A stretch of DNA of 64,000 bases from the IMG/VR virus record IMGVR_UViG_3300037475_000199, positions 1 to 64,000 of that record. One strand, given 5' to 3'. The notes beneath the pieces are model-generated. The model had not been told where the DNA came from and searched no databases. It saw nothing but the letters and a program-made list of their open reading frames with translations. How positions within the stretch are numbered: position 1 is the stretch's first letter; each line of letters opens with the position of its first letter. Source of the DNA: a virus. Shown in pieces: positions 1-64,000 of the stretch. The translations under genes were made by a program, and so were the position numbers.

Positions 1-16
1 TTCTCTTAGAAGATTA

Positions 17-421
17 ATGATTCATAATCTATTTAGTTTTTTTGAGACTGAAGTACATTCTTTATTAGTTGACTTTGCGCTAGAATGGTCTAAATATGGT
101 GGAATGGTAAAGGATTATTCTGGAACATTTTTAATTAAAGCTAATTTAGATCAACTTAACAAAGAAATAGTTTTGCATCGTTTTGCATATTCTAGTGTCG
201 CCAGAATTACTTTTTCTTTATTAAATACAGAGTTAAAGTGTGAGTTTAGAATAAATAATGATAATCATGATTATACTAATGGATATAATTTAGAGTGTAT
301 CTTTAATGATCATATTCTCAGTAAAACTATTTGTAATTTTTACGAAGATATACTTGTAAAAATTAAAAATGAAACATTAATAATGTTGGCTACGAAATTT
401 TCCGTTGAAAACTTTAAGTGA
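17..421 (+). CDS. hypothetical protein
   Basis: 134-aa ORF. No recognisable motif. Same strand as the rest of the gene array. Confidence 0.4.
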   Translation: MIHNLFSFFETEVHSLLVDFALEWSKYGGMVKDYSGTFLIKANLDQLNKEIVLHRFAYSSVARITFSLLNTELKCEFRINNDNHDYTNGYNLECIFNDHILSKTICNFYEDILVKIKNETLIMLATKFSVENFK

Positions 422-427
422 GAATAT

Positions 428-604
428 ATGTCTAAAGAAGAAAAAACACTCTCTTCTTATGAAATAAGAAGACTAGGTCATTGTAAAGATACTGAATCAT
501 GTAAAGATAAATTATATTGTATTTGTCCTTGTTTACCTTGTGAAAAACAAGATTGCTTTAAACCTGGTTGTAAGTGTAAAAGAGTTCATCCTTATAAAGG
601 TTAA
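428..604 (+). CDS. small Cys-rich (Zn-binding-like) protein, 58 aa
   Basis: ATG at 428 with a TAA stop. Multiple CxC/CxxC pairs (CICPCLPC...CKCK). It is below the 60-aa cutoff of the ORF track. Confidence 0.3.
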   Translation: MSKEEKTLSSYEIRRLGHCKDTESCKDKLYCICPCLPCEKQDCFKPGCKCKRVHPYKG

Positions 605-607
605 AGT

Positions 608-865
608 ATGAAATACTTTAAATATAAATGTAGAAATTTTACAGAACTTACAATTCCTTCTGAGATTTTTATTACTAAAAGTTGGTTTGATAAAAGTCTT
701 GATAATGTTCATCTTGTTTTACAACAGGATAAACATCTTTTTAAAATATTAATGTGGAATGGTATTGAAATTTCGCGCTATTTAACAGGATATTCTCTTG
801 CACACGATGTTAATTTTATAGAATTTTCTTTAGAGTCTTTCCAAAATATAAGAGCGTTCTTATAA
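608..865 (+). CDS. small protein of the C-terminal 'LKxF-tail' paralog family
   Basis: Ends ...FQNIRAFL. It is the first of three tandem members linked by ATGA overlaps (608/865/1137). Confidence 0.5.
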   Translation: MKYFKYKCRNFTELTIPSEIFITKSWFDKSLDNVHLVLQQDKHLFKILMWNGIEISRYLTGYSLAHDVNFIEFSLESFQNIRAFL

Positions 866-1140
866 TGCTTTATCTTAAATATTTTAAATTAGAAGTTCCA
901 GAGTCTATTCTAATTTTAGAAGATTCAAAAGCTTTTTCTATAGATAAAAATAATCATTATGTAATTGAAAAACTAAATGATGATACGTTTTGTTTTAGAT
1001 ATATAAATAGGGAACCAGCAGGAGAATTTGCTCGTTATAGTGAATTTGACTTATACAGGATGTTTTTTGATACAGTAATTGGTGTTAAATATAGAGAGTA
1101 TTCTTTAGAAAAATATAATAACCTTAAAGATTTTTTATGA
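865..1140 (+). CDS. small protein of the 'LKxF-tail' family
   Basis: Ends ...YNNLKDFL. Its start overlaps the stop of the preceding gene. Confidence 0.5.
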   Translation: MLYLKYFKLEVPESILILEDSKAFSIDKNNHYVIEKLNDDTFCFRYINREPAGEFARYSEFDLYRMFFDTVIGVKYREYSLEKYNNLKDFL

Positions 1141-1439
1141 AATATTTTATTTTTTCTCAAATTGATCTTATTATGCCAAGCGAGATTCTTCTGATTGAAA
1201 ACTTTAGCCTTAGTTATGCTAAAGGCACACATCTTTGTATTTCAATCGATAAATATGCTTTAGATTTAGATATTTTCTCTATAAATAGAGATCATGGATA
1301 TTTCTTTGTTGAAAAGAAAAATGGATCTAATATTGATTTTAAATCTTTCTTCTACATTCGCCGTCTTTTAAATGAATTTAAAAATAAATATATTGAGTGT
1401 AGTTTAGAGAAGTTTAATGATTTAAAAATATTCTTATAA
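1137..1439 (+). CDS. small protein of the 'LKxF-tail' family
   Basis: Ends ...FNDLKIFL. Similar body to 865..1140 (…SLEK[FY]N[DN]LK[DI]FL). Confidence 0.5.
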   Translation: MKYFIFSQIDLIMPSEILLIENFSLSYAKGTHLCISIDKYALDLDIFSINRDHGYFFVEKKNGSNIDFKSFFYIRRLLNEFKNKYIECSLEKFNDLKIFL

Positions 1440-1461
1440 TAACATGATATATAACAATCAC

Positions 1462-1535
1462 GCCTTCATCGTTCAATGGTAGGACGTTAGCTTGTCACGC
1501 TAATAATGCCGGTTCAATTCCGACTGGGGGCGCCA
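1462..1535 (+). tRNA. tRNA-Asp (GTC)
   Basis: Acceptor GCCTTCA pairs with TGGGGGC through two G-U pairs. D-arm GTTCAATGGTAGGAC. Anticodon loop TTGTCAC. T-arm GGTTCAATTCC. G73 with an encoded CCA. Confidence 0.75.
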
Positions 1536-1547
1536 CTTAATTATTAT

Positions 1548-1622
1548 CCGCTATGAGTCTCTGGTAGAGCTGAGGGGTCTTATAAATCTTTTGGACAGGT
1601 TCGATTCCTGTATGGCGGACCA
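1548..1622 (+). tRNA. tRNA-like element (aberrant; no canonical anticodon arm)
   Basis: Perfect T-arm ACAGG-TTCGATT-CCTGT. Acceptor CCGCTAT pairs with ATGGCGG, followed by A73 and CCA. The D-arm and anticodon-arm region cannot be folded canonically. Confidence 0.4.
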
Positions 1623-1677
1623 TGAGGAATTTTCCTCGCACTGCACATGGTATCCATGTGATAATTTAGGAGCGCTC

Positions 1678-1917
1678 ATGACTAATTTTAATAATCAATC
1701 AGAACTAGATTTTTCTGATATATCTTCAGAAGAATACAGAATTTATGAATTTGAAAGTGGAAGATCAATCTTAATAAATAAACCATTAAGATTAAATGTG
1801 TCACCAAGTGGTGGACACAGGATATATGATGACTCTGGAGAGTCTCATTATATTCCAAAAGGTTGGATTCATCTTAAGTGGAAAGCTAAAGAAGGACAAC
1901 CTAATTTTGTGAAGTGA
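1678..1917 (+). CDS. hypothetical protein (start trimmed to ATG 1678 with SD AGGAG)
   Basis: The track ORF 1591..1917 begins inside the tRNA-like element. An internal ATG is preceded by AGGAG at the right spacing. Confidence 0.4.
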   Translation: MTNFNNQSELDFSDISSEEYRIYEFESGRSILINKPLRLNVSPSGGHRIYDDSGESHYIPKGWIHLKWKAKEGQPNFVK

Positions 1918-2226
1918 TTATATCGGGCAATAATGTTAATTTGTTATTGCTTTGACCATGGATAAATGCCTTGCAAGGATTACATTTTATTTGAAAAACC
2001 AACATCTTTGCTATTTCTTGTTATCCAATTATGGTGCATAGGCGAATCTAGTGAACGCGAAATCCTGAAGAGATTTAGAGCCCCGAGCGTAACGTGGGAT
2101 GCACCACCAAAGAAAGGTAGCGCCTTTCAGTCTGCTCACATGAACGAAACTGTGACGTTCCCTCTTGACTGTATAGATCAAGTAGTAAAAGGGACAGCTG
2201 GTTCACCTAGTCGGAAACGGTGATAA

Positions 2227-2303
2227 AGTCATCTAGTTTAATGGTAAAACGCCATCACATTTATGTGCCGGCGGAGATCTGGGTTCGAGTCCCAGGATGA
2301 TTT
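2227..2303 (+). tRNA. tRNA-like gene with an atypical anticodon region
   Basis: Acceptor AGTCATC pairs with GATGATT. Classic D-arm TAGTTTAATGGTAAAAC. T-arm CTGGG-TTCGAGT-CCCAG. The 28 nt between the D-arm and T-arm form CACAT-TT-ATGTG rather than a 5-bp stem with a 7-nt loop. Confidence 0.45.
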
Positions 2304-2514
2304 CTAATAACGAATGCAGTTTAGGTTTACAATACACGATCCTAAGGTAGTGACACTCTTCTATTCCTTAATTGGAAAGAGGAAATAGCAAGTACAGATA
2401 TAGTAATTTGATATCTTACGTGGCGAATACAGTAGCCTGATAAAAAGGAGCTGTACAGCAGATCACCAGAAACTTAGATAATATTTTGTCGTTATTATTT
2501 TTTAAAGGTGAAAT

Positions 2515-2628
2515 ATGAAGTGTAAGATTCATCCAAAATATAAAGCTATGAGAAAGCCTATAAAGACAGTTAAGTTTCCAAAAGGCTGTAAAGATTGTTT
2601 ATTGATATATAAGGAAATCAAACAATGA
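2515..2628 (+). CDS. very small basic protein (37 aa)
   Basis: ATG 2515 preceded by AAAGGTG. Its stop overlaps the next start (ATGA at 2625). Confidence 0.25.
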   Translation: MKCKIHPKYKAMRKPIKTVKFPKGCKDCLLIYKEIKQ

Positions 2629-2828
2629 AGATTTATAAGCACGTTTTATGTAAAAAGAATCTTTTCAAAAGCACATATAATGATTATGCTTTTGAAATTA
2701 ACAAATATTATTCTTTAGAAGATGAAGATTCGGAATTTTATTTCATAAAGGATAGTACGGGTCATAAATTTAATTTTTCTAAAGAAGTAGACGGTATATC
2801 CTATTGGATAGATGATTACTTTGAATAA
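2625..2828 (+). CDS. hypothetical small protein
   Basis: 67-aa ORF that is translationally coupled to the upstream small ORF. Confidence 0.3.
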   Translation: MKIYKHVLCKKNLFKSTYNDYAFEINKYYSLEDEDSEFYFIKDSTGHKFNFSKEVDGISYWIDDYFE

Positions 2829-2834
2829 CAATAT

Positions 2835-2911
2835 CGACCTCTAGCTCATTTGGTTAGAGTACTTCTCTGATAAGGAAGGGGTGCCGGGTTCGAATCCCGG
2901 GGGGTCGACCA
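2835..2911 (+). tRNA. tRNA-Ile (GAT)
   Basis: Acceptor CGACCTC pairs with GGGGTCG. D-arm GCTCATTTGGTTAGAGT. Anticodon stem CTTCT/GGAAG with loop CTGATAA. T-arm CCGGG-TTCGAAT-CCCGG. A73 with CCA. Confidence 0.75.
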
Positions 2912-2947
2912 TTTAAACAATATAATAATTTTAATTAGGAATTATAT

Positions 2948-3478
2948 ATGTGGGCAAAAGAAGATCAAAGAAAATCAGACCAAGCTTTTAGAGAAAGACG
3001 AAGAGCACGTACACATATTGAAATACCAATCAGTAAAATTTGTTCTGAATGTTTAATAGACAAACCGGCTAGTGAATTTACAAGAGACAAAGTCTCTAAA
3101 GATGGTTTAAAATTTCATTGCAAAGCTTGTACTAAAAAAGAAAATGATACTTGGAAAAACAAAAACTGGTTTAAAAAATTATTACATACCGCAAAATCAA
3201 CTTCGAAAAAATATAATCTTTTATTTGATCTGGATGAAGATTTTATAATTGGTTTGTTTAACTATCAAGATAGAAAGTGTTTTTACCTTGGAATAGATTT
3301 AGAGCCAGCATTTAATAGAAGAAAATTAAATTCTCCATCATTAGATAGAATAGATTGCAATAAAGGATATACTAAGGATAATGTGATTTTATGTTCACAA
3401 TTTGCCAATTTAGGTCGGTGTGATGTTCCTTTTGAAGAATTTAAAAATTTTTGCGATCAACTTATAAACAAGACTTGA
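2948..3478 (+). CDS. Endonuclease VII-like / HNH-type nuclease with Zn ribbon
   Basis: CSEC...CKAC zinc ribbon. C-terminal SLDRIDCNKGYTKDNVILCSQFANLG resembles the Endonuclease_7/HNH core (hlDHdh...vRGlLC..CN..lG). Confidence 0.45.
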   Translation: MWAKEDQRKSDQAFRERRRARTHIEIPISKICSECLIDKPASEFTRDKVSKDGLKFHCKACTKKENDTWKNKNWFKKLLHTAKSTSKKYNLLFDLDEDFIIGLFNYQDRKCFYLGIDLEPAFNRRKLNSPSLDRIDCNKGYTKDNVILCSQFANLGRCDVPFEEFKNFCDQLINKT

Positions 3479-3807
3479 AACAAATGCGAAAATTTAATAT
3501 GAAATGTTTTATTTGCAATAATGAGCTTGAAGCTCACACCGTTGGATTAGGTCACTTTTTAGTGTGCCCAATAGATAATATTATTGCTACATTAGGTGAT
3601 GACGGAAAAGTGAAGCACTATTCTTGTTATTATAAACAATATTCATTTAATATTAATTATATAACAAATAAAACAACTGTATCTAAGCAATCATTATCTC
3701 AGTTTAATGAACATACAATAATTACAATTATTGACAGTGCAATTTCTATGCCAACGTCATCAGATGATTTTTTAAAAAAAATTAAGACCATCTTGACATA
3801 TATGTAA
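3451..3807 (+). CDS. hypothetical Cys/His-rich protein
   Basis: ORF in the gene array with a C-x2-C...H motif. Confidence 0.35.
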   Translation: MRSTYKQDLKQMRKFNMKCFICNNELEAHTVGLGHFLVCPIDNIIATLGDDGKVKHYSCYYKQYSFNINYITNKTTVSKQSLSQFNEHTIITIIDSAISMPTSSDDFLKKIKTILTYM

Positions 3808-3818
3808 AAGAGGTTATA

Positions 3819-4013
3819 ATGTTCGGTGAAATCTGTAGCTGTGGCTGTCACAACAATAAAAATATAAGACATGTCATATCTTGTTGTGTTACTTGTCCTT
3901 CTTGTGATGGAAGAATTAAAACATCATTTTATGATAATCATGTTAAAAAATGTATTGAAGAATGTGAAGCTAGGCTTAAAGAATTAATTTCTAAATATAA
4001 AAAATTAGATTAA
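3819..4013 (+). CDS. small Cys-rich protein
   Basis: CSCGCH...CCVTCPSCDG zinc-ribbon-like motif. Confidence 0.35.
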   Translation: MFGEICSCGCHNNKNIRHVISCCVTCPSCDGRIKTSFYDNHVKKCIEECEARLKELISKYKKLD

Positions 4014-4014
4014 G

Positions 4015-4377
4015 ATGGAATTAACTTGTATATTTTGTCATAATAAATTAATTTTGAGAAATTCTAATTCCGCAATGGAAGGTTATTTTTGTGTTTATCA
4101 AAATGAACATGAAAATGTTAGAAAAAATCATTGGGCTTGGACTTGTCGTAATGATAACTATGAAGTTGAAATTGATGTCATTAATATAATAGTTGATAAA
4201 TATCAATTATGCGCCTCTTTTATGTCTAATAATACTAGATTACTAATCGAATCTAATAAAAATGGCGACGAAATCAAAGATACAATACTAATTATTCCTG
4301 AATTAGATTTTTTCTTTCGTATAAAAACTGAAGAAGATTTTATGAATAAAGTTAAATCTCTCTTATTATTTATGTAA
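4015..4377 (+). CDS. hypothetical protein
   Basis: ORF that is adjacent and co-directional in the array. Confidence 0.35.
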   Translation: MELTCIFCHNKLILRNSNSAMEGYFCVYQNEHENVRKNHWAWTCRNDNYEVEIDVINIIVDKYQLCASFMSNNTRLLIESNKNGDEIKDTILIIPELDFFFRIKTEEDFMNKVKSLLLFM

Positions 4378-4384
4378 GGTTTAA

Positions 4385-4681
4385 ATGACAAAAAGTTTAA
4401 TTATGAAAAATTTATTTTTAACTGTAGAAGAATTTAAATCTTCTTTACTCTCTGCTTTATTGAAAAATAATAAAACTTTTGTAGATGGAAAAAATTATAC
4501 TCAGTATAGTATTAGAAATGCTATTTATTGTTTGATTGAAATGGAAAAAGCAGCTCATCATTTTATAGATTTCCCATTAGAAGATCAAAAACAAATTATG
4601 TTTTGGGCTATTCAAATGCGAGATGAAGCTAAAAGAATTTTAAAAAAAGAATTTGACTTTTACTACGATTATTCAAAATGA
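4385..4681 (+). CDS. hypothetical protein
   Basis: ORF only. Confidence 0.35.
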   Translation: MTKSLIMKNLFLTVEEFKSSLLSALLKNNKTFVDGKNYTQYSIRNAIYCLIEMEKAAHHFIDFPLEDQKQIMFWAIQMRDEAKRILKKEFDFYYDYSK

Positions 4682-4914
4682 AAATTAATATAGAAAAAGC
4701 GTCTGCTAAAGCAAAGTGTCGTGGTATTAAATGTAAAAAAATGCCAGAATATATTAATCGTAAAGGTAGAATAAGAAAAGATACATCTTGTGCAGCTATT
4801 AGAATGTCCTCTAGTGGTGGCTGGCATACATCTTATTATTGTAGAGATTGCATTGATGTTATTTATTTAGATATGAAAGCGCAACTGAATCCTAGTTTAT
4901 GGATATTTAAATGA
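4678..4914 (+). CDS. hypothetical Cys-rich protein
   Basis: ATGA overlap with the upstream gene. CRGIKC...CRDC motif. Confidence 0.35.
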   Translation: MKINIEKASAKAKCRGIKCKKMPEYINRKGRIRKDTSCAAIRMSSSGGWHTSYYCRDCIDVIYLDMKAQLNPSLWIFK

Positions 4915-5336
4915 CTGAAAAAGATTATAAATTTTATATATCAACATCTCAAAGAGTTACTGGTGGCAAACCATATCCTGGAGAAAAGGGACCTTATGCC
5001 TGCTGTGAACCTATTTATAGAGAAACCGATTTTCATAGAGTATATATAAATCCTCCTCCAAATATGATGTTTTTTGAAACAATAGAGTTGTCTGAAGCAG
5101 AATATATTCATTTTTCTAAAAAGAAGAAAATTTATTTAGCTGTAGTTTTTTATTCAGATGGAGATACTTTTGGTACAACATATGGTCTTTTTCATATTTC
5201 AGGCTTATCTTCGACACAAAAGGGAGCAGAAAGATTAAATAAAGAAGCATTGGAGAGAAATGAATATAAACCTTGGGAAGGATATTTTTCGCATTTAATG
5301 CGTACAGAAGTTTATTTATTAGATTTAGTAAAATAA
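4911..5336 (+). CDS. hypothetical protein
   Basis: ATGA overlap. No recognisable motif. Confidence 0.4.
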   Translation: MTEKDYKFYISTSQRVTGGKPYPGEKGPYACCEPIYRETDFHRVYINPPPNMMFFETIELSEAEYIHFSKKKKIYLAVVFYSDGDTFGTTYGLFHISGLSSTQKGAERLNKEALERNEYKPWEGYFSHLMRTEVYLLDLVK

Positions 5337-5339
5337 TAT

Positions 5340-5410
5340 GAGCTTATAACTTAATGGTAAAGTAATCGATTCTTAATCGGTTAATGAAAGTTCAACTCTT
5401 TCTAAGCTCA
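5340..5410 (+). tRNA. tRNA-Lys (CTT)
   Basis: Acceptor GAGCTTA pairs with TAAGCTC. D-arm ACTTAATGGTAAAGT. Anticodon stem ATCGA/TCGGT with loop TTCTTAA. T-arm GAAAG-TTCAACT-CTTTC. A73. Confidence 0.65.
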
Positions 5411-5414
5411 CAAT

Positions 5415-5490
5415 GGGTTTATAGTGTCAACGGTAGCACATCAGACTTTTAATCTGTTCAGTTTCGGTTCGAATCCGAATAAACCCACCA
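5415..5490 (+). tRNA. tRNA-Lys (TTT)
   Basis: Acceptor GGGTTTA pairs with TAAACCC. Anticodon loop CTTTTAA. T-arm TTCGG-TTCGAAT-CCGAA. A73 with CCA. Confidence 0.7.
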
Positions 5491-5506
5491 CTTAAAGGAA
5501 AGTTAT

Positions 5507-5803
5507 ATGATTTTTATTGAAAGAATATTTATTTTAGTATTATTATGCTCTTTTATAGGAACATTAACCTTTGCAGCCCTAGCATCATTAAAAGCTAACA
5601 AAGCCAAACAATTAAGCTCTGACGCCCTTCAAAAGGCATTAGAATCTAATTCTAAAAAGAAATTAGAAAACGTTTTAATTGTTTATGATAAGCAATTAGA
5701 TAAATCTGTGAAACAAAAAGTTCATGCTCGCATTGACGATATGATTATTGAAGATATTGAAGAGATTGAAAACGAAAAGTATTCTAAATTAGAAAACAAA
5801 TAA
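5507..5803 (+). CDS. small membrane protein (N-terminal TM plus charged coiled region); possible SPFH partner
   Basis: Hydrophobic N-terminus IFILVLLCSFIGTLTFAALASL. Lies immediately upstream of the SPFH gene. Confidence 0.4.
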   Translation: MIFIERIFILVLLCSFIGTLTFAALASLKANKAKQLSSDALQKALESNSKKKLENVLIVYDKQLDKSVKQKVHARIDDMIIEDIEEIENEKYSKLENK

Positions 5804-5815
5804 GGATTTTATATT

Positions 5816-6787
5816 ATGAGTGGATTAACAAAATTAGCAATTATTTTAGGCGTATTTCTGGTGTCATCACTTCTTTTTGCAGCCTGTACCACTACAAGAG
5901 TAGATGTTGGTCATGTTGGCGTTAAAGTTAAATTAGCTGGTTCAGGGCGCGGCGTTCAAGATATGCAAATTAAAACTGGATGGGTGATTTTTAATCCATT
6001 AACAGAACAAGTTGTAGAGTTTCCGGTTTCAGTTCAAAATATTATTTTAAGCGCCGATCCACATGAAGGTGGCTCAAAAGATGATGCAACATCGGATCAT
6101 TCAGTTGATGAATCAATTACATTTTCTTCTATTGAAGGTGTTAATGCTACCGCAAATGTTGGATTCAGTTTCCACATTGATCCTAATAAGGCTCCACAGC
6201 TTTACGCAAGATTTAGACAAACTGATATGAGAGAGTTAGCTTATGGTTACATGAGAAATGTTATCAGAGAAGGTTTCAGTGAAGTTGGCTCTAAAATGCC
6301 AATTCAAGATATTTATGGTGCTGGTAAAACCAAACTTATTGCAGATGTAACTCATAAGTGTCAAGAGTCTCTTGGAAAAGATGGCGTAATTATTGATCAA
6401 TTAACCATTAATGGTGCTTTAAAACTACCTGAAAATGTTGCTGGTGCAATTAATAATGCTATGGCAGCAACACAAAATGCTATTCAAAGTGAAAATAAAG
6501 TTCGTCAAGTTAAAGCTGAAGCTGAACAAACTATTGCAACTGCACATGGTGCTGCGGAAGCTGCTCGTCAAAAAGCACAAGGTGAGGCTGATGCTCTTCT
6601 TATTAGTGCTGAAGCTGAAGCTAAATCAAGATTGATTAAAGCAGCAGCTGAAGCAAAAGCTAATGATACTGTTCAATCATCTTTGACTCCGCAAATTATT
6701 CGTTATCGTGCCATTAATAGCTGGGATGGTAAGCTCCCAACTTATTTAGGCTCTTCTGGTCCGCTACCAATGATTAATGTTCAATAA
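5816..6787 (+). CDS. SPFH/band-7 (prohibitin/HflK-C-like) membrane protein
   Basis: N-terminal TM followed by an SPFH-like core. C-terminal Ala/Glu-rich coiled coil (AEAEQTIATAHGAAEAARQKAQGEADALLISAEAEAK), as in HflK/C and prohibitins. Confidence 0.6.
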   Translation: MSGLTKLAIILGVFLVSSLLFAACTTTRVDVGHVGVKVKLAGSGRGVQDMQIKTGWVIFNPLTEQVVEFPVSVQNIILSADPHEGGSKDDATSDHSVDESITFSSIEGVNATANVGFSFHIDPNKAPQLYARFRQTDMRELAYGYMRNVIREGFSEVGSKMPIQDIYGAGKTKLIADVTHKCQESLGKDGVIIDQLTINGALKLPENVAGAINNAMAATQNAIQSENKVRQVKAEAEQTIATAHGAAEAARQKAQGEADALLISAEAEAKSRLIKAAAEAKANDTVQSSLTPQIIRYRAINSWDGKLPTYLGSSGPLPMINVQ

Positions 6788-7229
6788 TATTAAGAAAGAA
6801 TTAGTTATGATTGAAAAAATGTCAGATTTAAATCTAGATAAATTAGATCCTAAGGCTGAAGATTATTTAGATCAATTAGATAATTTGGTAAAAGAAAGTT
6901 TAGGAGTTTCATTCTCAGAATTAAAAGCTCCTATTATTTCTTATGTTGCCAGTCATTCTGAAGAATTGTCTTTGCAATTTCCTAATATTGCACCATATGG
7001 AGATTATTCTAAGTTAATTGAAGATAATGATGGTATGTCAGAATTTTTAAAAAAACTAGATCAACCAACTGATTGGAAGATTGCAGTTTTAGAAGAAGAT
7101 AAAAAATATGGCTTACTGAAATTTGGTTTCATTTGTACATCAGTTGATGATGGTGATTCGTTAGAAGGTTTTACTTATGTAACTATGTCTGGCAAGATTA
7201 AACACTCTTTTGCACAATATATTGGATGA
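6777..7229 (+). CDS. hypothetical acidic protein
   Basis: ORF only. Confidence 0.35.
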   Translation: MFNNIKKELVMIEKMSDLNLDKLDPKAEDYLDQLDNLVKESLGVSFSELKAPIISYVASHSEELSLQFPNIAPYGDYSKLIEDNDGMSEFLKKLDQPTDWKIAVLEEDKKYGLLKFGFICTSVDDGDSLEGFTYVTMSGKIKHSFAQYIG

Positions 7230-7510
7230 AAAACCTTACTGATGAAGAAATTGCTGAAGGTTGCGTTATGTCAGCTGATGGTATAAAACGGTGGTATGAT
7301 GAGAATAGACATTATCATCGTCTTGGTGGTCCAGCTATTTTAGGTTTAAATGGAAATCAATTATGGTATAAGCATGGCAGACGTCATTGTTTATGTGGTC
7401 CTGCTGTTGATGTAGATTGGAATAAAGAGTGGTGGGTTGAAGGCGAAAAGATAGAATGTTCTTCTCAAGAAGAGTTTGAACAAATTTTAAAGTTAAAAGC
7501 ATTTTGGTAA
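7226..7510 (+). CDS. MORN-repeat (MORN_2/YwqK-like) protein with LKLKAFW tail
   Basis: Repeats of the W[YW]..NG..HR..GPA type. C-terminus CSSQEEFEQILKLKAFW. Confidence 0.55.
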   Translation: MKNLTDEEIAEGCVMSADGIKRWYDENRHYHRLGGPAILGLNGNQLWYKHGRRHCLCGPAVDVDWNKEWWVEGEKIECSSQEEFEQILKLKAFW

Positions 7511-7514
7511 AATT

Positions 7515-8069
7515 ATGGCAAATGATCTTAAAACTACGATAATTAATTTATATGGTGGTCCTGGAGTTGGTAAGTCTACTTCTGCAGCATATCTTTATTA
7601 TTTACTTAAAATTAATGGCGTAAATGCTGAGTTGGTTAGAGAGTATGTTAAGGATTGGGTTTGGGAACAAAGATCAATTGGACCTTATAATCAAATTTAT
7701 TTCTTAGGCAAACAAATTCATAAAGAGAGTCTTTTATATGGTAAAGTTAATTATATAGTGACAGATGCTCCAATCATGATGAATGTTTATTATGCTTATT
7801 TGTATTGCAAAAAAGAATTGGCAGATGGAATAAGGTGTGCTGCAGAAGCATTTTATAATCAATGCAAGAATGATAATTATAATCACATTCATGTAATGTT
7901 AAAGAGGTCGCATGCATATAACCCTAATGGCAGATATCAATCAGAGGAAGAAGCTCTTCAAATTGATACTGGCGTTAGAAAGTTATTATCTGATTTAGAT
8001 ATTCCTTATATAGAGTGTAATAGTGATGAAAATAGTTTGGCAGAATTGTTAGTGAAATTAAAGCCATGA
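7515..8069 (+). CDS. P-loop NTPase/kinase (NadR-RNK- or polynucleotide-kinase-like)
   Basis: Walker A motif GGPGVGKST near the N-terminus. About 180 aa, the size of a small nucleoside/nucleotide or polynucleotide kinase domain. Confidence 0.45.
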   Translation: MANDLKTTIINLYGGPGVGKSTSAAYLYYLLKINGVNAELVREYVKDWVWEQRSIGPYNQIYFLGKQIHKESLLYGKVNYIVTDAPIMMNVYYAYLYCKKELADGIRCAAEAFYNQCKNDNYNHIHVMLKRSHAYNPNGRYQSEEEALQIDTGVRKLLSDLDIPYIECNSDENSLAELLVKLKP

Positions 8070-8413
8070 GAGATAATTTTATATATAATTCGTTACTAGA
8101 AAATGGCGAAGCAATTTGGAAGCCACAAGGCAATTCTATGACTCCAAAAATTAATTCTGGAGAAGAAGTTGAATTAAAGTCATGTGAAAAACTAAAGTTA
8201 TATGTAAATGATATAGTTTACTGTAAGGTTAAAAGTAATTATTATTTACATTTATTATCAGCTATAGAGGGTGAAAGATATCAAATTTCTAATAATCATG
8301 GATATGTTAATGGCTGGATTAATAGAAAAAATATATTTGGTATCTGTGTTAGGGTAAAAGATAAAGTACTTTTATCTGTTGATGAATTAAAACTTAGAGA
8401 AGAAACATTATAA
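8066..8413 (+). CDS. S24 LexA/signal-peptidase-like protein
   Basis: QGNSMTPKINSGEEVEL...NDIVYCKV resembles the GdSMeP...GD.v...GDiV core of S24/S26 peptidases. Confidence 0.35.
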   Translation: MRDNFIYNSLLENGEAIWKPQGNSMTPKINSGEEVELKSCEKLKLYVNDIVYCKVKSNYYLHLLSAIEGERYQISNNHGYVNGWINRKNIFGICVRVKDKVLLSVDELKLREETL

Positions 8414-8448
8414 ATCTATTACTTAGGTGATATATTTATAAGCGTTAT

Positions 8449-8522
8449 GGGGTCGTAATATAATGAGATTATTTTTCCTTTGCACGGAAAAAATGCGGGT
8501 TTGATTCCCGCCGACTCCACCA
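8449..8522 (+). tRNA. tRNA-Ala (TGC)
   Basis: Acceptor GGGGTCG pairs with CGACTCC and includes the G3:U70 Ala identity pair. Anticodon stem TTTCC/GGAAA with loop TTTGCAC. T-arm GCGGG-TTTGATT-CCCGC. A73 with CCA. Confidence 0.7.
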
Positions 8523-8628
8523 TAACTCTACTATTTAGATATTCATAATCTAGAGTATGAAAGAAATTTCTAAATAAACTGAGTAAAGTTTTATATTAAC
8601 TTTGCCTAACTTGTGACATATAGGTTGC

Positions 8629-9003
8629 ATGGCAAAAGATATTTTAGTAGTTAATAGTCGAGGGCAGCTTATAGATAGAGCTAATGGAATTAAATCCAAT
8701 AATGTTTATTGGGGCGCTACTGGTCATTATATGCCAATCAATCAGGCAACTTCTGGACAAGTGTTGACTATTAATAATAGCGCAGCAAAATGGATAACTA
8801 TTCCGGTAGTTGGACCAACTGGTCCTACAGGAGCCATAGGTCCAACGGGTCCAAGTACAAATTATTTTAATAGTGCTGGAGTAACATTAACTCAAACTAA
8901 TGGGTCATGGACAGTATCTTCAATTGGTGAAGAATATTATATGAAAAAAGTTGAGTTACCAAAATTTAATTCGGTTGTGTTTGGAAGTTTTAGTAATAAA
9001 TAA
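8629..9003 (+). CDS. protein with a short collagen-like G-X-Y tract (structural/fibre-like?)
   Basis: VGPTGPTGAIGPTGPS gives five or six Gly-X-Y triplets. Confidence 0.35.
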   Translation: MAKDILVVNSRGQLIDRANGIKSNNVYWGATGHYMPINQATSGQVLTINNSAAKWITIPVVGPTGPTGAIGPTGPSTNYFNSAGVTLTQTNGSWTVSSIGEEYYMKKVELPKFNSVVFGSFSNK

Positions 9004-9007
9004 ATAT

Positions 9008-9079
9008 TGGGGAATAGACTAATGGCAGGTCCTTTCGCGTTGAACGAAAACGGTGTGGGTTCGAATCCTACTTCCCCAA
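9008..9079 (+). tRNA. tRNA-Gln (TTG) (probable)
   Basis: U1:A72 acceptor, TGGGGAA pairing with TTCCCCA. D-arm GACTAATGGCAGGTC. Anticodon stem TTTCG/CGAAA with loop CGTTGAA. T-arm GTGGG-TTCGAAT-CCTAC. Confidence 0.55.
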
Positions 9080-9228
9080 CAATTAATATTATATAAAAAT
9101 AATTTGGGACATTTTACCACAATAGAAACGATGATTTACGGGACATTTATAGACTTTATTATCTAAGTCATGGTAATAAATATGAATTACATCATGTAAC
9201 TTAGTTATCTTTAACGAGGATAAGTGTA

Positions 9229-9576
9229 ATGTCTCATAAAGCAAATGACCCAGAAGTATTATCAGAAACAGAACTAGAGTTAGTTGAATCTGATAGACAC
9301 GCTGAAGAAAAATATAAGTCTAGAATACATAAAGATATTTTAGGTTTACAAACTGAAAGTGATCTTGTTTTATTTAAACATATTCCTGAAATAGTTCACA
9401 AACTTGATCGTGTAGCTAGTGATATTGTTATTATTAGAGATGATTATACTGATACTAATAGATTAGTACGTAAAATGTATTATGATATGATCCCATCTTT
9501 GCATACAAAGATAGATAATTTAGGTGTAAAATTTGATCTTATTTGTTCTAAATTAAATGAGTTGTTAAATAAATGA
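9229..9576 (+). CDS. hypothetical protein
   Basis: ORF only. Confidence 0.4.
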   Translation: MSHKANDPEVLSETELELVESDRHAEEKYKSRIHKDILGLQTESDLVLFKHIPEIVHKLDRVASDIVIIRDDYTDTNRLVRKMYYDMIPSLHTKIDNLGVKFDLICSKLNELLNK

Positions 9577-9815
9577 TAGTATATTTAATTATATTAATGT
9601 TAGTAATAGCTACTTCAGTTTTAGCAGCAATGTTTTGGACTGTTAGAATTGAATTGAAGCATTTACAAGATAATTTTCAATTAAAACTTTTAGCAAAACA
9701 TATTGCTTTAACAAGAGAGATTGAGGCGTTGACCAAGATAAGATCAAAAGAACTTGATTTTACTGAATTAGATAAAATCATAGAAAACTTAAGAAGGCTC
9801 CACAATGGACAATGA
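9573..9815 (+). CDS. small membrane/coiled-coil protein
   Basis: N-terminal TM MIVYLIILMLVIATSVLAAMFW. ATGA overlap. Confidence 0.4.
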   Translation: MIVYLIILMLVIATSVLAAMFWTVRIELKHLQDNFQLKLLAKHIALTREIEALTKIRSKELDFTELDKIIENLRRLHNGQ

Positions 9816-10110
9816 TCTACTTGAGCGTACAATTGATAAACAAGAATTGTTAGAGAAGTCTTTATTAGAAATAAGAGATTTGGCTTATAATTTTAAATTA
9901 AATCTAAATACATTAGAGCTTGAAAATAGATATTTAAAACAATCTATTGAAGAGATGAAAAAGATTTTAGAAAAAGAAGCTGAAAGAAGAGAGCGTGATT
10001 CACAAGCCAGTAAATCTTCTGCTTCTACTATTCGTGCCGCTCTTATTACTGGAATTTTAGGTTTTGTAACAGCTACAGTGGTTGCTGTTATATCTTTGTT
10101 TAAGCATTAA
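9805..10110 (+). CDS. coiled-coil protein with C-terminal TM anchor
   Basis: C-terminal hydrophobic segment ALITGILGFVTATVVAVISLF. Confidence 0.4.
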   Translation: MDNDLLERTIDKQELLEKSLLEIRDLAYNFKLNLNTLELENRYLKQSIEEMKKILEKEAERRERDSQASKSSASTIRAALITGILGFVTATVVAVISLFKH

Positions 10111-10131
10111 TAACTATTAAGTTGTCACCTG

Positions 10132-10512
10132 ATGACATTAAAAGAAATACTAAATTCCCTGCGTTGTCCATTATGTGAATCACAAGTAGATGGAATCTAT
10201 AGTTATTCACCACGATTTTATTGTGCTACTGAAAAAGATCATTATAATGTATGGTTTAAAGATAATTTAATTAAAAAAGAAACTATTAATTTGTATGATT
10301 ATAATAAATTAATTAAGTATGAGATCATTAAAATTTATGATGGTGACAATATAACAACTAAAGTTGTTATGGAAAATATTGATGCAGAAGGTAGAGAGAT
10401 TTTTACTTTTGAAGATAGAAGTTTTACGATTGGAATGAGTTTGTTTGATTTTAGGAACTTTAATTTAGATACCGCTTTAAATAAAATAAAAACTATTTTA
10501 TTATTTAAATAA
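10132..10512 (+). CDS. hypothetical protein
   Basis: ORF only. Confidence 0.35.
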   Translation: MTLKEILNSLRCPLCESQVDGIYSYSPRFYCATEKDHYNVWFKDNLIKKETINLYDYNKLIKYEIIKIYDGDNITTKVVMENIDAEGREIFTFEDRSFTIGMSLFDFRNFNLDTALNKIKTILLFK

Positions 10513-10536
10513 TATTTGTCTCTTAGGAGAATGCAT

Positions 10537-11430
10537 ATGTCGAAGAAAAATTTAGCCCGCACAGCTATTGAAGGTGGCAGAGCCAATTCAAACAAATGGG
10601 ATCGCCGAAATTCTCATACACAAGAACGTCGTTCAGCCAGAGATTTTTGTAATAAAGCAAAAATTGATCCAGAAATAACTAACGAAGAAAGTGTTGAAAG
10701 CAAAGATAAAGTTTATAAAGAGTTTACCGATAAATTAAGTCCAATGTATCGTTGGCTTAAGTCTAAGGTTGGTGAACCTTGGGATGAAGTTCGCTCTGAA
10801 GTTTTCAAAAAATTTGATAGTCGTACTACTGCTGGTCGTCATATTTTATTTGATCACTTACTTTCTTCTGTTGTTGATACACAAACTGGATTTAATAAAT
10901 ATGGATATATTGTTGACCCAGATATTGAAATAGCTAATAACAATAATAGTGATAGCTACTATTATCGTAGAGCTTATCAAGATTATTATGTTAATCAAGA
11001 TGGTATACTTTGTGAAAGTATTAAAGATCGTATAAAATATGAAAAGATTACTGAAGCGGATTATAGAACAGCTGGTAAATGGTTAAATGGTCGTATGATT
11101 GTAAATAGGGGCGGAGTATTATTTTGGTGCTGCCCAACAGATGGTATTTGGATGGCTTCTTGGATTAAACCCGATAAACTATTTGATCATTTTGGAAATA
11201 AATTAAAATATTATTTGTTTGATAATGGACTATATACTTTAACTACATTTATAGGTTGGGAAGGAAGTCCTAAATTCACTGGTAGAACTCATGGAGATCA
11301 TTGGGAATTGATTGAAAATCCTTTCTCTTTTCGTCAAAGAGGTCCATTATCTGAAGAAGAATTAAAACAATTTAAATCTTTAAAGAAAAGATTTCAAAAG
11401 GAAATTTTGGAGTTTTCTAAAGGAAGATAA
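10537..11430 (+). CDS. hypothetical protein
   Basis: Start taken at ATG 10537, downstream of AGGAGA. No recognisable motif. Confidence 0.4.
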   Translation: MSKKNLARTAIEGGRANSNKWDRRNSHTQERRSARDFCNKAKIDPEITNEESVESKDKVYKEFTDKLSPMYRWLKSKVGEPWDEVRSEVFKKFDSRTTAGRHILFDHLLSSVVDTQTGFNKYGYIVDPDIEIANNNNSDSYYYRRAYQDYYVNQDGILCESIKDRIKYEKITEADYRTAGKWLNGRMIVNRGGVLFWCCPTDGIWMASWIKPDKLFDHFGNKLKYYLFDNGLYTLTTFIGWEGSPKFTGRTHGDHWELIENPFSFRQRGPLSEEELKQFKSLKKRFQKEILEFSKGR

Positions 11431-11457
11431 TATAATCAATATCTTGCCATATTAAGT

Positions 11458-12033
11458 ATGAGTAAGTACTCTGAGATATTAGAACAAGCCGATTTATTCT
11501 GTTTTGCTGTTGTTAGCAAGGTTTTTGGACCCTATAAACGCGAATCAGATGGTCGTCAAATTGTTATTATTAGAGATGAAAGCGGAAATACAAGAACTGT
11601 TTCATATCCTAAATATTTAATGGAACAACATTTAAATAGAGTACTTGATCCTGATAAACACACAGTTGATCATTGGGACTCTAATAAAGATAATAATGAT
11701 ATTAGTAATCTTCGAATTATGCCAAGAGATGAGCATTCCAGAGAAGACACTCGCAGAGTTAAATTAGTAAAATTTAAATGTAAATTATGTGACAAAGAGT
11801 TTGAAAGATCTCCTCGTCTTATTAGAGATAAGGCTAAGAAGAATAAAGCTGGACCCTTTTGCTCTAGACCATGCGCTGGGCGTTACAGTCGAAAGTTACA
11901 ACTTAAGCTGATAGACAAGCTGGGTCCACAGCCAATGGTTGACAGCGAATATTATAAAAAGAAATACGCATCCTCTTACGTTGATGTAGAAAATTTATTT
12001 ATAGATTATTTTTGTGATATTTGGGAAGAATAA
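11458..12033 (+). CDS. HNH homing endonuclease
   Basis: TVDHWDSNKDNNDISNLRIMPRDEH is an HNH motif. A CKLC...CSRPC zinc ribbon follows. Confidence 0.6.
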   Translation: MSKYSEILEQADLFCFAVVSKVFGPYKRESDGRQIVIIRDESGNTRTVSYPKYLMEQHLNRVLDPDKHTVDHWDSNKDNNDISNLRIMPRDEHSREDTRRVKLVKFKCKLCDKEFERSPRLIRDKAKKNKAGPFCSRPCAGRYSRKLQLKLIDKLGPQPMVDSEYYKKKYASSYVDVENLFIDYFCDIWEE

Positions 12034-12050
12034 AATAAAATTATTTGCTC

Positions 12051-12079
12051 TTGACATTTAATTATTAGTAATTAAGTTT
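12051..12079 (+). promoter_or_regulatory. possible sigma70-like promoter (TTGACA at 12051; weak -10)
   Basis: Exact TTGACA at 12051-12056, followed after about 17 nt by an A/T-rich hexamer (TAAGTT/AAGTTT). It lies upstream of the NADAR gene. Confidence 0.25.
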
Positions 12080-12094
12080 CCATTTGGAGAATTA

Positions 12095-12592
12095 ATGAAT
12101 AAATACAATTATACAATTAAAGATAACTACTTATTATTTTGGAGTGGTCACTTTTCTAATTGGTATCCCGCCTCATTTATTATAGGATCAATGACATTTA
12201 ATTGTGTTGAACAATATATGATGTACATGAAAGCTAAAACTTTTAATGACCAAGAGACTATGGATAAAGTTATGGCAACTTTAGATGCTAAAGAACAAAA
12301 GAAATTGGGTCGTGGAGTTAAAAACTTCAACCCTGTTGCTTGGGATCTTGTAAAGGAAGAAGTTGTTTATGATGGTTGTTTTGCTAAATATTTACAAAAC
12401 TTAGATCTTAAAGAAGATATTATTAAAACAAATGATTTAATGCTTGTTGAAGCATCTCCATATGATAAGATTTGGGGAATTGGAATGAGCGCAAAAGATC
12501 CTGATGTCACTGATGAAAGTAAGTGGAAGGGTGAAAATTTATTAGGCAAAGCCTTAATGAAAGTTCGAAATAAATTAAAAGGAAACGCATGA
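12095..12592 (+). CDS. NADAR (DUF1768/YbiA-like) domain protein, copy 1
   Basis: FWSGHFSNWYPASF...CVEQYMMYMKA...LLGKALMKVR matches the NADAR signature (F...S.FSNF...F.....EH.yQa.K). Confidence 0.55.
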   Translation: MNKYNYTIKDNYLLFWSGHFSNWYPASFIIGSMTFNCVEQYMMYMKAKTFNDQETMDKVMATLDAKEQKKLGRGVKNFNPVAWDLVKEEVVYDGCFAKYLQNLDLKEDIIKTNDLMLVEASPYDKIWGIGMSAKDPDVTDESKWKGENLLGKALMKVRNKLKGNA

Positions 12593-12951
12593 GCATTGAG
12601 AAATTTGATGATTTAATTGGCAAGACATTTGTAGAAGTTAAAAATGATAATTATGATGAATTAGTTTTTAAACTAAAAGATGGTAGTGGATATAAATTTT
12701 ATCATTCACAAGACTGTTGTGAAAGTGTATCAATTGAAGACATTATTGGAGATCTTTCTGATTTATGTGGATCCCCAATAATAGAGGCAGAGGAAATTTC
12801 TTCTGAACCACCAAGACAAGAATATAATCATGAGTCATGTACTTGGACATTTTATAGATTCTCTACTGTTAAAGGAACTGTAACTGTTCGTTGGTTAGGA
12901 ATTTCCAATGGTTATTATTCTGAAAGTGTATCTTTCGGAGAATTTAAATGA
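12589..12951 (+). CDS. hypothetical protein
   Basis: ATGA overlap. Confidence 0.4.
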   Translation: MSIEKFDDLIGKTFVEVKNDNYDELVFKLKDGSGYKFYHSQDCCESVSIEDIIGDLSDLCGSPIIEAEEISSEPPRQEYNHESCTWTFYRFSTVKGTVTVRWLGISNGYYSESVSFGEFK

Positions 12952-13268
12952 AAAAAGATACTTTAAAAGATTTTTTTCGTGGTTGGTTCATTGGTAATTT
13001 TAGCCCAACTCTTATTAAAACTAATGAAGTGGAAATTGGAGTGAAAAGATATAAGGCAGGAAATTCTGAAGCAGCTCATCATCATAAGATAGCTACTGAA
13101 ATAACAGTTATTATTTCTGGGGAAGTAGAAATGAATGGCGTTAAGTATGTTGAAGATGATATTATTGTAATTGACCCCAATGATAGTACAGACTTTAAAT
13201 GTCTTACCGACGTTGTAACCGTGGTAGTTAAATATCCTGGTGCAAACAACGACAAATATGTTGATTAA
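12948..13268 (+). CDS. cupin-fold small protein
   Basis: G.K.......AAHHHKIATEITVIISGEVEM.G matches the cupin two-His pattern. Confidence 0.4.
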   Translation: MKKDTLKDFFRGWFIGNFSPTLIKTNEVEIGVKRYKAGNSEAAHHHKIATEITVIISGEVEMNGVKYVEDDIIVIDPNDSTDFKCLTDVVTVVVKYPGANNDKYVD

Positions 13269-13298
13269 TTTTTAAAATATTTGAATAGTTGACAGTGC

Positions 13299-13326
13299 CT
13301 TTCGAGTGATTATCTTGTCAGCGTAA
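13299..13326 (+). promoter_or_regulatory. sigma70-like promoter (TTGACA-16-TATCTT)
   Basis: TTGACA at 13299-13304, a 16-nt spacer, then TATCTT. Upstream of the gene at 13367. Confidence 0.35.
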
Positions 13327-13366
13327 ATGGTAGAAATACCCAAATTTTATTTAATTGGAGTTTATT

Positions 13367-13663
13367 ATGAGTAAAGAAGTTGATTCTATGTTGGAAGAGA
13401 TTGGTAATGTGTTAAGAGCTACTGAGACAAATCTTGATAGCTTAAATAGTGGGGAGCGCATTCAAATTAAAGATTTGGCTGCTGCCGTGGGCTTGGCTAC
13501 TGCTAAAGAGCCAAAGCATGTTATGCCTTTTGTTAATCATTTCGTTCACAATACCACTTTAGCTTATGTCACTCGTGGCAAGAATGGTGGCATTATAAAG
13601 GGAAGTAAGCCTGCTAAAGTAATAAAAGCTGGTAAAAAAACTGACCCTACTGAAACTGTTTGA
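13367..13663 (+). CDS. hypothetical protein
   Basis: ATG 13367 with the TGGAG Shine-Dalgarno. The track's start at 13355 is a TTG. Confidence 0.4.
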   Translation: MSKEVDSMLEEIGNVLRATETNLDSLNSGERIQIKDLAAAVGLATAKEPKHVMPFVNHFVHNTTLAYVTRGKNGGIIKGSKPAKVIKAGKKTDPTETV

Positions 13664-13687
13664 AACTTAAAGTTTCTTGGTTAAGAA

Positions 13688-13716
13688 GGCTGGCTTTGGT
13701 CCAGCCTTTTCTTTTT
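13688..13716 (+). terminator. intrinsic terminator
   Basis: GGCTGG-CTTTGGT-CCAGCC hairpin followed by TTTTCTTTTT. Confidence 0.6.
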
Positions 13717-13729
13717 GAGGATTAAATTT

Positions 13730-15007
13730 ATGAAGACTATTAATATTATTGGCGGCGGCACCGTATCTTATATTAGAAATCATTTAGCATTATGTGCTCC
13801 AGCTTATGGTAGTACAGCTAAAAAACTTGAGAAGTTGTGTCGACAAAAGAATTCTCGAGCTAATAATAAAGCTTATGGAATCTATTGCCATTTAACTAAA
13901 ATGGCTGATTCAACCTCTGACCTGGAAACTAATGAAGATATTTCTAATTTATTAGATAAATTAATTGCAAATCCAGATACCAAAATTATTTTCTTTAATC
14001 CAGCCTTAGTTGATTTTAATGGAAGCATTGCCCCAGAAAAAGAATGGAATGTAGATTGGGAAACAGGATCTATTTCTGGTAAATATGAAAGTAGACTAAA
14101 AACATCTGAGGGCTCTCAATTAATGCTGCTCACTCCGGCAGAGAAATTAGTTTCAAAAATTCGTAAGCAACGTAAAGATATTTTTCTTGTAGCCTTTAAG
14201 ACTACTTGTGGTGCCACAGCAGACGAGCAGTTTTTAACTGGCTTGCACTTACTCAAGTCTTCTAGCTGTAACCTTGTTGTAGCCAATGATACTAAAACTA
14301 GACTTAATATGATTATTACTCCAGAACAAGCCCGCTACTCCGTTACTACAAATAGAGATGAGATGTTATCTGAGTTAGTCGATATGACTTTGGCTAGAGC
14401 AAATTTAACCTTTACAAAATCTACAGTAGTAGAAGGGGATACAGTTTCATGGTCTGCCAAAGCAGTTCCTGATTCTTTGAGAACAGTCGTAGATCATTGT
14501 ATTACTAAAGGCGCTTACAAACCATTTAATGGATCAACAGTTGGACATTTTGCTGTTAAGATTGATGATAATATTTTCTTAACCTCTAAGAGAAAAACAA
14601 ATTTTAATAATTTAAATAAGGTTGGGTTGGTAAAAGTTGAATCTAGTGGTCCTGATGAGGTCGTGGCTTATGGCAGTAAACCAAGTGTGGGCGGGCAGTC
14701 GCAGAGGATTGTTTTTAAGGATCATCCGGAGATGGATTGTATTGTTCATTTTCATTGCCCTCAGAAGGGCTTAGACGTTCCTGTAAGACCTCAGAAGTTT
14801 TTTGAGTGTGGTAGTCATGAGTGTGGCGAAAACACTTCTAAAGGGTTAGCAGAGGTTGTTTCGGGCATTAAATGTGTTTATTTGGACAATCATGGTCCCA
14901 ATATTGTTTTCAATAGAAATATTGATCCACAAAAGGTAATTAATTTTATTGAAGAGAATTTTGATTTATCTCAAGCTACCGATGAAATAAACAGGAATAA
15001 TTTATGA
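13730..15007 (+). CDS. hypothetical Rossmann-like protein (weak CoaB/flavoprotein-family resemblance) with C-terminal Cys/His cluster
   Basis: ATG 13730 after GAGGA. N-terminal IIGGGTVSYIRNHLALCAPAYGSTA is a glycine loop followed by Y-I-x-N-H. C-terminal CIVHFHCPQ...ECGSHECGE. Confidence 0.35.
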   Translation: MKTINIIGGGTVSYIRNHLALCAPAYGSTAKKLEKLCRQKNSRANNKAYGIYCHLTKMADSTSDLETNEDISNLLDKLIANPDTKIIFFNPALVDFNGSIAPEKEWNVDWETGSISGKYESRLKTSEGSQLMLLTPAEKLVSKIRKQRKDIFLVAFKTTCGATADEQFLTGLHLLKSSSCNLVVANDTKTRLNMIITPEQARYSVTTNRDEMLSELVDMTLARANLTFTKSTVVEGDTVSWSAKAVPDSLRTVVDHCITKGAYKPFNGSTVGHFAVKIDDNIFLTSKRKTNFNNLNKVGLVKVESSGPDEVVAYGSKPSVGGQSQRIVFKDHPEMDCIVHFHCPQKGLDVPVRPQKFFECGSHECGENTSKGLAEVVSGIKCVYLDNHGPNIVFNRNIDPQKVINFIEENFDLSQATDEINRNNL

Positions 15008-15228
15008 GTCCTTGGGGAAAATTTTATTTAGAAACAATGGACTTTCGCCCTGATGCGTGGGCTCCATTTCATTCATGGCGAATGCATTATTTAATGGGAG
15101 AAATAGTTGAACGTTGGGGTTGGCGAGTTTCTAGGCACTTAGATCTATTATATAGAGAATTATATAATGAAGAAGATTTAATAATTGGATATAATAGAGA
15201 TAAGCAATATTATTGGCTTAGAAAGTAA
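15004..15228 (+). CDS. small Trp-rich hypothetical protein
   Basis: ATGA overlap. The ORF encodes five Trp. Confidence 0.35.
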   Translation: MSPWGKFYLETMDFRPDAWAPFHSWRMHYLMGEIVERWGWRVSRHLDLLYRELYNEEDLIIGYNRDKQYYWLRK

Positions 15229-15230
15229 AC

Positions 15231-15746
15231 ATGGTAACAAAACTTGAAATAGAAAGAAAATACTTAGTAAAATTCCCAGACTCCTGGTCGAGTTTGTCTG
15301 CCCTATTTGATCAACTGGTGGATGTTAAAAGAATATCACAAACTTATTTAAAACCCAAAGAAGGTGAACCTTCAGGTAGAGTTAGAAAAACTATTCAAGG
15401 ATTGACTGGAGATACTGATACGGTGTATCATTACAATCAAAAGCATTTCGTTGAAGCAGGTGTTAATAAAGAGACAGAAAAAGAAATTACCCGTAAACAA
15501 TACGAAAAATATTTAGAAAATCCGCTTCCTAATAAATTTACTTTAGAGAAAACCAGATTTGTTTTTAAATATAAAGATCAGTGCTTTGAGTTAGATGTTT
15601 TTAAGGGACCACTTAAAGGGCTGGCTATTTTAGAGATAGAACTTAAAAATAAAAAACAAAAAGTAGAATTGCCTCCTTATTTAAAAATAATTAAAGAAGT
15701 TACTAGTGATAAAAAATATAATAATTTTTCACTTTGTGAAAAATGA
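15231..15746 (+). CDS. CYTH-domain (CyaB/ThTPase-type triphosphate tunnel metalloenzyme) protein
   Basis: N-terminal LEIERKYLV is the hallmark ExExK start of CYTH. Size about 170 aa. Confidence 0.5.
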   Translation: MVTKLEIERKYLVKFPDSWSSLSALFDQLVDVKRISQTYLKPKEGEPSGRVRKTIQGLTGDTDTVYHYNQKHFVEAGVNKETEKEITRKQYEKYLENPLPNKFTLEKTRFVFKYKDQCFELDVFKGPLKGLAILEIELKNKKQKVELPPYLKIIKEVTSDKKYNNFSLCEK

Positions 15747-15811
15747 AGTCTTTTAATAAAGAGAAATATCCTTAACTTGAACTCTATTAATAGATTGATA
15801 TAATAATATAT

Positions 15812-15888
15812 GTCGTGGTAGCTCAGCCTGATAGAGCAGCGGATTGCAAACCCGCCGGTCGAAAGTTTAAATCTTTCCCACGACTCCA
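15812..15888 (+). tRNA. tRNA-Cys (GCA)
   Basis: Acceptor GTCGTGG pairs with CCACGAC. D-arm GCTCAGCCTGATAGAGC. Anticodon loop TTGCAAA. T-arm GAAAG-TTTAAAT-CTTTC. U73 with CCA. Confidence 0.7.
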
Positions 15889-15890
15889 AT

Positions 15891-15980
15891 GGAAATTTGA
15901 TCGAGCGGTTTATGATGTTAGTCTAGAAAACTAATGGAGGTGAAAGTCTCCCGAAGGTTCGAATCCTTCAATTTCCACCA
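15891..15980 (+). tRNA. type II tRNA (Ser/Leu class; anticodon ambiguous, loop CTAGAAA reads AGA)
   Basis: Acceptor GGAAATT pairs with AATTTCC. Anticodon stem TTAGT/ACTAA. Long variable arm GGAGGTGAAAGTCTCC. T-arm GAAGG-TTCGAAT-CCTTC. A73 with CCA. Confidence 0.55.
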
Positions 15981-15986
15981 TATAAT

Positions 15987-16078
15987 GGAAGGTAAATTAA
16001 CCAGGGTGTTGACCTAGTTTTGAAAACTAGTGGCTCCTTTGATAGGGAGTGCGTTTCGATTACTGCTACCTTCCTCCA
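15987..16078 (+). tRNA. tRNA-Ser (TGA), type II
   Basis: Acceptor GGAAGGT pairs with ACCTTCC. Anticodon stem CTAGT/ACTAG with loop TTTGAAA. Long variable arm. CCA present. Confidence 0.65.
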
Positions 16079-16082
16079 AAAT

Positions 16083-16177
16083 ATAAAGTTGCGTGAGTGG
16101 ATTAAACGATCACCCGAGTCAGGGTGAGAAAGAACTTATAAAAAGTCTTTCCAAAAGTTCGAATCTTTTACTTTATA
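16083..16177 (+). tRNA. aberrant type II tRNA-like gene (18-nt anticodon arm; possible 8-nt loop; pseudogene?)
   Basis: Acceptor ATAAAGT pairs with ACTTTAT. Three-bp D-stem CGT/ACG. Anticodon region TCACCCGAGTCAGGGTGA. Long variable hairpin GAAAGA...TCTTTC. T-arm AAAAG-TTCGAAT-CTTTT. No CCA. Confidence 0.35.
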
Positions 16178-16182
16178 TTTAT

Positions 16183-16271
16183 GGAAAGTAAATCAGCCAG
16201 GGCGCTGAATCTGTTTGCTAAACAGAATGTACCTTTATAGGTATTCGTTTCAAGTACGATGCTTTCCTCCA
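16183..16271 (+). tRNA. tRNA-Ser (GCT), type II
   Basis: Acceptor GGAAAGT pairs with GCTTTCC. Anticodon stem TCTGT/ACAGA with loop TTGCTAA. Variable hairpin GTACC...GGTAT. T-loop TTCAAGT. CCA present. Confidence 0.6.
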
Positions 16272-16298
16272 TAGTGCTCTTCAAAGAAAGAGTATAAC

Positions 16299-16709
16299 AT
16301 GTATTATACGTTACTAGTTTTTTTAGGTGTTGTTTTATACGGCATAGCTGCCTTCACCAGAAAACTAAGTGTAGAACAGATTAATCCATATCAAATACAA
16401 CTTATTTCTTGCATTGTTCATGCCGTTTTAATTCCAATACTAATGTATTTGGCTCCTAACAATAAGAACTTTAATACTTATAGTGTAGGCATGGCATCAC
16501 TTACAACTCTACTTGGAATAGGTGGAGGCTTAGCTTTTAGTTATTTGTTAAGAGGAAATGCAAATGCAGGGGTTGTTTCCGCTTTACTTGGAATTAGTCC
16601 GGTAGTTACTATTGCATTATCATATTTCTTTTATCATGATACAATTTCTGTTTGGAAATGTTTTGCATTTTTCTTTGCGATTTTAAGTGTGATTATGGTA
16701 AATTACTGA
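16299..16709 (+). CDS. small multi-pass membrane protein (EamA/SMR-like, 4 TM)
   Basis: Four hydrophobic segments across 136 aa. Confidence 0.4.
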   Translation: MYYTLLVFLGVVLYGIAAFTRKLSVEQINPYQIQLISCIVHAVLIPILMYLAPNNKNFNTYSVGMASLTTLLGIGGGLAFSYLLRGNANAGVVSALLGISPVVTIALSYFFYHDTISVWKCFAFFFAILSVIMVNY

Positions 16710-16727
16710 TATAAATATATAACTTAT

Positions 16728-16800
16728 AGGGCATAGTCAAGGTGATAATGGAGCCTCCAAAACTCCAGAAGGTCGGGTTCGATTCCCCCGTGCCCTGCCA
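16728..16800 (+). tRNA. tRNA-like gene (anticodon undetermined)
   Basis: T-arm TCGGG-TTCGATT-CCCCC. Acceptor AGGGCAT pairs with GTGCCCT. G73 with CCA. The central D and anticodon region does not fold canonically. Confidence 0.4.
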
Positions 16801-16875
16801 ATTAATTATTAATTCATTATGCCTTGACTGGCATTTTATAAAAATTATACTATTAAAACATTTAAAGGATTAAAT

Positions 16876-17397
16876 ATGTCTAATGATGAAACTATATCTG
16901 GCTTAACTCAATTGCTATCGAACCATTCATGGTTTAATGGTGTAGGTGTTGATAATTTTGGTAAACTTATTGTTTATGTAAGTCATGCTACATTAGAAAT
17001 TATGAATGCCATTCCAGATAAATTTGAAAATAAAAGAGTTGTTTGGCAATATGCATCTTCAAAATCTGAGGTTGTTGCTGCAAAATATGCTGTAGTATAT
17101 AAACCTACTTATCATAATGCGCCAATTTATGTTCCTAATATTATTCCAGTGGATCAACCACTTCCAAAATATACTGAATCTGATATTGAACCAGACCTTA
17201 AATTTTTAATATCAGAACTTGATCGTTTAGAAAAACTTTGCGGATCAAGAGTGCTACAAGACTTGTTTTATGAAGTACATGATGGAAAAAATTCAGTAAC
17301 AACCTTAAAGAATAAATTTCCAGAAATCTATGATGATGTTTTAGATTTATATGAAGAGTTTGGGTTTGATATTATGTATAATGAGTTAGATGGCTAA
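16876..17397 (+). CDS. hypothetical protein
   Basis: ORF only. Confidence 0.4.
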   Translation: MSNDETISGLTQLLSNHSWFNGVGVDNFGKLIVYVSHATLEIMNAIPDKFENKRVVWQYASSKSEVVAAKYAVVYKPTYHNAPIYVPNIIPVDQPLPKYTESDIEPDLKFLISELDRLEKLCGSRVLQDLFYEVHDGKNSVTTLKNKFPEIYDDVLDLYEEFGFDIMYNELDG

Positions 17398-17726
17398 TGT
17401 CTGATAAAAAAGAAATAAGAAGAAAATTTAGAGATGTATGCTTAAAACGCGACAAGATTACATGCGCAAAGTGTGGTCTTAAAGCAAAAAATATGGAAGA
17501 AGCATTAAAAATCTTTGACGTTCATCATATTACAGACAGAAAAGAAATGCCCAACGGCGGATATGTTTTAGAGAATGGAATTACTTTATGTCACGAGTGT
17601 CATGTTAAGGCAGAAGAATTTCACTCTACAGGGAATGCTGTTCCAGGATATTCGATTAAAGAGTTGTATATTGTAATTAATTCTAATTATGATGCAGCAG
17701 TAAAAGCAAGTGAAAAACTAAAATGA
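17397..17726 (+). CDS. small HNH endonuclease
   Basis: CAKCG...HH...NG..LCHECH gives the HNH motif with a zinc ligand pattern. Confidence 0.5.
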   Translation: MSDKKEIRRKFRDVCLKRDKITCAKCGLKAKNMEEALKIFDVHHITDRKEMPNGGYVLENGITLCHECHVKAEEFHSTGNAVPGYSIKELYIVINSNYDAAVKASEKLK

Positions 17727-17962
17727 ATTATTTATTAGTAAATGATGAGCCCTTTCCAAGGGAATTCATTTTAGTTAAAGAACATCATACAATACCAATT
17801 GGCACTCATTATGTTATTGAACCGGCAGCTGCCTATCATTCTGTTGTTAAAATGAAAAATGGAAAAGAGTTTGAGTGCAATATAACTCATAAAGTCCTAT
17901 TAGAGTTTACTGTAAAGCCATGTACAGTTGAACAGTTTTTAAAATTTAAATTATTTATATGA
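17723..17962 (+). CDS. 'LKxF-tail' family small protein
   Basis: Ends ...FLKFKLFI. ATGA-coupled. Confidence 0.45.
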   Translation: MNYLLVNDEPFPREFILVKEHHTIPIGTHYVIEPAAAYHSVVKMKNGKEFECNITHKVLLEFTVKPCTVEQFLKFKLFI

Positions 17963-18210
17963 AATATTTAAAGATAAATGATGAAAAGATTCCCTCAGAA
18001 GTTTTAATAACTTTTATTGATCGTTTAGGTAAAGAACAAACCAATCATTATTGTTTCAGATCTTCTAAAAGTAAAACATATTTAATATGTCACACAATAA
18101 ATGGAAAGATTTTAAAAAATATAATAAATTATTTCATGCAATTTATATTAAGTAATCCACATACTCCCATGACTTTAAAGAAATTTAAAAAATTAAAAGC
18201 ATTTATCTAA
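17959..18210 (+). CDS. 'LKxF-tail' family small protein
   Basis: Ends ...LKKFKKLKAFI. Confidence 0.45.
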   Translation: MKYLKINDEKIPSEVLITFIDRLGKEQTNHYCFRSSKSKTYLICHTINGKILKNIINYFMQFILSNPHTPMTLKKFKKLKAFI

Positions 18211-18239
18211 ATGCTAATATTTTAACATATATGTAACTC

Positions 18240-18268
18240 TTGCAATTAAGGAGGAAACGATTTAAAAT
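18240..18268 (+). promoter_or_regulatory. possible sigma70-like promoter (TTGCAA-17-TAAAAT)
   Basis: Hexamers at the correct spacing, upstream of the gene at 18312. Confidence 0.3.
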
Positions 18269-18311
18269 TTCTCAAAACTGTTAATAGATAATTGATTTAT
18301 GGAGTTGCACA

Positions 18312-18659
18312 ATGAATGCACTAGATTTAGATACTTTAAGTTACTTGCACGCCGAGATAGTTGATTCTAATGAAGAATTTAGTATTCCTTTAGATATTTC
18401 CGACATTATTAATATTTGTAGAGAATATAGTAATTTAGGCTGGCAAGTTCAAAATCAAGTAGAACAAATACTCGAAGTGGGAGTCGAAGAGTCTATAAAA
18501 TCCGGTTTTGTAAAAAAAGAATCGTTACCTCATATTAAAAATTTCTTAATAAGTATTCACTCTAATCCTTATTGGGGAGACGCTTCAGCACAAGCAGATA
18601 TTTGTGTAAAATTAATTTCTAAATATGAATTAAATCAAAAATCTGATAACCTAAATTAA
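18312..18659 (+). CDS. hypothetical protein
   Basis: ORF only. Confidence 0.4.
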   Translation: MNALDLDTLSYLHAEIVDSNEEFSIPLDISDIINICREYSNLGWQVQNQVEQILEVGVEESIKSGFVKKESLPHIKNFLISIHSNPYWGDASAQADICVKLISKYELNQKSDNLN

Positions 18660-18667
18660 GTTGAAAT

Positions 18668-19051
18668 ATGGAAGTTATTGATAATATAAATAATGTATAT
18701 GTTATTAAAAGAAACCTGGCAATTTTAAAAAGATTAGATCCTGAAGGTCATTTTGAATATTCGGTGGGTAATTTTATTTTAAAAATATTTACTCACCGGG
18801 TAGGATCTCAACCCATTGATAATAAGAATGATAGAGTTACTTTTTATGATAAAGTAGACGTTAATCTTTATGAAAAAATAAATGGTTTAGCGAACTATAT
18901 TAAAGTTTTTAGTGATACAAGATTTAGCTCTTGTCCTGCCATTCATTTTGAAGGATCAAATTTTTATGATTTAAATGGATTACCGCTTATTAATCTTTGT
19001 GAGTTAATCAAATTTTTATGTAAAATATCTAACCTATCAGCTTTTTTATGA
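18668..19051 (+). CDS. hypothetical protein with LSAFL tail ('LKxF-tail' family, divergent)
   Basis: Ends ...KFLCKISNLSAFL. Confidence 0.4.
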   Translation: MEVIDNINNVYVIKRNLAILKRLDPEGHFEYSVGNFILKIFTHRVGSQPIDNKNDRVTFYDKVDVNLYEKINGLANYIKVFSDTRFSSCPAIHFEGSNFYDLNGLPLINLCELIKFLCKISNLSAFL

Positions 19052-19058
19052 GGTTTTC

Positions 19059-19589
19059 ATGATTATATTTCTTATTGCCATTACATTGTCTTTTATAGTA
19101 ACAAATCTTTTTGGTTGGGTGGTACATTTTATTTTACATAGAAAAGAGGCTAAACAGTTTAATGCTTCGCATATGGCTCATCATTTAAAACTTTATCCGC
19201 CAACTGATTTTTTCTCAGATGTTTATAGAGATGCTGGTAATGATAGTACTCCTAAATTTTTTATTGTTGCTGCTATACCAATGCTACTATCTGTAGCATT
19301 TTTTTGGTGGCTTGGAATAATTTCTTTCTTTGTTGCTTGTTGTTCTTGGTCAACTATGATTGGCGTGGGATTATTGGATAATTTTCTTCATGATGCCTTT
19401 CATATTAGAAATCATTGGCTTAATCGTGTGCCTTTAATAAATAGATGGTATGATGTATTAGTTAAGTTACATTTCCTTCATCATTGTGATATGACTAGAA
19501 ATTATGGAATATTTAATTTTATGTGGGACCGCATTTTAAAAACTTTTTGGGATAAAAGAGATTTTATTATCACTGATATAAGGAAATAA
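19059..19589 (+). CDS. fatty-acid hydroxylase superfamily membrane oxygenase (CrtZ/sterol-desaturase-like)
   Basis: Four histidine boxes: HFILH, HMAHH, HDAFHIRNH and HFLHH. Several TM segments. About 176 aa, like CrtZ. Confidence 0.5.
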   Translation: MIIFLIAITLSFIVTNLFGWVVHFILHRKEAKQFNASHMAHHLKLYPPTDFFSDVYRDAGNDSTPKFFIVAAIPMLLSVAFFWWLGIISFFVACCSWSTMIGVGLLDNFLHDAFHIRNHWLNRVPLINRWYDVLVKLHFLHHCDMTRNYGIFNFMWDRILKTFWDKRDFIITDIRK

Positions 19590-19769
19590 TATGAACATTG
19601 TAAAAATAATTTTAATAAGTTTAAGTTTATCAGGTTGTGCTCATTGTGCTTATGGTTATTCTTCTGCTTGTGGTGATACAACAGTAAATGACGATAAAGA
19701 TCAGAATCAAGATCAAAACAAAGATTCTAAAGATAAAAAAGAAGATCATCCTTCCACTGGCTGGAATTG
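19590..19769 (+). CDS. small secreted lipoprotein (59 aa)
   Basis: MNIVKIILISLSLSGCA is a signal peptide with an L-S-G-C lipobox. A D/K/Q-rich tail follows. Not in the ORF track because it is under 60 aa. Confidence 0.45.
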
Positions 19770-19771
19770 AA

Positions 19772-20452
19772 ATGATTAATAAAGATAAAATTATTCAAGA
19801 AATTTACGCCATTACTAATGGTGAAGATGCTTGTGAATATATGTACCAAGACTTTCCTGATGTTAGTAAACATTTTGATACAGTAAATCAAATTTTAGCT
19901 GAAATAGATTTAAATAGAGTTGATCCACAATTTTTATATATGTTTCTTCTTATTACCTCTCATTATATTAATGAGTTGAGTAACTATAGATCTTTTTATT
20001 ATAAAGTTATAGGGGCAGCAATTCATCAAGGTTATTCTGAAAAAAGAATAAATAATTTATATGGAAAATACAAATTAGGTATGAAGCCTTATTATAATCC
20101 AAATGCGATACCATATAAGTCTCCAGATGAAAGAGAAGAAGAAAAATTACAATCAAAAATTGATTGGGCATTTACTAATGACAAAGAATTATATTATATT
20201 TTAACAGATTTTAAAAATAATAAAGATTATTATAATGAATCCAAAAGAAAATATCAGTTAATGTCTTCTCTATTTGAAGAAGATCAAATAAAAGAAAAAA
20301 CAGTGGAAGCATTAAGGGCTATGGCAGATCGAATTGAAAGTGATCACATGCTACTTGTTCACGCAGATCTTCCAAAATTACCTATTTTTAGTGATGATAA
20401 TTTTTATTCTTCTATAGAAGTTCAAATTATAGCAGGTCCAATGGGCGGATAA
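19772..20452 (+). CDS. hypothetical protein
   Basis: Start moved to ATG 19772. The track's start at 19688 lies in low-complexity sequence that overlaps the lipoprotein gene. Confidence 0.4.
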   Translation: MINKDKIIQEIYAITNGEDACEYMYQDFPDVSKHFDTVNQILAEIDLNRVDPQFLYMFLLITSHYINELSNYRSFYYKVIGAAIHQGYSEKRINNLYGKYKLGMKPYYNPNAIPYKSPDEREEEKLQSKIDWAFTNDKELYYILTDFKNNKDYYNESKRKYQLMSSLFEEDQIKEKTVEALRAMADRIESDHMLLVHADLPKLPIFSDDNFYSSIEVQIIAGPMGG

Positions 20453-20710
20453 ATGGCTGATTCAAATCCTAACTTTAATTTTTTTATGTTTAAAAACAAT
20501 GGATATACAATCCAAGTAATAATTAAATTTAATAACAATAAATTAGAATTAAAGTTAAAGTTTTTTGATATTAATTATAATTTAATTGGAAATAGTTCTT
20601 TAAATTTTAATATAATAAATAGAAAAATTAAATGGGAACAACCTGTTTGGATAAGCCAAGATTGTATGGATTACTGTGACAAACTCTTAAATTTAAGAGC
20701 ATTTGCATGA
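20453..20710 (+). CDS. 'LKxF-tail' family small protein
   Basis: Ends ...DYCDKLLNLRAFA. Confidence 0.45.
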   Translation: MADSNPNFNFFMFKNNGYTIQVIIKFNNNKLELKLKFFDINYNLIGNSSLNFNIINRKIKWEQPVWISQDCMDYCDKLLNLRAFA

Positions 20711-20955
20711 TAAGTTATAGGTTTTCAGATAAGGGCAAAATTTTTTCTAAAACTGATTATATTATTTTTATTAATTCTAACTTTATTGAAATTGATTTTC
20801 ATATTTATAATAAAGGTAAAATATTAATCTCTACTTCGGCTGAATTTAAAATTGATAATAGTTCTATTAATTGGAATGAACGATTAATAGAATTTATTTC
20901 TGATGAATGTAAAGAATATTGTAATAAGTTGATAAAATTAAAAGCATTTACGTAA
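20707..20955 (+). CDS. 'LKxF-tail' family small protein
   Basis: Ends ...EYCNKLIKLKAFT. ATGA overlap. Confidence 0.45.
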   Translation: MISYRFSDKGKIFSKTDYIIFINSNFIEIDFHIYNKGKILISTSAEFKIDNSSINWNERLIEFISDECKEYCNKLIKLKAFT

Positions 20956-20980
20956 TTTCCAAGAAAGCAATTAAAGATTT

Positions 20981-21589
20981 ATGCAAAAAATACAAATTGT
21001 AATAGGGGCAGATGAATGTGGCTATGGCTCACTTGCTGGACCATTAGTAGTTTGTGGCGTAAGGGCTCCAGAAAATTGGACTATGTCAGGATTAAAGGAC
21101 TCGAAAAAATTTAAAGATTCGAAGGGCTTGACAGCGCACCAACAACGACAAATAGTATCTGATGAACTTCAGAAAAGGATCGCTAACAAAGAAATTTCAT
21201 TTCATATTGCTGAAAGATCCAATTCTCAAATTGATTCGACTGGTGTAGCTGTTGCTTTAAAAGATTCTTTTGTAGAAATTTTTAAAGCACTATATAGTAA
21301 TGATGATAGAATTATTACTGACGGAATTTTAAATTTCAAATCTTATAATCTTAATTTTTCAATTGAATCCATTGTAAAGGCTGATGATAAATTTGCTACA
21401 GTAATGGCAGCATCTATTATCGCAAAAGCTTATAGAGATAGTAAAATGAAGTCATTGCACTTATTACATCCTATGTATGGGTGGGAGTCAAATTCTGGTT
21501 ATGGATCAAAAGATCATTTAGATGCAATAAATAAATTTGGACCATGCTTATTGCATCGGTTTTCATATGCTCCAATGAAGAATATGTAA
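20981..21589 (+). CDS. rnhB: ribonuclease HII-like
   Basis: N-terminal IGADECGYGSLAGPLVV matches the RNase HII GIDEAGRGPLAGPVV catalytic motif. Confidence 0.6.
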   Translation: MQKIQIVIGADECGYGSLAGPLVVCGVRAPENWTMSGLKDSKKFKDSKGLTAHQQRQIVSDELQKRIANKEISFHIAERSNSQIDSTGVAVALKDSFVEIFKALYSNDDRIITDGILNFKSYNLNFSIESIVKADDKFATVMAASIIAKAYRDSKMKSLHLLHPMYGWESNSGYGSKDHLDAINKFGPCLLHRFSYAPMKNM

Positions 21590-21622
21590 TCCTAACCAAT
21601 TAAAATTATTTAAAGACGTGTA

Positions 21623-22324
21623 ATGAATTTATGTTTATTTTGTAATAAGGAAATTGTTAATAAAAATAATAAATTTTGTAATCGTAGTTGTGCAGCTTCT
21701 TTTAATAATTTAAAGAGGCATCAAGAAGGGTATACTTTAAATGGCAAATCAAAAGTTTTAAATTGTTTAGATTGTAAGGTAGAATTAATTGTGCCACTTA
21801 ACTCCTCTAATTCTATTAGGTGTACAGATTGTTATTTGCACCACATTAACAATAAAGAAATAATTTGCGCAAAATGTAATGAAAAGTTTGTTGGAGCATA
21901 TTATAGAGAATATTGCAATGATTGTTTGCATTTGATTCGCGTAGAACAAGGTAGAATTGGTGGCTTAATAAGAAATACAATCAGAGTTAAACGCTCCAAA
22001 AACGAAATACACTTTGTAAATTTATGTATAGATTATTTTGGTATTGATAATGTGTTGTTAAATGAATCTATGTTTGATGGTTGGGACGCAGATGTTATAA
22101 TAAAAGTTTTAAAAATTGCTGTTTTATGGAATGGGAAATGGCATTATGAAAAAATAACTGAAAAACATTCTTTGTCTCAAGTTCAAAATAGAGATAAAAT
22201 AAAAAAAGACATTATAATGAAATATGGATATATTCCATATATAATAAAGGACATGGGAAGTGAATCAATATTATTTGTTAAAGATGAATTTGATAAATTT
22301 GTTGAATATAGTAAATTAGTTTAA
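21623..22324 (+). CDS. Zn-finger-rich hypothetical protein
   Basis: Multiple CxxC pairs in the N-terminal half. The 3' end overlaps tRNA-Met by about 15 nt. Confidence 0.4.
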   Translation: MNLCLFCNKEIVNKNNKFCNRSCAASFNNLKRHQEGYTLNGKSKVLNCLDCKVELIVPLNSSNSIRCTDCYLHHINNKEIICAKCNEKFVGAYYREYCNDCLHLIRVEQGRIGGLIRNTIRVKRSKNEIHFVNLCIDYFGIDNVLLNESMFDGWDADVIIKVLKIAVLWNGKWHYEKITEKHSLSQVQNRDKIKKDIIMKYGYIPYIIKDMGSESILFVKDEFDKFVEYSKLV

Positions 22325-22383
22325 TGGTAAAACCTCTGTCTCATAAGCAGAAGACAACGGATCGTAACCGTTATTTACTACCA
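22310..22383 (+). tRNA. tRNA-Met (CAT) (elongator or Ile2-type; unusual T-loop)
   Basis: A1:U72 acceptor, AGTAAAT pairing with ATTTACT. D-arm GTTTAATGGTAAAAC. Anticodon stem TCTGT/GCAGA with loop CTCATAA. T-arm AACGG-ATCGTAA-CCGTT has A54. A73 with CCA. Confidence 0.6.
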
Positions 22384-22413
22384 ATGTTGGTTCGAATCCA
22401 ATTATCAGCACCA
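22384..22413 (+). other. orphan tRNA 3'-half (T-arm plus acceptor 3' strand plus CCA)
   Basis: ATGTTGG-TTCGAAT-CCAAT followed by TATCAGC-A-CCA. No matching 5' acceptor strand (GCTGATA) occurs upstream. Confidence 0.45.
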
Positions 22414-22420
22414 ATTAATT

Positions 22421-22666
22421 ATGTATTATACACAAACTATTAAAGATAAAATTTACACCATGCATTTCACTGGTGAAGGGCTAGGAACTTTATGGGTAAG
22501 ATCTGTTGACGGCGCAAACAAATATTATTCCAACTCTACTATAGTATTTAAAAAGAGTGGTAAAATAAGATATGGAAAAGAAAACGGCTGGCATTTACCA
22601 GTTGAATTCATGATTAATTGCGATAAGATTTATAAAAGACTTTTAAAAATAAACGCTTTTATTTAA
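22421..22666 (+). CDS. 'LKxF-tail' family small protein
   Basis: Ends ...IYKRLLKINAFI. Confidence 0.45.
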   Translation: MYYTQTIKDKIYTMHFTGEGLGTLWVRSVDGANKYYSNSTIVFKKSGKIRYGKENGWHLPVEFMINCDKIYKRLLKINAFI

Positions 22667-23094
22667 TCACCAGCAATCATTTCGCCGGAACTTTCAGGTT
22701 TATAAGTCAAATTCATAGCAAATTGACTATAATTGATAGATTTACCATCATACATACTAGGAAATAATTCCCAATTTTTATTTAGGTATTTTTCTATTTG
22801 AACAACTAATGGCTGATATTTAGCAGTTAAATTGCTAGGAGAAACATCAAAATTTAATACTTTAATACTTTTAAAGCCTAAAGTATCATTTCTGACAACT
22901 ACAAAGTTAATAGTAGCTCCATCAGAATTAATCATTAATGGGAAATTTAATATCCCAATATTAGATAAAGCTGCATTTTTTATGGCTTGCCAAATGGATT
23001 TTTCTATTTCTGGTTTAATAGAATTAGCATTAATGGAAGCATATTTCTTGATCCAAGTCTCACCCAAAGTTATTAAATAGTCTGTTCTCTTCAT
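22663..23094 (-). CDS. hypothetical protein (minus strand)
   Basis: 143-aa ORF convergent with the array. Its start codon is followed by a tRNA pair. Confidence 0.4.
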   Translation of the reverse strand: MKRTDYLITLGETWIKKYASINANSIKPEIEKSIWQAIKNAALSNIGILNFPLMINSDGATINFVVVRNDTLGFKSIKVLNFDVSPSNLTAKYQPLVVQIEKYLNKNWELFPSMYDGKSINYSQFAMNLTYKPESSGEMIAGD

Positions 23095-23127
23095 AAGTGA
23101 TATATGATTTTAGTGACATAAATTTAT

Positions 23128-23202
23128 CGGTAATTAACTCAGAGGTAGAGTGCTACTCTAACACGATGGAAGTCACTGGTTCAAATCCAGTATTATCGAC
23201 CA
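23128..23202 (+). tRNA. aberrant tRNA (anticodon loop CTAACAC reads AAC; Val-like duplicate?)
   Basis: Acceptor CGGTAAT pairs with ATTATCG. D-arm ACTCAGAGGTAGAGT. Weak anticodon stem CTACT/GATGG with one mismatch and two G-U pairs. T-arm ACTGG-TTCAAAT-CCAGT. CCA present. Confidence 0.4.
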
Positions 23203-23206
23203 TTAT

Positions 23207-23280
23207 GCCCGATTAACTTAGTGATAAAGTGCTGGTTTTACAAGCCGGAATCGAAAGTTTGATTCTTTCATCGGGTACCA
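23207..23280 (+). tRNA. tRNA-Val (TAC)
   Basis: Acceptor GCCCGAT pairs with ATCGGGT. D-arm ACTTAGTGATAAAGT. Anticodon loop TTTACAA. T-arm GAAAG-TTTGATT-CTTTC. A73 with CCA. Confidence 0.65.
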
Positions 23281-23286
23281 TATATT

Positions 23287-23568
23287 ATGCAAAAAGAATT
23301 TTATGAAATTTACAACTCATTAAAAGATGAAACTAGATTTTTATCTTTTCATGATACAGAAAATCCTCATTTTAAACAGTTAATTGCAATGGGAAATGAA
23401 ACAATTCCCTTATTACTAAATAATTTGTGGGATAGTTGGTGGGCAATCATCGCATTACATACTCTAACAAGAGGCGCCTGTCAAATTGCCAAAGAAGATT
23501 TAGGAAGATTTGATTTGATCTCAGAGGCTTGGTATCGTTGGGGACAATTGGAGGGATATATTAAATGA
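23287..23568 (+). CDS. hypothetical protein
   Basis: ORF only. Confidence 0.4.
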   Translation: MQKEFYEIYNSLKDETRFLSFHDTENPHFKQLIAMGNETIPLLLNNLWDSWWAIIALHTLTRGACQIAKEDLGRFDLISEAWYRWGQLEGYIK

Positions 23569-23711
23569 TTTATTACCCACTTGGTAGTTATTTAAATAGT
23601 TTATTGGATAAATTATTTCGTACAAGATTTTTTAGTGATGAAGTTTTTACAAATAAAGTAATTATTTTATTATATTTAGTTGGCGTTACATTGGCAATTT
23701 GTTTACGATAA

Positions 23712-24008
23712 ATGTATATTTATAAAAATCATACAGACACTCATTTACTTTCTGTTGAAATGAAATTTATAAAGATGTCTAAAAAAACTGTTGGATATGA
23801 TAAAGGTATTTGTATTGAAATAAAAGGATATACGATTGATGATTATAATTTTGAATATACTTTAGGATCATATTCTTATCCATATCCAATTTTTGAAGGA
23901 GAAATTTTATGGAATCCTCTATCTAAAATGGACAAAGAATTTGATATAGATGTGGCGGATTTAAAAAAGTTTTGTGAAAAAATAGTAAAGTTAAAAATAT
24001 TTGAATGA
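23712..24008 (+). CDS. 'LKxF-tail' family small protein
   Basis: Ends ...FCEKIVKLKIFE. Confidence 0.45.
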   Translation: MYIYKNHTDTHLLSVEMKFIKMSKKTVGYDKGICIEIKGYTIDDYNFEYTLGSYSYPYPIFEGEILWNPLSKMDKEFDIDVADLKKFCEKIVKLKIFE

Positions 24009-24244
24009 AATTTATATATAAAGACAAATATGTTCCAAACTTAAATATTTCAGTAATTTTGGCAGATAATAATTTTGGAGTATATGTGGATGATTATCCT
24101 TACAATTTTGATAATGATATGGTATTTGAAGGTACTTTAAAAAATGTGGTTGAGTGGCATTATGCCTTTGTTGAATATAATATTGATGCCCATGCACTTA
24201 AAAGATTTTGTAGGTGTTTAATAAAAAATAAAGCTTTTATCTGA
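24005..24244 (+). CDS. 'LKxF-tail' family small protein
   Basis: Ends ...FCRCLIKNKAFI. ATGA overlap. Confidence 0.45.
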   Translation: MKFIYKDKYVPNLNISVILADNNFGVYVDDYPYNFDNDMVFEGTLKNVVEWHYAFVEYNIDAHALKRFCRCLIKNKAFI

Positions 24245-24270
24245 CTAATAAGCAGATATATACAATACAC

Positions 24271-24345
24271 GCGAATGTAGTTCAATGGTAGAATCCGAGT
24301 TTTCCAAACTCGCTGTTGCAGGTTCAAGTCCTGTCGTTCGCTCCA
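24271..24345 (+). tRNA. tRNA-Gly (TCC)
   Basis: Acceptor GCGAATG pairs with CGTTCGC. D-arm GTTCAATGGTAGAAT. Anticodon stem CGAGT/ACTCG with loop TTTCCAA. T-arm GCAGG-TTCAAGT-CCTGT. U73 with CCA. Confidence 0.7.
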
Positions 24346-24460
24346 CATGAAAGTTACAAAAAACTAGTATAGTACAAGAAATTTATGGAGCTATTCAAGA
24401 ATTTGGTAATTTTAACAACTCTAAGTGGATAATTAAGCAATAATAAAGTATAATATTAAT

Positions 24461-24544
24461 GCGGGTGTCGCATAGTGGCGATTGCGTCAGTTTTCCAAAC
24501 TGAAAATAAAAACACCGAAGGTTCGAGTCCTTTCACCCGCACCA
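24461..24544 (+). tRNA. tRNA-like gene with TCC anticodon loop and 13-nt unpaired variable region (aberrant Gly duplicate?)
   Basis: Acceptor GCGGGTG pairs with CACCCGC. Anticodon stem TCAGT/ACTGA with loop TTTCCAA. Variable region AAATAAAAACACC. T-arm GAAGG-TTCGAGT-CCTTT. A73 with CCA. Confidence 0.45.
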
Positions 24545-24625
24545 TAAGACGAATGTAGATAAGGTTGAGTTAAACATTTTTGTTTATGATAAAACTTTAT
24601 CGCTCTTAGTCGTCTTAATTATATT

Positions 24626-25036
24626 ATGAATTTTTTAAATTTAAATGAAGTAAAAGAATGTTTGAGTGCTTTAAATAGAGTGCAAGACAATTTATTTGCA
24701 GATAATTTTGAATCGTTAAAAATAAATAATTTTAAAATAGAATTTCGAGCAGGACAACATAGTTTTTGTTATCCAAGACAAAAACTAAAATGTATCATAG
24801 ACTACGAATCAATTCAAATAAGTATATCTGACTATAATGAAGCCGGCATTATTTCAATGATCCGACCATTAAAAGATAATAGACTTTCATATTTTAGTTG
24901 GGCAAATTGCTTTTCTTTCAAAACTAATCGGCAGCTTGTTCAAGCTAGTTATATTGGTTGTAATATACCGATTTCTACTGCTTGTCAAATAGTTAAAGAT
25001 CTTTATAAGGTAAGTCAGCTCAAAACTTTTTTCTAA
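24626..25036 (+). CDS. hypothetical protein with QLKTFF tail (family-like)
   Basis: Ends ...YKVSQLKTFF. Confidence 0.4.
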   Translation: MNFLNLNEVKECLSALNRVQDNLFADNFESLKINNFKIEFRAGQHSFCYPRQKLKCIIDYESIQISISDYNEAGIISMIRPLKDNRLSYFSWANCFSFKTNRQLVQASYIGCNIPISTACQIVKDLYKVSQLKTFF

Positions 25037-25097
25037 AATTAGTGCCCCTTGACACCTAATTTATAAAATTTAACTTAAGGGTACAGAGGATTATAAT

Positions 25098-26006
25098 ATG
25101 AATACGGCAGAACTAATTAAACAATTGCGTGAATTTACCCAAGCTGGGATGAAGGATTGTATTGATGCTTTAAAAGAATCTGGAAATGATTTAGAAAAAG
25201 CCATTGATATTATTAAAGTCAAAGGAAAAAACATTGTTTCTGGTCGTTCTGGTAGAATAGCATCAGAAGGTTTAGTGGTAATAAGATCATTACCATATAC
25301 AAATGCTATTGCTATGTTGGAAGTAAATTGTCAAACTGATTTCGTAGCTCGCAGCGAACAATTTCAATCATTAGCTAATATAGCTATGCAAGGCTTAGTT
25401 GTTGCAGTAACTAACAATCAAACATGGGATGGTAAAGACAATATAACTACTGCTGCTATTGAAAATGTAACTTCATCTACCAAAGAAAATATTGTTGTTC
25501 GTCGATGGTGGGTAGAAGAAGTAATTGATCCAACAGCCAAAGTATTTCATTATCTTCATAATGGAGATCAATTGGGAGTTATTCTTACTTTGCAAGCTCC
25601 TTCTGTTGAGGCGGCAAGCGACCCAAGATTTATTGCTCTTGGAAATGATTTAGCTATGCAAGTAGCCGCAATGAGTCCAGTAGCAATTTCAGCCGAGCAT
25701 GTATTGCCCGAGGTTAAAGAAAGGCAGCAAGCTATCTTTGAAACTCAATTAAAAGAAGCCAATAAACCAGAAACTGCCTGGGCAAAGATTTTAACTGGCA
25801 AGTTTAATAAGTGGTATTCTGAATCCTGTTTATTAGAACAGGAATCTGTGTTACATCCAAAATCTTCTGTTAAAGATGTTATTGCTTTAGTCTCTAAGCA
25901 GATTGGTGGAGATATTACTGTAGCTAATATGATTAGATGTCAAGTTGGTGAAGGTATAGTAAAAGAAAAAATTGGTTTAGCTGATGAAGTTGCAAAGTTA
26001 ATGTAA
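25098..26006 (+). CDS. tsf: translation elongation factor Ts (EF-Ts)
   Basis: N-terminal UBA-like LIKQLREFTQAGMKDCIDAL. Internal LEVNCQTDFVA is identical to the E. coli EF-Ts core motif. C-terminal RCQVGEGIVKEK compares with RFEVGEGIEK. Confidence 0.75.
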   Translation: MNTAELIKQLREFTQAGMKDCIDALKESGNDLEKAIDIIKVKGKNIVSGRSGRIASEGLVVIRSLPYTNAIAMLEVNCQTDFVARSEQFQSLANIAMQGLVVAVTNNQTWDGKDNITTAAIENVTSSTKENIVVRRWWVEEVIDPTAKVFHYLHNGDQLGVILTLQAPSVEAASDPRFIALGNDLAMQVAAMSPVAISAEHVLPEVKERQQAIFETQLKEANKPETAWAKILTGKFNKWYSESCLLEQESVLHPKSSVKDVIALVSKQIGGDITVANMIRCQVGEGIVKEKIGLADEVAKLM

Positions 26007-26332
26007 TGAATAATCCATCTAATCTAGAAGAAGCTTTTGTCCTATTAAAAGAAGATTTGTCAATCAAAGATCAAATTGAAATTTTAAATATGCAAAAAGA
26101 TGAATTATGTAGATTACATAATGGTTTAGGTAGATGGATTCGTAATAATTGGGACTTATGGAGTCATGGTTCCATGACTAAATTTTTTAATAACTTAGGT
26201 ATTCATCATGCAGATGATATGTCTGGAATTATTATAGAAAGTTTTTGGCATCATTTAAGGAATGAATCTTTAGATTTAGATAATCAAATTACTTACTATA
26301 AAGAGTTTTGGGCGTCACAGGAAAACAAATGA
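26006..26332 (+). CDS. hypothetical protein
   Basis: Its start overlaps the tsf stop. Confidence 0.4.
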   Translation: MNNPSNLEEAFVLLKEDLSIKDQIEILNMQKDELCRLHNGLGRWIRNNWDLWSHGSMTKFFNNLGIHHADDMSGIIIESFWHHLRNESLDLDNQITYYKEFWASQENK

Positions 26333-26688
26333 ATCATAAAAAATTATTAGAAGAAATGAAAGAAAGTATTGGAACTAGAGACCCTGTTATTTATTTTGAT
26401 AAATTAACAGATCTTTTATCTTCACTTTTTCAAAAATTAGAAAAAAATGAGGTAGAGCTAAAGAGATCTAAGTACCTTCTATCATTAGCAATTAATTGGG
26501 ATGCAAAAATTGCTTCGGCATATATTGCTTATCAAATTAATGAATTAAGAGAAAATAAAGATATATACTTTAATGAAATTTCTTTATTTAAAGAAGCATA
26601 TACAAAAGATTTAGTTACCCAAAACTCTAAAGATTTTTGTGATTTTTGGCAAAGTGTTTTGGGCTGGCACCCATTTTTAGGTTCTTAA
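26329..26688 (+). CDS. hypothetical protein
   Basis: ATGA overlap at 26329. Confidence 0.4.
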   Translation: MNHKKLLEEMKESIGTRDPVIYFDKLTDLLSSLFQKLEKNEVELKRSKYLLSLAINWDAKIASAYIAYQINELRENKDIYFNEISLFKEAYTKDLVTQNSKDFCDFWQSVLGWHPFLGS

Positions 26689-26885
26689 TGAATTATGTTG
26701 TTGAACCTAAAGCTGGTTATAATCTAACTACAATTTCTAATAAGCTTCATGCTATGAATATAGCACATATTATTATTGAAACTGATGAGGGTGTTCGTGT
26801 GATTAAAGCTGAACTTACCTTTAATGAAGTATGTGATTTGAAAGATATGGCTTACTGTATACATGAAGAATCAAATAACTTTTAA
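26688..26885 (+). CDS. hypothetical small protein
   Basis: TAATG overlap with the upstream gene. Confidence 0.3.
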   Translation: MNYVVEPKAGYNLTTISNKLHAMNIAHIIIETDEGVRVIKAELTFNEVCDLKDMAYCIHEESNNF

Positions 26886-26896
26886 GTATTTTTAAG

Positions 26897-27598
26897 ATGA
26901 GTAAAATTATTTTATCATTAGAAAATGATCTACAAAAATCTAGATCTTTATTGAGTGATGTTCGAGAAGATATTGGGATGATACAAATATCTTCTCAAAT
27001 GCTGTTGAAATATGGTGATGAAGCTTTGTCTTTAAGCAAAGAATTTTCTATTCCATTATTTTTAGATTTAAAATTAAATGATATGCCTTCTTCTGTTCAA
27101 GAAACTATTCATATATTAGGTCAGAAATTATCCGGATATCATTATCCTCATTTACTTTCAATCCATTGTTTTGGCGGGAAAAATATGTGTAAAACTGCTG
27201 TTAATGCTGCCGCAATATATGATATTGGTATTGTTGGTGTAGGCATTATGAATTCAATAGAAACAAGAGATCTATATTCTTTTGGTGGAAGAGATGGTCG
27301 AGTTGGTCCAAGATCTATAGAATTAAATTTAAGAGTTAGTAGAGAAGGTGGCGTTAAAAATTTTATGTGTGGGGCGGAACAAGTAAAGTTAACTAGACAA
27401 TATTTTAAAGACGCACAAATTATTGCTACTGGCATTAGAGAGCCTGGCGAAGATTTTAATGATCATTTAAGAGTAAAACCAATTAATTTTGCATTGAAAA
27501 ATGGAGCTAACTGGGTTTTGATTGGAAGACCTATTCATAATTTCTTTTCGCCACAACAAGCTGTAAGTAGACTAAAGTTGCAGTCTGATAGATACTAA
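26897..27598 (+). CDS. orotidine-5'-phosphate decarboxylase family protein (PyrF-like)
   Basis: LFLDLKLNDMPSSV compares with DlKfhDIpnTv. IHCFGG compares with the vHa.gG motif. C-terminal IGRPI compares with vGRpI. Confidence 0.5.
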   Translation: MSKIILSLENDLQKSRSLLSDVREDIGMIQISSQMLLKYGDEALSLSKEFSIPLFLDLKLNDMPSSVQETIHILGQKLSGYHYPHLLSIHCFGGKNMCKTAVNAAAIYDIGIVGVGIMNSIETRDLYSFGGRDGRVGPRSIELNLRVSREGGVKNFMCGAEQVKLTRQYFKDAQIIATGIREPGEDFNDHLRVKPINFALKNGANWVLIGRPIHNFFSPQQAVSRLKLQSDRY

Positions 27599-27621
27599 TA
27601 TTATTTCATTAAAGAAATTAC

Positions 27622-27697
27622 TCGGGAATAGATTAATAGGCAAATCTCCATACTCTGAATATGGTAAGTGTTGGTTCGAGCCCAACTTCCCGATCCA
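27622..27697 (+). tRNA. tRNA-Gln (CTG)
   Basis: U1:A72 acceptor, TCGGGAA pairing with TTCCCGA. D-arm GATTAATAGGCAAATC. Anticodon stem CCATA/TATGG with loop CTCTGAA. T-arm GTTGG-TTCGAGC-CCAAC. CCA present. Confidence 0.65.
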
Positions 27698-27715
27698 ACA
27701 AAGCATTAAATATTT

Positions 27716-28123
27716 ATGAAATCTATTGGTAAATTAATATATGAACCATCTAGCCACTTAGGATCAACCAAAAATTGGTTAGTTTTAATGTGTGATGATG
27801 AAATTGGCAAATATTATCGTCATTTATTTACTTTACAATATCCTTATTTAAATAATAATTATAATGGTAAATTAGCAAGACCTGTATTAGGATCTCACAT
27901 TAGTGTTGTAAGAGGAGAAAAAATTCAAAATTTGTATTTGTGTAAAAAAATAAATAACAAAATTATTGAATTTGAATATGATGGTGAGGTTAAAGATAAT
28001 TCAGAATATTTTTGGCTCAAGGTAAATTGCCCATTCTTGAATGATTTAAGAATTAATCTTGGATTATCTCCTATTCCAAAATTTGGGCTGCATCTTACAA
28101 TTGGTCGATCGACCAACTGTTAA
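27716..28123 (+). CDS. hypothetical protein
   Basis: ORF only. Confidence 0.4.
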   Translation: MKSIGKLIYEPSSHLGSTKNWLVLMCDDEIGKYYRHLFTLQYPYLNNNYNGKLARPVLGSHISVVRGEKIQNLYLCKKINNKIIEFEYDGEVKDNSEYFWLKVNCPFLNDLRINLGLSPIPKFGLHLTIGRSTNC

Positions 28124-28168
28124 AAGTATTATTTATCAAATAAATTAAACATTCAAGAAGAGTAATAA

Positions 28169-28855
28169 ATGTTAAACTTTCCGTCATTCAATTTATATTT
28201 AATTAGACATGGTCAATCTGAATCAAATGTTGATCCAGATAGAATGGGGCAAACTCCAGAGGTTCCATTAACAAGATTAGGAGAATCACAAAGTAATGCA
28301 TTAGGATCTAAATTAAGATCAGATGGTATTGTGTTTGATAGAATATTCTCTTCACCTTATACTAGGGCATTGTATACAGCACAAATTGTTAATTCATATT
28401 TTGGTAACCAAAATATTGTATTAGCTGATGATTTAAGAGAATATGATGCAGGTGATTGGAAAGGAACATCACGTAAAGAAACCGTAACTCCAGACATTAA
28501 ATTGTCAATGGGATACTTTACTAATGCTTTTGCTCCGCCCAATGGAGAATCATTAAATGCCGTTGAAAGAAGAGCTACTAAATGGCTAGATGATTTTATT
28601 ATGTTTAATAACGAAATCTTAACCCTTTCAGATAAAAAAATGTCTGACTCTAACAAGCCATTAGAGTTGGCTTGTTTTACTCATGGTATGACAATTAAAT
28701 GTTTACTGCATCATATTATGGGTTTTGATAAGAGTATAACTTGGAAAATTAGTGTAGATAATACATCTGTATCCAAGTTATCATTTGATCATGAAGGATG
28801 GAAAGTTCGCTATTTGAATAATTGTTCTCACTTAAGGGATAATTCATTTGCCTGA
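28169..28855 (+). CDS. histidine phosphatase (phosphoglycerate-mutase family)
   Basis: N-terminal LIRHGQSESN is the RHG catalytic motif. Confidence 0.55.
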   Translation: MLNFPSFNLYLIRHGQSESNVDPDRMGQTPEVPLTRLGESQSNALGSKLRSDGIVFDRIFSSPYTRALYTAQIVNSYFGNQNIVLADDLREYDAGDWKGTSRKETVTPDIKLSMGYFTNAFAPPNGESLNAVERRATKWLDDFIMFNNEILTLSDKKMSDSNKPLELACFTHGMTIKCLLHHIMGFDKSITWKISVDNTSVSKLSFDHEGWKVRYLNNCSHLRDNSFA

Positions 28856-29357
28856 AAGATCCAGAATAAAAAAAATTAGACAAAAAGTTATTGATCGTGA
28901 CGGGCTAATATGTTGTTATTGTGAAAATTTGTTATTGTTAACAGAAGTAACTATGGAACATATTGTTCCCATTTGTAAAAAGGGAACATTTAATACAACG
29001 AATTTAACTGTTGCATGTAAAGACTGTAATAATAAAAGAGACAATAAACCTTTTTTCAAATTTTGCAAAAACTTTAATTGGTCCACATCAAAAATAGATA
29101 AATATAGAAAATTATATTATAGTAATTTAAAAATTAAAATTCTTAATATTGCTAAAGAAAATTGTATTTCTGATATAGAAAAAGTAATTCCAGAAAATAT
29201 TATATCTCAATCTTGTTTGATTCTAAAAGTCAATCCTGCAAATTTTGATTCTTATTTTGCATTAGTTAGTATTTCTTCAAAAGAAACTTATACGCGGAAA
29301 GTGATAAAATTTTCTTTTGAAGAAATTATTAAAATAATTGAAAGCGAAACTCTTTGA
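28848..29357 (+). CDS. HNH endonuclease
   Basis: CCYCE...MEHIVP...NLTVACKDCNNKR is an HNH motif. Confidence 0.55.
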   Translation: MPERSRIKKIRQKVIDRDGLICCYCENLLLLTEVTMEHIVPICKKGTFNTTNLTVACKDCNNKRDNKPFFKFCKNFNWSTSKIDKYRKLYYSNLKIKILNIAKENCISDIEKVIPENIISQSCLILKVNPANFDSYFALVSISSKETYTRKVIKFSFEEIIKIIESETL

Positions 29358-29380
29358 TATAGTTGATGCAAGGAGTTTCA

Positions 29381-29665
29381 ATGAATATTAAACCAATTAG
29401 AGATTTAGTTGTTGTGACAAAAGAAGAAGGCGATAAAGTTTCCAGTGGAGGCATCCATTTAGTGGCAAGTGTAGATAAAGCTGCTGTAGGAACTGTTTTA
29501 GCTGTTGGATCAGGTTATGTTGCTGAAAATGGAACAATTGTTCCTTTAGAGGTTAAGGTTGGAGATCGAGTATCATTTAATAGACATGGTGTTCAAGAAG
29601 CTAGTGTTAATGGAGAAACTGTTTTGTTAGTTAGAGAAGATAGTCTTCTTTGTGTTATTAGTTAA
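29381..29665 (+). CDS. groES: co-chaperonin GroES (Hsp10)
   Basis: MNIKPIRDLVVV...GGIHL...GTVLAVGSG...VKVGDRVSF aligns along its whole length with bacterial GroES. ATG 29381 follows the AAGGAG Shine-Dalgarno. Confidence 0.7.
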   Translation: MNIKPIRDLVVVTKEEGDKVSSGGIHLVASVDKAAVGTVLAVGSGYVAENGTIVPLEVKVGDRVSFNRHGVQEASVNGETVLLVREDSLLCVIS

Positions 29666-29686
29666 TTATTAAATAATAAGTAATTC

Positions 29687-29715
29687 AAAAAGCCGCTTAT
29701 GCGGCTTTTTTATTT
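29687..29715 (+). terminator. intrinsic terminator
   Basis: AAAAAGCCGC-TTAT-GCGGCTTTTTTATTT hairpin and T-run. Confidence 0.7.
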
Positions 29716-29723
29716 GGTGTATT

Positions 29724-30314
29724 ATGAATTTTATAGATTGTGAATTTTGCGAAGATTGGAAACAAGAGAAAAAAATTAAGGAATCTTGTCCTTGTTGTGC
29801 TGGTCGTGGTAAAATTCAGAATCCTGAAGAACATTTATGCAATAATTGTGGGAGCAGAATGCACCCACCTAAATCAGATCCAAATTGGCAATTTCCTAAT
29901 GGTCTTAGTAGAGCAAAGGTTGTTGGAGATTATAGTTCTACACATTTAACAGATGATGTCATATATAGATTTTCTATTTGTGAATTTTGTTTAAGACTCA
30001 TGTTTAATAATTTTGTAATTCCTCCAGCCTTATCTGATAATAGGGCTGATGCTATTGAATTTGATTATAAGTTAGATAAAACAAATTATGAATATGAACA
30101 ATGGAGGCAGTCGGGCGGATTTTCTCAAGCTTATAAAAATAGAAAGTGTAATGCAGTTAAAGACTGTATAAATTCTGCTATTTATACTATACTTCATGGC
30201 AGTGATACTTTTGATGAAAAATGTGCTTGTGAAGAACATGTAAGTGAATATAGAAATTATAAATGGTATAAAATAGTTCCATTCATCCCAGATACACTAA
30301 AGGCATTTGTATGA
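29724..30314 (+). CDS. Cys-rich hypothetical protein
   Basis: Multiple CxxC motifs (CEFCEDW...CPCCAG...CNNCG). Confidence 0.4.
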   Translation: MNFIDCEFCEDWKQEKKIKESCPCCAGRGKIQNPEEHLCNNCGSRMHPPKSDPNWQFPNGLSRAKVVGDYSSTHLTDDVIYRFSICEFCLRLMFNNFVIPPALSDNRADAIEFDYKLDKTNYEYEQWRQSGGFSQAYKNRKCNAVKDCINSAIYTILHGSDTFDEKCACEEHVSEYRNYKWYKIVPFIPDTLKAFV

Positions 30315-30928
30315 AACAATATCCTTCAATAACTAAAGATGTTCGACAAGATACATATATTTATGCTTTTGATAAGTTAGATGGATCTAATATTAGAGCT
30401 GAATGGAATTATAAAAAAGGATTTTATAAATTTGGAAGTAGAACTCAGCTAATTGATTCCTCAAATAAACCTTTGGGAAAATCAATTAATTTGATTCAAG
30501 AAAAATATAGTGATGATTTAACAAGAATCTTTAAAGAACAACGCTATCAAGATGCTTTATGCTTCTTTGAATTCTATGGACCAAGCTCTTTTGCTGGATT
30601 ACATTCAGAAAACGAAGACCAAACAGTAATTCTGCTTGACGTCAACCCTTATAAGCAAGGCATAATGGAGCCAGAACAATTTATAAATTTGTTTGGCAGC
30701 CTAGACATACCTAAAGTCCTGTATCAAGGAAACGTAACAGCAGAGCTATTTGATAGCGTTAAACAGTCAACTTTAAAAGACATGACCCTGGAAGGCATTG
30801 TTTGTAAAGGAACTAATGACAAAAAAACTAAAATGCCAATTATGTTTAAAGTTAAATCTAATAAATGGCTAAATCTATTAAAAGAACACTGCAAAGGTGA
30901 TGAATCATTATTTACTAAATTAGCGTAA
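30311..30928 (+). CDS. RNA-ligase-like covalent nucleotidyltransferase (KxDGxN motif I)
   Basis: AFDKLDGSNIR is motif I. EFYGPSSFAG, EGIVCKG and FKVKSNKW resemble motifs III, IV and V of ATP-dependent RNA/DNA ligases. Confidence 0.45.
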   Translation: MKQYPSITKDVRQDTYIYAFDKLDGSNIRAEWNYKKGFYKFGSRTQLIDSSNKPLGKSINLIQEKYSDDLTRIFKEQRYQDALCFFEFYGPSSFAGLHSENEDQTVILLDVNPYKQGIMEPEQFINLFGSLDIPKVLYQGNVTAELFDSVKQSTLKDMTLEGIVCKGTNDKKTKMPIMFKVKSNKWLNLLKEHCKGDESLFTKLA

Positions 30929-31035
30929 ATAATACGTTTAATATCATTAAAGTGATAAAAAAGATAAATCATGATATGATCTATGAAATTTATGATATAT
31001 ACTCTGTTGAGGTTAATTAATTTAAGGAGACCCAG

Positions 31036-31935
31036 GTGTATATTCAAAATTCAAGTTACAGTGTAGATGTAGTTAGTCAATTGCCCGAATTCAAAAATAA
31101 GGCTTTAAAAAAATATGCTGTTGAAGGCATTGAAACTATTGGGGTTTGGGGCAATGAACCCTTCGAAATAAAATTTAAAAATAATACTTATGAAAGAGTT
31201 CAAATAAAAGTTTCTATTGATGGAACTGATATTTTAACAGGAGATGTTGCAGACACTACAGTTATTAAACAAATGTGGGTAGTTGAACCATTAGGCACTA
31301 TTACATTAAAGGCTTGGCCAGAAACTCAAAATGGTGGAGCTGAGTTTATATTTACTCATGCCGGAAATAGTGTAGCAGCTCATACTCATGGAGATATGAG
31401 TAGTCGTGGAATTATTGCTGTAGCTGTTTTTCGTGAAGGATATAAGGAACCAACAAGAATAGTTAATCATAATTATTGGGGCTGGGGTTATCCATATTAT
31501 GATTCTTGGACACTTGGTGGCAACCAAATTTATGGTGGCGGAGGCACTTTCAGTTCCAGTGGAACAATATTAACTTCCAATTGTGTAAATTCAAGTACGG
31601 CTGCAATGGATTCTATGAATGCTACAGTTGCTGATAATGAATCTTTATTTGAATCTGCTGCTGGAGTAGGCGCTGGGCAACATGTTGAACAAAAAATTAC
31701 TTATACTACAGGTTTAAAAGAACCTTATTTTGCTGAAACTATTAGAGTAAAGTATCTTTGGTGGGATGATTTATTAGCTAAACTAAAGGAAACTCACTCA
31801 GCAGTATCACATGCTTCAGGATTTCCTGGCGATCAACAAGAACTTATGAGCATTGGCTCTACTCCTAGAATTGGTGAATATAAAAAGGTTGCTTTTCCAA
31901 AAACTCAAACACAACCATCTTATGCAAGAATATAA
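31036..31935 (+). CDS. Gly/aromatic-rich hypothetical (structural?) protein
   Basis: GTG start 31036 after AAGGAG. Contains the tract YWGWGYPYYDSWTLGGNQIYGGGGTFSSSG. Confidence 0.4.
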   Translation: MYIQNSSYSVDVVSQLPEFKNKALKKYAVEGIETIGVWGNEPFEIKFKNNTYERVQIKVSIDGTDILTGDVADTTVIKQMWVVEPLGTITLKAWPETQNGGAEFIFTHAGNSVAAHTHGDMSSRGIIAVAVFREGYKEPTRIVNHNYWGWGYPYYDSWTLGGNQIYGGGGTFSSSGTILTSNCVNSSTAAMDSMNATVADNESLFESAAGVGAGQHVEQKITYTTGLKEPYFAETIRVKYLWWDDLLAKLKETHSAVSHASGFPGDQQELMSIGSTPRIGEYKKVAFPKTQTQPSYARI

Positions 31936-31954
31936 AATTTAACTATTATTAAAA

Positions 31955-31982
31955 GGAAGGCGCCAATTGGCGCCTTTTTATT
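31955..31982 (+). terminator. intrinsic terminator
   Basis: GGCGCCAATTGGCGCC palindrome followed by TTTTTATT. Confidence 0.7.
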
Positions 31983-32321
31983 ATGGAAGATATTTCAAAA
32001 TTAGAAAAAATAGAAATCTTATTTAAAGAATATGATTTTATGAAGTTGAAGCGCCGCACTTATTATGGTGGTGAATATAATAATGAAGCATTACACTTTT
32101 GTTTATTATTGAATCAATATGATACGGTAGATTCAATACAAGTTAAAGCTTGGGAAACTTTTTATAAATATTTTTGTACTGATGAGAGATTTTACAATCT
32201 TTATAAAAAAAAGATTGGTCTTGTTTTTAAAGATTCAAAAGAAGAAGCTATTAAAAAAATAGGTACAGTCGATAGCTTTTTAGAGTTTTCAAAAAAAGTT
32301 AAGGAAATATTAGATGGATAA
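31983..32321 (+). CDS. hypothetical protein
   Basis: ORF only. Confidence 0.4.
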   Translation: MEDISKLEKIEILFKEYDFMKLKRRTYYGGEYNNEALHFCLLLNQYDTVDSIQVKAWETFYKYFCTDERFYNLYKKKIGLVFKDSKEEAIKKIGTVDSFLEFSKKVKEILDG

Positions 32322-33411
32322 TTCAAAAGTTGCAGTAGGGTATGTGCCAGAAAAAATTTCCTATGTTTATTCTGCAGAACAAGAAGTTAATGTTGGGTGT
32401 GAATGGGATATTAATTGGGGATCCAATGTTAACGGTATAAAAGAAAAAGTTACTCCTGCGTTTCCTGTAGATTCTGTAGATGATAAAGGAATGTCTACAG
32501 CCAAAGCTTGGGCAAAAAATAACTATAGAAGAGCTCATTATCAAGATAAAACCGCGCCAACACCGCCTGAACCAATAATAGAAACCGTAAACAATGATTC
32601 TATTACGAATATTAAATTACTTTCAATAGAGCAAAGAAGTGGCGGCGGTCGTGCATATAAAGCATTAATTGATAAATTTTACGTAGATGTAAGAGAAGAT
32701 GTTGTCCTAGATACTATGCTTAAGTCTGGAGTTAGTCCAGGTGGAATTCTTAATGGTGAATTTGTGTGGGCAAAAGTTGGAGCCCAAATGAAATTAATCC
32801 GTAAAGGATCAGAAGTACATAGATTAATTATAGAGTTTTCATCTAAAAAAGATTTGAAACCAATAAAGAAGAAGACACTAGAGGTTGGAGGAGTTTATCA
32901 GACTCGTAAAAAAGAACCTGCCATTTTTATAGGGTATGTTGATTCCGTAAAATATTCTTGCCCAAGTAATATTACAAATACTTATTATTCTATGGCTCGA
33001 CTAAAAGATGATGAATATTTAAAATTTGAACAAGGACCAATTAAAAATTGCATGCTGTTCTATACATTATATAAGTTTCAAGAGTTAGAAAAAAACCTTA
33101 AAGAGATGGATGACTTTAATAATTATTATAGGTTTAATTTTAAAAAATCTCATAATTTTATTGAAAAAATAGATCAATTAGATTTAGGTAGTGATATTAT
33201 TGAGAGATTAAATGCAGCAACTTTAAAAAGTATAAAAACTAAATTTTTAGAATATGTTGGCAAGGTTCCTCCACCATCGGGGTACTCAAAAATTGATGCA
33301 TATGGTTTAGCATTAAAAATACAAGATTGTTCTGCTTATTTAAATATGTCTAAAACTGGTGAGCCTGCGAAAGAATTGTTTGATATTAAAAAATATCTTT
33401 TATTTACTTAA
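32314..33411 (+). CDS. hypothetical protein
   Basis: 365-aa ORF with no recognisable motif. Confidence 0.4.
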   Translation: MDNSKVAVGYVPEKISYVYSAEQEVNVGCEWDINWGSNVNGIKEKVTPAFPVDSVDDKGMSTAKAWAKNNYRRAHYQDKTAPTPPEPIIETVNNDSITNIKLLSIEQRSGGGRAYKALIDKFYVDVREDVVLDTMLKSGVSPGGILNGEFVWAKVGAQMKLIRKGSEVHRLIIEFSSKKDLKPIKKKTLEVGGVYQTRKKEPAIFIGYVDSVKYSCPSNITNTYYSMARLKDDEYLKFEQGPIKNCMLFYTLYKFQELEKNLKEMDDFNNYYRFNFKKSHNFIEKIDQLDLGSDIIERLNAATLKSIKTKFLEYVGKVPPPSGYSKIDAYGLALKIQDCSAYLNMSKTGEPAKELFDIKKYLLFT

Positions 33412-33425
33412 TTTATCTGTCGCTC

Positions 33426-33453
33426 TTGACAGTAATTTTAAAAAATGTATACT
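33426..33453 (+). promoter_or_regulatory. sigma70-like promoter (TTGACA-16-TATACT)
   Basis: Consensus hexamers upstream of natV/nadV. Confidence 0.45.
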
Positions 33454-33467
33454 AAGTGTAGAGGGTC

Positions 33468-33494
33468 TACTACTACTACTACTACTACTACTAC
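33468..33494 (+). repeat. (TAC)9 trinucleotide microsatellite in the natV 5' leader
   Basis: Nine perfect TAC units between the promoter -10 and the natV Shine-Dalgarno. Confidence 0.9.
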
Positions 33495-33576
33495 TTAAAC
33501 ATATGTTTGAATCTGTTATATAGGTTCATGTTCCCAGAGAGGGAACTTTATAATTTAGACAACATGGAGAATGTTA

Positions 33577-34590
33577 ATGAAAAATTTTGAATTTTGTGTA
33601 TTTATTGGTCAATTTAGTCCATTCCATAATGGTCAATCTGCTATTCTTCAAGAAGCTTTAAATCAAGCAGAAACAGTTATTGTTGTCCTTGGTTCAGCTA
33701 AAAAGGCAAGAAACATTGAAGTTTCATGGAATGTCGAGCAACGCATTGAGATGATTAAGTCAACTCTTTCTGTCGAAGATCAGGTTCGTATTAAATTTGT
33801 TCCATTACGAGATCACATTTATAGTGATACAATTTGGGTAACTGAATTATTAGAAAAAATGACTCCCATTTTAAATGGATCAAAGAATGTTTCTTTGGTT
33901 TGTAGAGAAAAGTATAATAAAGAATATCTTAAATTGTTCCCGCAATGGGAATTAATCCCAGTTAAAACTACTGAGCCGCATCATGATGCGGAAGATATTA
34001 GACATCGTTATTTTACATATGATACATCTTATTCTCGTTTCGTTCACGAAAATGTAGCTAAGATGATGAAAGAATTTCAAGACACTCCAATCTTTCAAAC
34101 CTTAAAAAGTGACTTTGATTATGTCAAGAAATATAAGGCAGCATGGGAAGGCGCCCCATTTAAACCAATCTTTGTTACAGTAGATGCTGTAATTGTTAAA
34201 TCTGGACACGTACTTTTAGTGAAGCGTAAGGGTAATCCTGGTAAAGGGCAAATGGCATTACCAGGTGGATTTTTAGATCAAGAAGAGCTAATTGAAGATG
34301 CTGTTTTAAGAGAAGTAAAAGAAGAGACTGCTATTAAAATGTCTAAAGATGAACTTCGAGCCTGCATTACATATTCTGAAGTTTTTGATGCCAAAAATCG
34401 TTCATTGCGTGGGAGAACAATTACTCACGCATTTTTAATTGATTTAGGTTCCGGAACCCTACCAAAAGTAAAAGGTTCTGATGATGCAGAAAAAGCTTTT
34501 TGGCTTCCTTTGAACGAAGTCAAGGACCGTGAAGATGAATTTTTTGAAGATCATTTTCACATTATTAGTTCATTCACAAACAAACTATAA
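33577..34590 (+). CDS. natV: bifunctional NMN adenylyltransferase / Nudix hydrolase (NatV/NadM-Nudix type)
   Basis: N-terminal GQFSPFHNGQ is the nucleotidyltransferase (H/T)xGH-like motif. Nudix box GGFLDQEELIEDAVLREVKEETA. ATG 33577 after GGAGA. Confidence 0.6.
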   Translation: MKNFEFCVFIGQFSPFHNGQSAILQEALNQAETVIVVLGSAKKARNIEVSWNVEQRIEMIKSTLSVEDQVRIKFVPLRDHIYSDTIWVTELLEKMTPILNGSKNVSLVCREKYNKEYLKLFPQWELIPVKTTEPHHDAEDIRHRYFTYDTSYSRFVHENVAKMMKEFQDTPIFQTLKSDFDYVKKYKAAWEGAPFKPIFVTVDAVIVKSGHVLLVKRKGNPGKGQMALPGGFLDQEELIEDAVLREVKEETAIKMSKDELRACITYSEVFDAKNRSLRGRTITHAFLIDLGSGTLPKVKGSDDAEKAFWLPLNEVKDREDEFFEDHFHIISSFTNKL

Positions 34591-34633
34591 TCTTTTCAGA
34601 GAGAAAAGAAGTTAACAATACGGAGAGTACGAA

Positions 34634-36085
34634 ATGAGAACAGTAATCGCAAGAAAAGAAGACTTAGAACATAGCAACGTTACCGACACTGATAGTTACA
34701 AGTTTAGCCATTTTATTTTATATAAGAAGGCTGGCGTAACTAGAATGTTTAGTTATCTAGAGTCTCGTGGTGGTGAATTTGATGTTTCTACTATTTCAGC
34801 CCTACAAGTAGCATTACATAGATACATTGCAAAAGGATTTAAGAGAAAGGACATTGATCGTGCAGAAAAGCTTGCAGCTAAACATGGCGTCCCTTTCAAT
34901 CGTCCAGGATTTGAAGCCATGTATAACAAATATAATGGTAAGTTTCCAGTTAGAATTAGATCTATTCCTGAAGGTATGATAGTTCCAGTTTCAACTGCAC
35001 TATTAACTATTGAGTGTTGTGACGAAGATTGTTTTTGGATTGTCAATTGGCTAGAGACTTTATTATCTAGAATTTGGTATCCTTCTACTATTGCAATTGC
35101 AAGTCGTTCAGTCAAGAAACTTTGGAAGCACTTCTTAGATATGACTTCCGATAATACTGATCTCGAAATTGGATTTAAGCATCATGATTTCGGATCTAGA
35201 GGAGTAACCTGCTTTGAGCAAGCCGAATTGGGCGGTATGGCTCACTTGTTGAGCTTCTTTGGTTCTGATACTTTAGCGGGTGTTGAGCTTGCCAATTACT
35301 ACTATGATTGTGATATGTCAGGATTCTCGATTTGTGCTACTGAACATTCTACCATGACTATTTTTGGTCGTGCTGGTGAACGTCAAGCACTTATTGATTG
35401 GATTACTGAAACATTGGTTAATGTTCCAAATATTCCTGGTGTACCTAAAGTGTCTGCTTGTGTTGGTGACAGCTACAATATCTATGATTTTACTACACTA
35501 GTAAGTCGTGATGATGAGGTAAGAAACTTAATTGCTAATTCAGGGGGCACTTTAGTAGTAAGACCAGATAGCGGTAAACCATCTGAAGTTCTTCCTAAAA
35601 TATTGGAATTGTTTGAGCAAAACTTGCCATCAGGATCTATTACTGTTAATAGTAAGGGATACAAAGTTCTACCTTCATATTTGAGACTTATTTGGGGTGA
35701 TGGCATTAACCGTCGTTCAATGAAAGATATTCTTCAATTAGTAGTTGATCTTGGTTGGAGTGCATCTAATATTGCGTTAGGTTCTGGTGGCGGTTTATTG
35801 CAAGATGTTAATCGTGATACACAGAAGTTTGCTTTTAAGTGTTCGTTTGCTGAAGCAAAAGGCGTCTCAATTGATGTTCTTAAAGATCCAATCACTGATC
35901 CTGGAAAGAAATCAAAAGCGGGTCGCCTTGACACTATTAAGCTTCCAGATGGTGAAATTAAAACAGTCTCCATTGGAGTAAATGAAGAATGTCATCCTCT
36001 TAGCATTATGAATACTGTTTTTGAAATGGGAGATATTACTTATCACACTACGTTCGCTGAATGTAGAGACAGAATGGCGCTATGA
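34634..36085 (+). CDS. nadV: nicotinamide phosphoribosyltransferase (NAMPT/NadV)
   Basis: DTDSYKFSHF near the N-terminus matches the NAMPT DSYK motif. About 480 aa, the size of NadV. Confidence 0.65.
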   Translation: MRTVIARKEDLEHSNVTDTDSYKFSHFILYKKAGVTRMFSYLESRGGEFDVSTISALQVALHRYIAKGFKRKDIDRAEKLAAKHGVPFNRPGFEAMYNKYNGKFPVRIRSIPEGMIVPVSTALLTIECCDEDCFWIVNWLETLLSRIWYPSTIAIASRSVKKLWKHFLDMTSDNTDLEIGFKHHDFGSRGVTCFEQAELGGMAHLLSFFGSDTLAGVELANYYYDCDMSGFSICATEHSTMTIFGRAGERQALIDWITETLVNVPNIPGVPKVSACVGDSYNIYDFTTLVSRDDEVRNLIANSGGTLVVRPDSGKPSEVLPKILELFEQNLPSGSITVNSKGYKVLPSYLRLIWGDGINRRSMKDILQLVVDLGWSASNIALGSGGGLLQDVNRDTQKFAFKCSFAEAKGVSIDVLKDPITDPGKKSKAGRLDTIKLPDGEIKTVSIGVNEECHPLSIMNTVFEMGDITYHTTFAECRDRMAL

Positions 36086-36360
36086 AAGTATTAAAGGCAC
36101 CCGAATTAGATAGTTGGTCAACAGAAGTTACATGTAAATGTACGGCTCTTCTTGAAATTGTTATTAGTGACATTTCTTCTCAATGTCATGAAGATAATGA
36201 TAGGTTTGCTGGAAGTATATATTATACATTTAATGTAAAGTGTCCAATCTGTAAAGACAGCATACCTATTCTTGAAAATAAAATGACTCCTGCTGTTAAG
36301 GCTCATTTAGAACATACAGCTAAAAGACCATATATAAGCTCTGGTCCCTGGGATAGATGA
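36082..36360 (+). CDS. small Zn-ribbon protein
   Basis: CKC...C and CPICKD Cys pairs. ATGA overlap. Confidence 0.35.
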   Translation: MKVLKAPELDSWSTEVTCKCTALLEIVISDISSQCHEDNDRFAGSIYYTFNVKCPICKDSIPILENKMTPAVKAHLEHTAKRPYISSGPWDR

Positions 36361-36977
36361 TTAATGCTGAAACAATAATTAAGACGTTTGGTTTAAATGC
36401 ATCAAACGTCTTAACCATTTTCCCTTACGGAAGTCAAGTTTACAAAACAGCTAATGAAAAATCAGACCATGATTTTATTGTTGTTTTTAAAGACGGAACA
36501 GTATCAGATGAATTTGCTATTACTAGAGACAATTTATCTATTCATTCCTATAATGATTCATCATTTCAAGATTTGTTAACCAGGCACAAAATAGCTGCAC
36601 TGGAATGTTATTTTTTACCCTCGGAATATTTATTATTAGAGAATAAAAAATACAAATTTTCCCTCCATATAGACATGTTAAGATCTACAATTAGCGAAAA
36701 ATCATCGCATTCTTTTGTGAAAGCTAAGAAAAAATTTGAAGTGGAAAAAGATCGCGATATTTATATTGCTAAAAAATCTTTATTTCATTCATTAAGAATT
36801 ATTGACTTTGGAACTCAAATAGCTGTTCATAAAAGAATTATTGATTATACATCCAGCAATCATTTATGGGAAGATATTTACACTGATCCTAATGAAGGTT
36901 GGGTTTCATATAAAGAAAAGTATCAGCCAATATTTAATTCTATGATGACTGAATTTAGAAAGGTAGCTCCTAAATAA
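36357..36977 (+). CDS. minimal Pol-beta-superfamily nucleotidyltransferase
   Basis: FPYGSQVYKTANEKSDHDFIVV matches the G[SG]-x9-13-DxD NTase signature. Confidence 0.45.
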   Translation: MINAETIIKTFGLNASNVLTIFPYGSQVYKTANEKSDHDFIVVFKDGTVSDEFAITRDNLSIHSYNDSSFQDLLTRHKIAALECYFLPSEYLLLENKKYKFSLHIDMLRSTISEKSSHSFVKAKKKFEVEKDRDIYIAKKSLFHSLRIIDFGTQIAVHKRIIDYTSSNHLWEDIYTDPNEGWVSYKEKYQPIFNSMMTEFRKVAPK

Positions 36978-37420
36978 TGGGCAACATAGCTTTTATTACA
37001 ACTAAAAAGCATATTAGGTCTTATAATATGTTTTCCTTGCTTCAAAAAATTAATGAATCAAAATTTGATGGAAAGCTAAATATTGTGGACGATATAAGTG
37101 CTTGGAGCATAAACTATCAAAATAATTGGGATAGTATAAATTACTATATTCGTAGTCCTAGAAAAATAGGTGCCAAACACCCTCATAATAATTGGATGCC
37201 TTATGTTTTTTCTGTTTTTCAAAATGAATTAGGCTATATGACGGATGGAAAATTAAGTGATGAATGCTGTAATGAATTTTGGTTACCAGAAAAAGATAAA
37301 TGGGAATCATATAAAGAATATAGATATGAGATGAATAGTTGGATGGAAGACGAAAATTCTCGAACATTAAGAACCATAGAAGATTTGCGGGATGTTCCTC
37401 CAGATATGGCAGGATATTAA
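36977..37420 (+). CDS. hypothetical protein
   Basis: ORF only. Confidence 0.4.
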   Translation: MGNIAFITTKKHIRSYNMFSLLQKINESKFDGKLNIVDDISAWSINYQNNWDSINYYIRSPRKIGAKHPHNNWMPYVFSVFQNELGYMTDGKLSDECCNEFWLPEKDKWESYKEYRYEMNSWMEDENSRTLRTIEDLRDVPPDMAGY

Positions 37421-37687
37421 ATGCGTGGTTGGACTGGCTTAGTTGGAAAAATAGACGGAGCTCATTTTTATTATGTAAATGGACTTTTGCATAGAGAAGA
37501 TGGTCCAGCCATAATAGAAGATAATGGAGATAAGTTTTGGATGCAAAATCATATGCTTCACAGATTAGATGGTCCTGCATCAGAATTTGCTGATGGTGGT
37601 AAAGAATGGTTTATTTGGGATGAAAAGATTCCGTGCTCATCTCAAGAAGAATTTGAAAGAGTTCTTAAGTTAAGAACATTTTGGTAA
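37421..37687 (+). CDS. MORN-repeat protein with KLRTFW tail
   Basis: YVNGLLHREDGPA and MQNHMLHRLDGPA repeats. C-terminus CSSQEEFERVLKLRTFW. Confidence 0.55.
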   Translation: MRGWTGLVGKIDGAHFYYVNGLLHREDGPAIIEDNGDKFWMQNHMLHRLDGPASEFADGGKEWFIWDEKIPCSSQEEFERVLKLRTFW

Positions 37688-37690
37688 CAA

Positions 37691-37960
37691 ATGAAAAACT
37701 CTTATAAAATGAAAGATGGAATTAATATTAGAGATGATGGCGCTATTTGTTATGTTAAAAATAGAAAATATCACAGAGAAGATGGACCGGCTATAATTTT
37801 AGAAGGACAATATAGATGTTGGCTTCAAAATGATGTATATTACCGTCTTGATGGACCAGCCGTGGAAGATGATAATGGTTATAAAGAATGGCATGTTGAT
37901 GATAAAGTATTCTTTACAGAAGAAGAGTATAGAATGTGGAAAATTAAAACTTTTAGTTAA
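37691..37960 (+). CDS. MORN-repeat protein with KIKTFS tail
   Basis: NRKYHREDGPA and VYYRLDGPA repeats. Confidence 0.5.
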   Translation: MKNSYKMKDGINIRDDGAICYVKNRKYHREDGPAIILEGQYRCWLQNDVYYRLDGPAVEDDNGYKEWHVDDKVFFTEEEYRMWKIKTFS

Positions 37961-37970
37961 GGATTAAAAT

Positions 37971-38885
37971 ATGTGTAATGTACTCGTAGGCACAGCTGTT
38001 GGTGATGCTTTAGGTGTTCCATTTGAAACTTTTTTGATAAATAATCCTCTTCTTTTAGATTGGGATGGAACAACTTATCTTGGAAGTAAATATCATGGTT
38101 TAGAACCAGGTCAATACTCAGATGACACTCAACTATCTATTTTGGTTGCTAAATCATTAATATTAAATTCTGGATTTAATCCAGACGATTTAGCTGCAAG
38201 ATATCAAGATTGGTTTTTTTCTGGCGTTGCACGAGGTTATGGTAAAACAACAAAGTTAGCTATGGAAGCTCTTAAAAGTGGTAAACATTGGAATGAATCT
38301 GGGATTGCCGGCTCTTTAGGTAATGGAACGGCTATGCGTGCAGCTCCATTTGGAGTTTACTTTAGAAATGATTTTAAACAATTAATTGCTGCAGTAAAAA
38401 TAGATTCAGCAATTACGCATGTTTCAGAAGATGCTGAAGCTGGAGCTATTGCTATTGCATTAACAGCAGCTTATGCCGTTAATCGTAACACTGAAAATCT
38501 TTTAGACAAAATTTGTGAAAATTTACCAGACTGTAAAGTTAAAAAAACAATTTCTAGTTTGGATGCATTAATTAACGCAGATAATATTACTCCTCCACAA
38601 GCTTTAAGAGTATTGGGGACAAAGGCTAATGTACAAGAAACTGTGCCCGCAGCATTATATTGTTTTCTGAAATTTGATAATTATCACGATGCTGTGCTTG
38701 CTGCAATTAAAGCTGGTGGTGATACCGACACTACTGCCGCAATAGTTGGAGCTTTATTTGGAGCCAGAGATGGAATCAAAAAGATAGATAGAAAATTTTA
38801 TTCGGTAGAAGATTTTGATAAATTAATAGAGTTAGATAGCCAGCTTTATAACAGATCTAATTCATTATTTTTTCCTAGAAACTAA
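37971..38885 (+). CDS. ADP-ribosylglycohydrolase (ARH/DraG family)
   Basis: N-terminal VLVGTAVGDALGVPFE matches the ARH GdAlG...E motif. C-terminal AGGDTDTTAAIVGALFGA is the metal-binding D-T-D region. Confidence 0.6.
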   Translation: MCNVLVGTAVGDALGVPFETFLINNPLLLDWDGTTYLGSKYHGLEPGQYSDDTQLSILVAKSLILNSGFNPDDLAARYQDWFFSGVARGYGKTTKLAMEALKSGKHWNESGIAGSLGNGTAMRAAPFGVYFRNDFKQLIAAVKIDSAITHVSEDAEAGAIAIALTAAYAVNRNTENLLDKICENLPDCKVKKTISSLDALINADNITPPQALRVLGTKANVQETVPAALYCFLKFDNYHDAVLAAIKAGGDTDTTAAIVGALFGARDGIKKIDRKFYSVEDFDKLIELDSQLYNRSNSLFFPRN

Positions 38886-38914
38886 TTATGAAAGAAATTC
38901 GGATAAGTAAATAA

Positions 38915-40414
38915 ATGTATAAGAAATATCCGCCTAAAAAACCAGATAATTCATATCTTGTTAAAGTAAATGTTAAACATAATTGGTCAGACTATCAAAA
39001 AGCTATTTTTAAAAGTATAGCCAAAGATACAGGACATTTAATAGTAGAAGCTTATGCTGGTAGTTCAAAAACCACTTCAGCCATTGAAAGCTTTAAATAT
39101 GTGCCAAAAGGTAAAAAAACTTTAGCATTAGCATTTAATAAAATAATTCAAGAAGAACTAAGATCTCGTAGTCCCTCTTATATTGAAACTTTTACTTTTC
39201 ATAGTTTAGGATATAGGGCTATTAAACAACGTTTTGGTAATGTTGAGTTAAATGATCATAAAGTATTTGATATTGTTTCTGAAACTTTAGATAAAAAAAC
39301 AAATTACGATCTTATAAATAATATTTGTGATACTGTTGCTTATTGCAAATATACACTTTCAGATACGCCTAAGCAAATTGAAGATTTAATTCTTAATTTT
39401 GGAATTGATACTTGTGAAATGGATGACGATAAATTTATTAAATTAGTTATTAATACTTTAGGCAAAAGTAAATCTATAACTAATAAAATAGATTTTAATG
39501 ATATGTGTTGGTTGCCGTTTGTATATAATTTACCTTTAGGTCAGTATGACTATGTTTATGTAGATGAAGCACAAGATTTAAATAAATCTCAGTTAGTAAT
39601 GGCTAAAAAAGCCAGTAAAACTAATTCTGGTAGAATAATTGTTATTATGGATCCTAATCAAGCGCTTTATTCTTGGCGCGGCGCCGATAGTACAGTAGTT
39701 GATTCTATTAAAAAAGATGAGACAACTAAATCATTACAATTACCAATATCTTATCGTTGTCCTCGATCAGTTATTGATTTGGCTAAAAAATGGGTGCCAG
39801 ATATTACTTGCCCAGAAACAGCAATAGATGGTGAAGTGTCTGATATTACCACAGACAAAATGTATGACATTGTAAAGCCTGGTTCCTTTATTTTATCAAG
39901 AACTAATGCCCCAATGATTAAAATATGTATGCTTTTAATTAAGAGAGGCATTAAAGCTAACATTCGTGGCAGAGATGTTGGAAAACAACTCAACTACTTA
40001 ATAAAGAAATCTAAAAAGAAACAAATGGCTGCTTTCTTAAAATGGTTAGAATGCTGGAAAGATGAAGAAGTTGAAAAGTTGATATCTAAAAAAATAAATA
40101 CAGATAATGTATTAGATAGATATGAATGTTTAGTGTCTTTGTGTGAAGAACACAAGACATTAGAAGAAGTTTCTGAAAAGATAGATCATTTATTTGATGA
40201 TACTGATGAAAAAAATATAGTTATTCTATCTTCTGTTCATAGAGCAAAAGGATTAGAAAGAGATAATGTCTTCATTTTAAGATGGACTTTTAGGCAATGG
40301 TTAGATGATAAGTTAGAGTTTATTGAAAAACCAAATGAAGAGGCAAATATTGCTTATGTTGCTGCTACTAGAGCAAAGAAATCACTATATATTGTTAGAA
40401 AAAGTGTAGTTTGA
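38915..40414 (+). CDS. SF1 UvrD/PcrA-like DNA helicase
   Basis: Walker A AYAGSSKTT. DEAQD box in YVYVDEAQDL. Motif VI-like VHRAKGLERDNVFIL. Confidence 0.55.
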   Translation: MYKKYPPKKPDNSYLVKVNVKHNWSDYQKAIFKSIAKDTGHLIVEAYAGSSKTTSAIESFKYVPKGKKTLALAFNKIIQEELRSRSPSYIETFTFHSLGYRAIKQRFGNVELNDHKVFDIVSETLDKKTNYDLINNICDTVAYCKYTLSDTPKQIEDLILNFGIDTCEMDDDKFIKLVINTLGKSKSITNKIDFNDMCWLPFVYNLPLGQYDYVYVDEAQDLNKSQLVMAKKASKTNSGRIIVIMDPNQALYSWRGADSTVVDSIKKDETTKSLQLPISYRCPRSVIDLAKKWVPDITCPETAIDGEVSDITTDKMYDIVKPGSFILSRTNAPMIKICMLLIKRGIKANIRGRDVGKQLNYLIKKSKKKQMAAFLKWLECWKDEEVEKLISKKINTDNVLDRYECLVSLCEEHKTLEEVSEKIDHLFDDTDEKNIVILSSVHRAKGLERDNVFILRWTFRQWLDDKLEFIEKPNEEANIAYVAATRAKKSLYIVRKSVV

Positions 40415-40444
40415 ATTTTATAAAAATGTGTGGTCTTGACTGCA

Positions 40445-40473
40445 CATTTTTAAATGATTAGGATAGTGAAATG
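40445..40473 (+). promoter_or_regulatory. sigma70-like promoter (TTGACT-17-TAGGAT) within an ATGTG...CACAT inverted repeat
   Basis: Hexamers at the correct spacing. AAATGTGTGGTCTTGACTGCACATTT forms an inverted repeat over the -35. Confidence 0.35.
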
Positions 40474-40929
40474 GAAAACCACGAAACACCAGAAGCTATT
40501 AAAGCAAGGGCTGAACAAGCGGACCCTCTTGTTATGTATTTAATAGTAAGAGAAGAGTTAGAAATGAGTATTGGTAAAGCTTGTGCTCAATGCGCTCATG
40601 CTAGCCAAATGATCACTTTAAAATATTTGCCATTATATATTAAATATTTTGAAAAAGATATTGAGAATTCTGGTTGGATTGATAAAAGTTCATATGAAAG
40701 TTACTTAAGTTTTGTTGAATGGCTTGCCGGTTCTTTTCGTAAAGTGGTTCTTAAATCAGATGAAAAAGAATGGGTTAAAATCAAAAACGAGTTACCCAAC
40801 AACTCAATAATCGTTGTTGATGCGGGTTTAACCGAGCTTCAACCAAATACAGAAACAGTAATTGGTCTTTGGCCAATGAAAAGAAGTGAACGACCCAAAA
40901 TAATCAAAAAATTGCAAGTTTTAACATGA
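40471..40929 (+). CDS. peptidyl-tRNA hydrolase, PTH2 family
   Basis: PLVMYLIVREELEMSIGKACAQCAHAS aligns with the PTH2 core ([25 protein letters not shown]). Confidence 0.6.
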   Translation: MENHETPEAIKARAEQADPLVMYLIVREELEMSIGKACAQCAHASQMITLKYLPLYIKYFEKDIENSGWIDKSSYESYLSFVEWLAGSFRKVVLKSDEKEWVKIKNELPNNSIIVVDAGLTELQPNTETVIGLWPMKRSERPKIIKKLQVLT

Positions 40930-41255
40930 AAAAAATAACTAAAAAAGTAAAAATAGAAGAAGAAACAAAAGAGTATGATTTATTGTATCCTGTTTTAAGT
41001 GGTGTAAAAATAAATCATATTTATAAATATATTATTGATTATTTTGAAGATGAAGTACTATATTTGAAAGAAAGAATTAAAGAACAAAAAGACTACATAA
41101 AATTTGAAACAGATTCATATAGGCTTCAGAAAAAAGAAGTAAAAGCAGAAGTTTTATCCATGTCTAAAAATAAAAAAGCTCTTGAAAAAGAATTAACGAA
41201 ATTAAAAATTTCGTTAAAAAACGCCGACCAATTAAAAGATAATTTATGGAAATAA
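40926..41255 (+). CDS. coiled-coil hypothetical protein
   Basis: K/E-rich heptad-like sequence. Confidence 0.4.
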   Translation: MKKITKKVKIEEETKEYDLLYPVLSGVKINHIYKYIIDYFEDEVLYLKERIKEQKDYIKFETDSYRLQKKEVKAEVLSMSKNKKALEKELTKLKISLKNADQLKDNLWK

Positions 41256-41503
41256 AAGTTATAGGATATCACCTAACTGAAATTAAAAAGGGTATTCTCG
41301 GCAAATCTTCTAAAATTCAAGAAGAGTTAGATGAATTGGTGGATGCCGAATTACAAAACAATAAAATATTAGCTTTAGTAGAGCTATCAGATTTATATGG
41401 AGCTTTGGAGGCTGTCGCTTCTTCTTACAATTGTTCTATGGATGATTTAAAGAAGATGTCTGATGCCACCAAAAGAGCGTTTACTAGCGGACATAGGAAA
41501 TGA
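41246..41503 (+). CDS. MazG-like nucleotide pyrophosphohydrolase (small all-alpha NTP-PPase)
   Basis: IQEELDELVDAELQNNKILALVELSDLYGALEAVA matches the EExxE...E..D pattern of MazG/HisE-type domains. Confidence 0.45.
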   Translation: MEIKVIGYHLTEIKKGILGKSSKIQEELDELVDAELQNNKILALVELSDLYGALEAVASSYNCSMDDLKKMSDATKRAFTSGHRK

Positions 41504-42039
41504 TTGATTATCACTTGATATCTAATTGTATTAAAAAATACGAAGATTTAGGTTACAAGTATATAGATGTTCCTTGGTTTACTACTGAAAAAATAGTTAA
41601 TATTACTTTGCCACCAGGCAAAAAACCTTTTCATATAAATAATGATTATTTAGTAGGTTCAGCAGAACAGTCTTTTTTACATTTAATTTTAGCTGGCGAA
41701 TTAAAAGATGGTAAATATGTTGCCGCTTCACCATGCTTTAGAGACGATGAAATAGATCAATATCATCAAAAATATTTTTTTAAAGTTGAACTGATTAATT
41801 ATTCCAATAGTTATAAGTTTGATTATTTTGATTTAATGAATGTTATTTCTGATGCACAAAGGACGTTATCTTCTTTATGTACCAAAACAATAAAATCTTC
41901 AAAAACAAATGAAGGCGTTGATTTATCAATAAATGATATTGAAATTGGATCATATGGTATACGACAATTTAGTAACTTTAATTGGATTTATGGAACTGGC
42001 TTGGCAGAGCCAAGATTTTCGAGTTTAAATTATGGATGA
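41500..42039 (+). CDS. mini class-II aminoacyl-tRNA-synthetase-like catalytic core
   Basis: Motif-2-like CFRDDEIDQYHQKYFFKVE (fRxE...H..F...E) and motif-3-like GTGLAEPRF (GxGxGxxR). Only 179 aa. Confidence 0.35.
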   Translation: MIDYHLISNCIKKYEDLGYKYIDVPWFTTEKIVNITLPPGKKPFHINNDYLVGSAEQSFLHLILAGELKDGKYVAASPCFRDDEIDQYHQKYFFKVELINYSNSYKFDYFDLMNVISDAQRTLSSLCTKTIKSSKTNEGVDLSINDIEIGSYGIRQFSNFNWIYGTGLAEPRFSSLNYG

Positions 42040-42667
42040 ATTTTTAATTATATCAGATGATGAAACTGAACGAAAAAGATATGCAAAAAAACTATTAAAG
42101 CAAGATTTTCTTACCAAAGAAAGTGAAAAGGCAAAAATTGCTATTACTAAGTTTTTAGAAGAAAATCCTGACATTAATATTGATTATGCCATTATTCATA
42201 TGAAAGATTCAATTTTAAGTACAATTAAATGCGCAGAAAAATTAGGAATTAGTCCAAAAGCTTTTCTTAGATTAAGAAAAAAGTATAATATTGTACCTGT
42301 CTCTGAAATTAAGAATAGTTATAAATCAAAAAGTTTTGCTCCGCATTTTTCAAAGAAAGCTACTAAGAATTTCTATAGCATTTATCAGCTAAAAAGAATT
42401 CCCAAATCAGAAATTGATTTATCTCAAAAAAGGTCGGGCAGTAATTTAAAGCTTGGAATTAAAATAAAATGGAAACCAAGAGGCTATCATTCAAATGGAA
42501 AATTAAAAGCTAGAACTGACTATTTGAGTAAATATGGATTTTTCGTTCTTTATAATCATAAAGATGATAATTATACTGTTAATAAAGATGACAAAAATAC
42601 AATTTTGTCAAAAAAAGAAGTAGATGTTTTGAATCAAAAATACTTACGATTAAAGAGCTTTGTATGA
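42032..42667 (+). CDS. hypothetical protein with RLKSFV tail
   Basis: Ends ...KYLRLKSFV. Confidence 0.4.
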   Translation: MDEFLIISDDETERKRYAKKLLKQDFLTKESEKAKIAITKFLEENPDINIDYAIIHMKDSILSTIKCAEKLGISPKAFLRLRKKYNIVPVSEIKNSYKSKSFAPHFSKKATKNFYSIYQLKRIPKSEIDLSQKRSGSNLKLGIKIKWKPRGYHSNGKLKARTDYLSKYGFFVLYNHKDDNYTVNKDDKNTILSKKEVDVLNQKYLRLKSFV

Positions 42668-43350
42668 AAATTAAATATAAAATCAAAGAAGTAAAGCCTA
42701 AAATATTTTTAGCAGAGTTTGAAGATTCTTATGACATGTGTATGACATTTTGTCGATATCAAGAATATTACGAATCACCTAATCCAAAATTTAGAAATAA
42801 AGATTTTGATATATTTACTTTCATGAAATGGTATTCTGGATTTCATGGCAAAGGAAATTTTACTTATCCTACAGATTGGGTTGGATTTAATATACCTTCA
42901 AAAATTTTAAATAAATGTATTAGTTCAATTGGCAGTGATTGGAATTGTTATGATGAAACAATGAATGATATTGTTTCCAAAATAGAAAATAAAATTTATA
43001 ATAATCCAAATCATAGCTTGGCTGTACATCAAGCTTTTAAAGAAGAAAAGTATTATCTAATTGGAGCCATGAAAGGCAGTGAAAGAACTGTTAGACATGA
43101 AGTAGCTCATGGTATGTATTATTTAAATAGTTCCTATAGAAAAGAGATGGATTATTTAGTTAATAAATTAAGCTCAAAATTCAAAAAAGATTTATTCGTA
43201 GCATTAAAGTCTGTAGGATATACAGATCAAGTTTTGATTGATGAAGCACAAGCCTTTTTATCTACTGGTTGGAGAGATTACTTTCCTAAATTAAAAAATC
43301 AAGATAAACCATTTATTTCAGTTTTTGAAAGATATTACAACGAGCCCTAA
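42664..43350 (+). CDS. hypothetical protein
   Basis: ATGA overlap. Confidence 0.4.
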   Translation: MKIKYKIKEVKPKIFLAEFEDSYDMCMTFCRYQEYYESPNPKFRNKDFDIFTFMKWYSGFHGKGNFTYPTDWVGFNIPSKILNKCISSIGSDWNCYDETMNDIVSKIENKIYNNPNHSLAVHQAFKEEKYYLIGAMKGSERTVRHEVAHGMYYLNSSYRKEMDYLVNKLSSKFKKDLFVALKSVGYTDQVLIDEAQAFLSTGWRDYFPKLKNQDKPFISVFERYYNEP

Positions 43351-43352
43351 TT

Positions 43353-44087
43353 ATGAAAAAAGAACTCTACAAGTCGATGATATCTTCTGAGGATAAAATT
43401 GCTATTTATCGTTCAGAAAAAGCAGCACATTTTATTCCTGAAAATGCTCTTGATGACATAGAAGTAATAAATTCTCCCTCCGGAAAATATTCTGTTACTG
43501 TTACCAAATACAAAACAAACAAAGAAAATAAAGTTTATACTCTGGGTTCTGTTTATTTAAATAGTAATAAACAATTGATCTCAGAGATTCAGAGAGATTA
43601 TGCTACTTTTCCACTTACGTTTGTAGAAAATCATCCAAATGGTCATGATTATTTAGTGTGTTCAGAAGATACTCAAGGTCAAACAGTAGTAGAATTAGAT
43701 ACTGGTGAAAAAGTTAGTTGGGTTCCAATTCTTGCGGGGTTTTGTTGGGTAGATATGACTCCATCACCTTCTCGCACTCTAATTGCAGTAGATGGATGTT
43801 ATTGGGCTTGCCCCTATGAGATCAAAATATATGATTTTTCAAATCCAATGAAACCACCTTTTGAGTGCTTAACTGAAGATTATAGTATTGAAAAATTCAA
43901 TGGGTGGAATGTAGATGACACTTGTTCTATTTATGTAGAATATGAAACAAGAAAATCAGATGGAAAACCAATAAAGGATTTGTCTGAAGAAGAGGAAGCT
44001 GCCCTTTATGAATTATTAGATCCTGGTCATAATCATAATGATTTATTTGGTTATAAAAACAAAGAATTTGTCTGGTCTAAATCATGA
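43353..44087 (+). CDS. hypothetical protein
   Basis: ORF only. Confidence 0.4.
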   Translation: MKKELYKSMISSEDKIAIYRSEKAAHFIPENALDDIEVINSPSGKYSVTVTKYKTNKENKVYTLGSVYLNSNKQLISEIQRDYATFPLTFVENHPNGHDYLVCSEDTQGQTVVELDTGEKVSWVPILAGFCWVDMTPSPSRTLIAVDGCYWACPYEIKIYDFSNPMKPPFECLTEDYSIEKFNGWNVDDTCSIYVEYETRKSDGKPIKDLSEEEEAALYELLDPGHNHNDLFGYKNKEFVWSKS

Positions 44088-44278
44088 ATAAAAAATATTT
44101 TGTAGTTTATTATGTTTGGGACACTTTTCGAGGGTGGAATGGTCCAATGAATATTCTTATAGATAAACATCCCTTAAAGTGGCTTAAAGAAGATAAGATT
44201 GCGTTATCAAAAGAACATAGTTGGGATGACATTTCTATTTCTTGGTGGCAATTATTAGAGGAAGATTATGACAAATAA
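44084..44278 (+). CDS. small hypothetical protein
   Basis: ATGA overlap. Confidence 0.3.
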   Translation: MNKKYFVVYYVWDTFRGWNGPMNILIDKHPLKWLKEDKIALSKEHSWDDISISWWQLLEEDYDK

Positions 44279-45029
44279 AGATAGTTTAGGCGACAGAATA
44301 AAGGCTTATGAGGATTGTTATAGAGTACAATTACCTCAAAGAATGCCAGTTATTCTTAGGGTTGATGGCAAATCATTTCATAATTATACCAAAGGTTGTA
44401 AAAGACCTGTTGACGAGAACCTTGTCAATTGTATGAATGAGACAGCAAAATATCTTTGTGAAAATATTCAGGGAGCAAAATTAGGATATGTACAATCAGA
44501 TGAAATATCTATATTATTAACTAACTATGAAACAATAAATACGCAATCATGGTTCGATAATAATTTGGTTAAAATGGTTAGCATATCTTCGGCTTTAGCT
44601 TCAGCTAAATTTACCTCTATTTCTGACACTATTTTTGGTAAGCCTAAAATGGCAGTTTTTGACAGTCGAGCTTTTGTAGTTCCAGTTAATGATGTTTGTA
44701 ATTATTTTTTATGGAGACAACAAGATTGTACCAGAAATTCAGTTCAAATGTTAGCTAGAAGTCTTTATTCTCATAAAGAATGTAATAATAAGAACAATTC
44801 TCAATTGCAAGAGATGTGCTTTCAAAAAGGTATTAATTGGAATGATTGCCCTACATCTCAAAAACGTGGTAGATGTATAATTAAACAATACAAGGTTAAA
44901 ACTGGAACTAATATTAAAACTGGCGAACAATTTTCTGCAGAACGTTCCAGTTGGGAAGTTGATAACGAAATTCCAATTTTCTCATTAGATAGAAATTATA
45001 TTAATAAACTAATAATTCTTAAAGACTAA
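44268..45029 (+). CDS. tRNA(His) guanylyltransferase Thg1-like protein (TLP)
   Basis: VILRVDGKSFHNYT compares with the Thg1 rIDGkkFH motif. KRPVDEN compares with the PxDE motif. YVQSDEISILL compares with GESDEYSFI. Confidence 0.6.
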   Translation: MTNKDSLGDRIKAYEDCYRVQLPQRMPVILRVDGKSFHNYTKGCKRPVDENLVNCMNETAKYLCENIQGAKLGYVQSDEISILLTNYETINTQSWFDNNLVKMVSISSALASAKFTSISDTIFGKPKMAVFDSRAFVVPVNDVCNYFLWRQQDCTRNSVQMLARSLYSHKECNNKNNSQLQEMCFQKGINWNDCPTSQKRGRCIIKQYKVKTGTNIKTGEQFSAERSSWEVDNEIPIFSLDRNYINKLIILKD

Positions 45030-45328
45030 GAATTCATATTATTAATATCTGATTTGGTTTTTATTTTATGGCATGATTTACATAATACCATTAAGCCAGA
45101 TGTATCGCAAAATAAACGCTCAATATATAAATCAAAAGTAGTAAATTTGCCTACTGGTATGATATGATCAACATTTATGTCTTTACGTCTAGTTGATTTC
45201 TTACATATAGCACAAGTATATAAACCATAAGATATTTTGGCTAAATTTAAAGCGCCTTGGCGTTGTTTGCTTCTGCCCCAAGTTCTACGTAGGGCGGCTT
45301 TAATATAGGCAATTGTAGATTTTCTCAT
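45026..45328 (-). CDS. free-standing HNH homing endonuclease (minus strand)
   Basis: CAICKKST...VDHIIPVGKF...LMVLCKSCHKIKT is an HNH motif. The orientation is opposite to the array. Confidence 0.55.
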   Translation of the reverse strand: MRKSTIAYIKAALRRTWGRSKQRQGALNLAKISYGLYTCAICKKSTRRKDINVDHIIPVGKFTTFDLYIERLFCDTSGLMVLCKSCHKIKTKSDINNMNS

Positions 45329-45362
45329 ACATATATTATAACTAATAAATAAAGGATTTTAA

Positions 45363-45650
45363 ATGGGCGTTGATTATTATACTTGTCAAAATTGCAGTGA
45401 TACATTTCCAGATTGTGGATACTATTTTACATGTAACGGTTGCGAAAGCATGTTTTGCTCAAACGAATGTGGTAAGAAACAAAGTGTAGATGGAAAAAAT
45501 CGCTGGAATGAAGATTTAACCTCATGTATTTTTTGTAGACATGAAGCAGTAACGGATAGAAGTGTTTTATTATTCTTGTGTAGGAAATATGGTATAACTG
45601 AAGAAGACGCAAATAAAGAGTGTTTAGAGGCTTGTAAAAATGGAAAATAA
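45363..45650 (+). CDS. Cys-rich hypothetical protein
   Basis: CQNCS...CNGC...CSNEC...CIFC motifs. Confidence 0.4.
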   Translation: MGVDYYTCQNCSDTFPDCGYYFTCNGCESMFCSNECGKKQSVDGKNRWNEDLTSCIFCRHEAVTDRSVLLFLCRKYGITEEDANKECLEACKNGK

Positions 45651-46266
45651 AGAATCTTTTAGAAATAGAATACAACCATATTTCTCCCCTGCAGTTCAAT
45701 TGGATATTAAACTTGCTTATGTATTAGCTAAATTTGGTCATCGAGCTCAAACTAGAAAAGAGCTTGATGATAATGGTAAGCCAATTAGATACTTTGAGCA
45801 TGTTAGAAGAGTTGCCATTATTCTTATGGATGATATGAAGATTATGGATGAAACAATGATCATTGCAGCTTTGCTTCATGACAGTCTAGAGGATACTTTG
45901 GATTTGACTCCCGAACTGTTAGAACACTCTTTTGGCATAGAAGCTGTCAATATAATTAAACATCTATCTAAGTGCCCTAAAGAGGGGTATCATCAAAGGT
46001 TGGCTAATTGTAGTAATTGGAAGGTTCTAGCTATTAAAGCTTGTGATAGATTAGATAATTTAAGGTCTTTAATGGTTCCAGGAACGCTTCTTAGCTTTCA
46101 AAAGAAACAAATTCAAGAAACAAAGGAAATTTATTATCCTTTATTTGACCAATTGCTTAATAGGTGCCCCTCTGAATTTAAAAACAATGTTCAATGGGTT
46201 CGCGATGAAATAAGAAGATTGGTCGAAAGATATAGTGTAATGATAGAGATGCAAGAGCAACCTTAA
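45640..46266 (+). CDS. RelA/SpoT-type HD-domain (p)ppGpp hydrolase (small alarmone hydrolase-like)
   Basis: AKFGHRAQTRK...YFEHVRRVAIIL...IIAALLHDSLEDT aligns with the SpoT HD hydrolase motifs (H..Q.R.sGePY..H...VA.iL...AALLHDvvEDT). Confidence 0.6.
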   Translation: MENKESFRNRIQPYFSPAVQLDIKLAYVLAKFGHRAQTRKELDDNGKPIRYFEHVRRVAIILMDDMKIMDETMIIAALLHDSLEDTLDLTPELLEHSFGIEAVNIIKHLSKCPKEGYHQRLANCSNWKVLAIKACDRLDNLRSLMVPGTLLSFQKKQIQETKEIYYPLFDQLLNRCPSEFKNNVQWVRDEIRRLVERYSVMIEMQEQP

Positions 46267-46282
46267 AATATATGGAGTAATC

Positions 46283-46846
46283 ATGACTTGTATTGTTGGC
46301 ATTGCTGAAAAGGGTAATGTGTATATTGGTGGAGATAGTGCTGGTGTAGGCGGATTATCTATCACCATAAGGGCAGATGAAAAAGTATTTCATAATGGTC
46401 CATTTATAATGGGGTTTACTACAAGCTTTAGAATGGGTCAATTATTAAGATATAAATTTAGCCCTCCAAAACAAACAATAAAGCAAGACGATATGGAATA
46501 TATGGTTAATGACTTTATTGACAGCGTTAGAAAGTGTTTTGCTGAAGGTGGTTGGGGTAAAGCTAGTGGTCATGATAACAATGAGGGTGGTAACTTTTTA
46601 GTAGGTTACAATGGTACCTTATATGAGATTTTTGGTGACTTTCAAGTGGCTATGCCATCTCTACAATACTCTTCTTGTGGTTGTGGCGAGGACTTAGCAT
46701 TAGGATCTTTGTATTCAACTGCAGGATTAAAGCCAGAAATAAGATTAAAGAAGGCACTTGATGCAGCTAGTCATTTTAGTGCTGGTGTTGCACCACCATA
46801 TGCCTTCGTAAAACAGCTAAGTAAGACCGCTAAATCTAAAAAATAA
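46283..46846 (+). CDS. HslV/proteasome-beta-like Ntn hydrolase
   Basis: MTCIVGIAEKGNVYIGGDSAG parallels the HslV N-terminus TTIVSVRRNGHVVIAGDGQ with Thr2. GFTTSFRMG and CGCGEDLALGSLY parallel GFAGGTADAF and IGSGGPYA. Confidence 0.45.
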   Translation: MTCIVGIAEKGNVYIGGDSAGVGGLSITIRADEKVFHNGPFIMGFTTSFRMGQLLRYKFSPPKQTIKQDDMEYMVNDFIDSVRKCFAEGGWGKASGHDNNEGGNFLVGYNGTLYEIFGDFQVAMPSLQYSSCGCGEDLALGSLYSTAGLKPEIRLKKALDAASHFSAGVAPPYAFVKQLSKTAKSKK

Positions 46847-46854
46847 TCTATCTC

Positions 46855-46883
46855 TTGACAGGTGGGCTTGACACCCTTATATT
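46855..46883 (+). promoter_or_regulatory. sigma70-like promoter (TTGACA-17-TATATT)
   Basis: TTGACA at 46855-46860 and TATATT at 46878-46883. A second TTGACA lies at 46868. Upstream of ligA. Confidence 0.45.
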
Positions 46884-46954
46884 GTCCGAGCCCACAGCGG
46901 GTTTATTTTATAAATTCAACATTTAACTGCATTGCACTTACCCAAGTAATTCAC

Positions 46955-48823
46955 ATGAACAGAATACAAGAATTATCAGACAAGATTATTAAGGCTCGTA
47001 ATGACTACTACAATCAACAGCCATCTGTTTCAGATAAGGTTTTTGATGCTTGGGTAGCTGAGCTATCATCTTTAGATCCAAATAATATAGCTGTAACGGC
47101 AATTGGTGCCCCAGTATTGCCCTCTGAATGGAAGAAGGCTAAGCATCAAATACCTATGGGCTCTTTAGATAAAGTTAATTTGCCAGCCGAACTAACTGCT
47201 TGGGTAGATACGCTACCCACAAATGGAAAACTTTTAATTACAGAGAAGCTAGATGGTCTTTCGATTGAAGTAATTTATGAAAATGGTAAGTTAACACAAG
47301 GCATTACTCGTGGTGATGGTGAAATTGGCGAAGATATTACTATTAATGTTGTTAAAATGAGTGGCGTCCCATCTCAATTAAAAGATAACTTTACTGGCTC
47401 TCTTAGAGGAGAGATTATTATGAAGAAAAGTGTTCATCAAAAGCACTTTTCAGATAAAGCAAATCCTCGAAATGCTGCTTCTGGAGTATCTAAACGTTTA
47501 GATGGTGTAGGTGTAGAGCACTTAAATATCTTCTTTTATCAAGCTTTGGGTGATATTGAGTTTCAGGCAGAGCAAGAACAATTTGCTTGGTTAGTTCATC
47601 AAGGTCTAACAACTCCTCTTTGGTGTTTAGCAAAGACCGCTGATGAGGTTAATAAGTTTTGGCGAGACTATCAAGACACTAAACGAGATAAATTAGACTA
47701 TGATATTGATGGTTTAGTTATTCGTCTTGATAATTTAGATGATCAAGCAGCTCTTGGAGACAAAGATCTTAGACCAAAGGGAGCTAAAGCCTTTAAATTT
47801 GATAATGAGACCAGAGAGTCAGTCATTAGAGATATTACTTGGCAAGTAGGCAACAGTGGTCGTATTACTCCTGTAGCCACAGTAGATCCAGTAGTACTGG
47901 TTGGGGCAACTGTAACTCGTGCCAGCATCTATAACCTAACTTATATTGAAGACCTAGGTCTAGATGTAGGTGCTACAGTTTTAGTAGCAAGAGCTAATGA
48001 TGTCATTCCCAGGATTGAAGAGTTGGTTAAAGGCACAGGAACTGTAGCTAAGCCACCAGCACATTGTCCAGAATGCAATGCTGTTACTATAATGAATGGA
48101 GAGAATCTACAATGTACTAATGTAGATACTTGTCCTGCACAAGTAATTGGTCGTATTAAGAACTGGGTAGCTGAGCTTAACTTATTAGAATGGGGCGACA
48201 CTCTTATTGAGAAGTTAGTTAAGTCTGGCAAGGTCTCTAATGTTGCTGACCTTTATACTTTAACTGTAGATGATTTAGCTAATTTAGATAGAATGGGTGA
48301 CAAGTCAGCAAAGAAATGTTATGATATTCTTTGGTCAGATGTAAATATTCCTTTGGACACTTTTTTAGGAGCTTTAAGTATGACAATGATTGGTGCTAGT
48401 ACCATTAAGTTAATTATGAATGCCGGCTGTGATACATTAGAAAAGTTTGGTCAGTTAAAGGCAGAACACTTTGAACAAGTCGCAGGCGTTGGTCCAACTA
48501 AAGCTAAGTTTTTGGCAGACGGATTAATGGCTAATCAAAAACTTATTTTGTCTATTTTGGATAACGGAGTTAAGATTAAAGATAAAGTTGATGGACCTTT
48601 GAGCAATAAAAGCGTTTGTTTTACTGGAACAATGACAAATAAGCGCCCAGTATTAGAGAAAATGGTTCAGGATGCAGGTGGCGATGTTAAAAGTTCTGTT
48701 GGCAAGGGTTTAACCTATTTGGTTATTGCAGATACTAATAGTACAAGCTCTAAAGCTGTTAGTGCTCGTAAGTATGGAACCACTTTAATTTCAGAAGATG
48801 AATTTTTAGATTTGGTGAAATAA
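46955..48823 (+). CDS. ligA: NAD+-dependent DNA ligase (LigA)
   Basis: Adenylation motif TEKLDGLSIEV (KxDG). Followed by OB, Zn-finger (CPECN...C), HhH and C-terminal BRCT-like regions. Start set at MNRIQEL. Confidence 0.7.
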   Translation: MNRIQELSDKIIKARNDYYNQQPSVSDKVFDAWVAELSSLDPNNIAVTAIGAPVLPSEWKKAKHQIPMGSLDKVNLPAELTAWVDTLPTNGKLLITEKLDGLSIEVIYENGKLTQGITRGDGEIGEDITINVVKMSGVPSQLKDNFTGSLRGEIIMKKSVHQKHFSDKANPRNAASGVSKRLDGVGVEHLNIFFYQALGDIEFQAEQEQFAWLVHQGLTTPLWCLAKTADEVNKFWRDYQDTKRDKLDYDIDGLVIRLDNLDDQAALGDKDLRPKGAKAFKFDNETRESVIRDITWQVGNSGRITPVATVDPVVLVGATVTRASIYNLTYIEDLGLDVGATVLVARANDVIPRIEELVKGTGTVAKPPAHCPECNAVTIMNGENLQCTNVDTCPAQVIGRIKNWVAELNLLEWGDTLIEKLVKSGKVSNVADLYTLTVDDLANLDRMGDKSAKKCYDILWSDVNIPLDTFLGALSMTMIGASTIKLIMNAGCDTLEKFGQLKAEHFEQVAGVGPTKAKFLADGLMANQKLILSILDNGVKIKDKVDGPLSNKSVCFTGTMTNKRPVLEKMVQDAGGDVKSSVGKGLTYLVIADTNSTSSKAVSARKYGTTLISEDEFLDLVK

Positions 48824-49164
48824 TGGATTTTATTGATAGTGATCGAAGTCTTCAAGTAGGTGATTATGTATTTCATAACTATTCAAAGAATAGTTTTTTA
48901 TGGAAAATAACTAAAATTACAAGAAGGTTTTTAACTCAAGATGATCTTAGATATGGGGTTTATAAAAATGCCAACATTGGTAATGAATATAATCCTTATG
49001 TTGAAATTGAATCTATAGCTGATTTGGGATTTAATTTAGTAAACAAAAAATATCGTAAACAAATAAGATATTTTGATGCGGTTTATTTAATTAAGGTTGA
49101 TCCAAAAGTCATTCAAAATCATATTAATACTTTAAATAAAGTATTAAAAGATTTTTGGACATAA
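48823..49164 (+). CDS. hypothetical protein
   Basis: ORF only. Confidence 0.4.
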   Translation: MDFIDSDRSLQVGDYVFHNYSKNSFLWKITKITRRFLTQDDLRYGVYKNANIGNEYNPYVEIESIADLGFNLVNKKYRKQIRYFDAVYLIKVDPKVIQNHINTLNKVLKDFWT

Positions 49165-49168
49165 TAAA

Positions 49169-49720
49169 ATGATCAGTGGTCTTAAATATATTCCCAATTT
49201 TATATCTTTAGATAATGAATTATCTTTAATTCATACTATTGACAATCAAATTTGGTCTAAAGATCTTAAAAGAAGAACTCAGCATTATGGTTATAAGTAT
49301 GATTATACTAACAAATCAATTGATGAATCTTTATATTTAGGAAGAATACCTCAGTGGTTAGAAAAATATTGTTTTAAACTTTATGATAATAAGTTTTTTG
49401 AGAAGTTGCCGGACCAAGTAATTATAAATGAATATTTGCCTGGGCAAGGAATTAATAAACATGTTGATTGCGTTCCATGTTTTGATCATACCGTTGCCTC
49501 TTTAAGCTTAAATTCAAGTTGTGTTATGTGTTTTGAAAATATTTATACGCATAAAGTTGGTGAACTGGCATTAGCACCATTAAGTTTATTGGTTTTGTCG
49601 GGCGAATCTAGATTTGAATGGATGCATTCTATTCCAGCTAGAACAAGAGATGTAATTTCTGATCAGGTTTTACCTCGTGGAAGAAGAATCTCTTTGACAT
49701 TTAGAACTGTTTTGTTATAA
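49169..49720 (+). CDS. AlkB-family 2OG-Fe(II) dioxygenase
   Basis: INEYLPGQGINKHVDCVP gives the H-x-D motif. A later H (WMHSIP) and RRISLTFR give the R-x-S motif. Confidence 0.55.
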   Translation: MISGLKYIPNFISLDNELSLIHTIDNQIWSKDLKRRTQHYGYKYDYTNKSIDESLYLGRIPQWLEKYCFKLYDNKFFEKLPDQVIINEYLPGQGINKHVDCVPCFDHTVASLSLNSSCVMCFENIYTHKVGELALAPLSLLVLSGESRFEWMHSIPARTRDVISDQVLPRGRRISLTFRTVLL

Positions 49721-50628
49721 ATTTTCCAGTCTTGTTCCCAAATAGATATAATTTTATATCCCGCCTCTATTAAAATATTTTCTCTATTTATAGTTTGTGA
49801 GTATAATTCACCAAATGTTTTATTGACAAATTTGTTAAAATCATTTGAATCAAATTTTTTAGGATTACCATGCCAATAGTCTCCATAAAATTCATAAACT
49901 ATGTTTGTAATTGGATCGAGAGCATCTACAAAATATTTTTTATTATTTATATATGATTGCCTATATTCTTGTGGTATTTGCAATTGGTTTAACCAATCAA
50001 TTTCTTGTTTTGAAATTCTGTTAATACATTTTGGACAACCTTGTCCAGATAAATGGTTATTAGGAGTTTGATTAAATTCACCATGTAATAAACAAATTAT
50101 TGTGATTTTAGTTGCATGATTTTTATATATCACTTTTGAATAATCAAATTTATCGCCATGAATGTCATTTGCTTTTACATTAAATTCTTCTAATGTTAAT
50201 CGTATGCTTTCTGAATTTTTTAGTTTGCCACATTTAGGACAACCTTTTCCACATTTATGAAGATGAGGCGTTTGCAAAAATAAACCATGTATTGGACAAA
50301 TTATTTTAATATGTTTATTTACTGAAATGTATTCAACTTCATGATAATCATAAAAATTATTATGAATTAATATAAATTCCTCAATCACATCTTTTGTTGT
50401 AAGGGTTCTGTTTTTGCCTGATGTAATTTTACTACATAATGGGCAGCCCTGACCATTTAAATGATGATTAGGTGTTTTGTAAAATTTACCATGAATTTTA
50501 CAGATTATGATTACTTTGACGCTGGAACAAATATAAATAGTTTCTGAATAATCATAAATATTATTATATATGGCATTAGCTTTTTTTAAAAAATTTTCTT
50601 GTGTAAATGCTTTGTCCATTTTAACCAT
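49663..50628 (-). CDS. homing-endonuclease-like protein: triple Zn-ribbon repeat plus Vsr/DUF559-type PD-(D/E)xK nuclease domain (minus strand)
   Basis: The motif H-G-x-F-x-Q-TP-x-x-HL-x-GQGCP-x-C occurs three times. C-terminal YEFYGDYWHGNPKKF...ISIWEQDW compares with the Vsr-like YEFDGdyWH motif. Confidence 0.5.
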   Translation of the reverse strand: MVKMDKAFTQENFLKKANAIYNNIYDYSETIYICSSVKVIIICKIHGKFYKTPNHHLNGQGCPLCSKITSGKNRTLTTKDVIEEFILIHNNFYDYHEVEYISVNKHIKIICPIHGLFLQTPHLHKCGKGCPKCGKLKNSESIRLTLEEFNVKANDIHGDKFDYSKVIYKNHATKITIICLLHGEFNQTPNNHLSGQGCPKCINRISKQEIDWLNQLQIPQEYRQSYINNKKYFVDALDPITNIVYEFYGDYWHGNPKKFDSNDFNKFVNKTFGELYSQTINRENILIEAGYKIISIWEQDWKIYNKTVLNVKEILLPRGKT

Positions 50629-50642
50629 ATATCAGGCATATA

Positions 50643-51506
50643 ATGAATTTAAAAATTTTTAAATCCGAAATTGATAGCAGTATAAATATAGTAGAAAAAC
50701 AATTAGTTGGATTTCTTGAATCTCGTTTTGTAAGAAAATGTAATGATTATTTTATTGCATATTTATCTTCTCAAACGGGATGCAATCGTGGCTGTACGTT
50801 TTGTCATCTAACTGCAACAGGGCAAACTTCTTTTACAGATTCTAGCCATAATGATTTTATGGCTCAAGCCATTCAAATTTTTAAACACTATAGAAAACAA
50901 ACGGTCAATGCAAAGTATATGCATTATAATTTTATGGCTCGTGGCGAACCATTAGCAAATAAAATTTTGCTTGAATCGGGCGACGAGTTGTTAGTTAAAC
51001 TTGGGCAGGTTGCTAAGGAAGAGGGATTGCCAGCAAAGTTTAATATCTCAACTATTATGCCAATAAGCTTAAAGAAATCATTAGTTACAACATTTAACTA
51101 TGTTAATCCAACAATTTACTATTCTTTATATTCTACCGACAAAGAATGGCGAAAGAAATGGATGCCTGCAGCAATGGATACTACTGATGCACTGAATCTT
51201 TTGAAAGATTATCAAGATTTTTCTAAAAAAATTATTAAAATACATTATCCTTTTATCGCTGGTGAAAATGATTCAGTTGAAGAGATTAATAATGTTTGTG
51301 ATGCTATAGAAAAAGTCAAACTTAATTGTGAATTTAATTTAGTTCGTTATAATCCAGCTTCTCCAGATCAAGGAATAGAGTCTTCGCAAGAGGTTATTGC
51401 TCGTAATATAGAAATTATTTCCAATAGATTTCAATTTAATGGAAAGGTACAAATTATTCCGAGAGTAGGATTCGATGTAAAGGCATCGTGCGGAATGTTT
51501 GTTTAA
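50643..51506 (+). CDS. RlmN/Cfr-like radical-SAM RNA methyltransferase (short form)
   Basis: SSQTGCNRGCTFCHLTATGQ parallels the RlmN motif SSQVGCALECKFCSTAQQG. MARGEPLAN parallels MGMGEPLLN. A C-terminal Cys sits in KASCGMF. Confidence 0.5.
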   Translation: MNLKIFKSEIDSSINIVEKQLVGFLESRFVRKCNDYFIAYLSSQTGCNRGCTFCHLTATGQTSFTDSSHNDFMAQAIQIFKHYRKQTVNAKYMHYNFMARGEPLANKILLESGDELLVKLGQVAKEEGLPAKFNISTIMPISLKKSLVTTFNYVNPTIYYSLYSTDKEWRKKWMPAAMDTTDALNLLKDYQDFSKKIIKIHYPFIAGENDSVEEINNVCDAIEKVKLNCEFNLVRYNPASPDQGIESSQEVIARNIEIISNRFQFNGKVQIIPRVGFDVKASCGMFV

Positions 51507-51546
51507 ATTAAAACGATTTAAATATCGCTTCTAATTAAAATTTTAG

Positions 51547-52152
51547 TTGACGAGTTATAGTTTATGTATGAAGTTTACTATTTCTCCCGATATTTATACA
51601 AAATGTACTGATTTTGCAAAAGATTCGGTGTCTTCTAGCTCAAACAAATATGCTGGAAGGAATCAGTTTAACGTAGAAAAAATAATAAAAGATATTTTAT
51701 GTGGTAAAATAGGAGAAGAAATAGCTTATTCTTTTTTAATAGAAAAGTTTCCTAGTTTAACAAAACCAGATTATCAAATTTATGATAGTTTTAACAAATC
51801 ATGGGATAGTGATCTAAAAGTTATAGATAGCAATATAAAAATTGCGGTTAAATCACAAAATATAGATAGTTCTATTCATTTTGGGGACAGTTGGGTGTTT
51901 CAATATAATAACAACAAAAATTATGATTGTGATAAAGAAATATTTAAATCAACTAATAATGATAGTTATGTAACTTTTGTTTCTTTAAATATACCAAAAA
52001 AACAAGCTTTAATTAGAGCTATTGTTAAAGTAAATTGGTTACATGAAAAAAATCTTTTTAAAGAAATGAAAAAAGAAAATTTACGGGGCAACAAAGTTGC
52101 GGTATATCTTGAGGATTTAGAGTCTTATAAAGATGATTTATTTCAATTATGA
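51547..52152 (+). CDS. hypothetical protein
   Basis: ORF only. Confidence 0.4.
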   Translation: MTSYSLCMKFTISPDIYTKCTDFAKDSVSSSSNKYAGRNQFNVEKIIKDILCGKIGEEIAYSFLIEKFPSLTKPDYQIYDSFNKSWDSDLKVIDSNIKIAVKSQNIDSSIHFGDSWVFQYNNNKNYDCDKEIFKSTNNDSYVTFVSLNIPKKQALIRAIVKVNWLHEKNLFKEMKKENLRGNKVAVYLEDLESYKDDLFQL

Positions 52153-52855
52153 TTGTATGTATAAAGTGTAAAAAAGAAAAGCTGTCTGAAGAATTTAGTC
52201 GTTCTTCAAAAAGAAAAAATGGAAGACAAGCAATTTGTAAGTTATGTACTAAAGAATATAATATTTTTAATAAAGAAAAAATAGCTTTACAAAAAAGCAT
52301 TTTCTATATAGAAAATAAAGAAGAAATAAAATTTGGGAGTTCAATAATAAAAATTCTATAAAATTAAGAAAGCAAGAGTATTATAAAGAAAATAAAGATG
52401 ATTTTATTCTTTATTACGTAGAAAACAAAAATATAATACGACAAAAAGCTAACGAGAATGAAAAGAAAAGAAGAAAAACGGATCCTTCTTTTAAATTAAG
52501 AAAAGACTGCTCGAGAATGATATCTATGATGCTCAACTTAACAAATGGATCTAAAAACAAACAATCTATATTAGATTTTCTTTCGTATTCAATTGATGAG
52601 TTGAAAAAACATTTAGAGAATCAATTTGAAACTTGGATGACGTGGAATAATCGTAGTTTATATAATAAAAATACTTGGGACGATAATGATCAATCAACTT
52701 GGACATGGCAACTAGATCATATTGTCCCACAATCAATTTTACCTTATACAAGTATGGAAGATGATAATTTCAAGAAATGTTGGGCGTTAAATAATCTAAG
52801 ACCACTATCTGCTAAACAAAATTTTTTAGAAGGTGTTCAAAGAACAAGGCATTAA
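52149..52855 (+). pseudogene. frameshifted HNH endonuclease (Zn-ribbon N-terminus in frame 0, HNH C-terminus in frame +2)
   Basis: ORF 52149..52361 has CIKCKK...CKLC. From 52319 a stop-free frame runs into ORF 52517..52855, which carries WQLDHIVPQS...NNLRPLSAKQN (HNH). The two frames overlap in A-rich runs around 52290-52340. Confidence 0.4.
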
Positions 52856-52856
52856 T

Positions 52857-53660
52857 ATGAATTTATCAGTTTTTAGATATCCAGGAGGAAAATCAAAATT
52901 AATTTCTATCTTAGGTTCTTATATTAATGATTTAAAAATTGAATCTTATAATGCATTTTGCGACGCATTTGTAGGAGGAGGTTCCGTTTTATTAAGTATA
53001 GCGGAAAAATATCCTAATATAAAACTGTATGCTAATGATAAAGATTTTGGAATAGCTTCCTTTTGGCAAATAGTATCAAGCAGTGATACTTTAAAATTGC
53101 AGGAGCTGCTAAAGCTAATGGAGCAGCCAGTTACGCTAGAACATTTTAATAAATTGCGCCAGGCAGTCCCATCAACCGATGTTGATGCTGCCTACCAAGC
53201 AATATTTTTTAACCGTACAACCTTTTCTGGAATTGCAAGCAGTGGTCCTATTGGTGGAAAAGAACAAAAATCAAAATACAAAGTAGATTGTAGATACAAT
53301 TTCACTAAATTAAAACAAAAAATATTAAAATGTAATAAGCTGTTGTCTGGTAGAACTGATATTTCTAATGTAAGCTTCTCAGAATATTCTGTTTTACATT
53401 CGGATATTCCTACTTATGTTGATCCGCCATATTATATAAAAGGAGATTCTCTTTATACAGAGAAAATGTCTCCACAGAATCATCAAGAGTTATTTGAGAT
53501 TTTAAATAATAAGAAAAATTGGGTATTGTCCTATGATGATCATCCTTTTATAAAAGACTTATATAAAGACCATACAATTATAGATTTAGCTGCTCGTTAT
53601 TGTATTAATGGAAATAAAGAGTCTTGGGAACATAAAAACGAATTAATAATCACATGTTAG
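52857..53660 (+). CDS. dam: Dam-type N6-adenine DNA methyltransferase
   Basis: VFRYPGGKSKL is the SAM-binding motif. VDPPYYIKG is motif IV (DPPY). Confidence 0.6.
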   Translation: MNLSVFRYPGGKSKLISILGSYINDLKIESYNAFCDAFVGGGSVLLSIAEKYPNIKLYANDKDFGIASFWQIVSSSDTLKLQELLKLMEQPVTLEHFNKLRQAVPSTDVDAAYQAIFFNRTTFSGIASSGPIGGKEQKSKYKVDCRYNFTKLKQKILKCNKLLSGRTDISNVSFSEYSVLHSDIPTYVDPPYYIKGDSLYTEKMSPQNHQELFEILNNKKNWVLSYDDHPFIKDLYKDHTIIDLAARYCINGNKESWEHKNELIITC

Positions 53661-53953
53661 ATATAATCACAATAATATTAGCTATATTTGGACTATCTTT
53701 TTTAATTAAAGATTCTAATGGTCCTTGGGATATTGTTTCTACGCTAAGAAACAAACTTATAACTAATAAATATGTTGGAGTTTTCTTCTTTAAATTTTTT
53801 GATTGTTACTTTTGTGTAGGTTGTCATTCAGGATGGATGATTTACTTGTTAACGCAGAAAGATTATCATCTCAATTTTTTAATTTGCTGGTCCCTTGCAG
53901 GCGGAATTATCAGCCTTATGTTGGACGCTGTCCTCACGAAACTTCATCAATAA
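53654..53953 (+). CDS. small membrane protein
   Basis: Three hydrophobic segments. Confidence 0.35.
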   Translation: MLDIITIILAIFGLSFLIKDSNGPWDIVSTLRNKLITNKYVGVFFFKFFDCYFCVGCHSGWMIYLLTQKDYHLNFLICWSLAGGIISLMLDAVLTKLHQ

Positions 53954-53980
53954 TTATTTATAATATTTTCGCATATATTT

Positions 53981-54166
53981 GTGAAATATTTAATAATATT
54001 ATTCCTTCTATTTGGTTGTGCTCGTCCAGAGCCCAAATCACCAGAAGTTGAATGTGGTAAAAATTTCTCTTGCTGTTATAAAGTGGGCAAGAATACTTCC
54101 GTTTGTGCTAAATACAACGGAGATCACGATCAACATAGATTCATATATTTTCAATTCAAACAATAA
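53981..54166 (+). CDS. small lipoprotein
   Basis: MKYLIILFLLFGCA is a signal peptide with an L-F-G-C lipobox. Cys-rich mature part. Confidence 0.4.
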   Translation: MKYLIILFLLFGCARPEPKSPEVECGKNFSCCYKVGKNTSVCAKYNGDHDQHRFIYFQFKQ

Positions 54167-54184
54167 TATCACAAGGATATAACT

Positions 54185-55690
54185 ATGGCAGAGAAATTAG
54201 TTGCTTATTCGGCAGGCGAAGAACCGTCTTTTCCTGGAGATTATGATGTAGTAAAAAGGACTACATTAAATTTTACAGACATTATTAACAACAACAATAA
54301 ATATTATAATTTAGAAGTTCAAGTTGCTAAGAATGGCAGTTCAAGAATTTTTACTCAGTATGGTCGAGTAGGCGGAACGGCAGCCAAAGAATATCGAGTA
54401 GCAGCTAATCAGTCTCATGCTGAAACTGAAGCCGAAAAAATTATCAAGTCCAAAACTAAAAAGGGCTATGTTGAAGTTAAATTGGTAAAAGCTGATATTG
54501 GGTCCGAAGCAGGCAAGGCTAAAGTTGATACTTCAGCTTCTAGCGTATCAGTTGATACACTTAAAAAGATGGGTGTTAAAGTTCAGGAAGCAGAAACCAG
54601 TAAATTACATCCTGAAATTGGAGATTTAGTTAGAACTTGGTTCGGCGTTACACAGGAATTTATTGAATTAAATCTTGACACTAAAAAGTGTCCATTAGGT
54701 CAATTATCGATTGATCAAATTGATAAAGCAAAAGAAATATTAGATGAAGCTCGTTTAATTATTCATGCATCTAAACCAGATGTATTAGAATTAAATAAAT
54801 TAACTAACTCTTATTATAGTAACATTCCTCATAACTTTGGTTATGGTAGAATTAATGCCGATGTACTTCGTTTAGACAACGATGATAAGGTAAATAAAGC
54901 TTTTGATATATTAGATGTTTTTGGTTCAGCTAAAAACGTTCAAAGTGTTATTTCAAAGAAATCGGCTGTAGACTCTCAGTATGCCACTTTAAATGCTGAT
55001 TTAAATTTTATTGATCCAAAAGATCCTATTTGGAAATGGATTGACACTATGTTGCATGAGACTAAAGCTAGCAATCATCATTTCTTAGGCAAATTAAAAA
55101 CTCATAAAATTTATAAAGTAAATCGTAAAGGTGAAGAACAGTATTTTCTTAAGAATGCAGAGAAGATTGCTAAAGAATGTGGAAAGCATGATCCTTCTCC
55201 AGTTTACTCTAAATTAGTTAAATCTCGCCCAGATGTATCAAAAGAGCTAAGAGATTTGTATGCAAGAGCTAACGTTTCTCCTGGTTGGCATGGAACTCGT
55301 AGAGCTAATATGATTGGCATTACTACTAAAGGTCTTTTAATTAGACCTTCAGGTGTAGTTCATGCTGGTTCAATGTATGGTGACGGTGTTTACTGGGCTA
55401 CTAATAGTACTAAGAGCATCAATTACTGTGATGTTCGTGGCTCATATTGGGCTGCTGGTACAAATAAAACGGCTTATTTATTCTTAGGTGATGTTGCTTT
55501 TGGTAATTATAAATATGCTAATGGCTCACAATATTATAATAGAAAGAATATTTCGCCAGCACATTCTGTTTTTGCTCAAGGCGGGAAGAGCGGAGTATTG
55601 AATGACGAAATTATTACTTATACTCCATCGGGTCCAGAGCAACAACATTGTTTAAGATATATTATTGAATTCGAAACACAAGCAAAATGA
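54185..55690 (+). CDS. PARP-like ADP-ribosyltransferase (WGR domain plus PARP catalytic domain; H-Y-D variant)
   Basis: WGR-like YYNLEVQ...QYGRVGG. Catalytic WHGTRRANMIGI...GSMYGDGVYWA carries the H-G-T motif and Tyr. YLFLGDVAFGNY aligns with PARP1 LLLGEVALG, with Asp in place of the catalytic Glu. Confidence 0.6.
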   Translation: MAEKLVAYSAGEEPSFPGDYDVVKRTTLNFTDIINNNNKYYNLEVQVAKNGSSRIFTQYGRVGGTAAKEYRVAANQSHAETEAEKIIKSKTKKGYVEVKLVKADIGSEAGKAKVDTSASSVSVDTLKKMGVKVQEAETSKLHPEIGDLVRTWFGVTQEFIELNLDTKKCPLGQLSIDQIDKAKEILDEARLIIHASKPDVLELNKLTNSYYSNIPHNFGYGRINADVLRLDNDDKVNKAFDILDVFGSAKNVQSVISKKSAVDSQYATLNADLNFIDPKDPIWKWIDTMLHETKASNHHFLGKLKTHKIYKVNRKGEEQYFLKNAEKIAKECGKHDPSPVYSKLVKSRPDVSKELRDLYARANVSPGWHGTRRANMIGITTKGLLIRPSGVVHAGSMYGDGVYWATNSTKSINYCDVRGSYWAAGTNKTAYLFLGDVAFGNYKYANGSQYYNRKNISPAHSVFAQGGKSGVLNDEIITYTPSGPEQQHCLRYIIEFETQAK

Positions 55691-56949
55691 AAATTGGATT
55701 ATTAACATTTCCCAGATTAACCAATAATTTTGCTGAGGGTAGACCAACTCTACTTGCACAAAAGCTGGAACCATCAGTATTATTTTTATCTCCATCTTAT
55801 GGAGAATTAGTCTTTATAGAAGACAACGTTCCTAGAGATGATATTGATTTATACTTATGTTCTGTATATACTCGTGGTTTAAGTGAGTTTATTACGTTTT
55901 CAAAGGCAGTAGGTAGAGACAAAGTAATTGCCGGAGGATATCATCCAACAGCAATGCCAGAAGAAATGCTGCCTTACGCTCATAAAGTAGTTACTGGTTA
56001 TTGTGACAACATCGATCAAATCATTGATGGTCCCACTGGAGTATCTAAAGGTTCTTTTGGTTTTACTAAGATGCGAAGAGATCTTGTTGATATGAAGTCA
56101 ATGACTCAAATTTATCCGGATATTTATCCAGATGATATTAGTGGTTCAATGGTTTCTTCTGTCGGATGTCCTTATGATTGTGACTTTTGCTCAACTCCAT
56201 CTATGTCTGGCAGAAAAATGCGAACAGCCAGCTTAGATTATGTAGCAGAAGAAATTGAAGACCTATTAAAGCATAATGTTACTACTGTTTTTATTAGAGA
56301 TGAAAGTTTTGCAACTCATCCAATGATGGCTGAAGTAGCTCCTTTATTTAAAGATAAATTTAAAGTTTTATATTCATTTGGAACCTCTGGTGTCTTTGCT
56401 AAAAAGCCAGAATTACTTAAAGTCTTAAAAGAGAGCGGCTGGCATTCTCTTAATATTGGATTAGAAGACGTTGGGGTAAAATATAGAAAAAATCTTAACT
56501 TAAAAATGGGTGTTGAAAATATTCATCGTAATGGTCTTCAACACGTAATGTCATTCATTGTAAATGATGATGGAAAATCTTTAGAAGAAGCTAAAGCAAA
56601 CTATAATTCTTTATATGATGCCTTTATAGATCTTAAACCATTGCAAGTTTGCGCGAACTTTTTGATGCCTTTTCCAGGAACGCAATTATGGCAATCATAT
56701 AAAGATCGTATGTCAGAAAAAGATTTTGATAATTTTGATTCAAAAACACCTATTTTTACTAAAGGTCCGATGCATGAATGGCACAAGAGGATGTTAGTTG
56801 CTGTACAACTCAAGTATTATTTAAGTGATTCTTATAATAAGAATGTAAGAAACTTTAATTGTGGAGATACGCTTAATCTTAGGATGAATGAGTTGCAAAA
56901 AGAATTTGGTTTAGATAATTTGTCGTGGGATAAACTATTAGAAATATGA
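55687..56949 (+). CDS. B12-binding-domain radical-SAM enzyme
   Basis: CPYDCDFC is the CxxxCxxC motif. N-terminal VIAGGYHPTAMPEEM resembles the class B cobalamin-binding region. ATGA overlap with the PARP gene indicates translational coupling. Confidence 0.55.
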   Translation: MKIGLLTFPRLTNNFAEGRPTLLAQKLEPSVLFLSPSYGELVFIEDNVPRDDIDLYLCSVYTRGLSEFITFSKAVGRDKVIAGGYHPTAMPEEMLPYAHKVVTGYCDNIDQIIDGPTGVSKGSFGFTKMRRDLVDMKSMTQIYPDIYPDDISGSMVSSVGCPYDCDFCSTPSMSGRKMRTASLDYVAEEIEDLLKHNVTTVFIRDESFATHPMMAEVAPLFKDKFKVLYSFGTSGVFAKKPELLKVLKESGWHSLNIGLEDVGVKYRKNLNLKMGVENIHRNGLQHVMSFIVNDDGKSLEEAKANYNSLYDAFIDLKPLQVCANFLMPFPGTQLWQSYKDRMSEKDFDNFDSKTPIFTKGPMHEWHKRMLVAVQLKYYLSDSYNKNVRNFNCGDTLNLRMNELQKEFGLDNLSWDKLLEI

Positions 56950-57136
56950 AGTTGTAGAAAATCTTGCAAATCTGACTAATAAGGTAATAAGAAAATTTAA
57001 TTACCTTGGGGAAGCTGAGCATTATATAAAAACAGAAAATAAGCCGAATTTAAGAATTAGACATTTGCCATTGCTAGAAACTTCTGTCTCAGGCGTTATT
57101 AGATTCTATAAATTAGAGCCTTATTGAGAAAATAAA

Positions 57137-57361
57137 ATGGGAATATTTATCTTTAATGATTCTGTGGTTTTTCATAAGCTAACTTCTCTTAAAATAATCA
57201 ATAAAGTTTTAAGGGGATTAGAAGCCAAATTTCCAATTGAAGTATATCCCAATTATGCAACTGAAAAAGATTTCTATAAATATACATTTAAAGAATCTAT
57301 TACTGATGAAACCTTAAAGAGGGCTTACGAATATTTAAGTAAGTTTAATAAAAATGCATAA
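57137..57361 (+). CDS. small hypothetical protein
   Basis: ORF only. Confidence 0.3.
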   Translation: MGIFIFNDSVVFHKLTSLKIINKVLRGLEAKFPIEVYPNYATEKDFYKYTFKESITDETLKRAYEYLSKFNKNA

Positions 57362-57626
57362 AAAGAAAACAAAGAAAAAATCTGCTTATAAAATTATGAA
57401 AGTATTTGATTGTCAAGATATGCCAGAAAATATTCGTCAAATGTTCTTTGAACTGTGTGAATCTGGCAATGATTGTTATGTTGATTGGACCATTAATGGT
57501 ACGACAGACGAATATATAACAGATGAAGAAAAAGCAATTGATGCTTGGTTGATATCTAATGGAGCGAATGGCGCTCCATCTGAAGATGATTCAGGAGAAG
57601 ATATATTAATTAGGCATTGGTGGTAA
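57354..57626 (+). CDS. small hypothetical protein
   Basis: The ORF overlaps the upstream stop. Confidence 0.3.
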   Translation: MHKKKTKKKSAYKIMKVFDCQDMPENIRQMFFELCESGNDCYVDWTINGTTDEYITDEEKAIDAWLISNGANGAPSEDDSGEDILIRHWW

Positions 57627-57627
57627 T

Positions 57628-58371
57628 ATGTTTAATAAATTTAATAAAATTTTAAACCTAATAAAACAAAGTTCTTCTCCATTTATTTTGTGTGCCATCG
57701 CTGCTGCATGTGATAATAAAGGAGAAATCCCTATATCGACATCTTTTTATAAACAAATAATAACTAAATATGGACCAAATATATCTAAAGGTAAAACTCC
57801 CCAAAATACTTTAAGCACATTATTACAATATCAGACTGGACTTGGAAGAACTATATTTCGTCGTAGGTCAAATAATTTAGAGTTAATAGATAAATCATAT
57901 TTGTCCACATTAAAAGAAGTTGCGCTTAGTTATTTGCCACCAACTTCTTTAAACATTAATAATGTTAAGCCTTTTATATCACTAACGACTCAAGCGCCGC
58001 AACCTTTAATTGATGAATTTAAAGTTCCTAAACAACATTTACAATCATACTTAAATGAAGGAATTTATATTGGAGTTGATCAAGAAACAAAAGATGGCAA
58101 AATTCAAATTAAAATAGGAAGATCTAATGATATTAAATCTCGTTTTAAAAGTTTAAAGCCGTATAAACTTGGAGCAATAGTGTCTGCTGACTTTTCAATC
58201 AAAGAAGAAAACAAATTTAAAAATAAATATTTGGAATTTAAACATGACGGCGAATATTTTCTTGTACCAAAAGATATATATAAAGAAATTATATCTTTAG
58301 ATGTTTCAAAAGAATATTCGCCTATTTCTTTAAAAAAGAAAATAGAAGATTTAATTGGAAAGAAAATATAA
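57628..58371 (+). CDS. hypothetical protein
   Basis: ORF only. Confidence 0.4.
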   Translation: MFNKFNKILNLIKQSSSPFILCAIAAACDNKGEIPISTSFYKQIITKYGPNISKGKTPQNTLSTLLQYQTGLGRTIFRRRSNNLELIDKSYLSTLKEVALSYLPPTSLNINNVKPFISLTTQAPQPLIDEFKVPKQHLQSYLNEGIYIGVDQETKDGKIQIKIGRSNDIKSRFKSLKPYKLGAIVSADFSIKEENKFKNKYLEFKHDGEYFLVPKDIYKEIISLDVSKEYSPISLKKKIEDLIGKKI

Positions 58372-58388
58372 TTTATGGAAAAAATTTA

Positions 58389-58865
58389 ATGATTACTATA
58401 ATTCAGGGAGATTTAATAGAAGCTAAAGAGAAATATTTGATCCACCAAACAAATTGTGTTTCGCATTTCGCGGCAGGTATTGCACAAACTATTTTTTCTA
58501 AATTTCCATATGCTAATGTTTATGCTAATAGAATAGAAGAAGACTTACCTGGACATATAGTTATTTGTGGTAACGGTAAAGATCAAAGATACATTGTTAA
58601 TTTAATGGGTCAGTTCTATCCTGGTGGATATTCTGAATCAGACATTGACAATGAAAAAGCACGACAACAATATTTCCACAAAGGATTACTTAGATTGGCT
58701 AAAATTCCTAATTTAGAGAGTGTTGCTTTTAATTTTAAAATTGGATGCGGAATTGGCGGAGGTAATTGGAATTGGTATAAAGGTACTCTTGAAAACTTTG
58801 CTAATTATATTGATAGTACACAAGGAGCTAAAACTTTTATCTATCAAAGAGAAGGTGACGTTTAA
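58389..58865 (+). CDS. macrodomain (ADP-ribose binding/hydrolase) protein
   Basis: ITIIQGDLIEAKEKYLIHQTNCVSHFAAGIAQ parallels the macro signature GDIT...IVNAAN..L.GGgGV. Confidence 0.55.
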   Translation: MITIIQGDLIEAKEKYLIHQTNCVSHFAAGIAQTIFSKFPYANVYANRIEEDLPGHIVICGNGKDQRYIVNLMGQFYPGGYSESDIDNEKARQQYFHKGLLRLAKIPNLESVAFNFKIGCGIGGGNWNWYKGTLENFANYIDSTQGAKTFIYQREGDV

Positions 58866-59197
58866 TGAAAAACGGATTAATAATTGATGATTATGGTACT
58901 CAAAAATGGTATAAAGAAGATCTTTTACATAAAGAAGACGGTCCTGCCGTAATCTGGAAAAGTGGAGATAAAGAATACCGCATTAATGGACAACTTCACA
59001 GAGAAGATGGTCCTGCTATTGAGTATAATAATTTTCATATGTGGTATTTTAATGATAAACTTCATAGAGTTGAAGGCGCCGCCGTCATTGACATTTTTAA
59101 TGATGAAAAAGAGTATTGGTATAAAGGAAAATCAGTTGAGGACATAGAAACTGACGAGGATTTTAAAAATTTCATCAAATTCAAGGCGTTTTGGTAA
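58865..59197 (+). CDS. MORN-repeat protein with KFKAFW tail
   Basis: LLHKEDGPA and QLHREDGPA repeats. C-terminus DEDFKNFIKFKAFW. Confidence 0.55.
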   Translation: MKNGLIIDDYGTQKWYKEDLLHKEDGPAVIWKSGDKEYRINGQLHREDGPAIEYNNFHMWYFNDKLHRVEGAAVIDIFNDEKEYWYKGKSVEDIETDEDFKNFIKFKAFW

Positions 59198-59199
59198 AC

Positions 59200-59658
59200 A
59201 TGACAATTAAGTTTTATACTTCTGCCGAACCATATGGATATTTAAATAATTTTAAAAAGTCGCCTATGTTTGTGTATGGTCGTTGGTGGAAAAATGTTGA
59301 ATCAGCTTATCAAGCACAAAAGACAATTATTCCAGAAGAATATAATAAAATTTGGTTAGCTAAACATCCAAGAGAAGCAAGAAATTTAGGACAAATAGTT
59401 CATATTAGAAAAGATTGGGATGAAATAAAAGTCTCAGTTATGTATGAATGTGTTTTAGCAAAATTTGTTCAAAATAAAGATTTTAGAAATAGATTGTTTT
59501 CTACTGGTGATGAAGAAATTGCAGAAGATTCTCCAATTGATTCATTTTGGGGATTAGGTCCAAATGGTGACGGATTAAATCATTTGGGTAAAATTCTAAT
59601 GAAAGTTAGAAGTATTTTAAGAACAAATGAATATTATGAATTATTTCAAGGATTATAA
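59200..59658 (+). CDS. NADAR (DUF1768/YbiA-like) domain protein, copy 2
   Basis: FYTSAEPYGYLNNF...VESAYQAQKT...FWGLG...LGKILMKVR matches the NADAR signature. ATG 59200, or TTG 59191. Confidence 0.6.
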   Translation: MTIKFYTSAEPYGYLNNFKKSPMFVYGRWWKNVESAYQAQKTIIPEEYNKIWLAKHPREARNLGQIVHIRKDWDEIKVSVMYECVLAKFVQNKDFRNRLFSTGDEEIAEDSPIDSFWGLGPNGDGLNHLGKILMKVRSILRTNEYYELFQGL

Positions 59659-60140
59659 TGACACAAAAAGAAAAATATATATTTAATGTTGGTGATCGTG
59701 TGGCTGTTAGTTTAAATCATAATGGAGATTTATCTACAAAATTTGTTTATGATGGTAATCATGGGTTAGAATATGGTGAAGTTATTTCAGTTTTACCTAA
59801 AAATAAATTACTTATTTTATGGGAGGCAGCCTATTTAAATCACTCCAATTACAGTACTAAAACTGGAAAATATACTTATGAACCAAAGATAATGAATTCT
59901 AATGGAATTTTGCCAGCTAAAGATGCCGAAGAGCAATTTTCTGTTTTAGAAAAAGAATTTAAAAAAATAGAAAAAGAGATTAAAGATAAGCTCGAAAATG
60001 CTGCAAAATTAATTATTGAAGCAGATAAGCTTGCTAGCAAGGCAACTGATGGCACTTTGTCTGACATGTATGACGCAATCTCTCCACTATATGATGCAAT
60101 GGATAAGTGTGGTTGGAATACCTCATCTTTTAGTTGTTAA
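59658..60140 (+). CDS. hypothetical protein
   Basis: Its start overlaps the NADAR stop. Confidence 0.4.
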   Translation: MTQKEKYIFNVGDRVAVSLNHNGDLSTKFVYDGNHGLEYGEVISVLPKNKLLILWEAAYLNHSNYSTKTGKYTYEPKIMNSNGILPAKDAEEQFSVLEKEFKKIEKEIKDKLENAAKLIIEADKLASKATDGTLSDMYDAISPLYDAMDKCGWNTSSFSC

Positions 60141-60227
60141 ATTAAAAAATAAACAACCCCTTGCGCCCTTATTTATAAAATATATGATATTATTGCAGAT
60201 TTTTATTACCGATTTTAAAGAGGAAAA

Positions 60228-60743
60228 ATGATTCAATTACAAGATGTAGTATTAAATGTTGTTAAAGATTTTGTGAAGAATGAAGTATTATTTACTGGTC
60301 TTGATGTAAGTAATGAAGTTAAAAAGACTTTACCTTTTGCTAAACATAAAGATGTTAGAGATTTGGTTAGAGCTGCTTGGCAATCTGATATTTCTCCACA
60401 AAACTATGATCGTACTCCAATTAAAGTAGTTTTAGTTGATGGTACAGTAGCCGATGCTTTGTTGTATCATCCATTATCTGCTTCTTGGGATTTAGATAAT
60501 CTTTATACTCAACAACAACGTAGCCAAACACTTAATAAAGTGGGCGTTACACAAACGGCACCTGTTACAGTAGCACCAGTAACTTCAGTAAGTGGTACTC
60601 TATCAAAAGCTGATGATGGAACTTTAACAGTAGTTACAGCTCCTGTAAACCCTTTGTCGATCACAGCTGCGCCAGCAGTTAATCCAAGAGATCTTTGGGC
60701 TCAAATGTGGCAAAATCAACCTTCATTATTTCCACGTAAATAA
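60228..60743 (+). CDS. hypothetical protein with A/P/V/T-rich C-terminal low-complexity tail
   Basis: TAPVTVAPVTSVSG...TAPVNPLSITAAPAVNP. Confidence 0.4.
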   Translation: MIQLQDVVLNVVKDFVKNEVLFTGLDVSNEVKKTLPFAKHKDVRDLVRAAWQSDISPQNYDRTPIKVVLVDGTVADALLYHPLSASWDLDNLYTQQQRSQTLNKVGVTQTAPVTVAPVTSVSGTLSKADDGTLTVVTAPVNPLSITAAPAVNPRDLWAQMWQNQPSLFPRK

Positions 60744-60748
60744 TTATT

Positions 60749-61321
60749 TTATAATAGTTTGGTTGGGTCTTCTGGACTACTGGTTGGACCATGATCTAAT
60801 TGCTCAATTTTATCTAATTCTGCTTCAGATTGATAAATATCCATTAACATAGGATTATCTTGTATATATTTTTTTAATTTAGGTATTAATTGACAAAATT
60901 TACTTATACTAAATACTTTGGGTTGTTTAAGGTTATCTTTACCATAAAAAGAAACTTCATGTTTTTTAAGATGATTTTCAATTAAAAATTCTAAATTTTC
61001 CAATATTGCTTTATTTTGTTTAGCATTAGCCCAATTAATTAGATTAAGTGTGCCAGGATAAGGATCTCTTGGATCTATGTCTTTATACAAATCTATTATT
61101 TGTTGATATATTTTAATTAATAATTGACGCAATTCAGGATTAAATCCCTTTTCTTTTAGAATAAAAAGATCACCAGCCAATTCATTAACAATATTTTTTA
61201 ATGCACCAGTGGTATCATAATAAAATTCTTCTAATCGGTCTTTTTGTTGTTTAAGCTTTTCGTCAGTAAAATGCTCGTGAGCTATTTTATTTGCTAATCT
61301 TTGCACTAAAGTACTACTCAT
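60749..61321 (-). CDS. hypothetical protein (minus strand)
   Basis: 190-aa ORF convergent with the upstream gene. An AT-rich divergent intergenic region lies at 61322-61441. Confidence 0.4.
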   Translation of the reverse strand: MSSTLVQRLANKIAHEHFTDEKLKQQKDRLEEFYYDTTGALKNIVNELAGDLFILKEKGFNPELRQLLIKIYQQIIDLYKDIDPRDPYPGTLNLINWANAKQNKAILENLEFLIENHLKKHEVSFYGKDNLKQPKVFSISKFCQLIPKLKKYIQDNPMLMDIYQSEAELDKIEQLDHGPTSSPEDPTKLL

Positions 61322-61441
61322 TTTATACCTAATAATAATATGAAAATATTCAATATGTTTAAGAATTTATAAAATTATTGTTTATTATATCTAATAATGA
61401 CTCGACAATTAAAACTATATTAACTTTTTCTTGAGGAAATT

Positions 61442-61645
61442 ATGCACACTTATAATGAAGCTAATCAAGTTAGATTGATTTTAAAAATGAAGCTATATAG
61501 CTATAGTTGGTATAATAATAGTGAAGTTAGACCTCATAAAGAAGGTTATTCTGTAGCAATTATAGTTAGAGAAATAAATAAAAAAGTTAAAAGATATATA
61601 CCAAAACATATAAACAACATACCTATAAATCTAGAATTAGGTTAA
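61442..61645 (+). CDS. small hypothetical protein
   Basis: ORF only. Confidence 0.3.
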   Translation: MHTYNEANQVRLILKMKLYSYSWYNNSEVRPHKEGYSVAIIVREINKKVKRYIPKHINNIPINLELG

Positions 61646-61655
61646 TGGAGTTAGC

Positions 61656-62318
61656 TTGCGCCTTTGTCATATTTCCGATACTCATGGTCATTTAAATCCA
61701 TTACAAGGATTCTTTGATGTAATTGTTCATTCAGGTGATTTTTTGCCCGATCCTCCGGGCAATCCTTCTTTCAAAGATGAAATAGGTCTTTGGCAACTTG
61801 ATTGGGTAAAAGATAATATAGATTCATTAAAAAAATGGATTGGAAATTATCCGTTCCTTTTTACTTTAGGAAATCATGATCATGTAGATCCTTATGATCT
61901 AGAAAAGCTTTTAAGAAAAAATAATATTGATGCAAATTGCTTACATGATAACATCTTTAAAATAAATGATATTGGATTTTATGGATTTCCATTTGTACCA
62001 TATATTAACGGATCTTTTGCATACGAAAGATTTGAGCCATACATGCAAGATGAGGTTAATGTATTGGTTGAACAAGTGAATGCGGGTAAAGTAAATGTAT
62101 TAGTTTGCCATGCTCCCCCACTAAATATTTTAGATTTATCTTACAGTAAACATCACTTAGGTAGTGCTATAATAGCAAGTGGACTTGCAAAAATTAAGGC
62201 AAAGAAATTGCCATCATATTATTTGTGTGGGCACATACATTACTCTAGAGGTGTAATGTTTAAGCATAATATTTGTTTTAGTAATGCTGCTTGTTTTCAA
62301 CAAATTTTAGAAATTTAA
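61656..62318 (+). CDS. calcineurin-like metallophosphoesterase
   Basis: CHISDTHGH, SGDF and GNHDH are motifs I to III of the MPE family. Confidence 0.55.
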   Translation: MRLCHISDTHGHLNPLQGFFDVIVHSGDFLPDPPGNPSFKDEIGLWQLDWVKDNIDSLKKWIGNYPFLFTLGNHDHVDPYDLEKLLRKNNIDANCLHDNIFKINDIGFYGFPFVPYINGSFAYERFEPYMQDEVNVLVEQVNAGKVNVLVCHAPPLNILDLSYSKHHLGSAIIASGLAKIKAKKLPSYYLCGHIHYSRGVMFKHNICFSNAACFQQILEI

Positions 62319-62347
62319 ATGTATTAATAAAAGATTGGTTTCATTTT

Positions 62348-63013
62348 ATGAAAATAATAGTTGTAAGTGATACTCACGGCAAACATAAAAATTTAGATAG
62401 TTCAAAATTAGAATGTGATACTTTTATCCATGCTGGTGATATTACTACACAGGGAGAATTAAGTACATTACTTGATTTTTCTTTTTGGTTAAAAGATATT
62501 CCGGCAAATAATAAAATAGTAATTTTTGGTAATCATGAAATTGGATTTCAAAATGGACCTAAGCGTCAAAAAGCAATAGAAATGATTAAAGAAACAGGCG
62601 CATATTATTTAGAAAATAATTCAATAATAATTGATGGAATAAAATTTTATGGATCTCCAGCTACTCCATATTTTTTTGGTTGGGAATGGAATTATCAAAG
62701 AGGAGAGGAAATTGGAAAGCAATGGTCTCAAATTCCAGATGATGTTAATGTTCTTATTACTCATGGTCCTCCATATGGAATTTTAGATCTTGTTGAAGAT
62801 ACAGCATCTAATGCTGGAAGAGATTTACATCAAGGTTGTGCAGATTTACGAAAAAGAATTTCATCTTTAACACAATTAAAAGCACATGTCTTTGGTCATT
62901 TACATTTGAACGGTGGACAAATGGTAAAAATTGCTGATACAGTCTTTGCTAATGGTGCTATTTGTACTGAAAGATATGCTCCAACTAACTTATCTGTGGT
63001 ATTTGAAATATGA
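62348..63013 (+). CDS. calcineurin-like metallophosphoesterase (second tandem copy)
   Basis: VVSDTHGKH, AGDIT and GNHE are MPE motifs. Start set at MKIIVVSD. Confidence 0.55.
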   Translation: MKIIVVSDTHGKHKNLDSSKLECDTFIHAGDITTQGELSTLLDFSFWLKDIPANNKIVIFGNHEIGFQNGPKRQKAIEMIKETGAYYLENNSIIIDGIKFYGSPATPYFFGWEWNYQRGEEIGKQWSQIPDDVNVLITHGPPYGILDLVEDTASNAGRDLHQGCADLRKRISSLTQLKAHVFGHLHLNGGQMVKIADTVFANGAICTERYAPTNLSVVFEI

Positions 63014-63279
63014 AGGTTAAGCCTAAAGAAGTTATGATAAACGTTCCGGTAGTTCTAATGTTTGGTGATTACCATGAAATACCTCATTTTGCCTCTAATA
63101 TTAATGAAATAATTCATGGTAAAGTTAAATTGAAGTATGAAGAACTGGGATGTTTGTGTGGACAATATGTTGGGCTTTTCTATTTCATTAGAAACAATGA
63201 GTTTCATGAGTTAAGACAAGAATTTAAATCTGCAATTGAACAAGAAGAAATAGATAATTATAATCTTATTAAAAATTAA
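63010..63279 (+). CDS. small hypothetical protein
   Basis: ATGA overlap. Confidence 0.35.
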   Translation: MKVKPKEVMINVPVVLMFGDYHEIPHFASNINEIIHGKVKLKYEELGCLCGQYVGLFYFIRNNEFHELRQEFKSAIEQEEIDNYNLIKN

Positions 63280-63873
63280 ATGAAAAAATCTATAATTAAA
63301 AAATCAGATGAATTAAATGTTTTATTAGATAAAGTTTATGATAAATATGCAGAAGATGGACAGGCACTAAAATTTAAAAATTTTGCAAAAAAAATATCTG
63401 ATGTTTATTTTGAAAATGATTATTTGGGAGTTTTAGAATATGCTAATTGTGGTTCAAAAATAACACAAACGGCTTTAACAGCTAACAAACCCGTCTATCA
63501 TGTTTTATGTAGTCGTTGGCATATTACTTTATTTATCATTAATACTAAATCAGCTATCAAAAAGATTTTAAATGATGAACTTGTTAAGTATAATAATTCA
63601 TCTCAAATAAAAAATATACTAAGTAGTATAAATAGTTTAGATGCATCAATCTTAGCTTTTATTGCTTTGTCTCCAAAGCCAATAAAAGATATTAGTATTT
63701 TAAATTTTTTATCAAAAGATACTGTATTACTTGGAAAATGTTTAATGAAAATTAAAGGAAACTATCCAGCAAAAATTAAAAATTCAGCCAAAGTATATTC
63801 TGAATGGGCTATTTACAAAAATAAATTAACTCCAAAAAGAAATTCTTTAATCTTAACAAAGATTGTAAAATGA
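63280..63873 (+). CDS. hypothetical protein
   Basis: ORF only. Confidence 0.4.
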   Translation: MKKSIIKKSDELNVLLDKVYDKYAEDGQALKFKNFAKKISDVYFENDYLGVLEYANCGSKITQTALTANKPVYHVLCSRWHITLFIINTKSAIKKILNDELVKYNNSSQIKNILSSINSLDASILAFIALSPKPIKDISILNFLSKDTVLLGKCLMKIKGNYPAKIKNSAKVYSEWAIYKNKLTPKRNSLILTKIVK

Positions 63874-64000
63874 TAGTTAGTTTCAGTGGTCATCGCCCCA
63901 ATAAATTAGGCGGATGGATTCTTCCTAATCCAACTTATAATCATATTTGTAAAGAAATTCAAAGAATATTGCTAGAATTAAATCCAACCAAAGTTATTTC
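63870..64000 (+). CDS. partial ORF (5' end; ...SFSGHRPNKLGG...), truncated by the window end
   Basis: ATGA overlap at 63870. The sequence continues past the window. Confidence 0.3.
   Translation, partial: MIVSFSGHRPNKLGGWILPNPTYNHICKEIQRILLELNPTKVI

Follow-up and report, generated by a model that had tools for sequence, protein, structure and literature searches.

When an integrase inserts DNA into a tRNA gene, it typically leaves a fragment of the tRNA 3' end behind. Displaced gene ends also arise in fungal mitochondria, where atp6/LAGLIDADG elements combine an endonuclease with a replacement gene copy or gene end, and the resident gene is displaced as a downstream pseudogene fragment. Among phage enzymes, I-Bth0305I, which is intron-encoded in recA, carries a Vsr-like fold with an E-D-x-H-D motif in which an Asp binds Mg and a His acts as the general base, alongside a second Asp (PMC3239194). 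Free-standing phage enzymes of the 'Hef' type have been placed in the same EDxHD family (PMC3239194). SegB, a GIY-YIG enzyme, sits in the tRNA clusters of T-even phages, cuts there and drives microhomology-mediated rearrangements (PMC13096335).

The locus described here lies in a 64,000-nucleotide stretch of DNA from a huge, Lak-like phage (positions 1 to 64,000 of IMG/VR record IMGVR_UViG_3300037475_000199; hereafter, the window). It consists of a tRNA(CAT) gene that is overlapped at its start by a 233-codon open reading frame, ORF233, and followed at its end by an orphan tRNA fragment.

An orphan tRNA 3' half follows a tRNA(CAT) gene

ARAGORN called a tRNA-Met(cat) gene with an encoded CCA at 22310..22383 on the plus strand, and Rfam RF00005 matched it with 61.7 bits across 22310-22380. 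Met and Ile2 isotypes are indistinguishable here, and we refer to the gene as the window tRNA(CAT). Its cloverleaf is kept in five orthologs (Rfam, 51-61 bits), with compensated changes at 9 of 21 pairs, and we predict that it is a functional tRNA(CAT). ORF233 (21623..22324, plus strand) runs into it, with the last 5 codons and the TAA stop inside the tRNA gene and the stop within the D-loop; the overlap of about 15 nt described in an earlier, sequence-only reading of this DNA is exactly 15 nt (22310-22324).

Directly after the CCA of the window tRNA(CAT), a 2-nt junction 'AT' (22384..22385) leads into a 28-nt fragment on the plus strand (22386..22413), which corresponds to positions 49-76 of a tRNA(CAT). 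Its sequence, GTTGG-TTCGAAT-CCAAT-TATCAGC-A-CCA, comprises a T-stem strand (22386-22390), T-loop (22391-22397), second T-stem strand (22398-22402), acceptor 3' strand (22403-22409), discriminator A (22410) and CCA (22411-22413). This bears out the sequence-only reading, which had described a tRNA 3' half that has no 5' partner. The window contains 16 canonical T-arm motifs, and the one in this remnant is the only one outside a called tRNA. We found no 5' partner in the window, where GCTGATA occurs only at chance frequency, and the remnant went undetected by Rfam at E<=10.

Several roles for the fragment as part of an RNA were considered and rejected. A split or trans-joined tRNA was dismissed since no 5' half (GCTGATA plus D-arm) is present in the window and the break falls at 48/49, outside the anticodon loop. 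For an intron-containing tRNA, a relaxed, intron-allowing ARAGORN search at 85% thresholds gave nothing but a spurious 'tRNA-Ser' on the minus strand, whose intron would be 113 nt long. An RNA function of the remnant itself was likewise set aside, because its fold is no better than that of shuffled sequences (z -1.07) and there is no terminator.

The remnant matches an intact tRNA(CAT) gene in a related phage

The nearest sampled relative of the window by RNase HII (64% amino acid identity) is a 448-kb phage contig, L001. The remnant is identical at 29/29 positions to the 3'-terminal stretch, L001:5391-5419, of a tRNA(CAT) gene that is intact (GCTGATA...TATCAGCACCA; called by ARAGORN; Rfam, 41.6 bits), while the flanks are only ~70-73% identical, so that the match is beyond chance. 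When the intact L001 tRNA was used as a blastn-short query against the window, only the 28-nt 3' part was recovered (E 6e-11). An unrelated contig carries a tRNA-Thr(ggt) whose 3'-terminal 25 nt equal those of the remnant, and the isotype is thus not derivable from the remnant alone; synteny with L001 favors tRNA(CAT), and we rejected a tRNA-Thr origin. Judging from its sequence and position, the remnant is the 3' leftover of a displaced tRNA(CAT) gene, distinct from the neighboring one, whose intact counterpart sits at this position in L001. This agrees with the second option of the sequence-only reading, recombination and turnover of tRNA genes.

L037, a contig from Logan assembly SRR12917118 that possibly derives from the same sample, is 100% identical to the window over 9.9 kb that take in the locus. 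In L043, from an independent sample, a decayed copy of the junction follows the tRNA and begins with the same 'AT' (19/31 identical in register, p ~3e-5), and in L038 the tRNA is followed by 'ATA' and then the contig end. The identity with L037 and the decayed junction in L043 argue against an assembly or sequencing artefact. The comparison with related phages that the sequence-only reading had proposed as a check thus yielded both an intact counterpart, in L001, and a decayed junction, in L043.

The remnant is decayed in L043 and shows no change in the window (0/29 differences). Under neutral decay at flank-like rates, the probability of no change would be ~1e-4 to 2e-3, which is unexpected for an old scar. 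One explanation is that the remnant has been kept because it is useful, either as a downstream homology arm through which ORF233 and its tRNA recombine into genomes with the resident-type tRNA(CAT), refreshed by gene conversion on each occasion, or as an element that acts at the RNA level, for instance a decoy or a signal for processing. Its identity to a functional tRNA of L001, at a locus where the tRNA-Val(tac) orthologs of window and L001 match at only 55/74 positions, and the decay of the L043 copy speak for such a role. However, 28 bp is very short for a homology arm, the DNA downstream of the remnant is not L001-like, the remnant has been lost from most relatives whose slot is occupied, and its fold, as noted, is unremarkable. 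Furthermore, the tRNA-Gly orthologs of the two phages are identical at 82/84 positions, and high tRNA identity between window and L001 is therefore not unique to the remnant. We consider retention for a function quite unlikely.

Comparison with att-site duplications

The sequence-only reading had first offered the duplicated tRNA end as a scar of site-specific integration. The remnant does resemble att duplications in being an exact tRNA 3' part (T-arm, acceptor strand and CCA) beside an intact tRNA gene, and its precision, down to the CCA, would suit either integrase-mediated insertion into a tRNA gene or a phage attP matching a host tRNA. We searched 185,579 bacterial and archaeal species genomes, one genome per species, for exact matches to the 25-mer of the remnant 3' end and to its CCA-less 22-mer, and obtained 0 hits. 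Within the 64-kb window, there was no second copy of the remnant at up to 3 mismatches. The 3' end of the window tRNA(CAT) itself (CCGTTATTTACTACCA) differs from the remnant, and hence the two do not form a direct repeat of the attL/attR type. A Pfam scan of the 20 largest ORFs in the window turned up neither an integrase nor a recombinase, and the neighbors at the locus are RNase HII, ORF233 and small ORFs. In addition, the intact counterpart occurs in a syntenic related phage and not in a bacterium, and the setting is a tRNA array of a huge phage of lytic type. The lack of an exact host match and, within the 64-kb window, of a twin repeat and of an integrase among the 20 largest ORFs leaves the att-site reading without its expected features, and we regard it as highly improbable. 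By itself, the orphan tRNA half is an ordinary scar. Annotators of such arrays can expect remnants of tRNAs, as well as ORFs that extend into a tRNA gene, and should not take them for att sites.

The locus is a variable slot between RNase HII and tRNA-Val genes

The left anchor of the locus is an RNase HII gene (20981..21589, plus strand; Pfam PF01351, E 2.9e-31); in ~20 contigs of related huge phages, an ortholog likewise lies ahead of a tRNA(CAT)/Val cluster. These syntenic relatives were retrieved with an RNase HII alignment as the query; a single RNase HII protein query retrieved none. The right anchor consists of tRNA-Val(aac) and tRNA-Val(tac) (23128..23280, plus strand; ARAGORN and Rfam), and a Val cluster follows tRNA(CAT) in nearly all syntenic relatives. 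Between the remnant and the Val tRNAs, the window has two small ORFs at 22421..23094, one of 81 aa on the plus strand and one of 143 aa on the minus strand, which had no match in a Pfam scan and are missing at the corresponding position of L001.

In L001/L044, the slot holds only a 28-nt spacer after RNase HII, an intact tRNA(CAT), 8 nt and tRNA-Val(tac). Across the ~20 contigs, the tRNA(CAT) genes in the slot belong to at least three lineages that are unrelated to one another, and the slot has a variable insert of 0-1.8 kb, which marks it as a replacement hot spot. In the window, it is occupied by ORF233 flush with its own tRNA(CAT). An ORF233-type gene is present in the window, L043, L038, L039, L110, L112 and the P0005 contig and absent from L044-L063. 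The L046/47 slot contains a second family member that is reversed and frameshifted (hhalign 95%, E 2.6e-8). The remnant is wholly absent from two of the occupied relatives, L039 and L110. No sampled genome in the syntenic group carries both the window-type tRNA(CAT) and an intact resident-type gene. The tRNA arrays of these phages are rich in indels.

ORF233 encodes a putative Vsr-like nuclease

The sequence-only reading had recorded the CDS that overlaps the tRNA and had missed that it is of homing-endonuclease type and the likely agent at this locus. The N-terminal region (21623..21973, plus strand) is putatively DNA binding, with cysteine positions that form three CxxC...CxxC zinc ribbons (Cys 4/7/19/23, 48/51/67/70 and 82/85/98/101) and weak matches to DZR_2 and to a PHROG annotated as 'HNH endonuclease'. 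Homologs carry HTH_38, NUMOD3, a TFIIB-type ribbon or other modules on the same core, consistent with swaps of the N terminus. The core itself (21974..22309, plus strand) is predicted to be a Vsr-like catalytic domain; it matched the family HMM with an E value of 8.5e-54 and is the sole copy in the window. Alignments of 48 and 18 sequences show invariant columns at E128 (22004-22006), D155/D157 (22085-22093), N170 (22130-22132), H174 (22142-22144) and D191 (22193-22195).

No informative Pfam, NCBIfam or PHROGs model matched the core, and neither Pfam nor PHROGs detected a GIY-YIG domain in ORF233. The top, and essentially only, PDB match of the family profile was I-Bth0305I (PDB 3R3P), with marginal E values of 0.083 and 0.024. 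In the HMM alignment, D157/N170/H174/D191 fall on D196/N208/H213/D222 of that enzyme, with the His shifted by one. Both proteins thus combine a C-terminal Vsr-like fold, with Glu, Asp, Asn at the 'x' position, His and Asp, with a separate, modular N-terminal region, and both are phage encoded and patchily distributed. They differ in the N terminus, which in ORF233 has three zinc ribbons instead of NUMOD/HTH modules, and in the spacing of the motif, with an N-to-H distance of 4 rather than 5 and a longer H-to-D distance. ORF233 is also free-standing and flush with a tRNA(CAT) gene, whereas I-Bth0305I resides in an intron. From these comparisons, ORF233 is a putative Vsr-like/EDxHD gene of the homing-endonuclease type. 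Its family numbers >1000 proteins that are currently 'hypothetical' and that could be annotated as Vsr-like/EDxHD-type homing endonucleases, which would extend the small EDxHD family.

We also considered that ORF233 might be an RNA-processing or tRNA-related factor co-encoded with tRNA(CAT), with the remnant as unrelated debris. This seems very unlikely, since the best fold and sequence matches are to DNA nucleases, all catalytic residues are conserved and the N-terminal modules, including NUMOD3, are of DNA-binding types. The gene also comes and goes among close syntenic relatives that all retain tRNA(CAT), can point the same way as the tRNA or the opposite way, and is frameshifted in one copy.

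The ORF233 family is associated with tRNA(CAT) genes

At 10 of 26 non-redundant loci of the family, a tRNA(CAT) gene starts within a few nucleotides of the end of the conserved protein, and at 3 further loci a tRNA(CAT) converges on the 3' end of the ORF. Among the tRNAs adjacent to family ORFs, 13/18 have the CAT anticodon, compared to a background of 7-12% (p 7e-9 to 4e-12). None of the 25 IMG/VR family loci is in the RNase HII slot, and the flush association of the family with tRNA(CAT) is thus independent of context. ORF233 is accordingly a candidate tRNA-gene-specific nuclease, although half of the family loci have no tRNA(CAT) at the ORF end, which counts against the explanation that we favor below. 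Lak-C1 carries a homolog of the nuclease domain that is interrupted by TAG under the standard code; we did not adopt it as a named example, as the tRNA(CAT)-like element downstream is below the Rfam threshold. A census of orphan T-arms near ORF homologs proved unreliable as a count of independent scars, because the 'orphans' found elsewhere are mostly unusual tRNAs that go uncalled by ARAGORN.

SegB offers a parallel that is functional and contextual. In both cases, a nuclease gene lies within a phage tRNA array and is statistically associated with tRNAs, and the SegB arrays are rearranged via short homologies between the end of the nuclease gene and a tRNA gene. The catalytic folds are unrelated, however. 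SegB shows no isotype preference, in contrast to the preference of the ORF233 family for tRNA(CAT), and its outcome is tandem amplification, whereas here we see replacement and truncation.

Proposed origin of the scar

We propose that the remnant is probably a recombination scar of a resident-type tRNA(CAT), displaced beside a putative ORF233-type nuclease that is the likely agent. The slot, bounded by RNase HII and the Val tRNAs, would formerly have held a resident-type tRNA(CAT). In the lineage of the window, ORF233, flush with its own tRNA(CAT), would have taken the slot, and this tRNA would now supply the function. The break would lie where the variable loop meets the T-stem, 2 nt past the CCA of the new tRNA, and would have left the resident gene without its first 48 nt. 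During co-infection, the nuclease may have cleaved an allele with a tRNA(CAT) but no nuclease gene, and repair of the break off the nuclease-bearing genome may have copied in the ORF together with its tRNA. At one end, the repair would then have finished within the resident tRNA gene, through a join that was illegitimate or used very short homology. The remnant's origin in a resident-type gene, the fold and motif of ORF233, the context-independent flush position of its family at tRNA(CAT) genes, the patchy distribution of that family in the syntenic group and the lack of att features are apparent from the data above; for ORF233 to have caused the truncation, it would have to be active and to target tRNA(CAT) genes, as we infer.

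The arrangement recalls the atp6/LAGLIDADG-type cassettes, where a nuclease gene and a functional substitute are likewise followed by the truncated end of the resident gene. Here the gene is a tRNA, the substitute is complete and of an unrelated lineage, and the cassette of ORF233 and tRNA(CAT) is putative. In the four genomes that have both genes, ORF233 and RNase HII gave the same quartet topology, and the cassette thus seems to be long established at the locus and to have been co-inherited by vertical descent. With no incongruence between the quartets, we rejected a recent horizontal transfer of the cassette. The junction is seemingly shared with L043, yet the resident gene is intact in L001, and a simple one-step insertion does not fit this pattern without extra recombination.

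This apparently vertical history suits a plain deletion within a tandem pair, in which the nuclease had no causal part. An ancestor would have carried the window-type and the resident-type tRNA(CAT), redundant or differently specialized; in the window lineage, an ordinary replication or recombination deletion would have removed the spacer together with 48 nt from the start of the resident gene, and the L001 lineage would have lost the ORF and its tRNA. Tandem tRNA(CAT) pairs do occur downstream of ORF homologs in L018 and L029, and the indel-rich arrays and the occupied relatives without a remnant are in keeping with such losses. Against it stand the absence of any sampled syntenic genome with both tRNA genes intact, the same junction in L043, the twofold invasion of the slot by the nuclease family, and the strong, context-independent link of that family to tRNA(CAT). 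We consider a deletion of this kind possible, if doubtful.

A broader version of the nuclease-linked displacement is that the ORF233 family is a large, undescribed clade of Vsr-like homing endonucleases that lands specifically at huge-phage tRNA(CAT) genes as cassettes of nuclease plus replacement tRNA, exchanging one tRNA(CAT) lineage for another, with the remnant as a conserved downstream homology arm. The pristine state of the remnant would follow if this arm were refreshed by gene conversion; we regard the proposal as a whole as unlikely. If such cassettes do exist, they would give phages a route to exchange atypical tRNAs, with A54/U58 loops and weak 1:72 pairs, and tRNAs exchanged in this way may resist host defenses that target tRNAs. 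The slot between RNase HII and the Val tRNAs of Lak-like megaphages amounts to a natural experiment in tRNA-gene replacement, which bears on how huge phages remodel their tRNA repertoires.

T-loop and acceptor stem of the window tRNA(CAT)

Read directly off the sequence, the acceptor stem AGTAAAT/ATTTACT begins with an A1:U72 pair, and the T-arm AACGG-ATCGTAA-CCGTT places A54, U55, C56, G57, U58, A59 and A60 in the loop. The sequence-only reading was correct on both features, which are real but less special than it had implied. The 1:72 pair is G1:C72 or G.U in the orthologs, and the nonconserved A1:U72 is a compensated variant of G1:C72.

An initiator tRNA of eukaryotic or archaeal type would share A1:U72 and, in eukaryotes, A54 and A60. 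The window tRNA(CAT) has U58 instead of A58, however, and no G29-G31:C39-C41 run; its anticodon stem, UCUGU/GCAGA, lacks the GGG:CCC that marks the initiator type.

We rejected the idea that mutation to the unusual T-loop gives the companion tRNA immunity against the nuclease, because a family member adjoins only one of ~20 genuine tRNA(CAT) genes with a GGATCGT loop in IMG/VR. Nuclease-linked tRNAs at other loci have normal T-loops, and the loop of the companion tRNA in the P0005 contig is apparently normal as well, judged by the read-through tail. The A54/U58 loop is conserved among the orthologs of the window tRNA(CAT) and is found in ~4% of large-phage tRNAs without linkage to a nuclease; the same loop is also seen in tRNAs for Val, Ile, Gln and Pro in these phages.

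An intact tRNA(CAT) gene followed by a tRNA 3' fragment

The window comes from a huge phage; its DNA is AT-rich, ARAGORN called 17 tRNAs in it, 15 of them confirmed by Rfam, and its locus matches just one annotated phage, Prevotella phage Lak-C1. The sequence-only reading had described a tRNA-Met with an A1:U72 pair, an ATCGTAA T-loop and a ~15-nt overlap with the upstream coding sequence, all of which was confirmed by ARAGORN, Rfam and the sequence itself. The gene at 22310-22383 (here tRNA*) is a real tRNA(CAT) (Rfam, 61.7 bits), assigned only as CAT because ARAGORN does not distinguish Met from Ile2 (lysidine) tRNAs. It has the acceptor stem AGTAAAT/ATTTACT, giving A1:U72, the T-arm AACGG-ATCGTAA-CCGTT (A54, U58, A60) and a gene-encoded CCA. 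The TAA stop codon of the upstream ORF233 (21623-22324, plus strand, 233 aa) sits in the tRNA* D-loop, so that the two overlap by 15 nt. Sequence comparison shows tRNA* to be a constrained gene: compensatory changes affect 9 of its 21 pairs across the five orthologs compared, and the orthologs score 51-61 bits in Rfam.

U54 is held to be universal except in eukaryotic initiators (PMC7912444), which makes the T-loop of tRNA* unusual. The A54...U58 loop is kept in most of the tRNA* lineage (ATCGTAA, with AGCGTAA or AGCATAA in two orthologs); A1:U72 is confined to the window's copy, the orthologs having G1:C72 or G.U. We rejected the loop as an initiator signature, as the anticodon stem lacks the three G:C pairs of initiators and the loop also occurs in non-Met tRNAs. 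It is found in ~20 other phage tRNA(CAT) genes in IMG/VR, just one of which adjoins a member of the ORF233 nuclease family. An unselected census of large-phage loci placed the A54/U58 loop (GGATCGT...) in 11 of 294 distinct tRNAs (~4%), spanning Met, Ile-gat, Gln, Val and Pro, in the window (22310-22383) and at loci L003, L004, L006, L007, L022, L028, L030 and L057. Position 1:72 was A:U or U:A in 8 of these 11 compared with 61 of 270 canonical tRNAs (Fisher p 8e-4), in a small sample that includes orthologs. Phage tRNAs that combine the loop with such a 1:72 pair may form a separate structural class.

Elsewhere in the window, a second tRNA(CAT) call at 2227-2304 (78 nt, Rfam 46.3 bits) has an odd anticodon arm. 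Its first 24 nt, covering the acceptor 5' strand and D-arm, equal those of the 22310 tRNA at 21 positions, followed by total divergence, and it is possibly chimeric or paralogous. Two ARAGORN calls fall below the Rfam gathering threshold: a tRNA-Ile(tat) at 1548-1622 and, at 16082-16178, a "tRNA-???" of 97 nt whose anticodon has four bases (agtc).

Origin of the fragment

The CCA of tRNA* is followed by AT and then by GTTGG-TTCGAAT-CCAAT-TATCAGC-A-CCA (22386-22413). The description of this stretch as an orphan T-arm, acceptor strand and CCA holds up: it is single copy in the window, of the 16 canonical T-arm motifs there, it alone lies outside the called tRNAs, and no 5' partner was found within the window. 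No RNA-level features were seen in the fragment (fold z -1.07, no terminator).

Two origins had been offered, an att-site scar and tRNA-gene recombination or turnover. We reject the former. By exact match, none of 185,579 bacterial and archaeal species representatives carries the fragment, with or without CCA, as a host attB match would; no second copy was found within the window; the 3' end of tRNA* differs from it; and there is no integrase among the window's 20 largest ORFs. These are typical huge-phage auxiliary genes, including SPFH, OMP decarboxylase, NAMPT, ADP-ribosylglycohydrolase, UvrD, Thg1-like, NAD-ligase, Dam, PARP-like and radical SAM genes.

Comparison with related phages supports turnover and sharpens it. 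An exact search of IMG/VR located the fragment in one other place, the 448-kb phage contig L001 (the same contig as L036 and L044), where the same 29 nt end an intact tRNA(CAT), GCTGATAGCGCC...GTTGGTTCGAATCCAATTATCAGCACCA (called by ARAGORN; Rfam 41.6 bits). An RNase HII gene ends 28 nt before this tRNA gene, and a tRNA-Val(tac) starts 8 nt after it. The window has both anchors (RNase HII, 20981-21589; tRNA-Val(tac), 23207-23280), and between them ORF233, tRNA*, the fragment, two small ORFs and a tRNA-Val(aac). Identity between tRNA* and the L001 tRNA(CAT) is only 43/77; the fragment matches L001 at 29 of 29 positions, against ~70-73% in flanking DNA. The fragment therefore represents positions 49-76 of a resident-type (L001-like) tRNA(CAT) gene that has lost the 48 nt at its start. 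Since a tRNA-Thr(ggt) of an unrelated contig has the same 25-nt 3' end, the isotype is drawn from synteny and not from the fragment by itself.

ORF233 encodes a putative Vsr-like nuclease

No Pfam or NCBIfam domain was found in ORF233, and its >1000 homologs are almost all unnamed. The N-terminal ~115 residues carry three CxxC...CxxC zinc ribbons, a part that homologs swap for HTH_38, NUMOD3, TFIIB-type ribbons or other DNA-binding modules; the C-terminal ~115 residues are strongly conserved, with invariant E128, D155, D157, K164, N170, H174 and D191. An AlphaFold model (48-sequence input, pLDDT 93.7) had Vsr as its top Foldseek match. The only notable PDB match to the catalytic-domain profile was a weak one to I-Bth0305I (3R3P; E 0.024), in which D157, N170, H174 and D191 align with D196, N208, H213 and D222, the active-site residues named for that enzyme (PMC3239194). 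The fold match, the residue alignment and the swapped modules point to a putative Vsr-like nuclease that has the EDxHD motif and, N-terminally, a modular DNA-binding region, a predicted architecture that is that of a homing endonuclease.

The same slot in related contigs

In ~20 related contigs, the order is RNase HII gene, a variable stretch of 0-1.8 kb, a single tRNA(CAT) and the Val cluster. By sequence, the tRNA(CAT) genes of this slot fall into three or more unrelated lineages: the resident type in L001 only, a "CGYGGTG..." type in most contigs, and the tRNA* type in all ORF233 carriers and in L046/47. Carriers of the ORF233 gene are the window, L043 (58% aa), L038, L039-42, L110 and L112, always with a tRNA*-type gene flush 3', and the contig of the homolog P0005 has the same arrangement, judged by its read-through tail; the gene is absent in L044-L063. 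In L046/47, the tRNA*-type gene is preceded by a distant nuclease-family member (hhalign probability 95%, E 2.6e-8) that is reversed, frameshifted and split into two ORFs (L046 3107-3761, minus strand; same in L047). Given the patchy occurrence of ORF233, this second family member and the several tRNA(CAT) lineages, the slot is a hot spot for this nuclease family and tRNA(CAT) replacement.

In the tRNA(CAT) beside the reversed nuclease of L046/47, the T-loop is normal (TTCGATT). Other relatives have small class II aminoacyl-tRNA-synthetase-like ORFs in this slot, directly 5' of its tRNA(CAT): L049 3126-3833, L056 3078-3815 and L060 4257-4817 (tRNA-synt_2b, E 2e-6; tRNA-synt_2, E 8e-7).

Association of the nuclease family with tRNA(CAT) genes

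We compared the window with 25 non-redundant IMG/VR homolog loci (35-62% identity). At 10 loci, a tRNA(CAT) begins within ~6 nt (at most 49 nt) of the conserved protein end, and at three more the protein end abuts a tRNA(CAT) on the minus strand, at its 3' end; five are adjoined by a different tRNA (Ile-gat, Ile-tat, Lys, Ser and one doubtful call). CAT thus accounts for 13 of 18 adjacent tRNAs compared with a background of 7-12% (probability 7e-9 to 4e-12). Many of the ORFs have no stop codon of their own and terminate inside the tRNA, often at a TAA 3' of the CAT anticodon, and read-through tails of this kind are found on many database homologs. Because RNase HII is present in none of the 25 loci, the juxtaposition arises repeatedly in settings that are not related and does not reflect inherited synteny. 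A by-product of this work is a large unannotated nuclease family preferring tRNA(CAT) genes.

Some loci contain tRNA-like genes or motifs that ARAGORN did not call. The tRNA(CAT)-like genes beside ORF homologs in L033 (~3690-3850) and L027 (~3620-3710), uncalled at default settings, have, respectively, an apparent ~75-nt insertion in the D-loop region and an apparent long extra arm. L006, L013, L019, L033 and others have many uncalled T-arm motifs with a common motif, GAGTTACTTCG/A, ~30 nt upstream; these may be tRNA-like genes of a non-canonical class that occurs in the tRNA arrays of large phages. Lak-C1 (L113; MK250029.1 458292-463559, reverse complement) has, within the stretch 2500-3090, a nuclease-domain homolog that a TAG interrupts when the standard code is used, as fits reports of alternative coding in Lak phages. 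In the same stretch, a tRNA(CAT)-like element under the Rfam threshold lies 3' of the homolog, and two more T-arm-like segments (~3010-3090) fall outside called tRNAs.

History of the junction and a model for tRNA replacement

The fragment is best read as a scar left when one tRNA(CAT) gene replaced another in a slot occupied by a putative free-standing homing-endonuclease gene. By analogy with free-standing homing endonucleases, an allele without the nuclease gene would have been cleaved, repair off a nuclease-bearing genome would have copied ORF233 together with tRNA*, and an illegitimate join would have formed within the resident tRNA. The closest analogy, also a nuclease gene in a phage tRNA cluster, is SegB of the T-even phages, which cuts within the tRNA cluster where it resides and promotes microhomology-mediated rearrangements (PMC13096335). 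The main rival is a plain deletion in a former tandem pair of CAT tRNA genes, with the nuclease uninvolved. The tRNA-gene remnant and the putative Vsr-like homing-endonuclease gene, free-standing within a phage tRNA array, are of already known kinds, of which this is a new example.

By RNase HII, L001 is the closest sampled relative of the window (64% aa, compared with 54-58% for others). ORF233 and RNase HII gave identical quartet topologies for the four genomes with both genes (72% and ~100% bootstrap), so there is no sign of recent transfer, and the ORF233-tRNA* pair looks old at the locus. In L043, the 31 nt after the tRNA* CCA match AT plus the fragment at 19 positions in the same register (background mean 8.4; 3e-5 of window positions reach 19), and a decayed copy of the window junction is therefore present. 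The truncation thus seems older than the split between the window and L043; no remnant was found in L039 or L110. An old truncation nevertheless fits poorly with the intact resident gene of L001 and the pristine window fragment, for whose unchanged state neutral decay gives P ~1e-4 to 2e-3. The conflict would be resolved if occupied and empty alleles had recombined, or if an intact copy elsewhere had served as donor in gene conversion.

Other genes in the window

Small paralogous ORFs (79-142 aa) lie among the tRNA genes of the window (20453-20710, 20707-20955, 22421-22666, 23712-24008 and 24005-24244, all plus strand) and of L001 (1945-2220, 2673-3053, 4469-4711 and 6273-6701). They share the C-terminal motif ...C..(Y)C.K(L/I).KL(R/K)(A/V)F(A/T/I/E), and no Pfam matches were found in the family. 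The window also encodes a eukaryote-like PARP (54185-55690; WGR, PARP regulatory and catalytic domains), a Thg1-like tRNA-His guanylyltransferase (44268-45029), a NAMPT (34634-36085) and an ADP-ribosylglycohydrolase (37971-38885), a set that suggests an NAD/ADP-ribose module and a tRNA-repair module. Possible selfish nucleases are a treble-clef zinc-finger ORF (DUF4379/DUF723; 49663-50628, minus strand), a T5orf172/MUG113 (GIY-YIG-like) ORF (57628-58371, plus strand) and a small HNH ORF (~17397-17726, plus strand), the last with a Pfam call from the identical Logan contig L037.

Follow-up and report, generated by a model that had tools for sequence, protein, structure and literature searches.

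Gene content of the locus

The DNA analysed here (hereafter the window) is a 64-kb stretch of a 70.9-kb IMG/VR virus contig, with a GC content of ~30%, in which 106 of the 112 ORFs lie on one strand, many are ORFans and tRNA genes are scattered throughout. It harbors a tsf-like ORF of 302 aa (25098..26006, plus strand), which starts with ATG and has its stop codon within these coordinates. The gene and its surroundings comprise the following features, given with the evidence for each (L001 and similar labels denote compared EF-Ts loci):

24271..24345 and 24461..24544, plus strand: two tRNA-Gly(UCC) genes, upstream of the EF-Ts unit (tRNA scans)
25086..25090, plus strand: Shine-Dalgarno-like GAGGA, 7 nt 5' of the ATG (direct sequence reading)
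25098..26006, plus strand: tsf-like gene, full-length long-form EF-Ts (ORF, profile scores, AF2/Foldseek, dN/dS)
26006..26332, plus strand: DUF6794 gene (its ATG overlaps the EF-Ts stop, TAATG)
27622..27697, plus strand: tRNA-Gln(CUG), inside the EF-Ts block (tRNA scans)
27716..30928, plus strand: block travelling with EF-Ts in the phage lineage (Pfam; collinear homologues in L001-L017, L021 and L104-L129), made up of the next six genes
27716..28123, plus strand: 2H-phosphoesterase-like gene
28169..28855, plus strand: His_Phos_1 gene
28848..29357, plus strand: HNH nuclease gene
29363..29665, plus strand: Cpn10/GroES gene
29724..30314, plus strand: gene of unknown product
30311..30928, plus strand: RNA-ligase-like gene

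Since the stop codon of the EF-Ts gene overlaps the start codon of the DUF6794 gene, the two would form one transcription/translation unit. A promoter scan of the window returned fewer promoter-like sites than shuffled controls, and a terminator scan yielded none that was convincing after the EF-Ts gene. The immediate neighbours are an ORFan, the DUF6794 gene, an OMPdecase-like gene, a tRNA gene and then the 2H, His_Phos_1, HNH and Cpn10 genes of the block. Among the translation-related companions that had been named from the letters and their open reading frames (i.e. the sequence-only reading), GroES/Cpn10 (29363..29665), PTH2 (40471..40929) and Thg1 (44268..45029) were all confirmed. The 'RlmN-like' gene was reduced to an ORF (50643..51506) with only distant RlmN/Cfr-like radical-SAM resemblance (60-66 bits vs cutoffs of 290-550), and the count of about 22 tRNAs proved overstated (17 by ARAGORN, 15 by Rfam). 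The tRNAs, GroES, PTH2, Thg1, 2H phosphoesterase, RNA-ligase-like and radical-SAM genes would nonetheless fit a theme of translation maintenance, as an association and not as proof.

Identity, domain architecture and predicted fold

The window ORF is an intact, full-length EF-Ts, with a match far above chance. The PF00889 (EF_TS) profile, by which the sequence-only reading had proposed to check the assignment, matched over its whole length (E=2.8e-45, 154.9 bits against a cutoff of 27, model positions 2-204/204), and the NCBIfam equivalog TIGR00116 ('tsf') scored 217.1 bits against a curated cutoff of 104.05 (model positions 5-291 of 293). Sequence matches in the PDB were exclusively to EF-Ts (M. 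tuberculosis 7vmx_A, 3.7e-27; T. thermophilus 1aip_C; E. coli 1efu_B, 6.9e-26). The PHROGs scan of the protein matched no family; as PHROGs holds no EF-Ts family at all, classification by this route was dropped.

The AF2 model (45 relatives in the alignment) reached a mean pLDDT of 87 and a pTM of 0.72, with low pLDDT at the extreme C-terminal end. When the PDB was searched with this model by Foldseek, EF-Ts chains took all of the top 20 places, the full-length ones at TM 0.55-0.68 (1efu_B of E. coli: E=3.9e-21, TM 0.60-0.64), with large rmsd values that reflect domain orientation. The following segments were delimited within the protein:

25098..25223, plus strand: UBA-like N-terminal three-helix domain, aa 1-42 (AF2 helices 3-14, 18-27 and 32-42; alignment with 1efu_B)
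25335..25346, plus strand: TDFV motif, aa 80-83 (position read in the sequence; conservation in the phage clade)
25479..25511, plus strand: core subdomain N segment T128-K129-E130-N131...R135-R136-W137-W138, in which T128-K129 replace E. coli I125-G126
25707..25826, plus strand: helical hairpin, aa 204-243, the coiled-coil/dimerisation module of long-form EF-Ts (AF2 helices 204-220 and 225-243)
25944..26003, plus strand: C-terminal module, aa 283-302, VGEGI...LADEVAKLM (alignment to E. coli 264-277)

The LEVNCQTDFVA core, from which the gene had been recognised at the outset, is present in the protein. The UBA-like N-terminus noticed along with it is weak by Pfam (PF14555, UBA_4: 19.2 bits, under the 21.8 cutoff) and good by alignment (residues 3-54 with E. 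coli 4-54) and by the three-helix bundle of the model. In E. coli EF-Ts this domain is the contact to domain I of EF-Tu, which the C-terminal module also reaches. The hairpin region aligns to E. coli 180-228 (1tfe match, TMt 0.88). All four modules of long-form EF-Ts (N-terminal domain, core, coiled-coil and C-terminal module) were thus found in the window protein; the last of these is lacking in M. tuberculosis EF-Ts (PMC9529903).

Phage origin of the window

The housekeeping tsf gene of bacteria typically lies in the rpsB-tsf-pyrH-frr neighbourhood of the chromosome. Neither rpsB nor pyrH nor frr adjoins the EF-Ts gene of the window. When all window ORFs were compared with the flanks of EF-Ts genes elsewhere, the best 80 bacterial tsf loci among the matches listed (GTDB species representatives) had EF-Ts as the sole gene in common with the window. 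A first scan of viral loci yielded 18 with 10-28 collinear window genes (plus the short 4.9-kb contig L006 with 4), and a second, broader scan of IMG/VR recovered ~27 distinct syntenic contigs (6-28 collinear genes, up to 480 kb, GC 29-48%); the lineage includes IMGVR_UViG_3300009545_000018, 3300028558_000791 and 3300050821_013430. Collinear homologues of 28 window ORFs are found on a 447.8-kb IMG/VR contig (L017), and those of 18 window ORFs (27-66% identity) on a 20.9-kb locus (L021) of SR-VP_PHAGE_CIR_35_26. The latter (GCA_902731525.1, ERS4026373, a single contig of 462,167 bp whose EF-Ts is 58% identical to that of the window) is a circular, curated genome from vernal-pool mud that Al-Shayeb et al. 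2020 (PMC7162821) list among the huge phages, and its scaffold has been placed in the published terminase and major-capsid trees (PMC7162821). None of the ORFs scanned in the 64-kb window was recognised as a capsid, portal or terminase gene, and the assignment of the window to phages is therefore based on its synteny with genomes in which such genes are present.

Judged by this synteny, we consider that the window is phage DNA. The sequence-only reading had taken the gene to be phage-borne and had named a bacterial chromosome as the circumstance that would overturn this view; the gene was found outside any rpsB-tsf-pyrH context and with synteny to viral loci only. That the window might be bacterial chromosome, or bacterial contamination of a viral bin, with the gene being a cell's housekeeping tsf, is suggested by the universality of EF-Ts in bacteria, by the want of virion genes in the 64 kb and by the appearance of EF-Ts in deposited phage records: tblastn against 50,697 such records gave 10 matches (31-36% identity) that resemble bacterial contamination. 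These 10 (among them one Salmonella WGS contig, as well as 'phage' records of 300-386 kb that carry no annotation) were dropped as relatives, being contamination or unrelated. Against a bacterial provenance stand the missing rpsB, pyrH and frr, the strand bias, scattered tRNAs and many ORFans, the lack of any further shared gene in the best 80 bacterial loci among the matches listed, the collinearity with a curated circular 462-kb phage represented in terminase and major-capsid trees, and a best bacterial identity of 40% (among the matches listed) vs 52-77% for the metagenomic relatives described below; we therefore hold it to be exceedingly improbable.

Relatives and probable donor lineage

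A large word-indexed search retrieved >120 clusters at 52-77% identity to the window EF-Ts, all of them metagenomic and several located on contigs of 447-491 kb; the closest (70-77% identical) are all unpublished metagenome contigs. SRR12917118, from the source sample, contains identical contigs. In an exhaustive search of 1.84 billion representatives the top matches stood at 53, 50, 50 and 47% identity and were followed by a continuous ladder downwards. A motif-seeded scan of 185,579 bacterial and archaeal species genomes (in which ranks hold among the matches listed) placed Polyangiaceae and other Myxococcota first among cellular EF-Ts (37-40%), followed by Nostocales cyanobacteria (33-38%). 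At the nucleotide level, 24 kb of the window had a sole megablast match among phages, 44 nt long and in the NMNAT gene, and the window is thus without close cultured relatives. One IMG/VR 'viral' EF-Ts (L019) was discarded, as it is the E. coli sequence itself.

The affiliation of the phage proteins was examined in a neighbour-joining distance tree of 202 EF-Ts sequences (200 bootstraps). The classical bootstrap of the exact phage clade (0-2%) was dropped, since unlabelled representatives of 50%-clusters drift in and out of it, and was replaced by two measures: whether the phage group keeps out all named bacteria, and which bacterial group is the first to join it. The synteny-verified phage EF-Ts group excluded every named bacterium in 200/200 bootstraps, and Myxococcota were the first named group to join it in 194/200, at an identity of just 37-40%. 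Loci at 41-50% identity occur on IMG/VR contigs of 268-473 kb, most of which have the EF-Ts block, and the unlabelled representatives that fill the ladder from the core clade to Myxococcota are at least partly viral.

The Myxococcota and the phage clade have the derived residues Q16, R51 and T125 in common, and the published annotation of a clade member gives Sorangium cellulosum as its best hit (Al-Shayeb et al. 2020 data). Taken together, these observations suggest, with moderate confidence, that the phage EF-Ts derives from an ancient capture from a myxobacterium-like lineage, a reading for which the distance methods, the biased bacterial sampling and the long branches leave room for artefact. 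Myxococcota EF-Ts (Polyangiales included) has the highest bacterial identity among the matches listed, yet is >60% divergent and lacks the phage-specific K20, D/E24 and K126; furthermore, the ~30% GC of the phage DNA and the full amelioration of the gene argue against a recent transfer from this phylum. A gene so AT-rich and fully ameliorated gives no clue to the present host, which need not be a myxobacterium.

Selection and integration into the phage genome

The phage EF-Ts is under purifying selection. By the Nei-Gojobori method, the median dN/dS among 17 phage tsf genes was 0.16 (over the 46 pairs whose dS is unsaturated), with 0.057 for the closest pair and 0.18 for the window gene vs L017 (70% identical). 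The GC3 of the gene (19.5%) falls within that of the window ORFs (18.7+/-4.4%), its reading frame is intact in all lineage members, and the order of the block (EF-Ts, 2H phosphoesterase, histidine phosphatase, HNH, Cpn10, unknown gene, RNA-ligase-like) is kept across the lineage. The low dN/dS, the ameliorated GC3 and the conserved position together point to one acquisition long ago, inherited vertically ever since, and away from a recent passenger.

Phages do pick up host genes randomly, and the lineage can lose translation-factor genes: full-length EF-G, encoded two genes upstream of RNase HII in the sister loci L001, L004, L007/8, L009, L010 and L011, has left no more than a 28-aa remnant in L012, and the window lacks it. 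The EF-Ts gene might be a recently captured passenger or a decaying gene, functionless for the phage. This is contradicted by intact frames in all members at dN/dS values of ~0.06-0.18, by full amelioration of GC3 together with a position kept across genomes of 29-48% GC, and by the failure to find any bacterial sequence above 40% identity among the matches listed, so that we give this explanation next to no credence.

EF-Tu-contact residues

In E. coli, the TDFV motif (residues 79-82) displaces Mg2+ and disrupts the nucleotide site of EF-Tu (PMC3747624), and K51, D80, F81, I125 and G126 have been described as vital (PMC9529903; the 'G54' of the same source was left out, as G53 and N54 occupy these places in E. 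coli mature numbering). In M. tuberculosis EF-Ts, R13 and K24 bond to domain I of EF-Tu (PMC9529903), and the position of E. coli K23 forms a salt bridge to EF-Tu; such interface residues vary between bacterial species too (PMC9529903). The conservation of these positions was tabulated over 120 EF-Ts sequences of the phage clade. H147, M19 and M20, EF-Tu-binding positions from earlier mutagenesis of the E. coli protein, were added as a lead only.

The motif is nearly invariant in the clade (T 119/120, D 120/120, F 120/120, V 119/120), and R11, M18 and H154 of the window protein (E. coli R12, M19 and H147) are invariant among the 120 sequences. K51 of E. coli is replaced conservatively by an arginine (R50 in the window) that is likewise invariant. 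On the other hand, several contact positions depart from E. coli throughout the clade: M20 is K in 118/120 sequences (window K19), K24 is D or E clade-wide (window D23), I125 is T in 112/120 (window T128) and G126 is K in 119/120 (window K129), while the K23 position is variable (K, H, N, I; I22 in the window protein and I in its nearest relative too). Of the EF-Tu-binding residues, whose conservation the sequence-only reading had singled out for checking, TDFV and the R12, M19 and H147 equivalents are kept, and five others differ from E. coli, reading M20K, K23I, K24D, I125T and G126K in the window.

By these residues, the catalytic apparatus is intact, with a lineage-specific signature on part of the docking surface. 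As interface residues also differ among bacteria, the changes in the clade are no argument against its membership in the EF-Ts family or its function. An adaptation to a particular EF-Tu could lie behind them, and with M20K, K24D/E, I125T and G126K present clade-wide and K23 variable, the affinity for EF-Tu or the specificity could be altered.

Putative role in sustaining translation

We consider it probable that the phage EF-Ts has the canonical role, i.e. that it is a functional exchange factor which recycles host EF-Tu for sustained elongation, and that it would retain its exchange activity despite the changed interface residues. On this account, EF-Ts would be a long-standing core gene of an environmental lineage of huge phages (about 270-490 kb), expressed after infection from the phage operon; its product would bind host EF-Tu-GDP by way of the N-terminal domain as well as the core, and insertion of the Asp-Phe pair of TDFV would expel Mg2+ and GDP from EF-Tu. 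With EF-Tu returned to the GTP form, elongation on phage mRNA could persist when host tsf expression or the nucleotide pool collapses, and the recycled EF-Tu would keep elongation going while a genome of several hundred kb runs through its long infection.

The partner of the protein is likely host EF-Tu, which is the most economical reading. No EF-Tu gene was found in the window or in any of the 20-kb phage loci (EF-Tu-like tblastn matches in these loci turned out to be EF-G), and among 43 EF-Tu-bearing viral contigs recovered by a motif scan of IMG/VR none came from the EF-Ts lineage, the scan having used exact 8-mers of one EF-Tu on mostly incomplete contigs, so that a divergent phage EF-Tu could lie elsewhere in the genome. 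The failure to find EF-Tu in the window or in the contigs of the lineage points to the host protein as the likely substrate.

Host cells normally hold ample EF-Ts, and a selective benefit of an extra copy is for this reason an assumption; we infer that it would lie in sustained translation. The elongation factors of huge phages have been proposed to maintain translation efficiency (Al-Shayeb et al. 2020, PMC7162821), and the earlier suggestion that the window genes serve to remodel or protect host translation is a sensible inference, in line with this published hypothesis.

EF-Tu also figures in several defence systems: it is cut by the Lit protease and by type IV Thoeris, and its open GDP form is specifically recruited by Avs7, which it serves as structural enhancer (PMC13581612). 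The phage EF-Ts might then act chiefly as a guard or anti-defence factor, binding host EF-Tu with high affinity or retuned contacts so as to lower the EF-Tu-GDP pool or mask domain I, with nucleotide exchange secondary. The interface changes fixed in the clade (K19, D23, T128 and K129 in the window), of which K20, D/E24 and K126 (E. coli numbering) are absent from the closest bacterial EF-Ts among the matches listed, might be expected if binding properties had been retuned. Pure sequestration would nevertheless not require the invariant TDFV, no defence or anti-defence genes are tied to the EF-Ts block, and stoichiometric masking of EF-Tu, which is among the most abundant proteins of the cell, would need very high expression; we regard such a primary role as unlikely. 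A combined version, in which M20K, K24D/E, I125T and G126K would make the protein a retuned EF-Tu binder that shifts the pool off the GDP/open form or masks EF-Tu while still supporting elongation, seems to us a shade less likely again. If true, a retuned EF-Ts that protects EF-Tu from Lit, type IV Thoeris and Avs7 would amount to an anti-defence strategy based on a translation factor.

A third function can be derived from Qbeta replicase, on whose model EF-Ts, alone or together with host EF-Tu, might be a subunit of some phage enzyme or else its chaperone. EF-Tu and EF-Ts are replicase subunits in Leviviridae (PMC13581612), the PDB entries 3mmp, 3agp and 4r71 are among the structural matches of the window protein, and a GroES gene belongs to the same conserved block. 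The precedent, however, is an RNA phage that uses host proteins and not a DNA phage with an EF-Ts gene of its own, a partner enzyme is not in evidence, and with the exchange motif and every EF-Ts module kept the canonical function is the simpler one; a role as structural cofactor thus appears highly unlikely.

Relation to known systems

EF-Ts on a phage is in itself already known: EF-G, EF-Tu and EF-Ts in huge phages were reported in 2020 (Al-Shayeb et al. 2020, Nature 578:425; PMC7162821), and a full-length EF-Ts is annotated in a genome of this very clade. The sequence-only reading had held that DNA phages very rarely carry elongation factors. This is true of cultured and deposited phages (no PHROGs family, and the 10 low-identity, mostly contaminant-like matches in 50,697 records) but not of huge phages (PMC7162821), nor of a lineage that spans more than 100 metagenome clusters. 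The 2020 study contains no residue-level, selection or phylogenetic analysis of EF-Ts (PMC7162821), and our literature search found no paper analysing or testing a viral EF-Ts.

The nearest published counterpart is SR-VP_PHAGE_CIR_35_26, whose EF-Ts belongs to the same gene family and has the same long-form architecture, in a neighbourhood that equals that of the window (FA_hydroxylase, EamA, RNase HII, EF-Ts, His_Phos_1, HNH, Cpn10, NMNAT-Nudix). Its neighbour in the terminase tree, GD_PHAGE_CIR_35_878, has an annotated 308-aa 'Elongation factor Ts' with an N-terminus similar to that of the window protein. In comparison to this published huge-phage clade, the window EF-Ts forms a distinct sub-branch, and the window is without the EF-G of several sister genomes. 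E. coli EF-Ts (PDB 1EFU) has all four modules, an identical LEVNCQTDFVA, the R12/M19/H147 equivalents and the predicted fold of the window protein; it differs in its ~30% identity to the window protein and at the five contact positions listed above, and the window locus differs from that of E. coli by the lack of rpsB/pyrH and by its phage codon composition.

What is added here is the lineage-wide conservation of EF-Ts, an estimate of selection, the affinity to Myxococcota and the interface signature; the window EF-Ts alone opens no new category. Elongation factors encoded by phages rank with the most telling indications that, beyond tRNA supply, the largest phages take control of steps in the translation cycle, and in this widespread environmental lineage EF-Ts is an old, vertically inherited core gene and no occasional passenger. 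Its block contains GroES and RNA-repair-like enzymes, its catalytic motif is intact and its EF-Tu interface is lineage-specific; with these features, we consider the family a good candidate for a first biochemical test of a viral EF-Ts.

Besides the long form, viruses also carry a short-form EF-Ts of ~190 aa (L139-L160, and the 585-nt 'Elongation factor Ts' CDSs in the GenBank files of GD/BM phages). These proteins have a Thermus-like architecture, their loci have one or two genes in common with the window and no synteny with it, and they stand separate in the tree; most likely, they represent an independent acquisition.

Elongation factors among huge-phage lineages

Inspection of the sister genomes (huge phages that share collinear genes around EF-Ts with the window) revealed a second translation factor, as a full-length EF-G (697 aa) is encoded in locus L010 (108..2201), and likewise in L001, L004, L007/L008, L009 and L011, where it lies two genes upstream of RNase HII and about 8-10 kb from EF-Ts. 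Since EF-G is full-length in these sisters, survives in L012 merely as a 28-aa remnant (1535..1618), and is absent from the window, it seems that within this phage lineage EF-Ts was retained while EF-G was gained or lost.

Outside the lineage, about 25 other IMG/VR contigs (L139-L160; up to 536 kb) were found to carry a short-form EF-Ts (roughly 190 aa) and to show no synteny with the window. This form agrees with the 585-nt CDSs annotated as 'Elongation factor Ts' in several of the GD/BM huge-phage GenBank files (Al-Shayeb et al. 2020), and it probably represents an independent viral acquisition. We rejected as viral EF-Ts the one on a 13-kb 'viral' contig (L019 / L154; IMGVR_UViG_2690316066_000016): over its first 60 residues this protein matches E. 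coli EF-Ts exactly, and the contig is a host fragment or contaminant within IMG/VR. Furthermore, the motif-based scan of IMG/VR recovered EF-Tu on 43 contigs (L161-L203; several of 370-620 kb), none of which overlapped with the contigs bearing the long-form EF-Ts of this lineage. Elongation factors seem to differ from one huge-phage lineage to another.

Genes beside EF-Ts in the window or in its sister genomes

The following genes of the window were considered in relation to EF-Ts:

26897..27598, + strand: OMP-decarboxylase-family protein (PF00215, E=5.9e-19), between EF-Ts and tRNA-Gln
27716..30928, + strand: block of 2H-phosphoesterase-like protein, histidine phosphatase, HNH nuclease, GroES and RNA-ligase-like protein
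41500..42039, + strand: 179-aa ORF matching, below threshold (22 bits vs a cutoff of 25), the core of D/K/N-type class II aminoacyl-tRNA synthetases

The block, which constantly accompanies EF-Ts, looks like an RNA (tRNA) healing-and-sealing module beside the translation factor; its RNA-ligase-like member scored slightly below the cutoff (Pfam RNA_ligase, 25.9 bits). The OMP-decarboxylase-family gene is present in some sister genomes only (L004, L009 and L010). Moreover, the 179-aa ORF and a small ORF upstream of it are conserved as a pair adjoining EF-Ts in L011, L016, L115, L121 and L122, and its predicted product may be an aminoacyl-tRNA synthetase fragment or paralogue.

Further RNA- and NAD+-related genes

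16082..16178, + strand: ARAGORN tRNA call (97 nt, four-base anticodon 'agtc', no identity assigned)
50643..51506, + strand: radical-SAM protein, similar to Cfr/RlmN rRNA/tRNA methyltransferases over their catalytic part (60-66 bits)
55687..56949, + strand: radical-SAM protein, like B12-binding radical-SAM methyltransferases (up to 62 bits)
54185..55690, + strand: PARP-like protein (three domains, each at E about 1e-17: WGR, PARP regulatory, PARP catalytic)
37971..38885: ADP-ribosylglycohydrolase
12095..12592: NADAR domain protein
33571..34590: NMNAT-Nudix
34634..36085: NAMPT

The tRNA call, which directly follows tRNA-Cys and tRNA-Ser and was not reported by the Rfam tRNA model, could be an intron-containing tRNA, a degenerate tRNA or a false call. 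Both radical-SAM proteins scored far under the cutoffs of the families they resemble. Jumbo-phage NAD+ systems are reportedly the topic of a 2024 paper (PMC11662467). In the window, the PARP-like protein, ADP-ribosylglycohydrolase, NADAR, NMNAT-Nudix and NAMPT together make a complete phage-borne NAD+ salvage plus ADP-ribosylation writer/eraser set.

Follow-up and report, generated by a model that had tools for sequence, protein, structure and literature searches.

Bacteriophage T4 encodes both Rnl1 and Rnl2, and the Rnl3 enzymes (Pab1020, MthRnl and Palaeococcus Rnl) are homodimers of 375-400 aa that possess N-terminal, dimerisation and C-terminal domains. In the described RNA ligase families, a further domain accompanies the catalytic nucleotidyltransferase (NTase) domain: Rnl1-4 and Rnl6 append a C-terminal domain, and Rnl5 an N-terminal one (PMC4408790; PMC12645390). 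The isolated NTase domains of T4 Rnl2 and of the Naegleria RNA ligase (NgrRnl, an Rnl5) lose overall sealing, and the truncated Rnl2 and Rnl5 domains retain step 3, phosphodiester synthesis at a pre-adenylylated nick (PMC4408790). Shuman and colleagues have proposed a stand-alone NTase domain as the ancestor of ligases (PMC4408790), and no described minimal or stand-alone RNA ligase was found in the full text of the open-access literature.

Repair of cleaved tRNAs by big phages has, as a general idea, been proposed before. According to Iyer et al. 2021 (PMC7824862), the RNA repair and ribosome rescue set of jumbo phages comprises Thg1, PTH2, Rnl1/Rnl2 ligases and 2H proteins, and also includes calcineurin-like phosphoesterases, polynucleotide kinases and RlaP. 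Here we analysed a stretch of viral DNA of 64,000 nucleotides (the window; IMGVR_UViG_3300037475_000199:1-64000), in which a sequence-only reading had proposed a short KxDGxN nucleotidyltransferase with the look of a minimal Rnl-type ligase, belonging to a dispersed toolkit for RNA repair that could mend tRNAs cut by host anticodon nucleases of the PrrC, RloC or VapC type. The ligase identification is correct and robust, and the repair-toolkit story is partly supported. What is worth keeping beyond the identification is that a large family, found mostly in huge phages, has a domain-only architecture and resides in tRNA arrays.

The ligase-like gene and its family

The gene and the motifs of its product are as follows.

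30311..30928, + strand: NTase-only RNA-ligase-like gene, ATG start, 205 aa plus stop
30374..30391, + strand: motif I, K22-L-D-G-S-N27, with Lys22 as the predicted AMP-accepting nucleophile
30440..30442, + strand: Arg44, candidate motif Ia (FG-x-R), R in 132 and K in 9 of 142 sequences
30563..30604, + strand: motif III region, F85-F-E87-x-x-G90-P-x-S93-F-A-G96-x-H98
30632..30652, + strand: candidate motif IIIa, L108-x-D110-V-N-P-Y114, D110 in 139/142 and L108 in 129/142
30791..30808, + strand: motif IV, E161-G-I-V-C-K166, E161 and G162 in 142/142, K166 in 139/142
30848..30856, + strand: motif V, K180-V-K182, both Lys in 142/142

The ORF proposed at these coordinates is real, and the Pfam and PHROG matches agree with its assignment. 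Its start codon is supported because the N-terminus MKxYPSI is kept among homologues and because the start overlaps the stop of an upstream Cys-rich ORF by 4 nt (ATGA, read as GTATGA). Residues 18-182 match the Pfam family PF09414 (RNA_ligase) along the whole model (positions 4-171 of 171) with E=1.2e-5 and 25.9 bits, the gathering score being 27 bits. Among 142 diverse representatives of the family, 109 match PF09414 at E<=0.01, the best at 1.8e-13, and PHROG 548, 'RNA ligase', matches the window protein at 2e-14. Judged by these profiles, the likeness of the window protein to ligases is not due to chance. Single-sequence searches of the PDB and NCBIfam returned no match, and a profile built from the 142 sequences reached the Rnl3 enzymes in the PDB, weakly (E about 2e-3), making them the nearest solved relatives by sequence profile.

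We aligned the 142 family representatives, which are 33-55% identical to the window ligase. The stretch AFDKLDGSN corresponds to residues 19-27, its lysine being Lys22 of motif I; K22, D24 and G25 are each present in all 141 sequences that cover the column, and KVDGYN is the aligned stretch in Pab1020 and Palaeococcus Rnl, both Rnl3 ligases. The elements resembling motifs III, IV and V that had been recognised from the single sequence are all conserved across the alignment. In the motif III region, E87 and G96 are invariant (142/142), H98 is found in 140 sequences, and G90 and S93 are each found in 139; this stretch aligns with GEMAGPES of Rnl3, and motif IV aligns with EGIVMK. From their positions, Arg44 probably represents motif Ia and L108-x-D110-V-N-P-Y114 motif IIIa. 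In the window ligase and in its family, the six motifs (I, Ia, III, IIIa, IV, V) are collinear and in the expected order.

The AlphaFold2 model (pLDDT 88.6, pTM 0.83) has the NTase (adenylyltransferase) fold, in agreement with membership of the covalent nucleotidyltransferase superfamily (ATP/NAD ligases, capping enzymes), with residues 1-8 disordered and two short helices after motif V. In a Foldseek search of the PDB, T4 Rnl1, T4 Rnl2 and NgrRnl were on top, and RNA ligases ranked above DNA ligases, which scored 9.8 or less. With the lysine kept in every homologue that covers it and the predicted fold being that of a ligase NTase domain, the resemblance to a minimal Rnl-type ligase stood up to both checks.

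The protein has nothing besides this domain. Across the 142 representatives the motif I lysine lies at median position 22, so there is no Rnl5-type N-terminal domain, and the median length left after motif V, 23 residues, has no room for a C-terminal domain; a longer C-terminus occurs in only 2 of the 142, and the other 140 are bare domains. For an OB-fold domain of the kind found in ATP-dependent DNA ligases, no residues are left in the 205-aa protein. The family is basic (median pI 8.7), and one rare member, P0130, carries a CxxC...CxxC (zinc-ribbon) tail. By the alignment and the predicted model, the window ligase is the catalytic domain alone, without any flanking domain.

The family is large and resides mostly in huge phages. 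A word-indexed search found 1,415 relatives, all of 204-208 aa among the 120 matches listed, and when 1.84 billion cluster representatives were searched exhaustively with a profile, 767 (family clusters at 50% identity) matched at E<=0.001 and 292 at E<=1e-30. In the isolate/curated phage collection the family occurred in 20 of 50,697 records, none with a genome below 384 kb: Xanthomonas phage XacN1, four uncultured huge phages and 15 Lak megaphages; the XacN1 homologue (ORF354, BBA65502.1) is 48% identical to the window ligase and is annotated 'hypothetical protein'. Many metagenomic carriers are contigs of 350-680 kb. A scan of 185,579 species genomes revealed 18 loci, most of them on MAG contigs that may be phage. 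The few chromosomal copies come from Alphaproteobacteria (Pelagibius sp. Alg239-R121 and Kiloniellaceae among them), on contigs of 0.5-1.5 Mb, where they are lone genes with no shared or informative neighbours.

Genomic context and the proposed RNA-repair toolkit

Upstream of the ligase gene, the window contains the following features.

1462..27697, + strand: array of 17 predicted tRNA genes (ARAGORN; 15 confirmed by Rfam)
27716..28123, + strand: 2H phosphoesterase, 135 aa
28169..28855, + strand: histidine phosphatase (branch 1), His_Phos_1 (PF00300, 5.7e-42)
29687..29710, + strand: terminator-like hairpin, a 10-bp stem followed by a T-run, between the GroES gene and the Cys-rich ORF
29724..30314, + strand: Cys-rich ORF, 196 aa, its stop overlapping the ligase start (ATGA)

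The position of the ligase inside strand-matched tRNA arrays is new here. All 17 tRNA genes of the window share the ligase strand, and the last member of the array, tRNA-Gln(CUG), lies 2.6 kb upstream of the ligase. We examined 80 related IMG/VR loci and found at least one tRNA gene within 7 kb of the ligase in 59 of them; the nearest tRNA was at a distance of 150 bp or less in 14 loci and of 1 kb or less in 28. Over the 1,089 kb covered there were 416 tRNAs, 414 of them on the ligase strand, giving a density of 0.38 per kb. Complete huge phages carry up to 67 tRNAs (PMC7162821), which in a 400-kb genome would be no more than about 0.17 per kb. By this comparison, a rough one over loci that are related and phylogenetically non-independent, the surroundings of the ligase are tRNA-dense islands. 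No tRNA gene was found nearby in XacN1 and 20 other loci. Adjacency is in itself weak evidence, because the tRNA islands of huge phages also gather unrelated cargo such as HNH genes and chaperonins. Among these related loci, the tRNA association outlasts the complete turnover of protein-coding neighbours, and the recurrence of strand-matched tRNA genes beside the ligase gives RNA repair a concrete connection with phage tRNA islands that can be put to the test.

The arrays are the strongest contextual evidence and were absent from the sequence-only reading. We also considered an 84-nt tRNA-Gly as a tRNA with a ligase-requiring intron; this was rejected, its extra bases lying in the variable region, outside the anticodon loop.

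The genes around the ligase are arranged on one strand in the order EF-Ts, two small unannotated ORFs, an OMP-decarboxylase-like gene, tRNA-Gln, 2H phosphoesterase (27716), histidine phosphatase (28169), HNH (28848), GroES (29363), the hairpin, the Cys-rich ORF (29724) and the ligase, which is followed by three unknown ORFs, NMNAT-Nudix and NAMPT. The hairpin, identified by its pattern alone, suggests that a new transcription unit may start with the Cys-rich ORF and the ligase, apart from the 2H, histidine phosphatase, HNH and GroES genes. ORFs were clustered over 91 loci (the 80 from IMG/VR, 10 others and the window). The block running from EF-Ts through 2H, histidine phosphatase, HNH and GroES to the Cys-rich ORF was confined to some 26 loci, including the window, in which identity to the window ligase is about 56% or higher, and it was missing in all 59 more distant ligase-bearing loci. 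Such confinement to a close clade indicates lineage synteny and not a conserved system. An RNA-repair operon formed by the 2H, histidine phosphatase and ligase genes was accordingly rejected as a conserved system, given the restriction to the close clade and the terminator-like hairpin in between. The 2H family, whose phyletic spread differs from that of the ligase, is present in 77 other jumbo-phage records, only one of which (LR756511) has the small ligase too.

A second association that outlives the turnover of neighbours is with other genes for RNA and translation rescue. In 7 divergent loci an Rnl1-type ligase of 422-447 aa lies within about 1.2 kb downstream of the small ligase (PF09511, 3.6e-12; T4 Rnl1, E 2e-5; the copy in locus L048 has 422 aa), PTH2 genes recur around the ligase in 8 related loci, and NADAR is present in 8 distant ones. 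An AAA ATPase gene directly follows the ligase in about 14 sister loci, and in one of them, L014, the two are fused in frame in a 601-aa ORF. Additional ORFs in the ligase cluster, which looked like tandem paralogues, proved to be a single-linkage artefact arising from the L014 ligase-AAA fusion and from GroEL chaining. A protein with a DxDxT motif beside the Rnl1-type ligase was considered as a HAD phosphatase, for which searches of Pfam, the PDB and the phage collection gave no confirming match.

The remaining members of the proposed toolkit are dispersed over the window.

7515: P-loop protein, matching AAA_28 and a PHROG named thymidylate kinase
40471..40929, + strand: PTH2 peptidyl-tRNA hydrolase (PF01981, 1.4e-20)
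44268..45029, + strand: Thg1-like 3'-5' nucleotidyltransferase (PF04446, 2.2e-28; PHROG 4717, 2e-97)
61656: Metallophos protein (Pfam)
62291/62348: Metallophos protein, the Pfam match starting at residue 20 of a TTG-started ORF, which is the ATG at 62348

All six genes that the sequence-only reading had listed, including His_Phos_1 at 28169, are where it placed them, and its toolkit holds in part. The Thg1-like and PTH2 assignments are firm. The P-loop protein at 7515, taken for an RNA-end kinase, has only the AAA_28 and thymidylate kinase matches, with no polynucleotide-kinase family found in Pfam, PHROG or NCBIfam; given the NAD-salvage genes in its neighbourhood, it is at least as likely to act on nucleosides or nucleotides as on polynucleotides. 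Cast as RNA-end healers, the histidine phosphatase and both metallophosphoesterases give superfamily-level matches with no tie to RNA ends; the best NCBIfam models for the former are of acid phosphatase and alpha-ribazole phosphatase types, all below their cut-offs. The local block, as described above, is clade-specific. No polynucleotide kinase, RtcB, Tpt1 or CCA-adding enzyme was found among the 51 window ORFs scanned against Pfam, and a generic Pol-beta NTase at 36357 did not match the RlaP family. There being no recognisable polynucleotide 5'-kinase in the window, a full heal-and-seal route is not demonstrated here. The tRNA-repair idea in jumbo phages is already published, and the toolkit was largely anticipated by it.

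The 2H phosphoesterase gene had been missed by the sequence-only reading. Its product has two HxS/T motifs on a 2H fold, as expected of the superfamily, and the fold matches Acb1 and ns2 no less well than LigT; it may be an RNA 2',3'-cyclic phosphodiesterase or, equally, an Acb1-like (anti-CBASS) signal nuclease.

Likely activity and alternative explanations

On balance, we consider it somewhat probable that the window protein is an active NTase-only enzyme of the ligase type, with RNA, and specifically tRNA, as the most likely substrate. The motifs, their conservation and the predicted fold make it very probable that the protein is an active ligase-type adenylyltransferase. Action on RNA is probable, considering how the fold matches rank, that the protein has no OB domain, that the window encodes the DNA ligase LigA, and the context, while tRNA as the target, to which the tRNA islands and the Rnl1 and PTH2 neighbours point, is a tentative assignment that we place slightly short of even. 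By analogy with all ATP-dependent ligases, the enzyme would use ATP: Lys22 would attack ATP to form enzyme-AMP, the AMP would be transferred to a 5'-phosphate end, and a 3'-OH would then attack and close the phosphodiester. The targets might be phage-encoded or host tRNAs broken during infection, or transcripts of the tRNA arrays. The most ambitious version of this reading, namely a seventh, naturally domain-only RNA ligase architecture that performs all three steps alone, is devoted to the array tRNAs of huge phages and represents a living stand-alone NTase ancestor, is rather doubtful.

A domain-only protein may not be a complete ligase, because the isolated NTase domains of Rnl2 and NgrRnl lose overall sealing. 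This is the starting point of the main rival explanation, which is unlikely, in which the NTase subunit adenylylates and joins, and a separate protein provides substrate binding and competence for 5'-adenylylation. In Rnl1-6 that role sits in C- or N-terminal domains, and in kinetoplastid REL1 the OB fold is supplied in trans. Besides the failure of the isolated Rnl2 and Rnl5 domains to seal (PMC4408790), the CxxC...CxxC tail of P0130 is in keeping with a split enzyme, and three candidate partners can be named: the Cys-rich protein (29724-30314), the AAA ATPase of the sister phages and the neighbouring Rnl1-type ligase. The AAA ATPase has in its favour the abutting genes and the L014 fusion, and the Cys-rich ORF keeps its 4-nt overlap with the ligase throughout the close clade. 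About 12 Cys residues and His172 of the Cys-rich protein are invariant in 15 homologues, and from its sequence it is presumably a multi-zinc protein; it has no match in Pfam, PHROG, NCBIfam or the PDB. Against a split enzyme, no candidate partner is conserved beyond its own subclade. The Cys-rich ORF adjoins the ligase only in the close clade; it has only 2 matches in a large protein database, and its one phage-collection homologue (LR745208) lies about 100 kb from the ligase there, so that it was rejected as an obligate conserved partner. A window-wide tblastn search detected neither a further RNA ligase nor homologues of the AAA ATPase or the DxDxT-motif protein, so the phage of the window has neither the AAA gene nor the Rnl1 gene within the stretch searched. 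Moreover, bare domains make up 140 of the 142 representatives, and the bacterial copies have no shared neighbours.

Quite improbable, in our judgement, is an enzyme unrelated to tRNA that, in the manner of Rnl2 and Rnl5, seals nicks in duplex RNA or RNA:DNA hybrids, or else in DNA, and serves replication, repair or transcript processing; its location in the tRNA islands would then merely reflect where accessory genes pile up, as HNH and chaperonin genes do in these islands as well. The best structural matches, NgrRnl, T4 Rnl2 and TbREL1, all seal nicks, and genes for RNase HII, a UvrD-like helicase, LigA and an AlkB-like protein are in the same window. However, the LigA gene, coding for an NAD-dependent DNA ligase, is complete (46862-48823), so that DNA sealing is already covered, which speaks against the small enzyme as the replication ligase. 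The small ligase also lacks the OB or other clamp domain that is present in all DNA ligases and in Rnl5, and strand-matched, often abutting tRNA genes recur beside it across lineages whose protein-coding neighbours have turned over.

Finally, a nucleotidyl-transferase with a different acceptor, which it would AMPylate or cap, or a degenerate relic without catalytic activity, would account for the missing substrate-binding appendage and for the PF09414 score below threshold, and is very improbable, as all ligase catalytic residues are conserved over the 767 clusters, including motifs IV and V, which serve the later steps, purifying selection on these residues speaks against a relic, and capping enzymes, whose motif I is of the KxDGxR type, carry an OB domain that the ligase does not have.

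A widespread natural family of NTase-only proteins bears on the minimum size of a working RNA ligase, both for the evolution of these enzymes and for a compact reagent, and on whether huge phages divide ligase functions among several proteins. XacN1, whose host is Xanthomonas citri, is a cultured phage with a homologue, so a genetic test is possible.

Comparison with known systems

Among the closest known systems is the isolated NTase domain of T4 Rnl2 (PDB 1S68), although the identity is only 16% and the PDB search with the ligase gave no sequence-level match to Rnl2. T4 Rnl2 needs its C-terminal domain for overall nick sealing (PMC4408790), whereas the window ligase ends about 23 residues after motif V. 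Similarly, the N-terminal domain of Rnl5 (Naegleria, Deinococcus) is important for adenylylation and nick sealing (PMC4408790), and the window ligase is without one. With Rnl3, the alignment is confined to the NTase core (profile positions 81-173), the extra domains of Rnl3 having no counterpart.

The inventories of jumbo and huge phages (PMC7824862; PMC7162821) describe the same scattered gene set in the same kind of phage with many tRNAs, and XacN1 is reported there to have three Rnl2-family paralogues (PMC7824862). The main text of neither inventory singles out the domain-only ligase family or its position in tRNA arrays.

The tRNA repair system of T4, in which Rnl1 and Pnkp counter PrrC, likewise links a phage ligase to tRNA. 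The window ligase differs from T4 Rnl1 in having no PF09511 match (E<=1) and no C-terminal tRNA-specificity domain, and no Pnkp-type kinase-phosphatase is encoded within the 64-kb window. Nevertheless, a true Rnl1-type ligase adjoins the small ligase in 7 related loci, and this pairing of an Rnl1-type enzyme with a second, different ligase recalls T4 with its Rnl1 and Rnl2.

Genes adjoining the ligase

In the sister phages, we found that a gene for an AAA ATPase lies immediately 3' of the small RNA-ligase-like gene, from which it is separated by at most 12 nt or which it overlaps. The ATPase belongs to PF00004 and is 384-398 aa long. This arrangement was found at L004, L011 and L014 (L-numbers denote other loci carrying a ligase homologue) and at about 11 more related loci, and at L014 the two genes are present as a single in-frame ORF. 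The window phage lacks the AAA ATPase gene that follows the ligase in its sister phages.

L004 6624-7778, AAA ATPase after the ligase (PF00004)
L011 7615-8799, AAA ATPase after the ligase (PF00004)
L014 7001-8806, ligase and AAA ATPase in one ORF of 601 aa

Chaperonin genes were also observed near the ligase. The second gene upstream of the ligase encodes GroES in the window clade (29363-29665 in the window), and in a different, distant clade a full-length GroEL gene was found within 7 kb of the ligase at L067, L068, L069, L079 and L089, with a partial GroEL copy in L086. This proximity could reflect an old synteny or a chaperonin link. Downstream of the ligase, just past a 299-aa unknown ORF, there is a GC-rich perfect palindrome, AAGGCGCCAATTGGCGCCTT (31957-31976), and a terminator scan listed this as a minus-strand site that resembles a terminator.

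tRNA and translation-related genes

Several relatives carry suppressor-type tRNAs near the ligase, with the anticodon CUA (labelled 'Pyl') or UUA, which hints at stop-codon recoding in these phages. In addition, tmRNA genes are present in L057 and L087.

L048 7645-7736, suppressor-type tRNA
L052 13398-13474, suppressor-type tRNA
L054 12164-12239, suppressor-type tRNA
L065 6542-6615, suppressor-type tRNA
L067 8534-8605, suppressor-type tRNA
L074 8630-8703, suppressor-type tRNA
L089 9006-9082, suppressor-type tRNA

Many of the normally short Lys, Asn, Thr, Val, Gly and Cys tRNAs are 81-93 nt long in related loci, and the variable region of the second window tRNA-Gly(UCC) (24461-24544) is extended by an insertion, rich in A and about 10 nt long. 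Two ARAGORN predictions in the window, a 97-nt tRNA with a four-base anticodon (agtc; 16082-16178) and a tRNA-Ile(UAU) (1548-1622), both fell below the Rfam tRNA gathering score. Other translation and nucleic-acid accessory genes of the window were as follows.

15231-15746, CYTH domain protein
20981-21589, RNase HII
25098-26006, EF-Ts
41500-42039, short class II aminoacyl-tRNA-synthetase-like fragment (sub-threshold match)
45640-46266, HD_4 protein (RelA/SpoT-type hydrolase-like)
49169-49720, AlkB-like 2OG-Fe(II) oxygenase

NAD+/ADP-ribose genes

The window is also dense in NAD+/ADP-ribose genes, which look like a counter-defence against NAD+ depletion.

12095-12592, NADAR domain protein
33571-36085, NAD+ salvage pair (NMNAT-Nudix fusion and NAMPT)
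37971-38885, ADP-ribosylglycohydrolase
54185-55690, eukaryote-like WGR/PARP_reg/PARP protein of 501 aa

A phage-borne WGR-PARP protein is unusual.

Ligase homologues in Alphaproteobacteria

Homologues of the small ligase with 41-46% identity were found at four loci (L096, L097, L101 and L102) on apparently chromosomal Alphaproteobacteria contigs of 0.5-1.5 Mb, where they are lone genes, and a comparison of the four loci revealed no neighbour gene in common. The local GC content at these loci (0.56-0.74) is far higher than that of the AT-rich phage-like ligase loci. These four genes look like cellular copies of a ligase family that is elsewhere mostly phage-borne.
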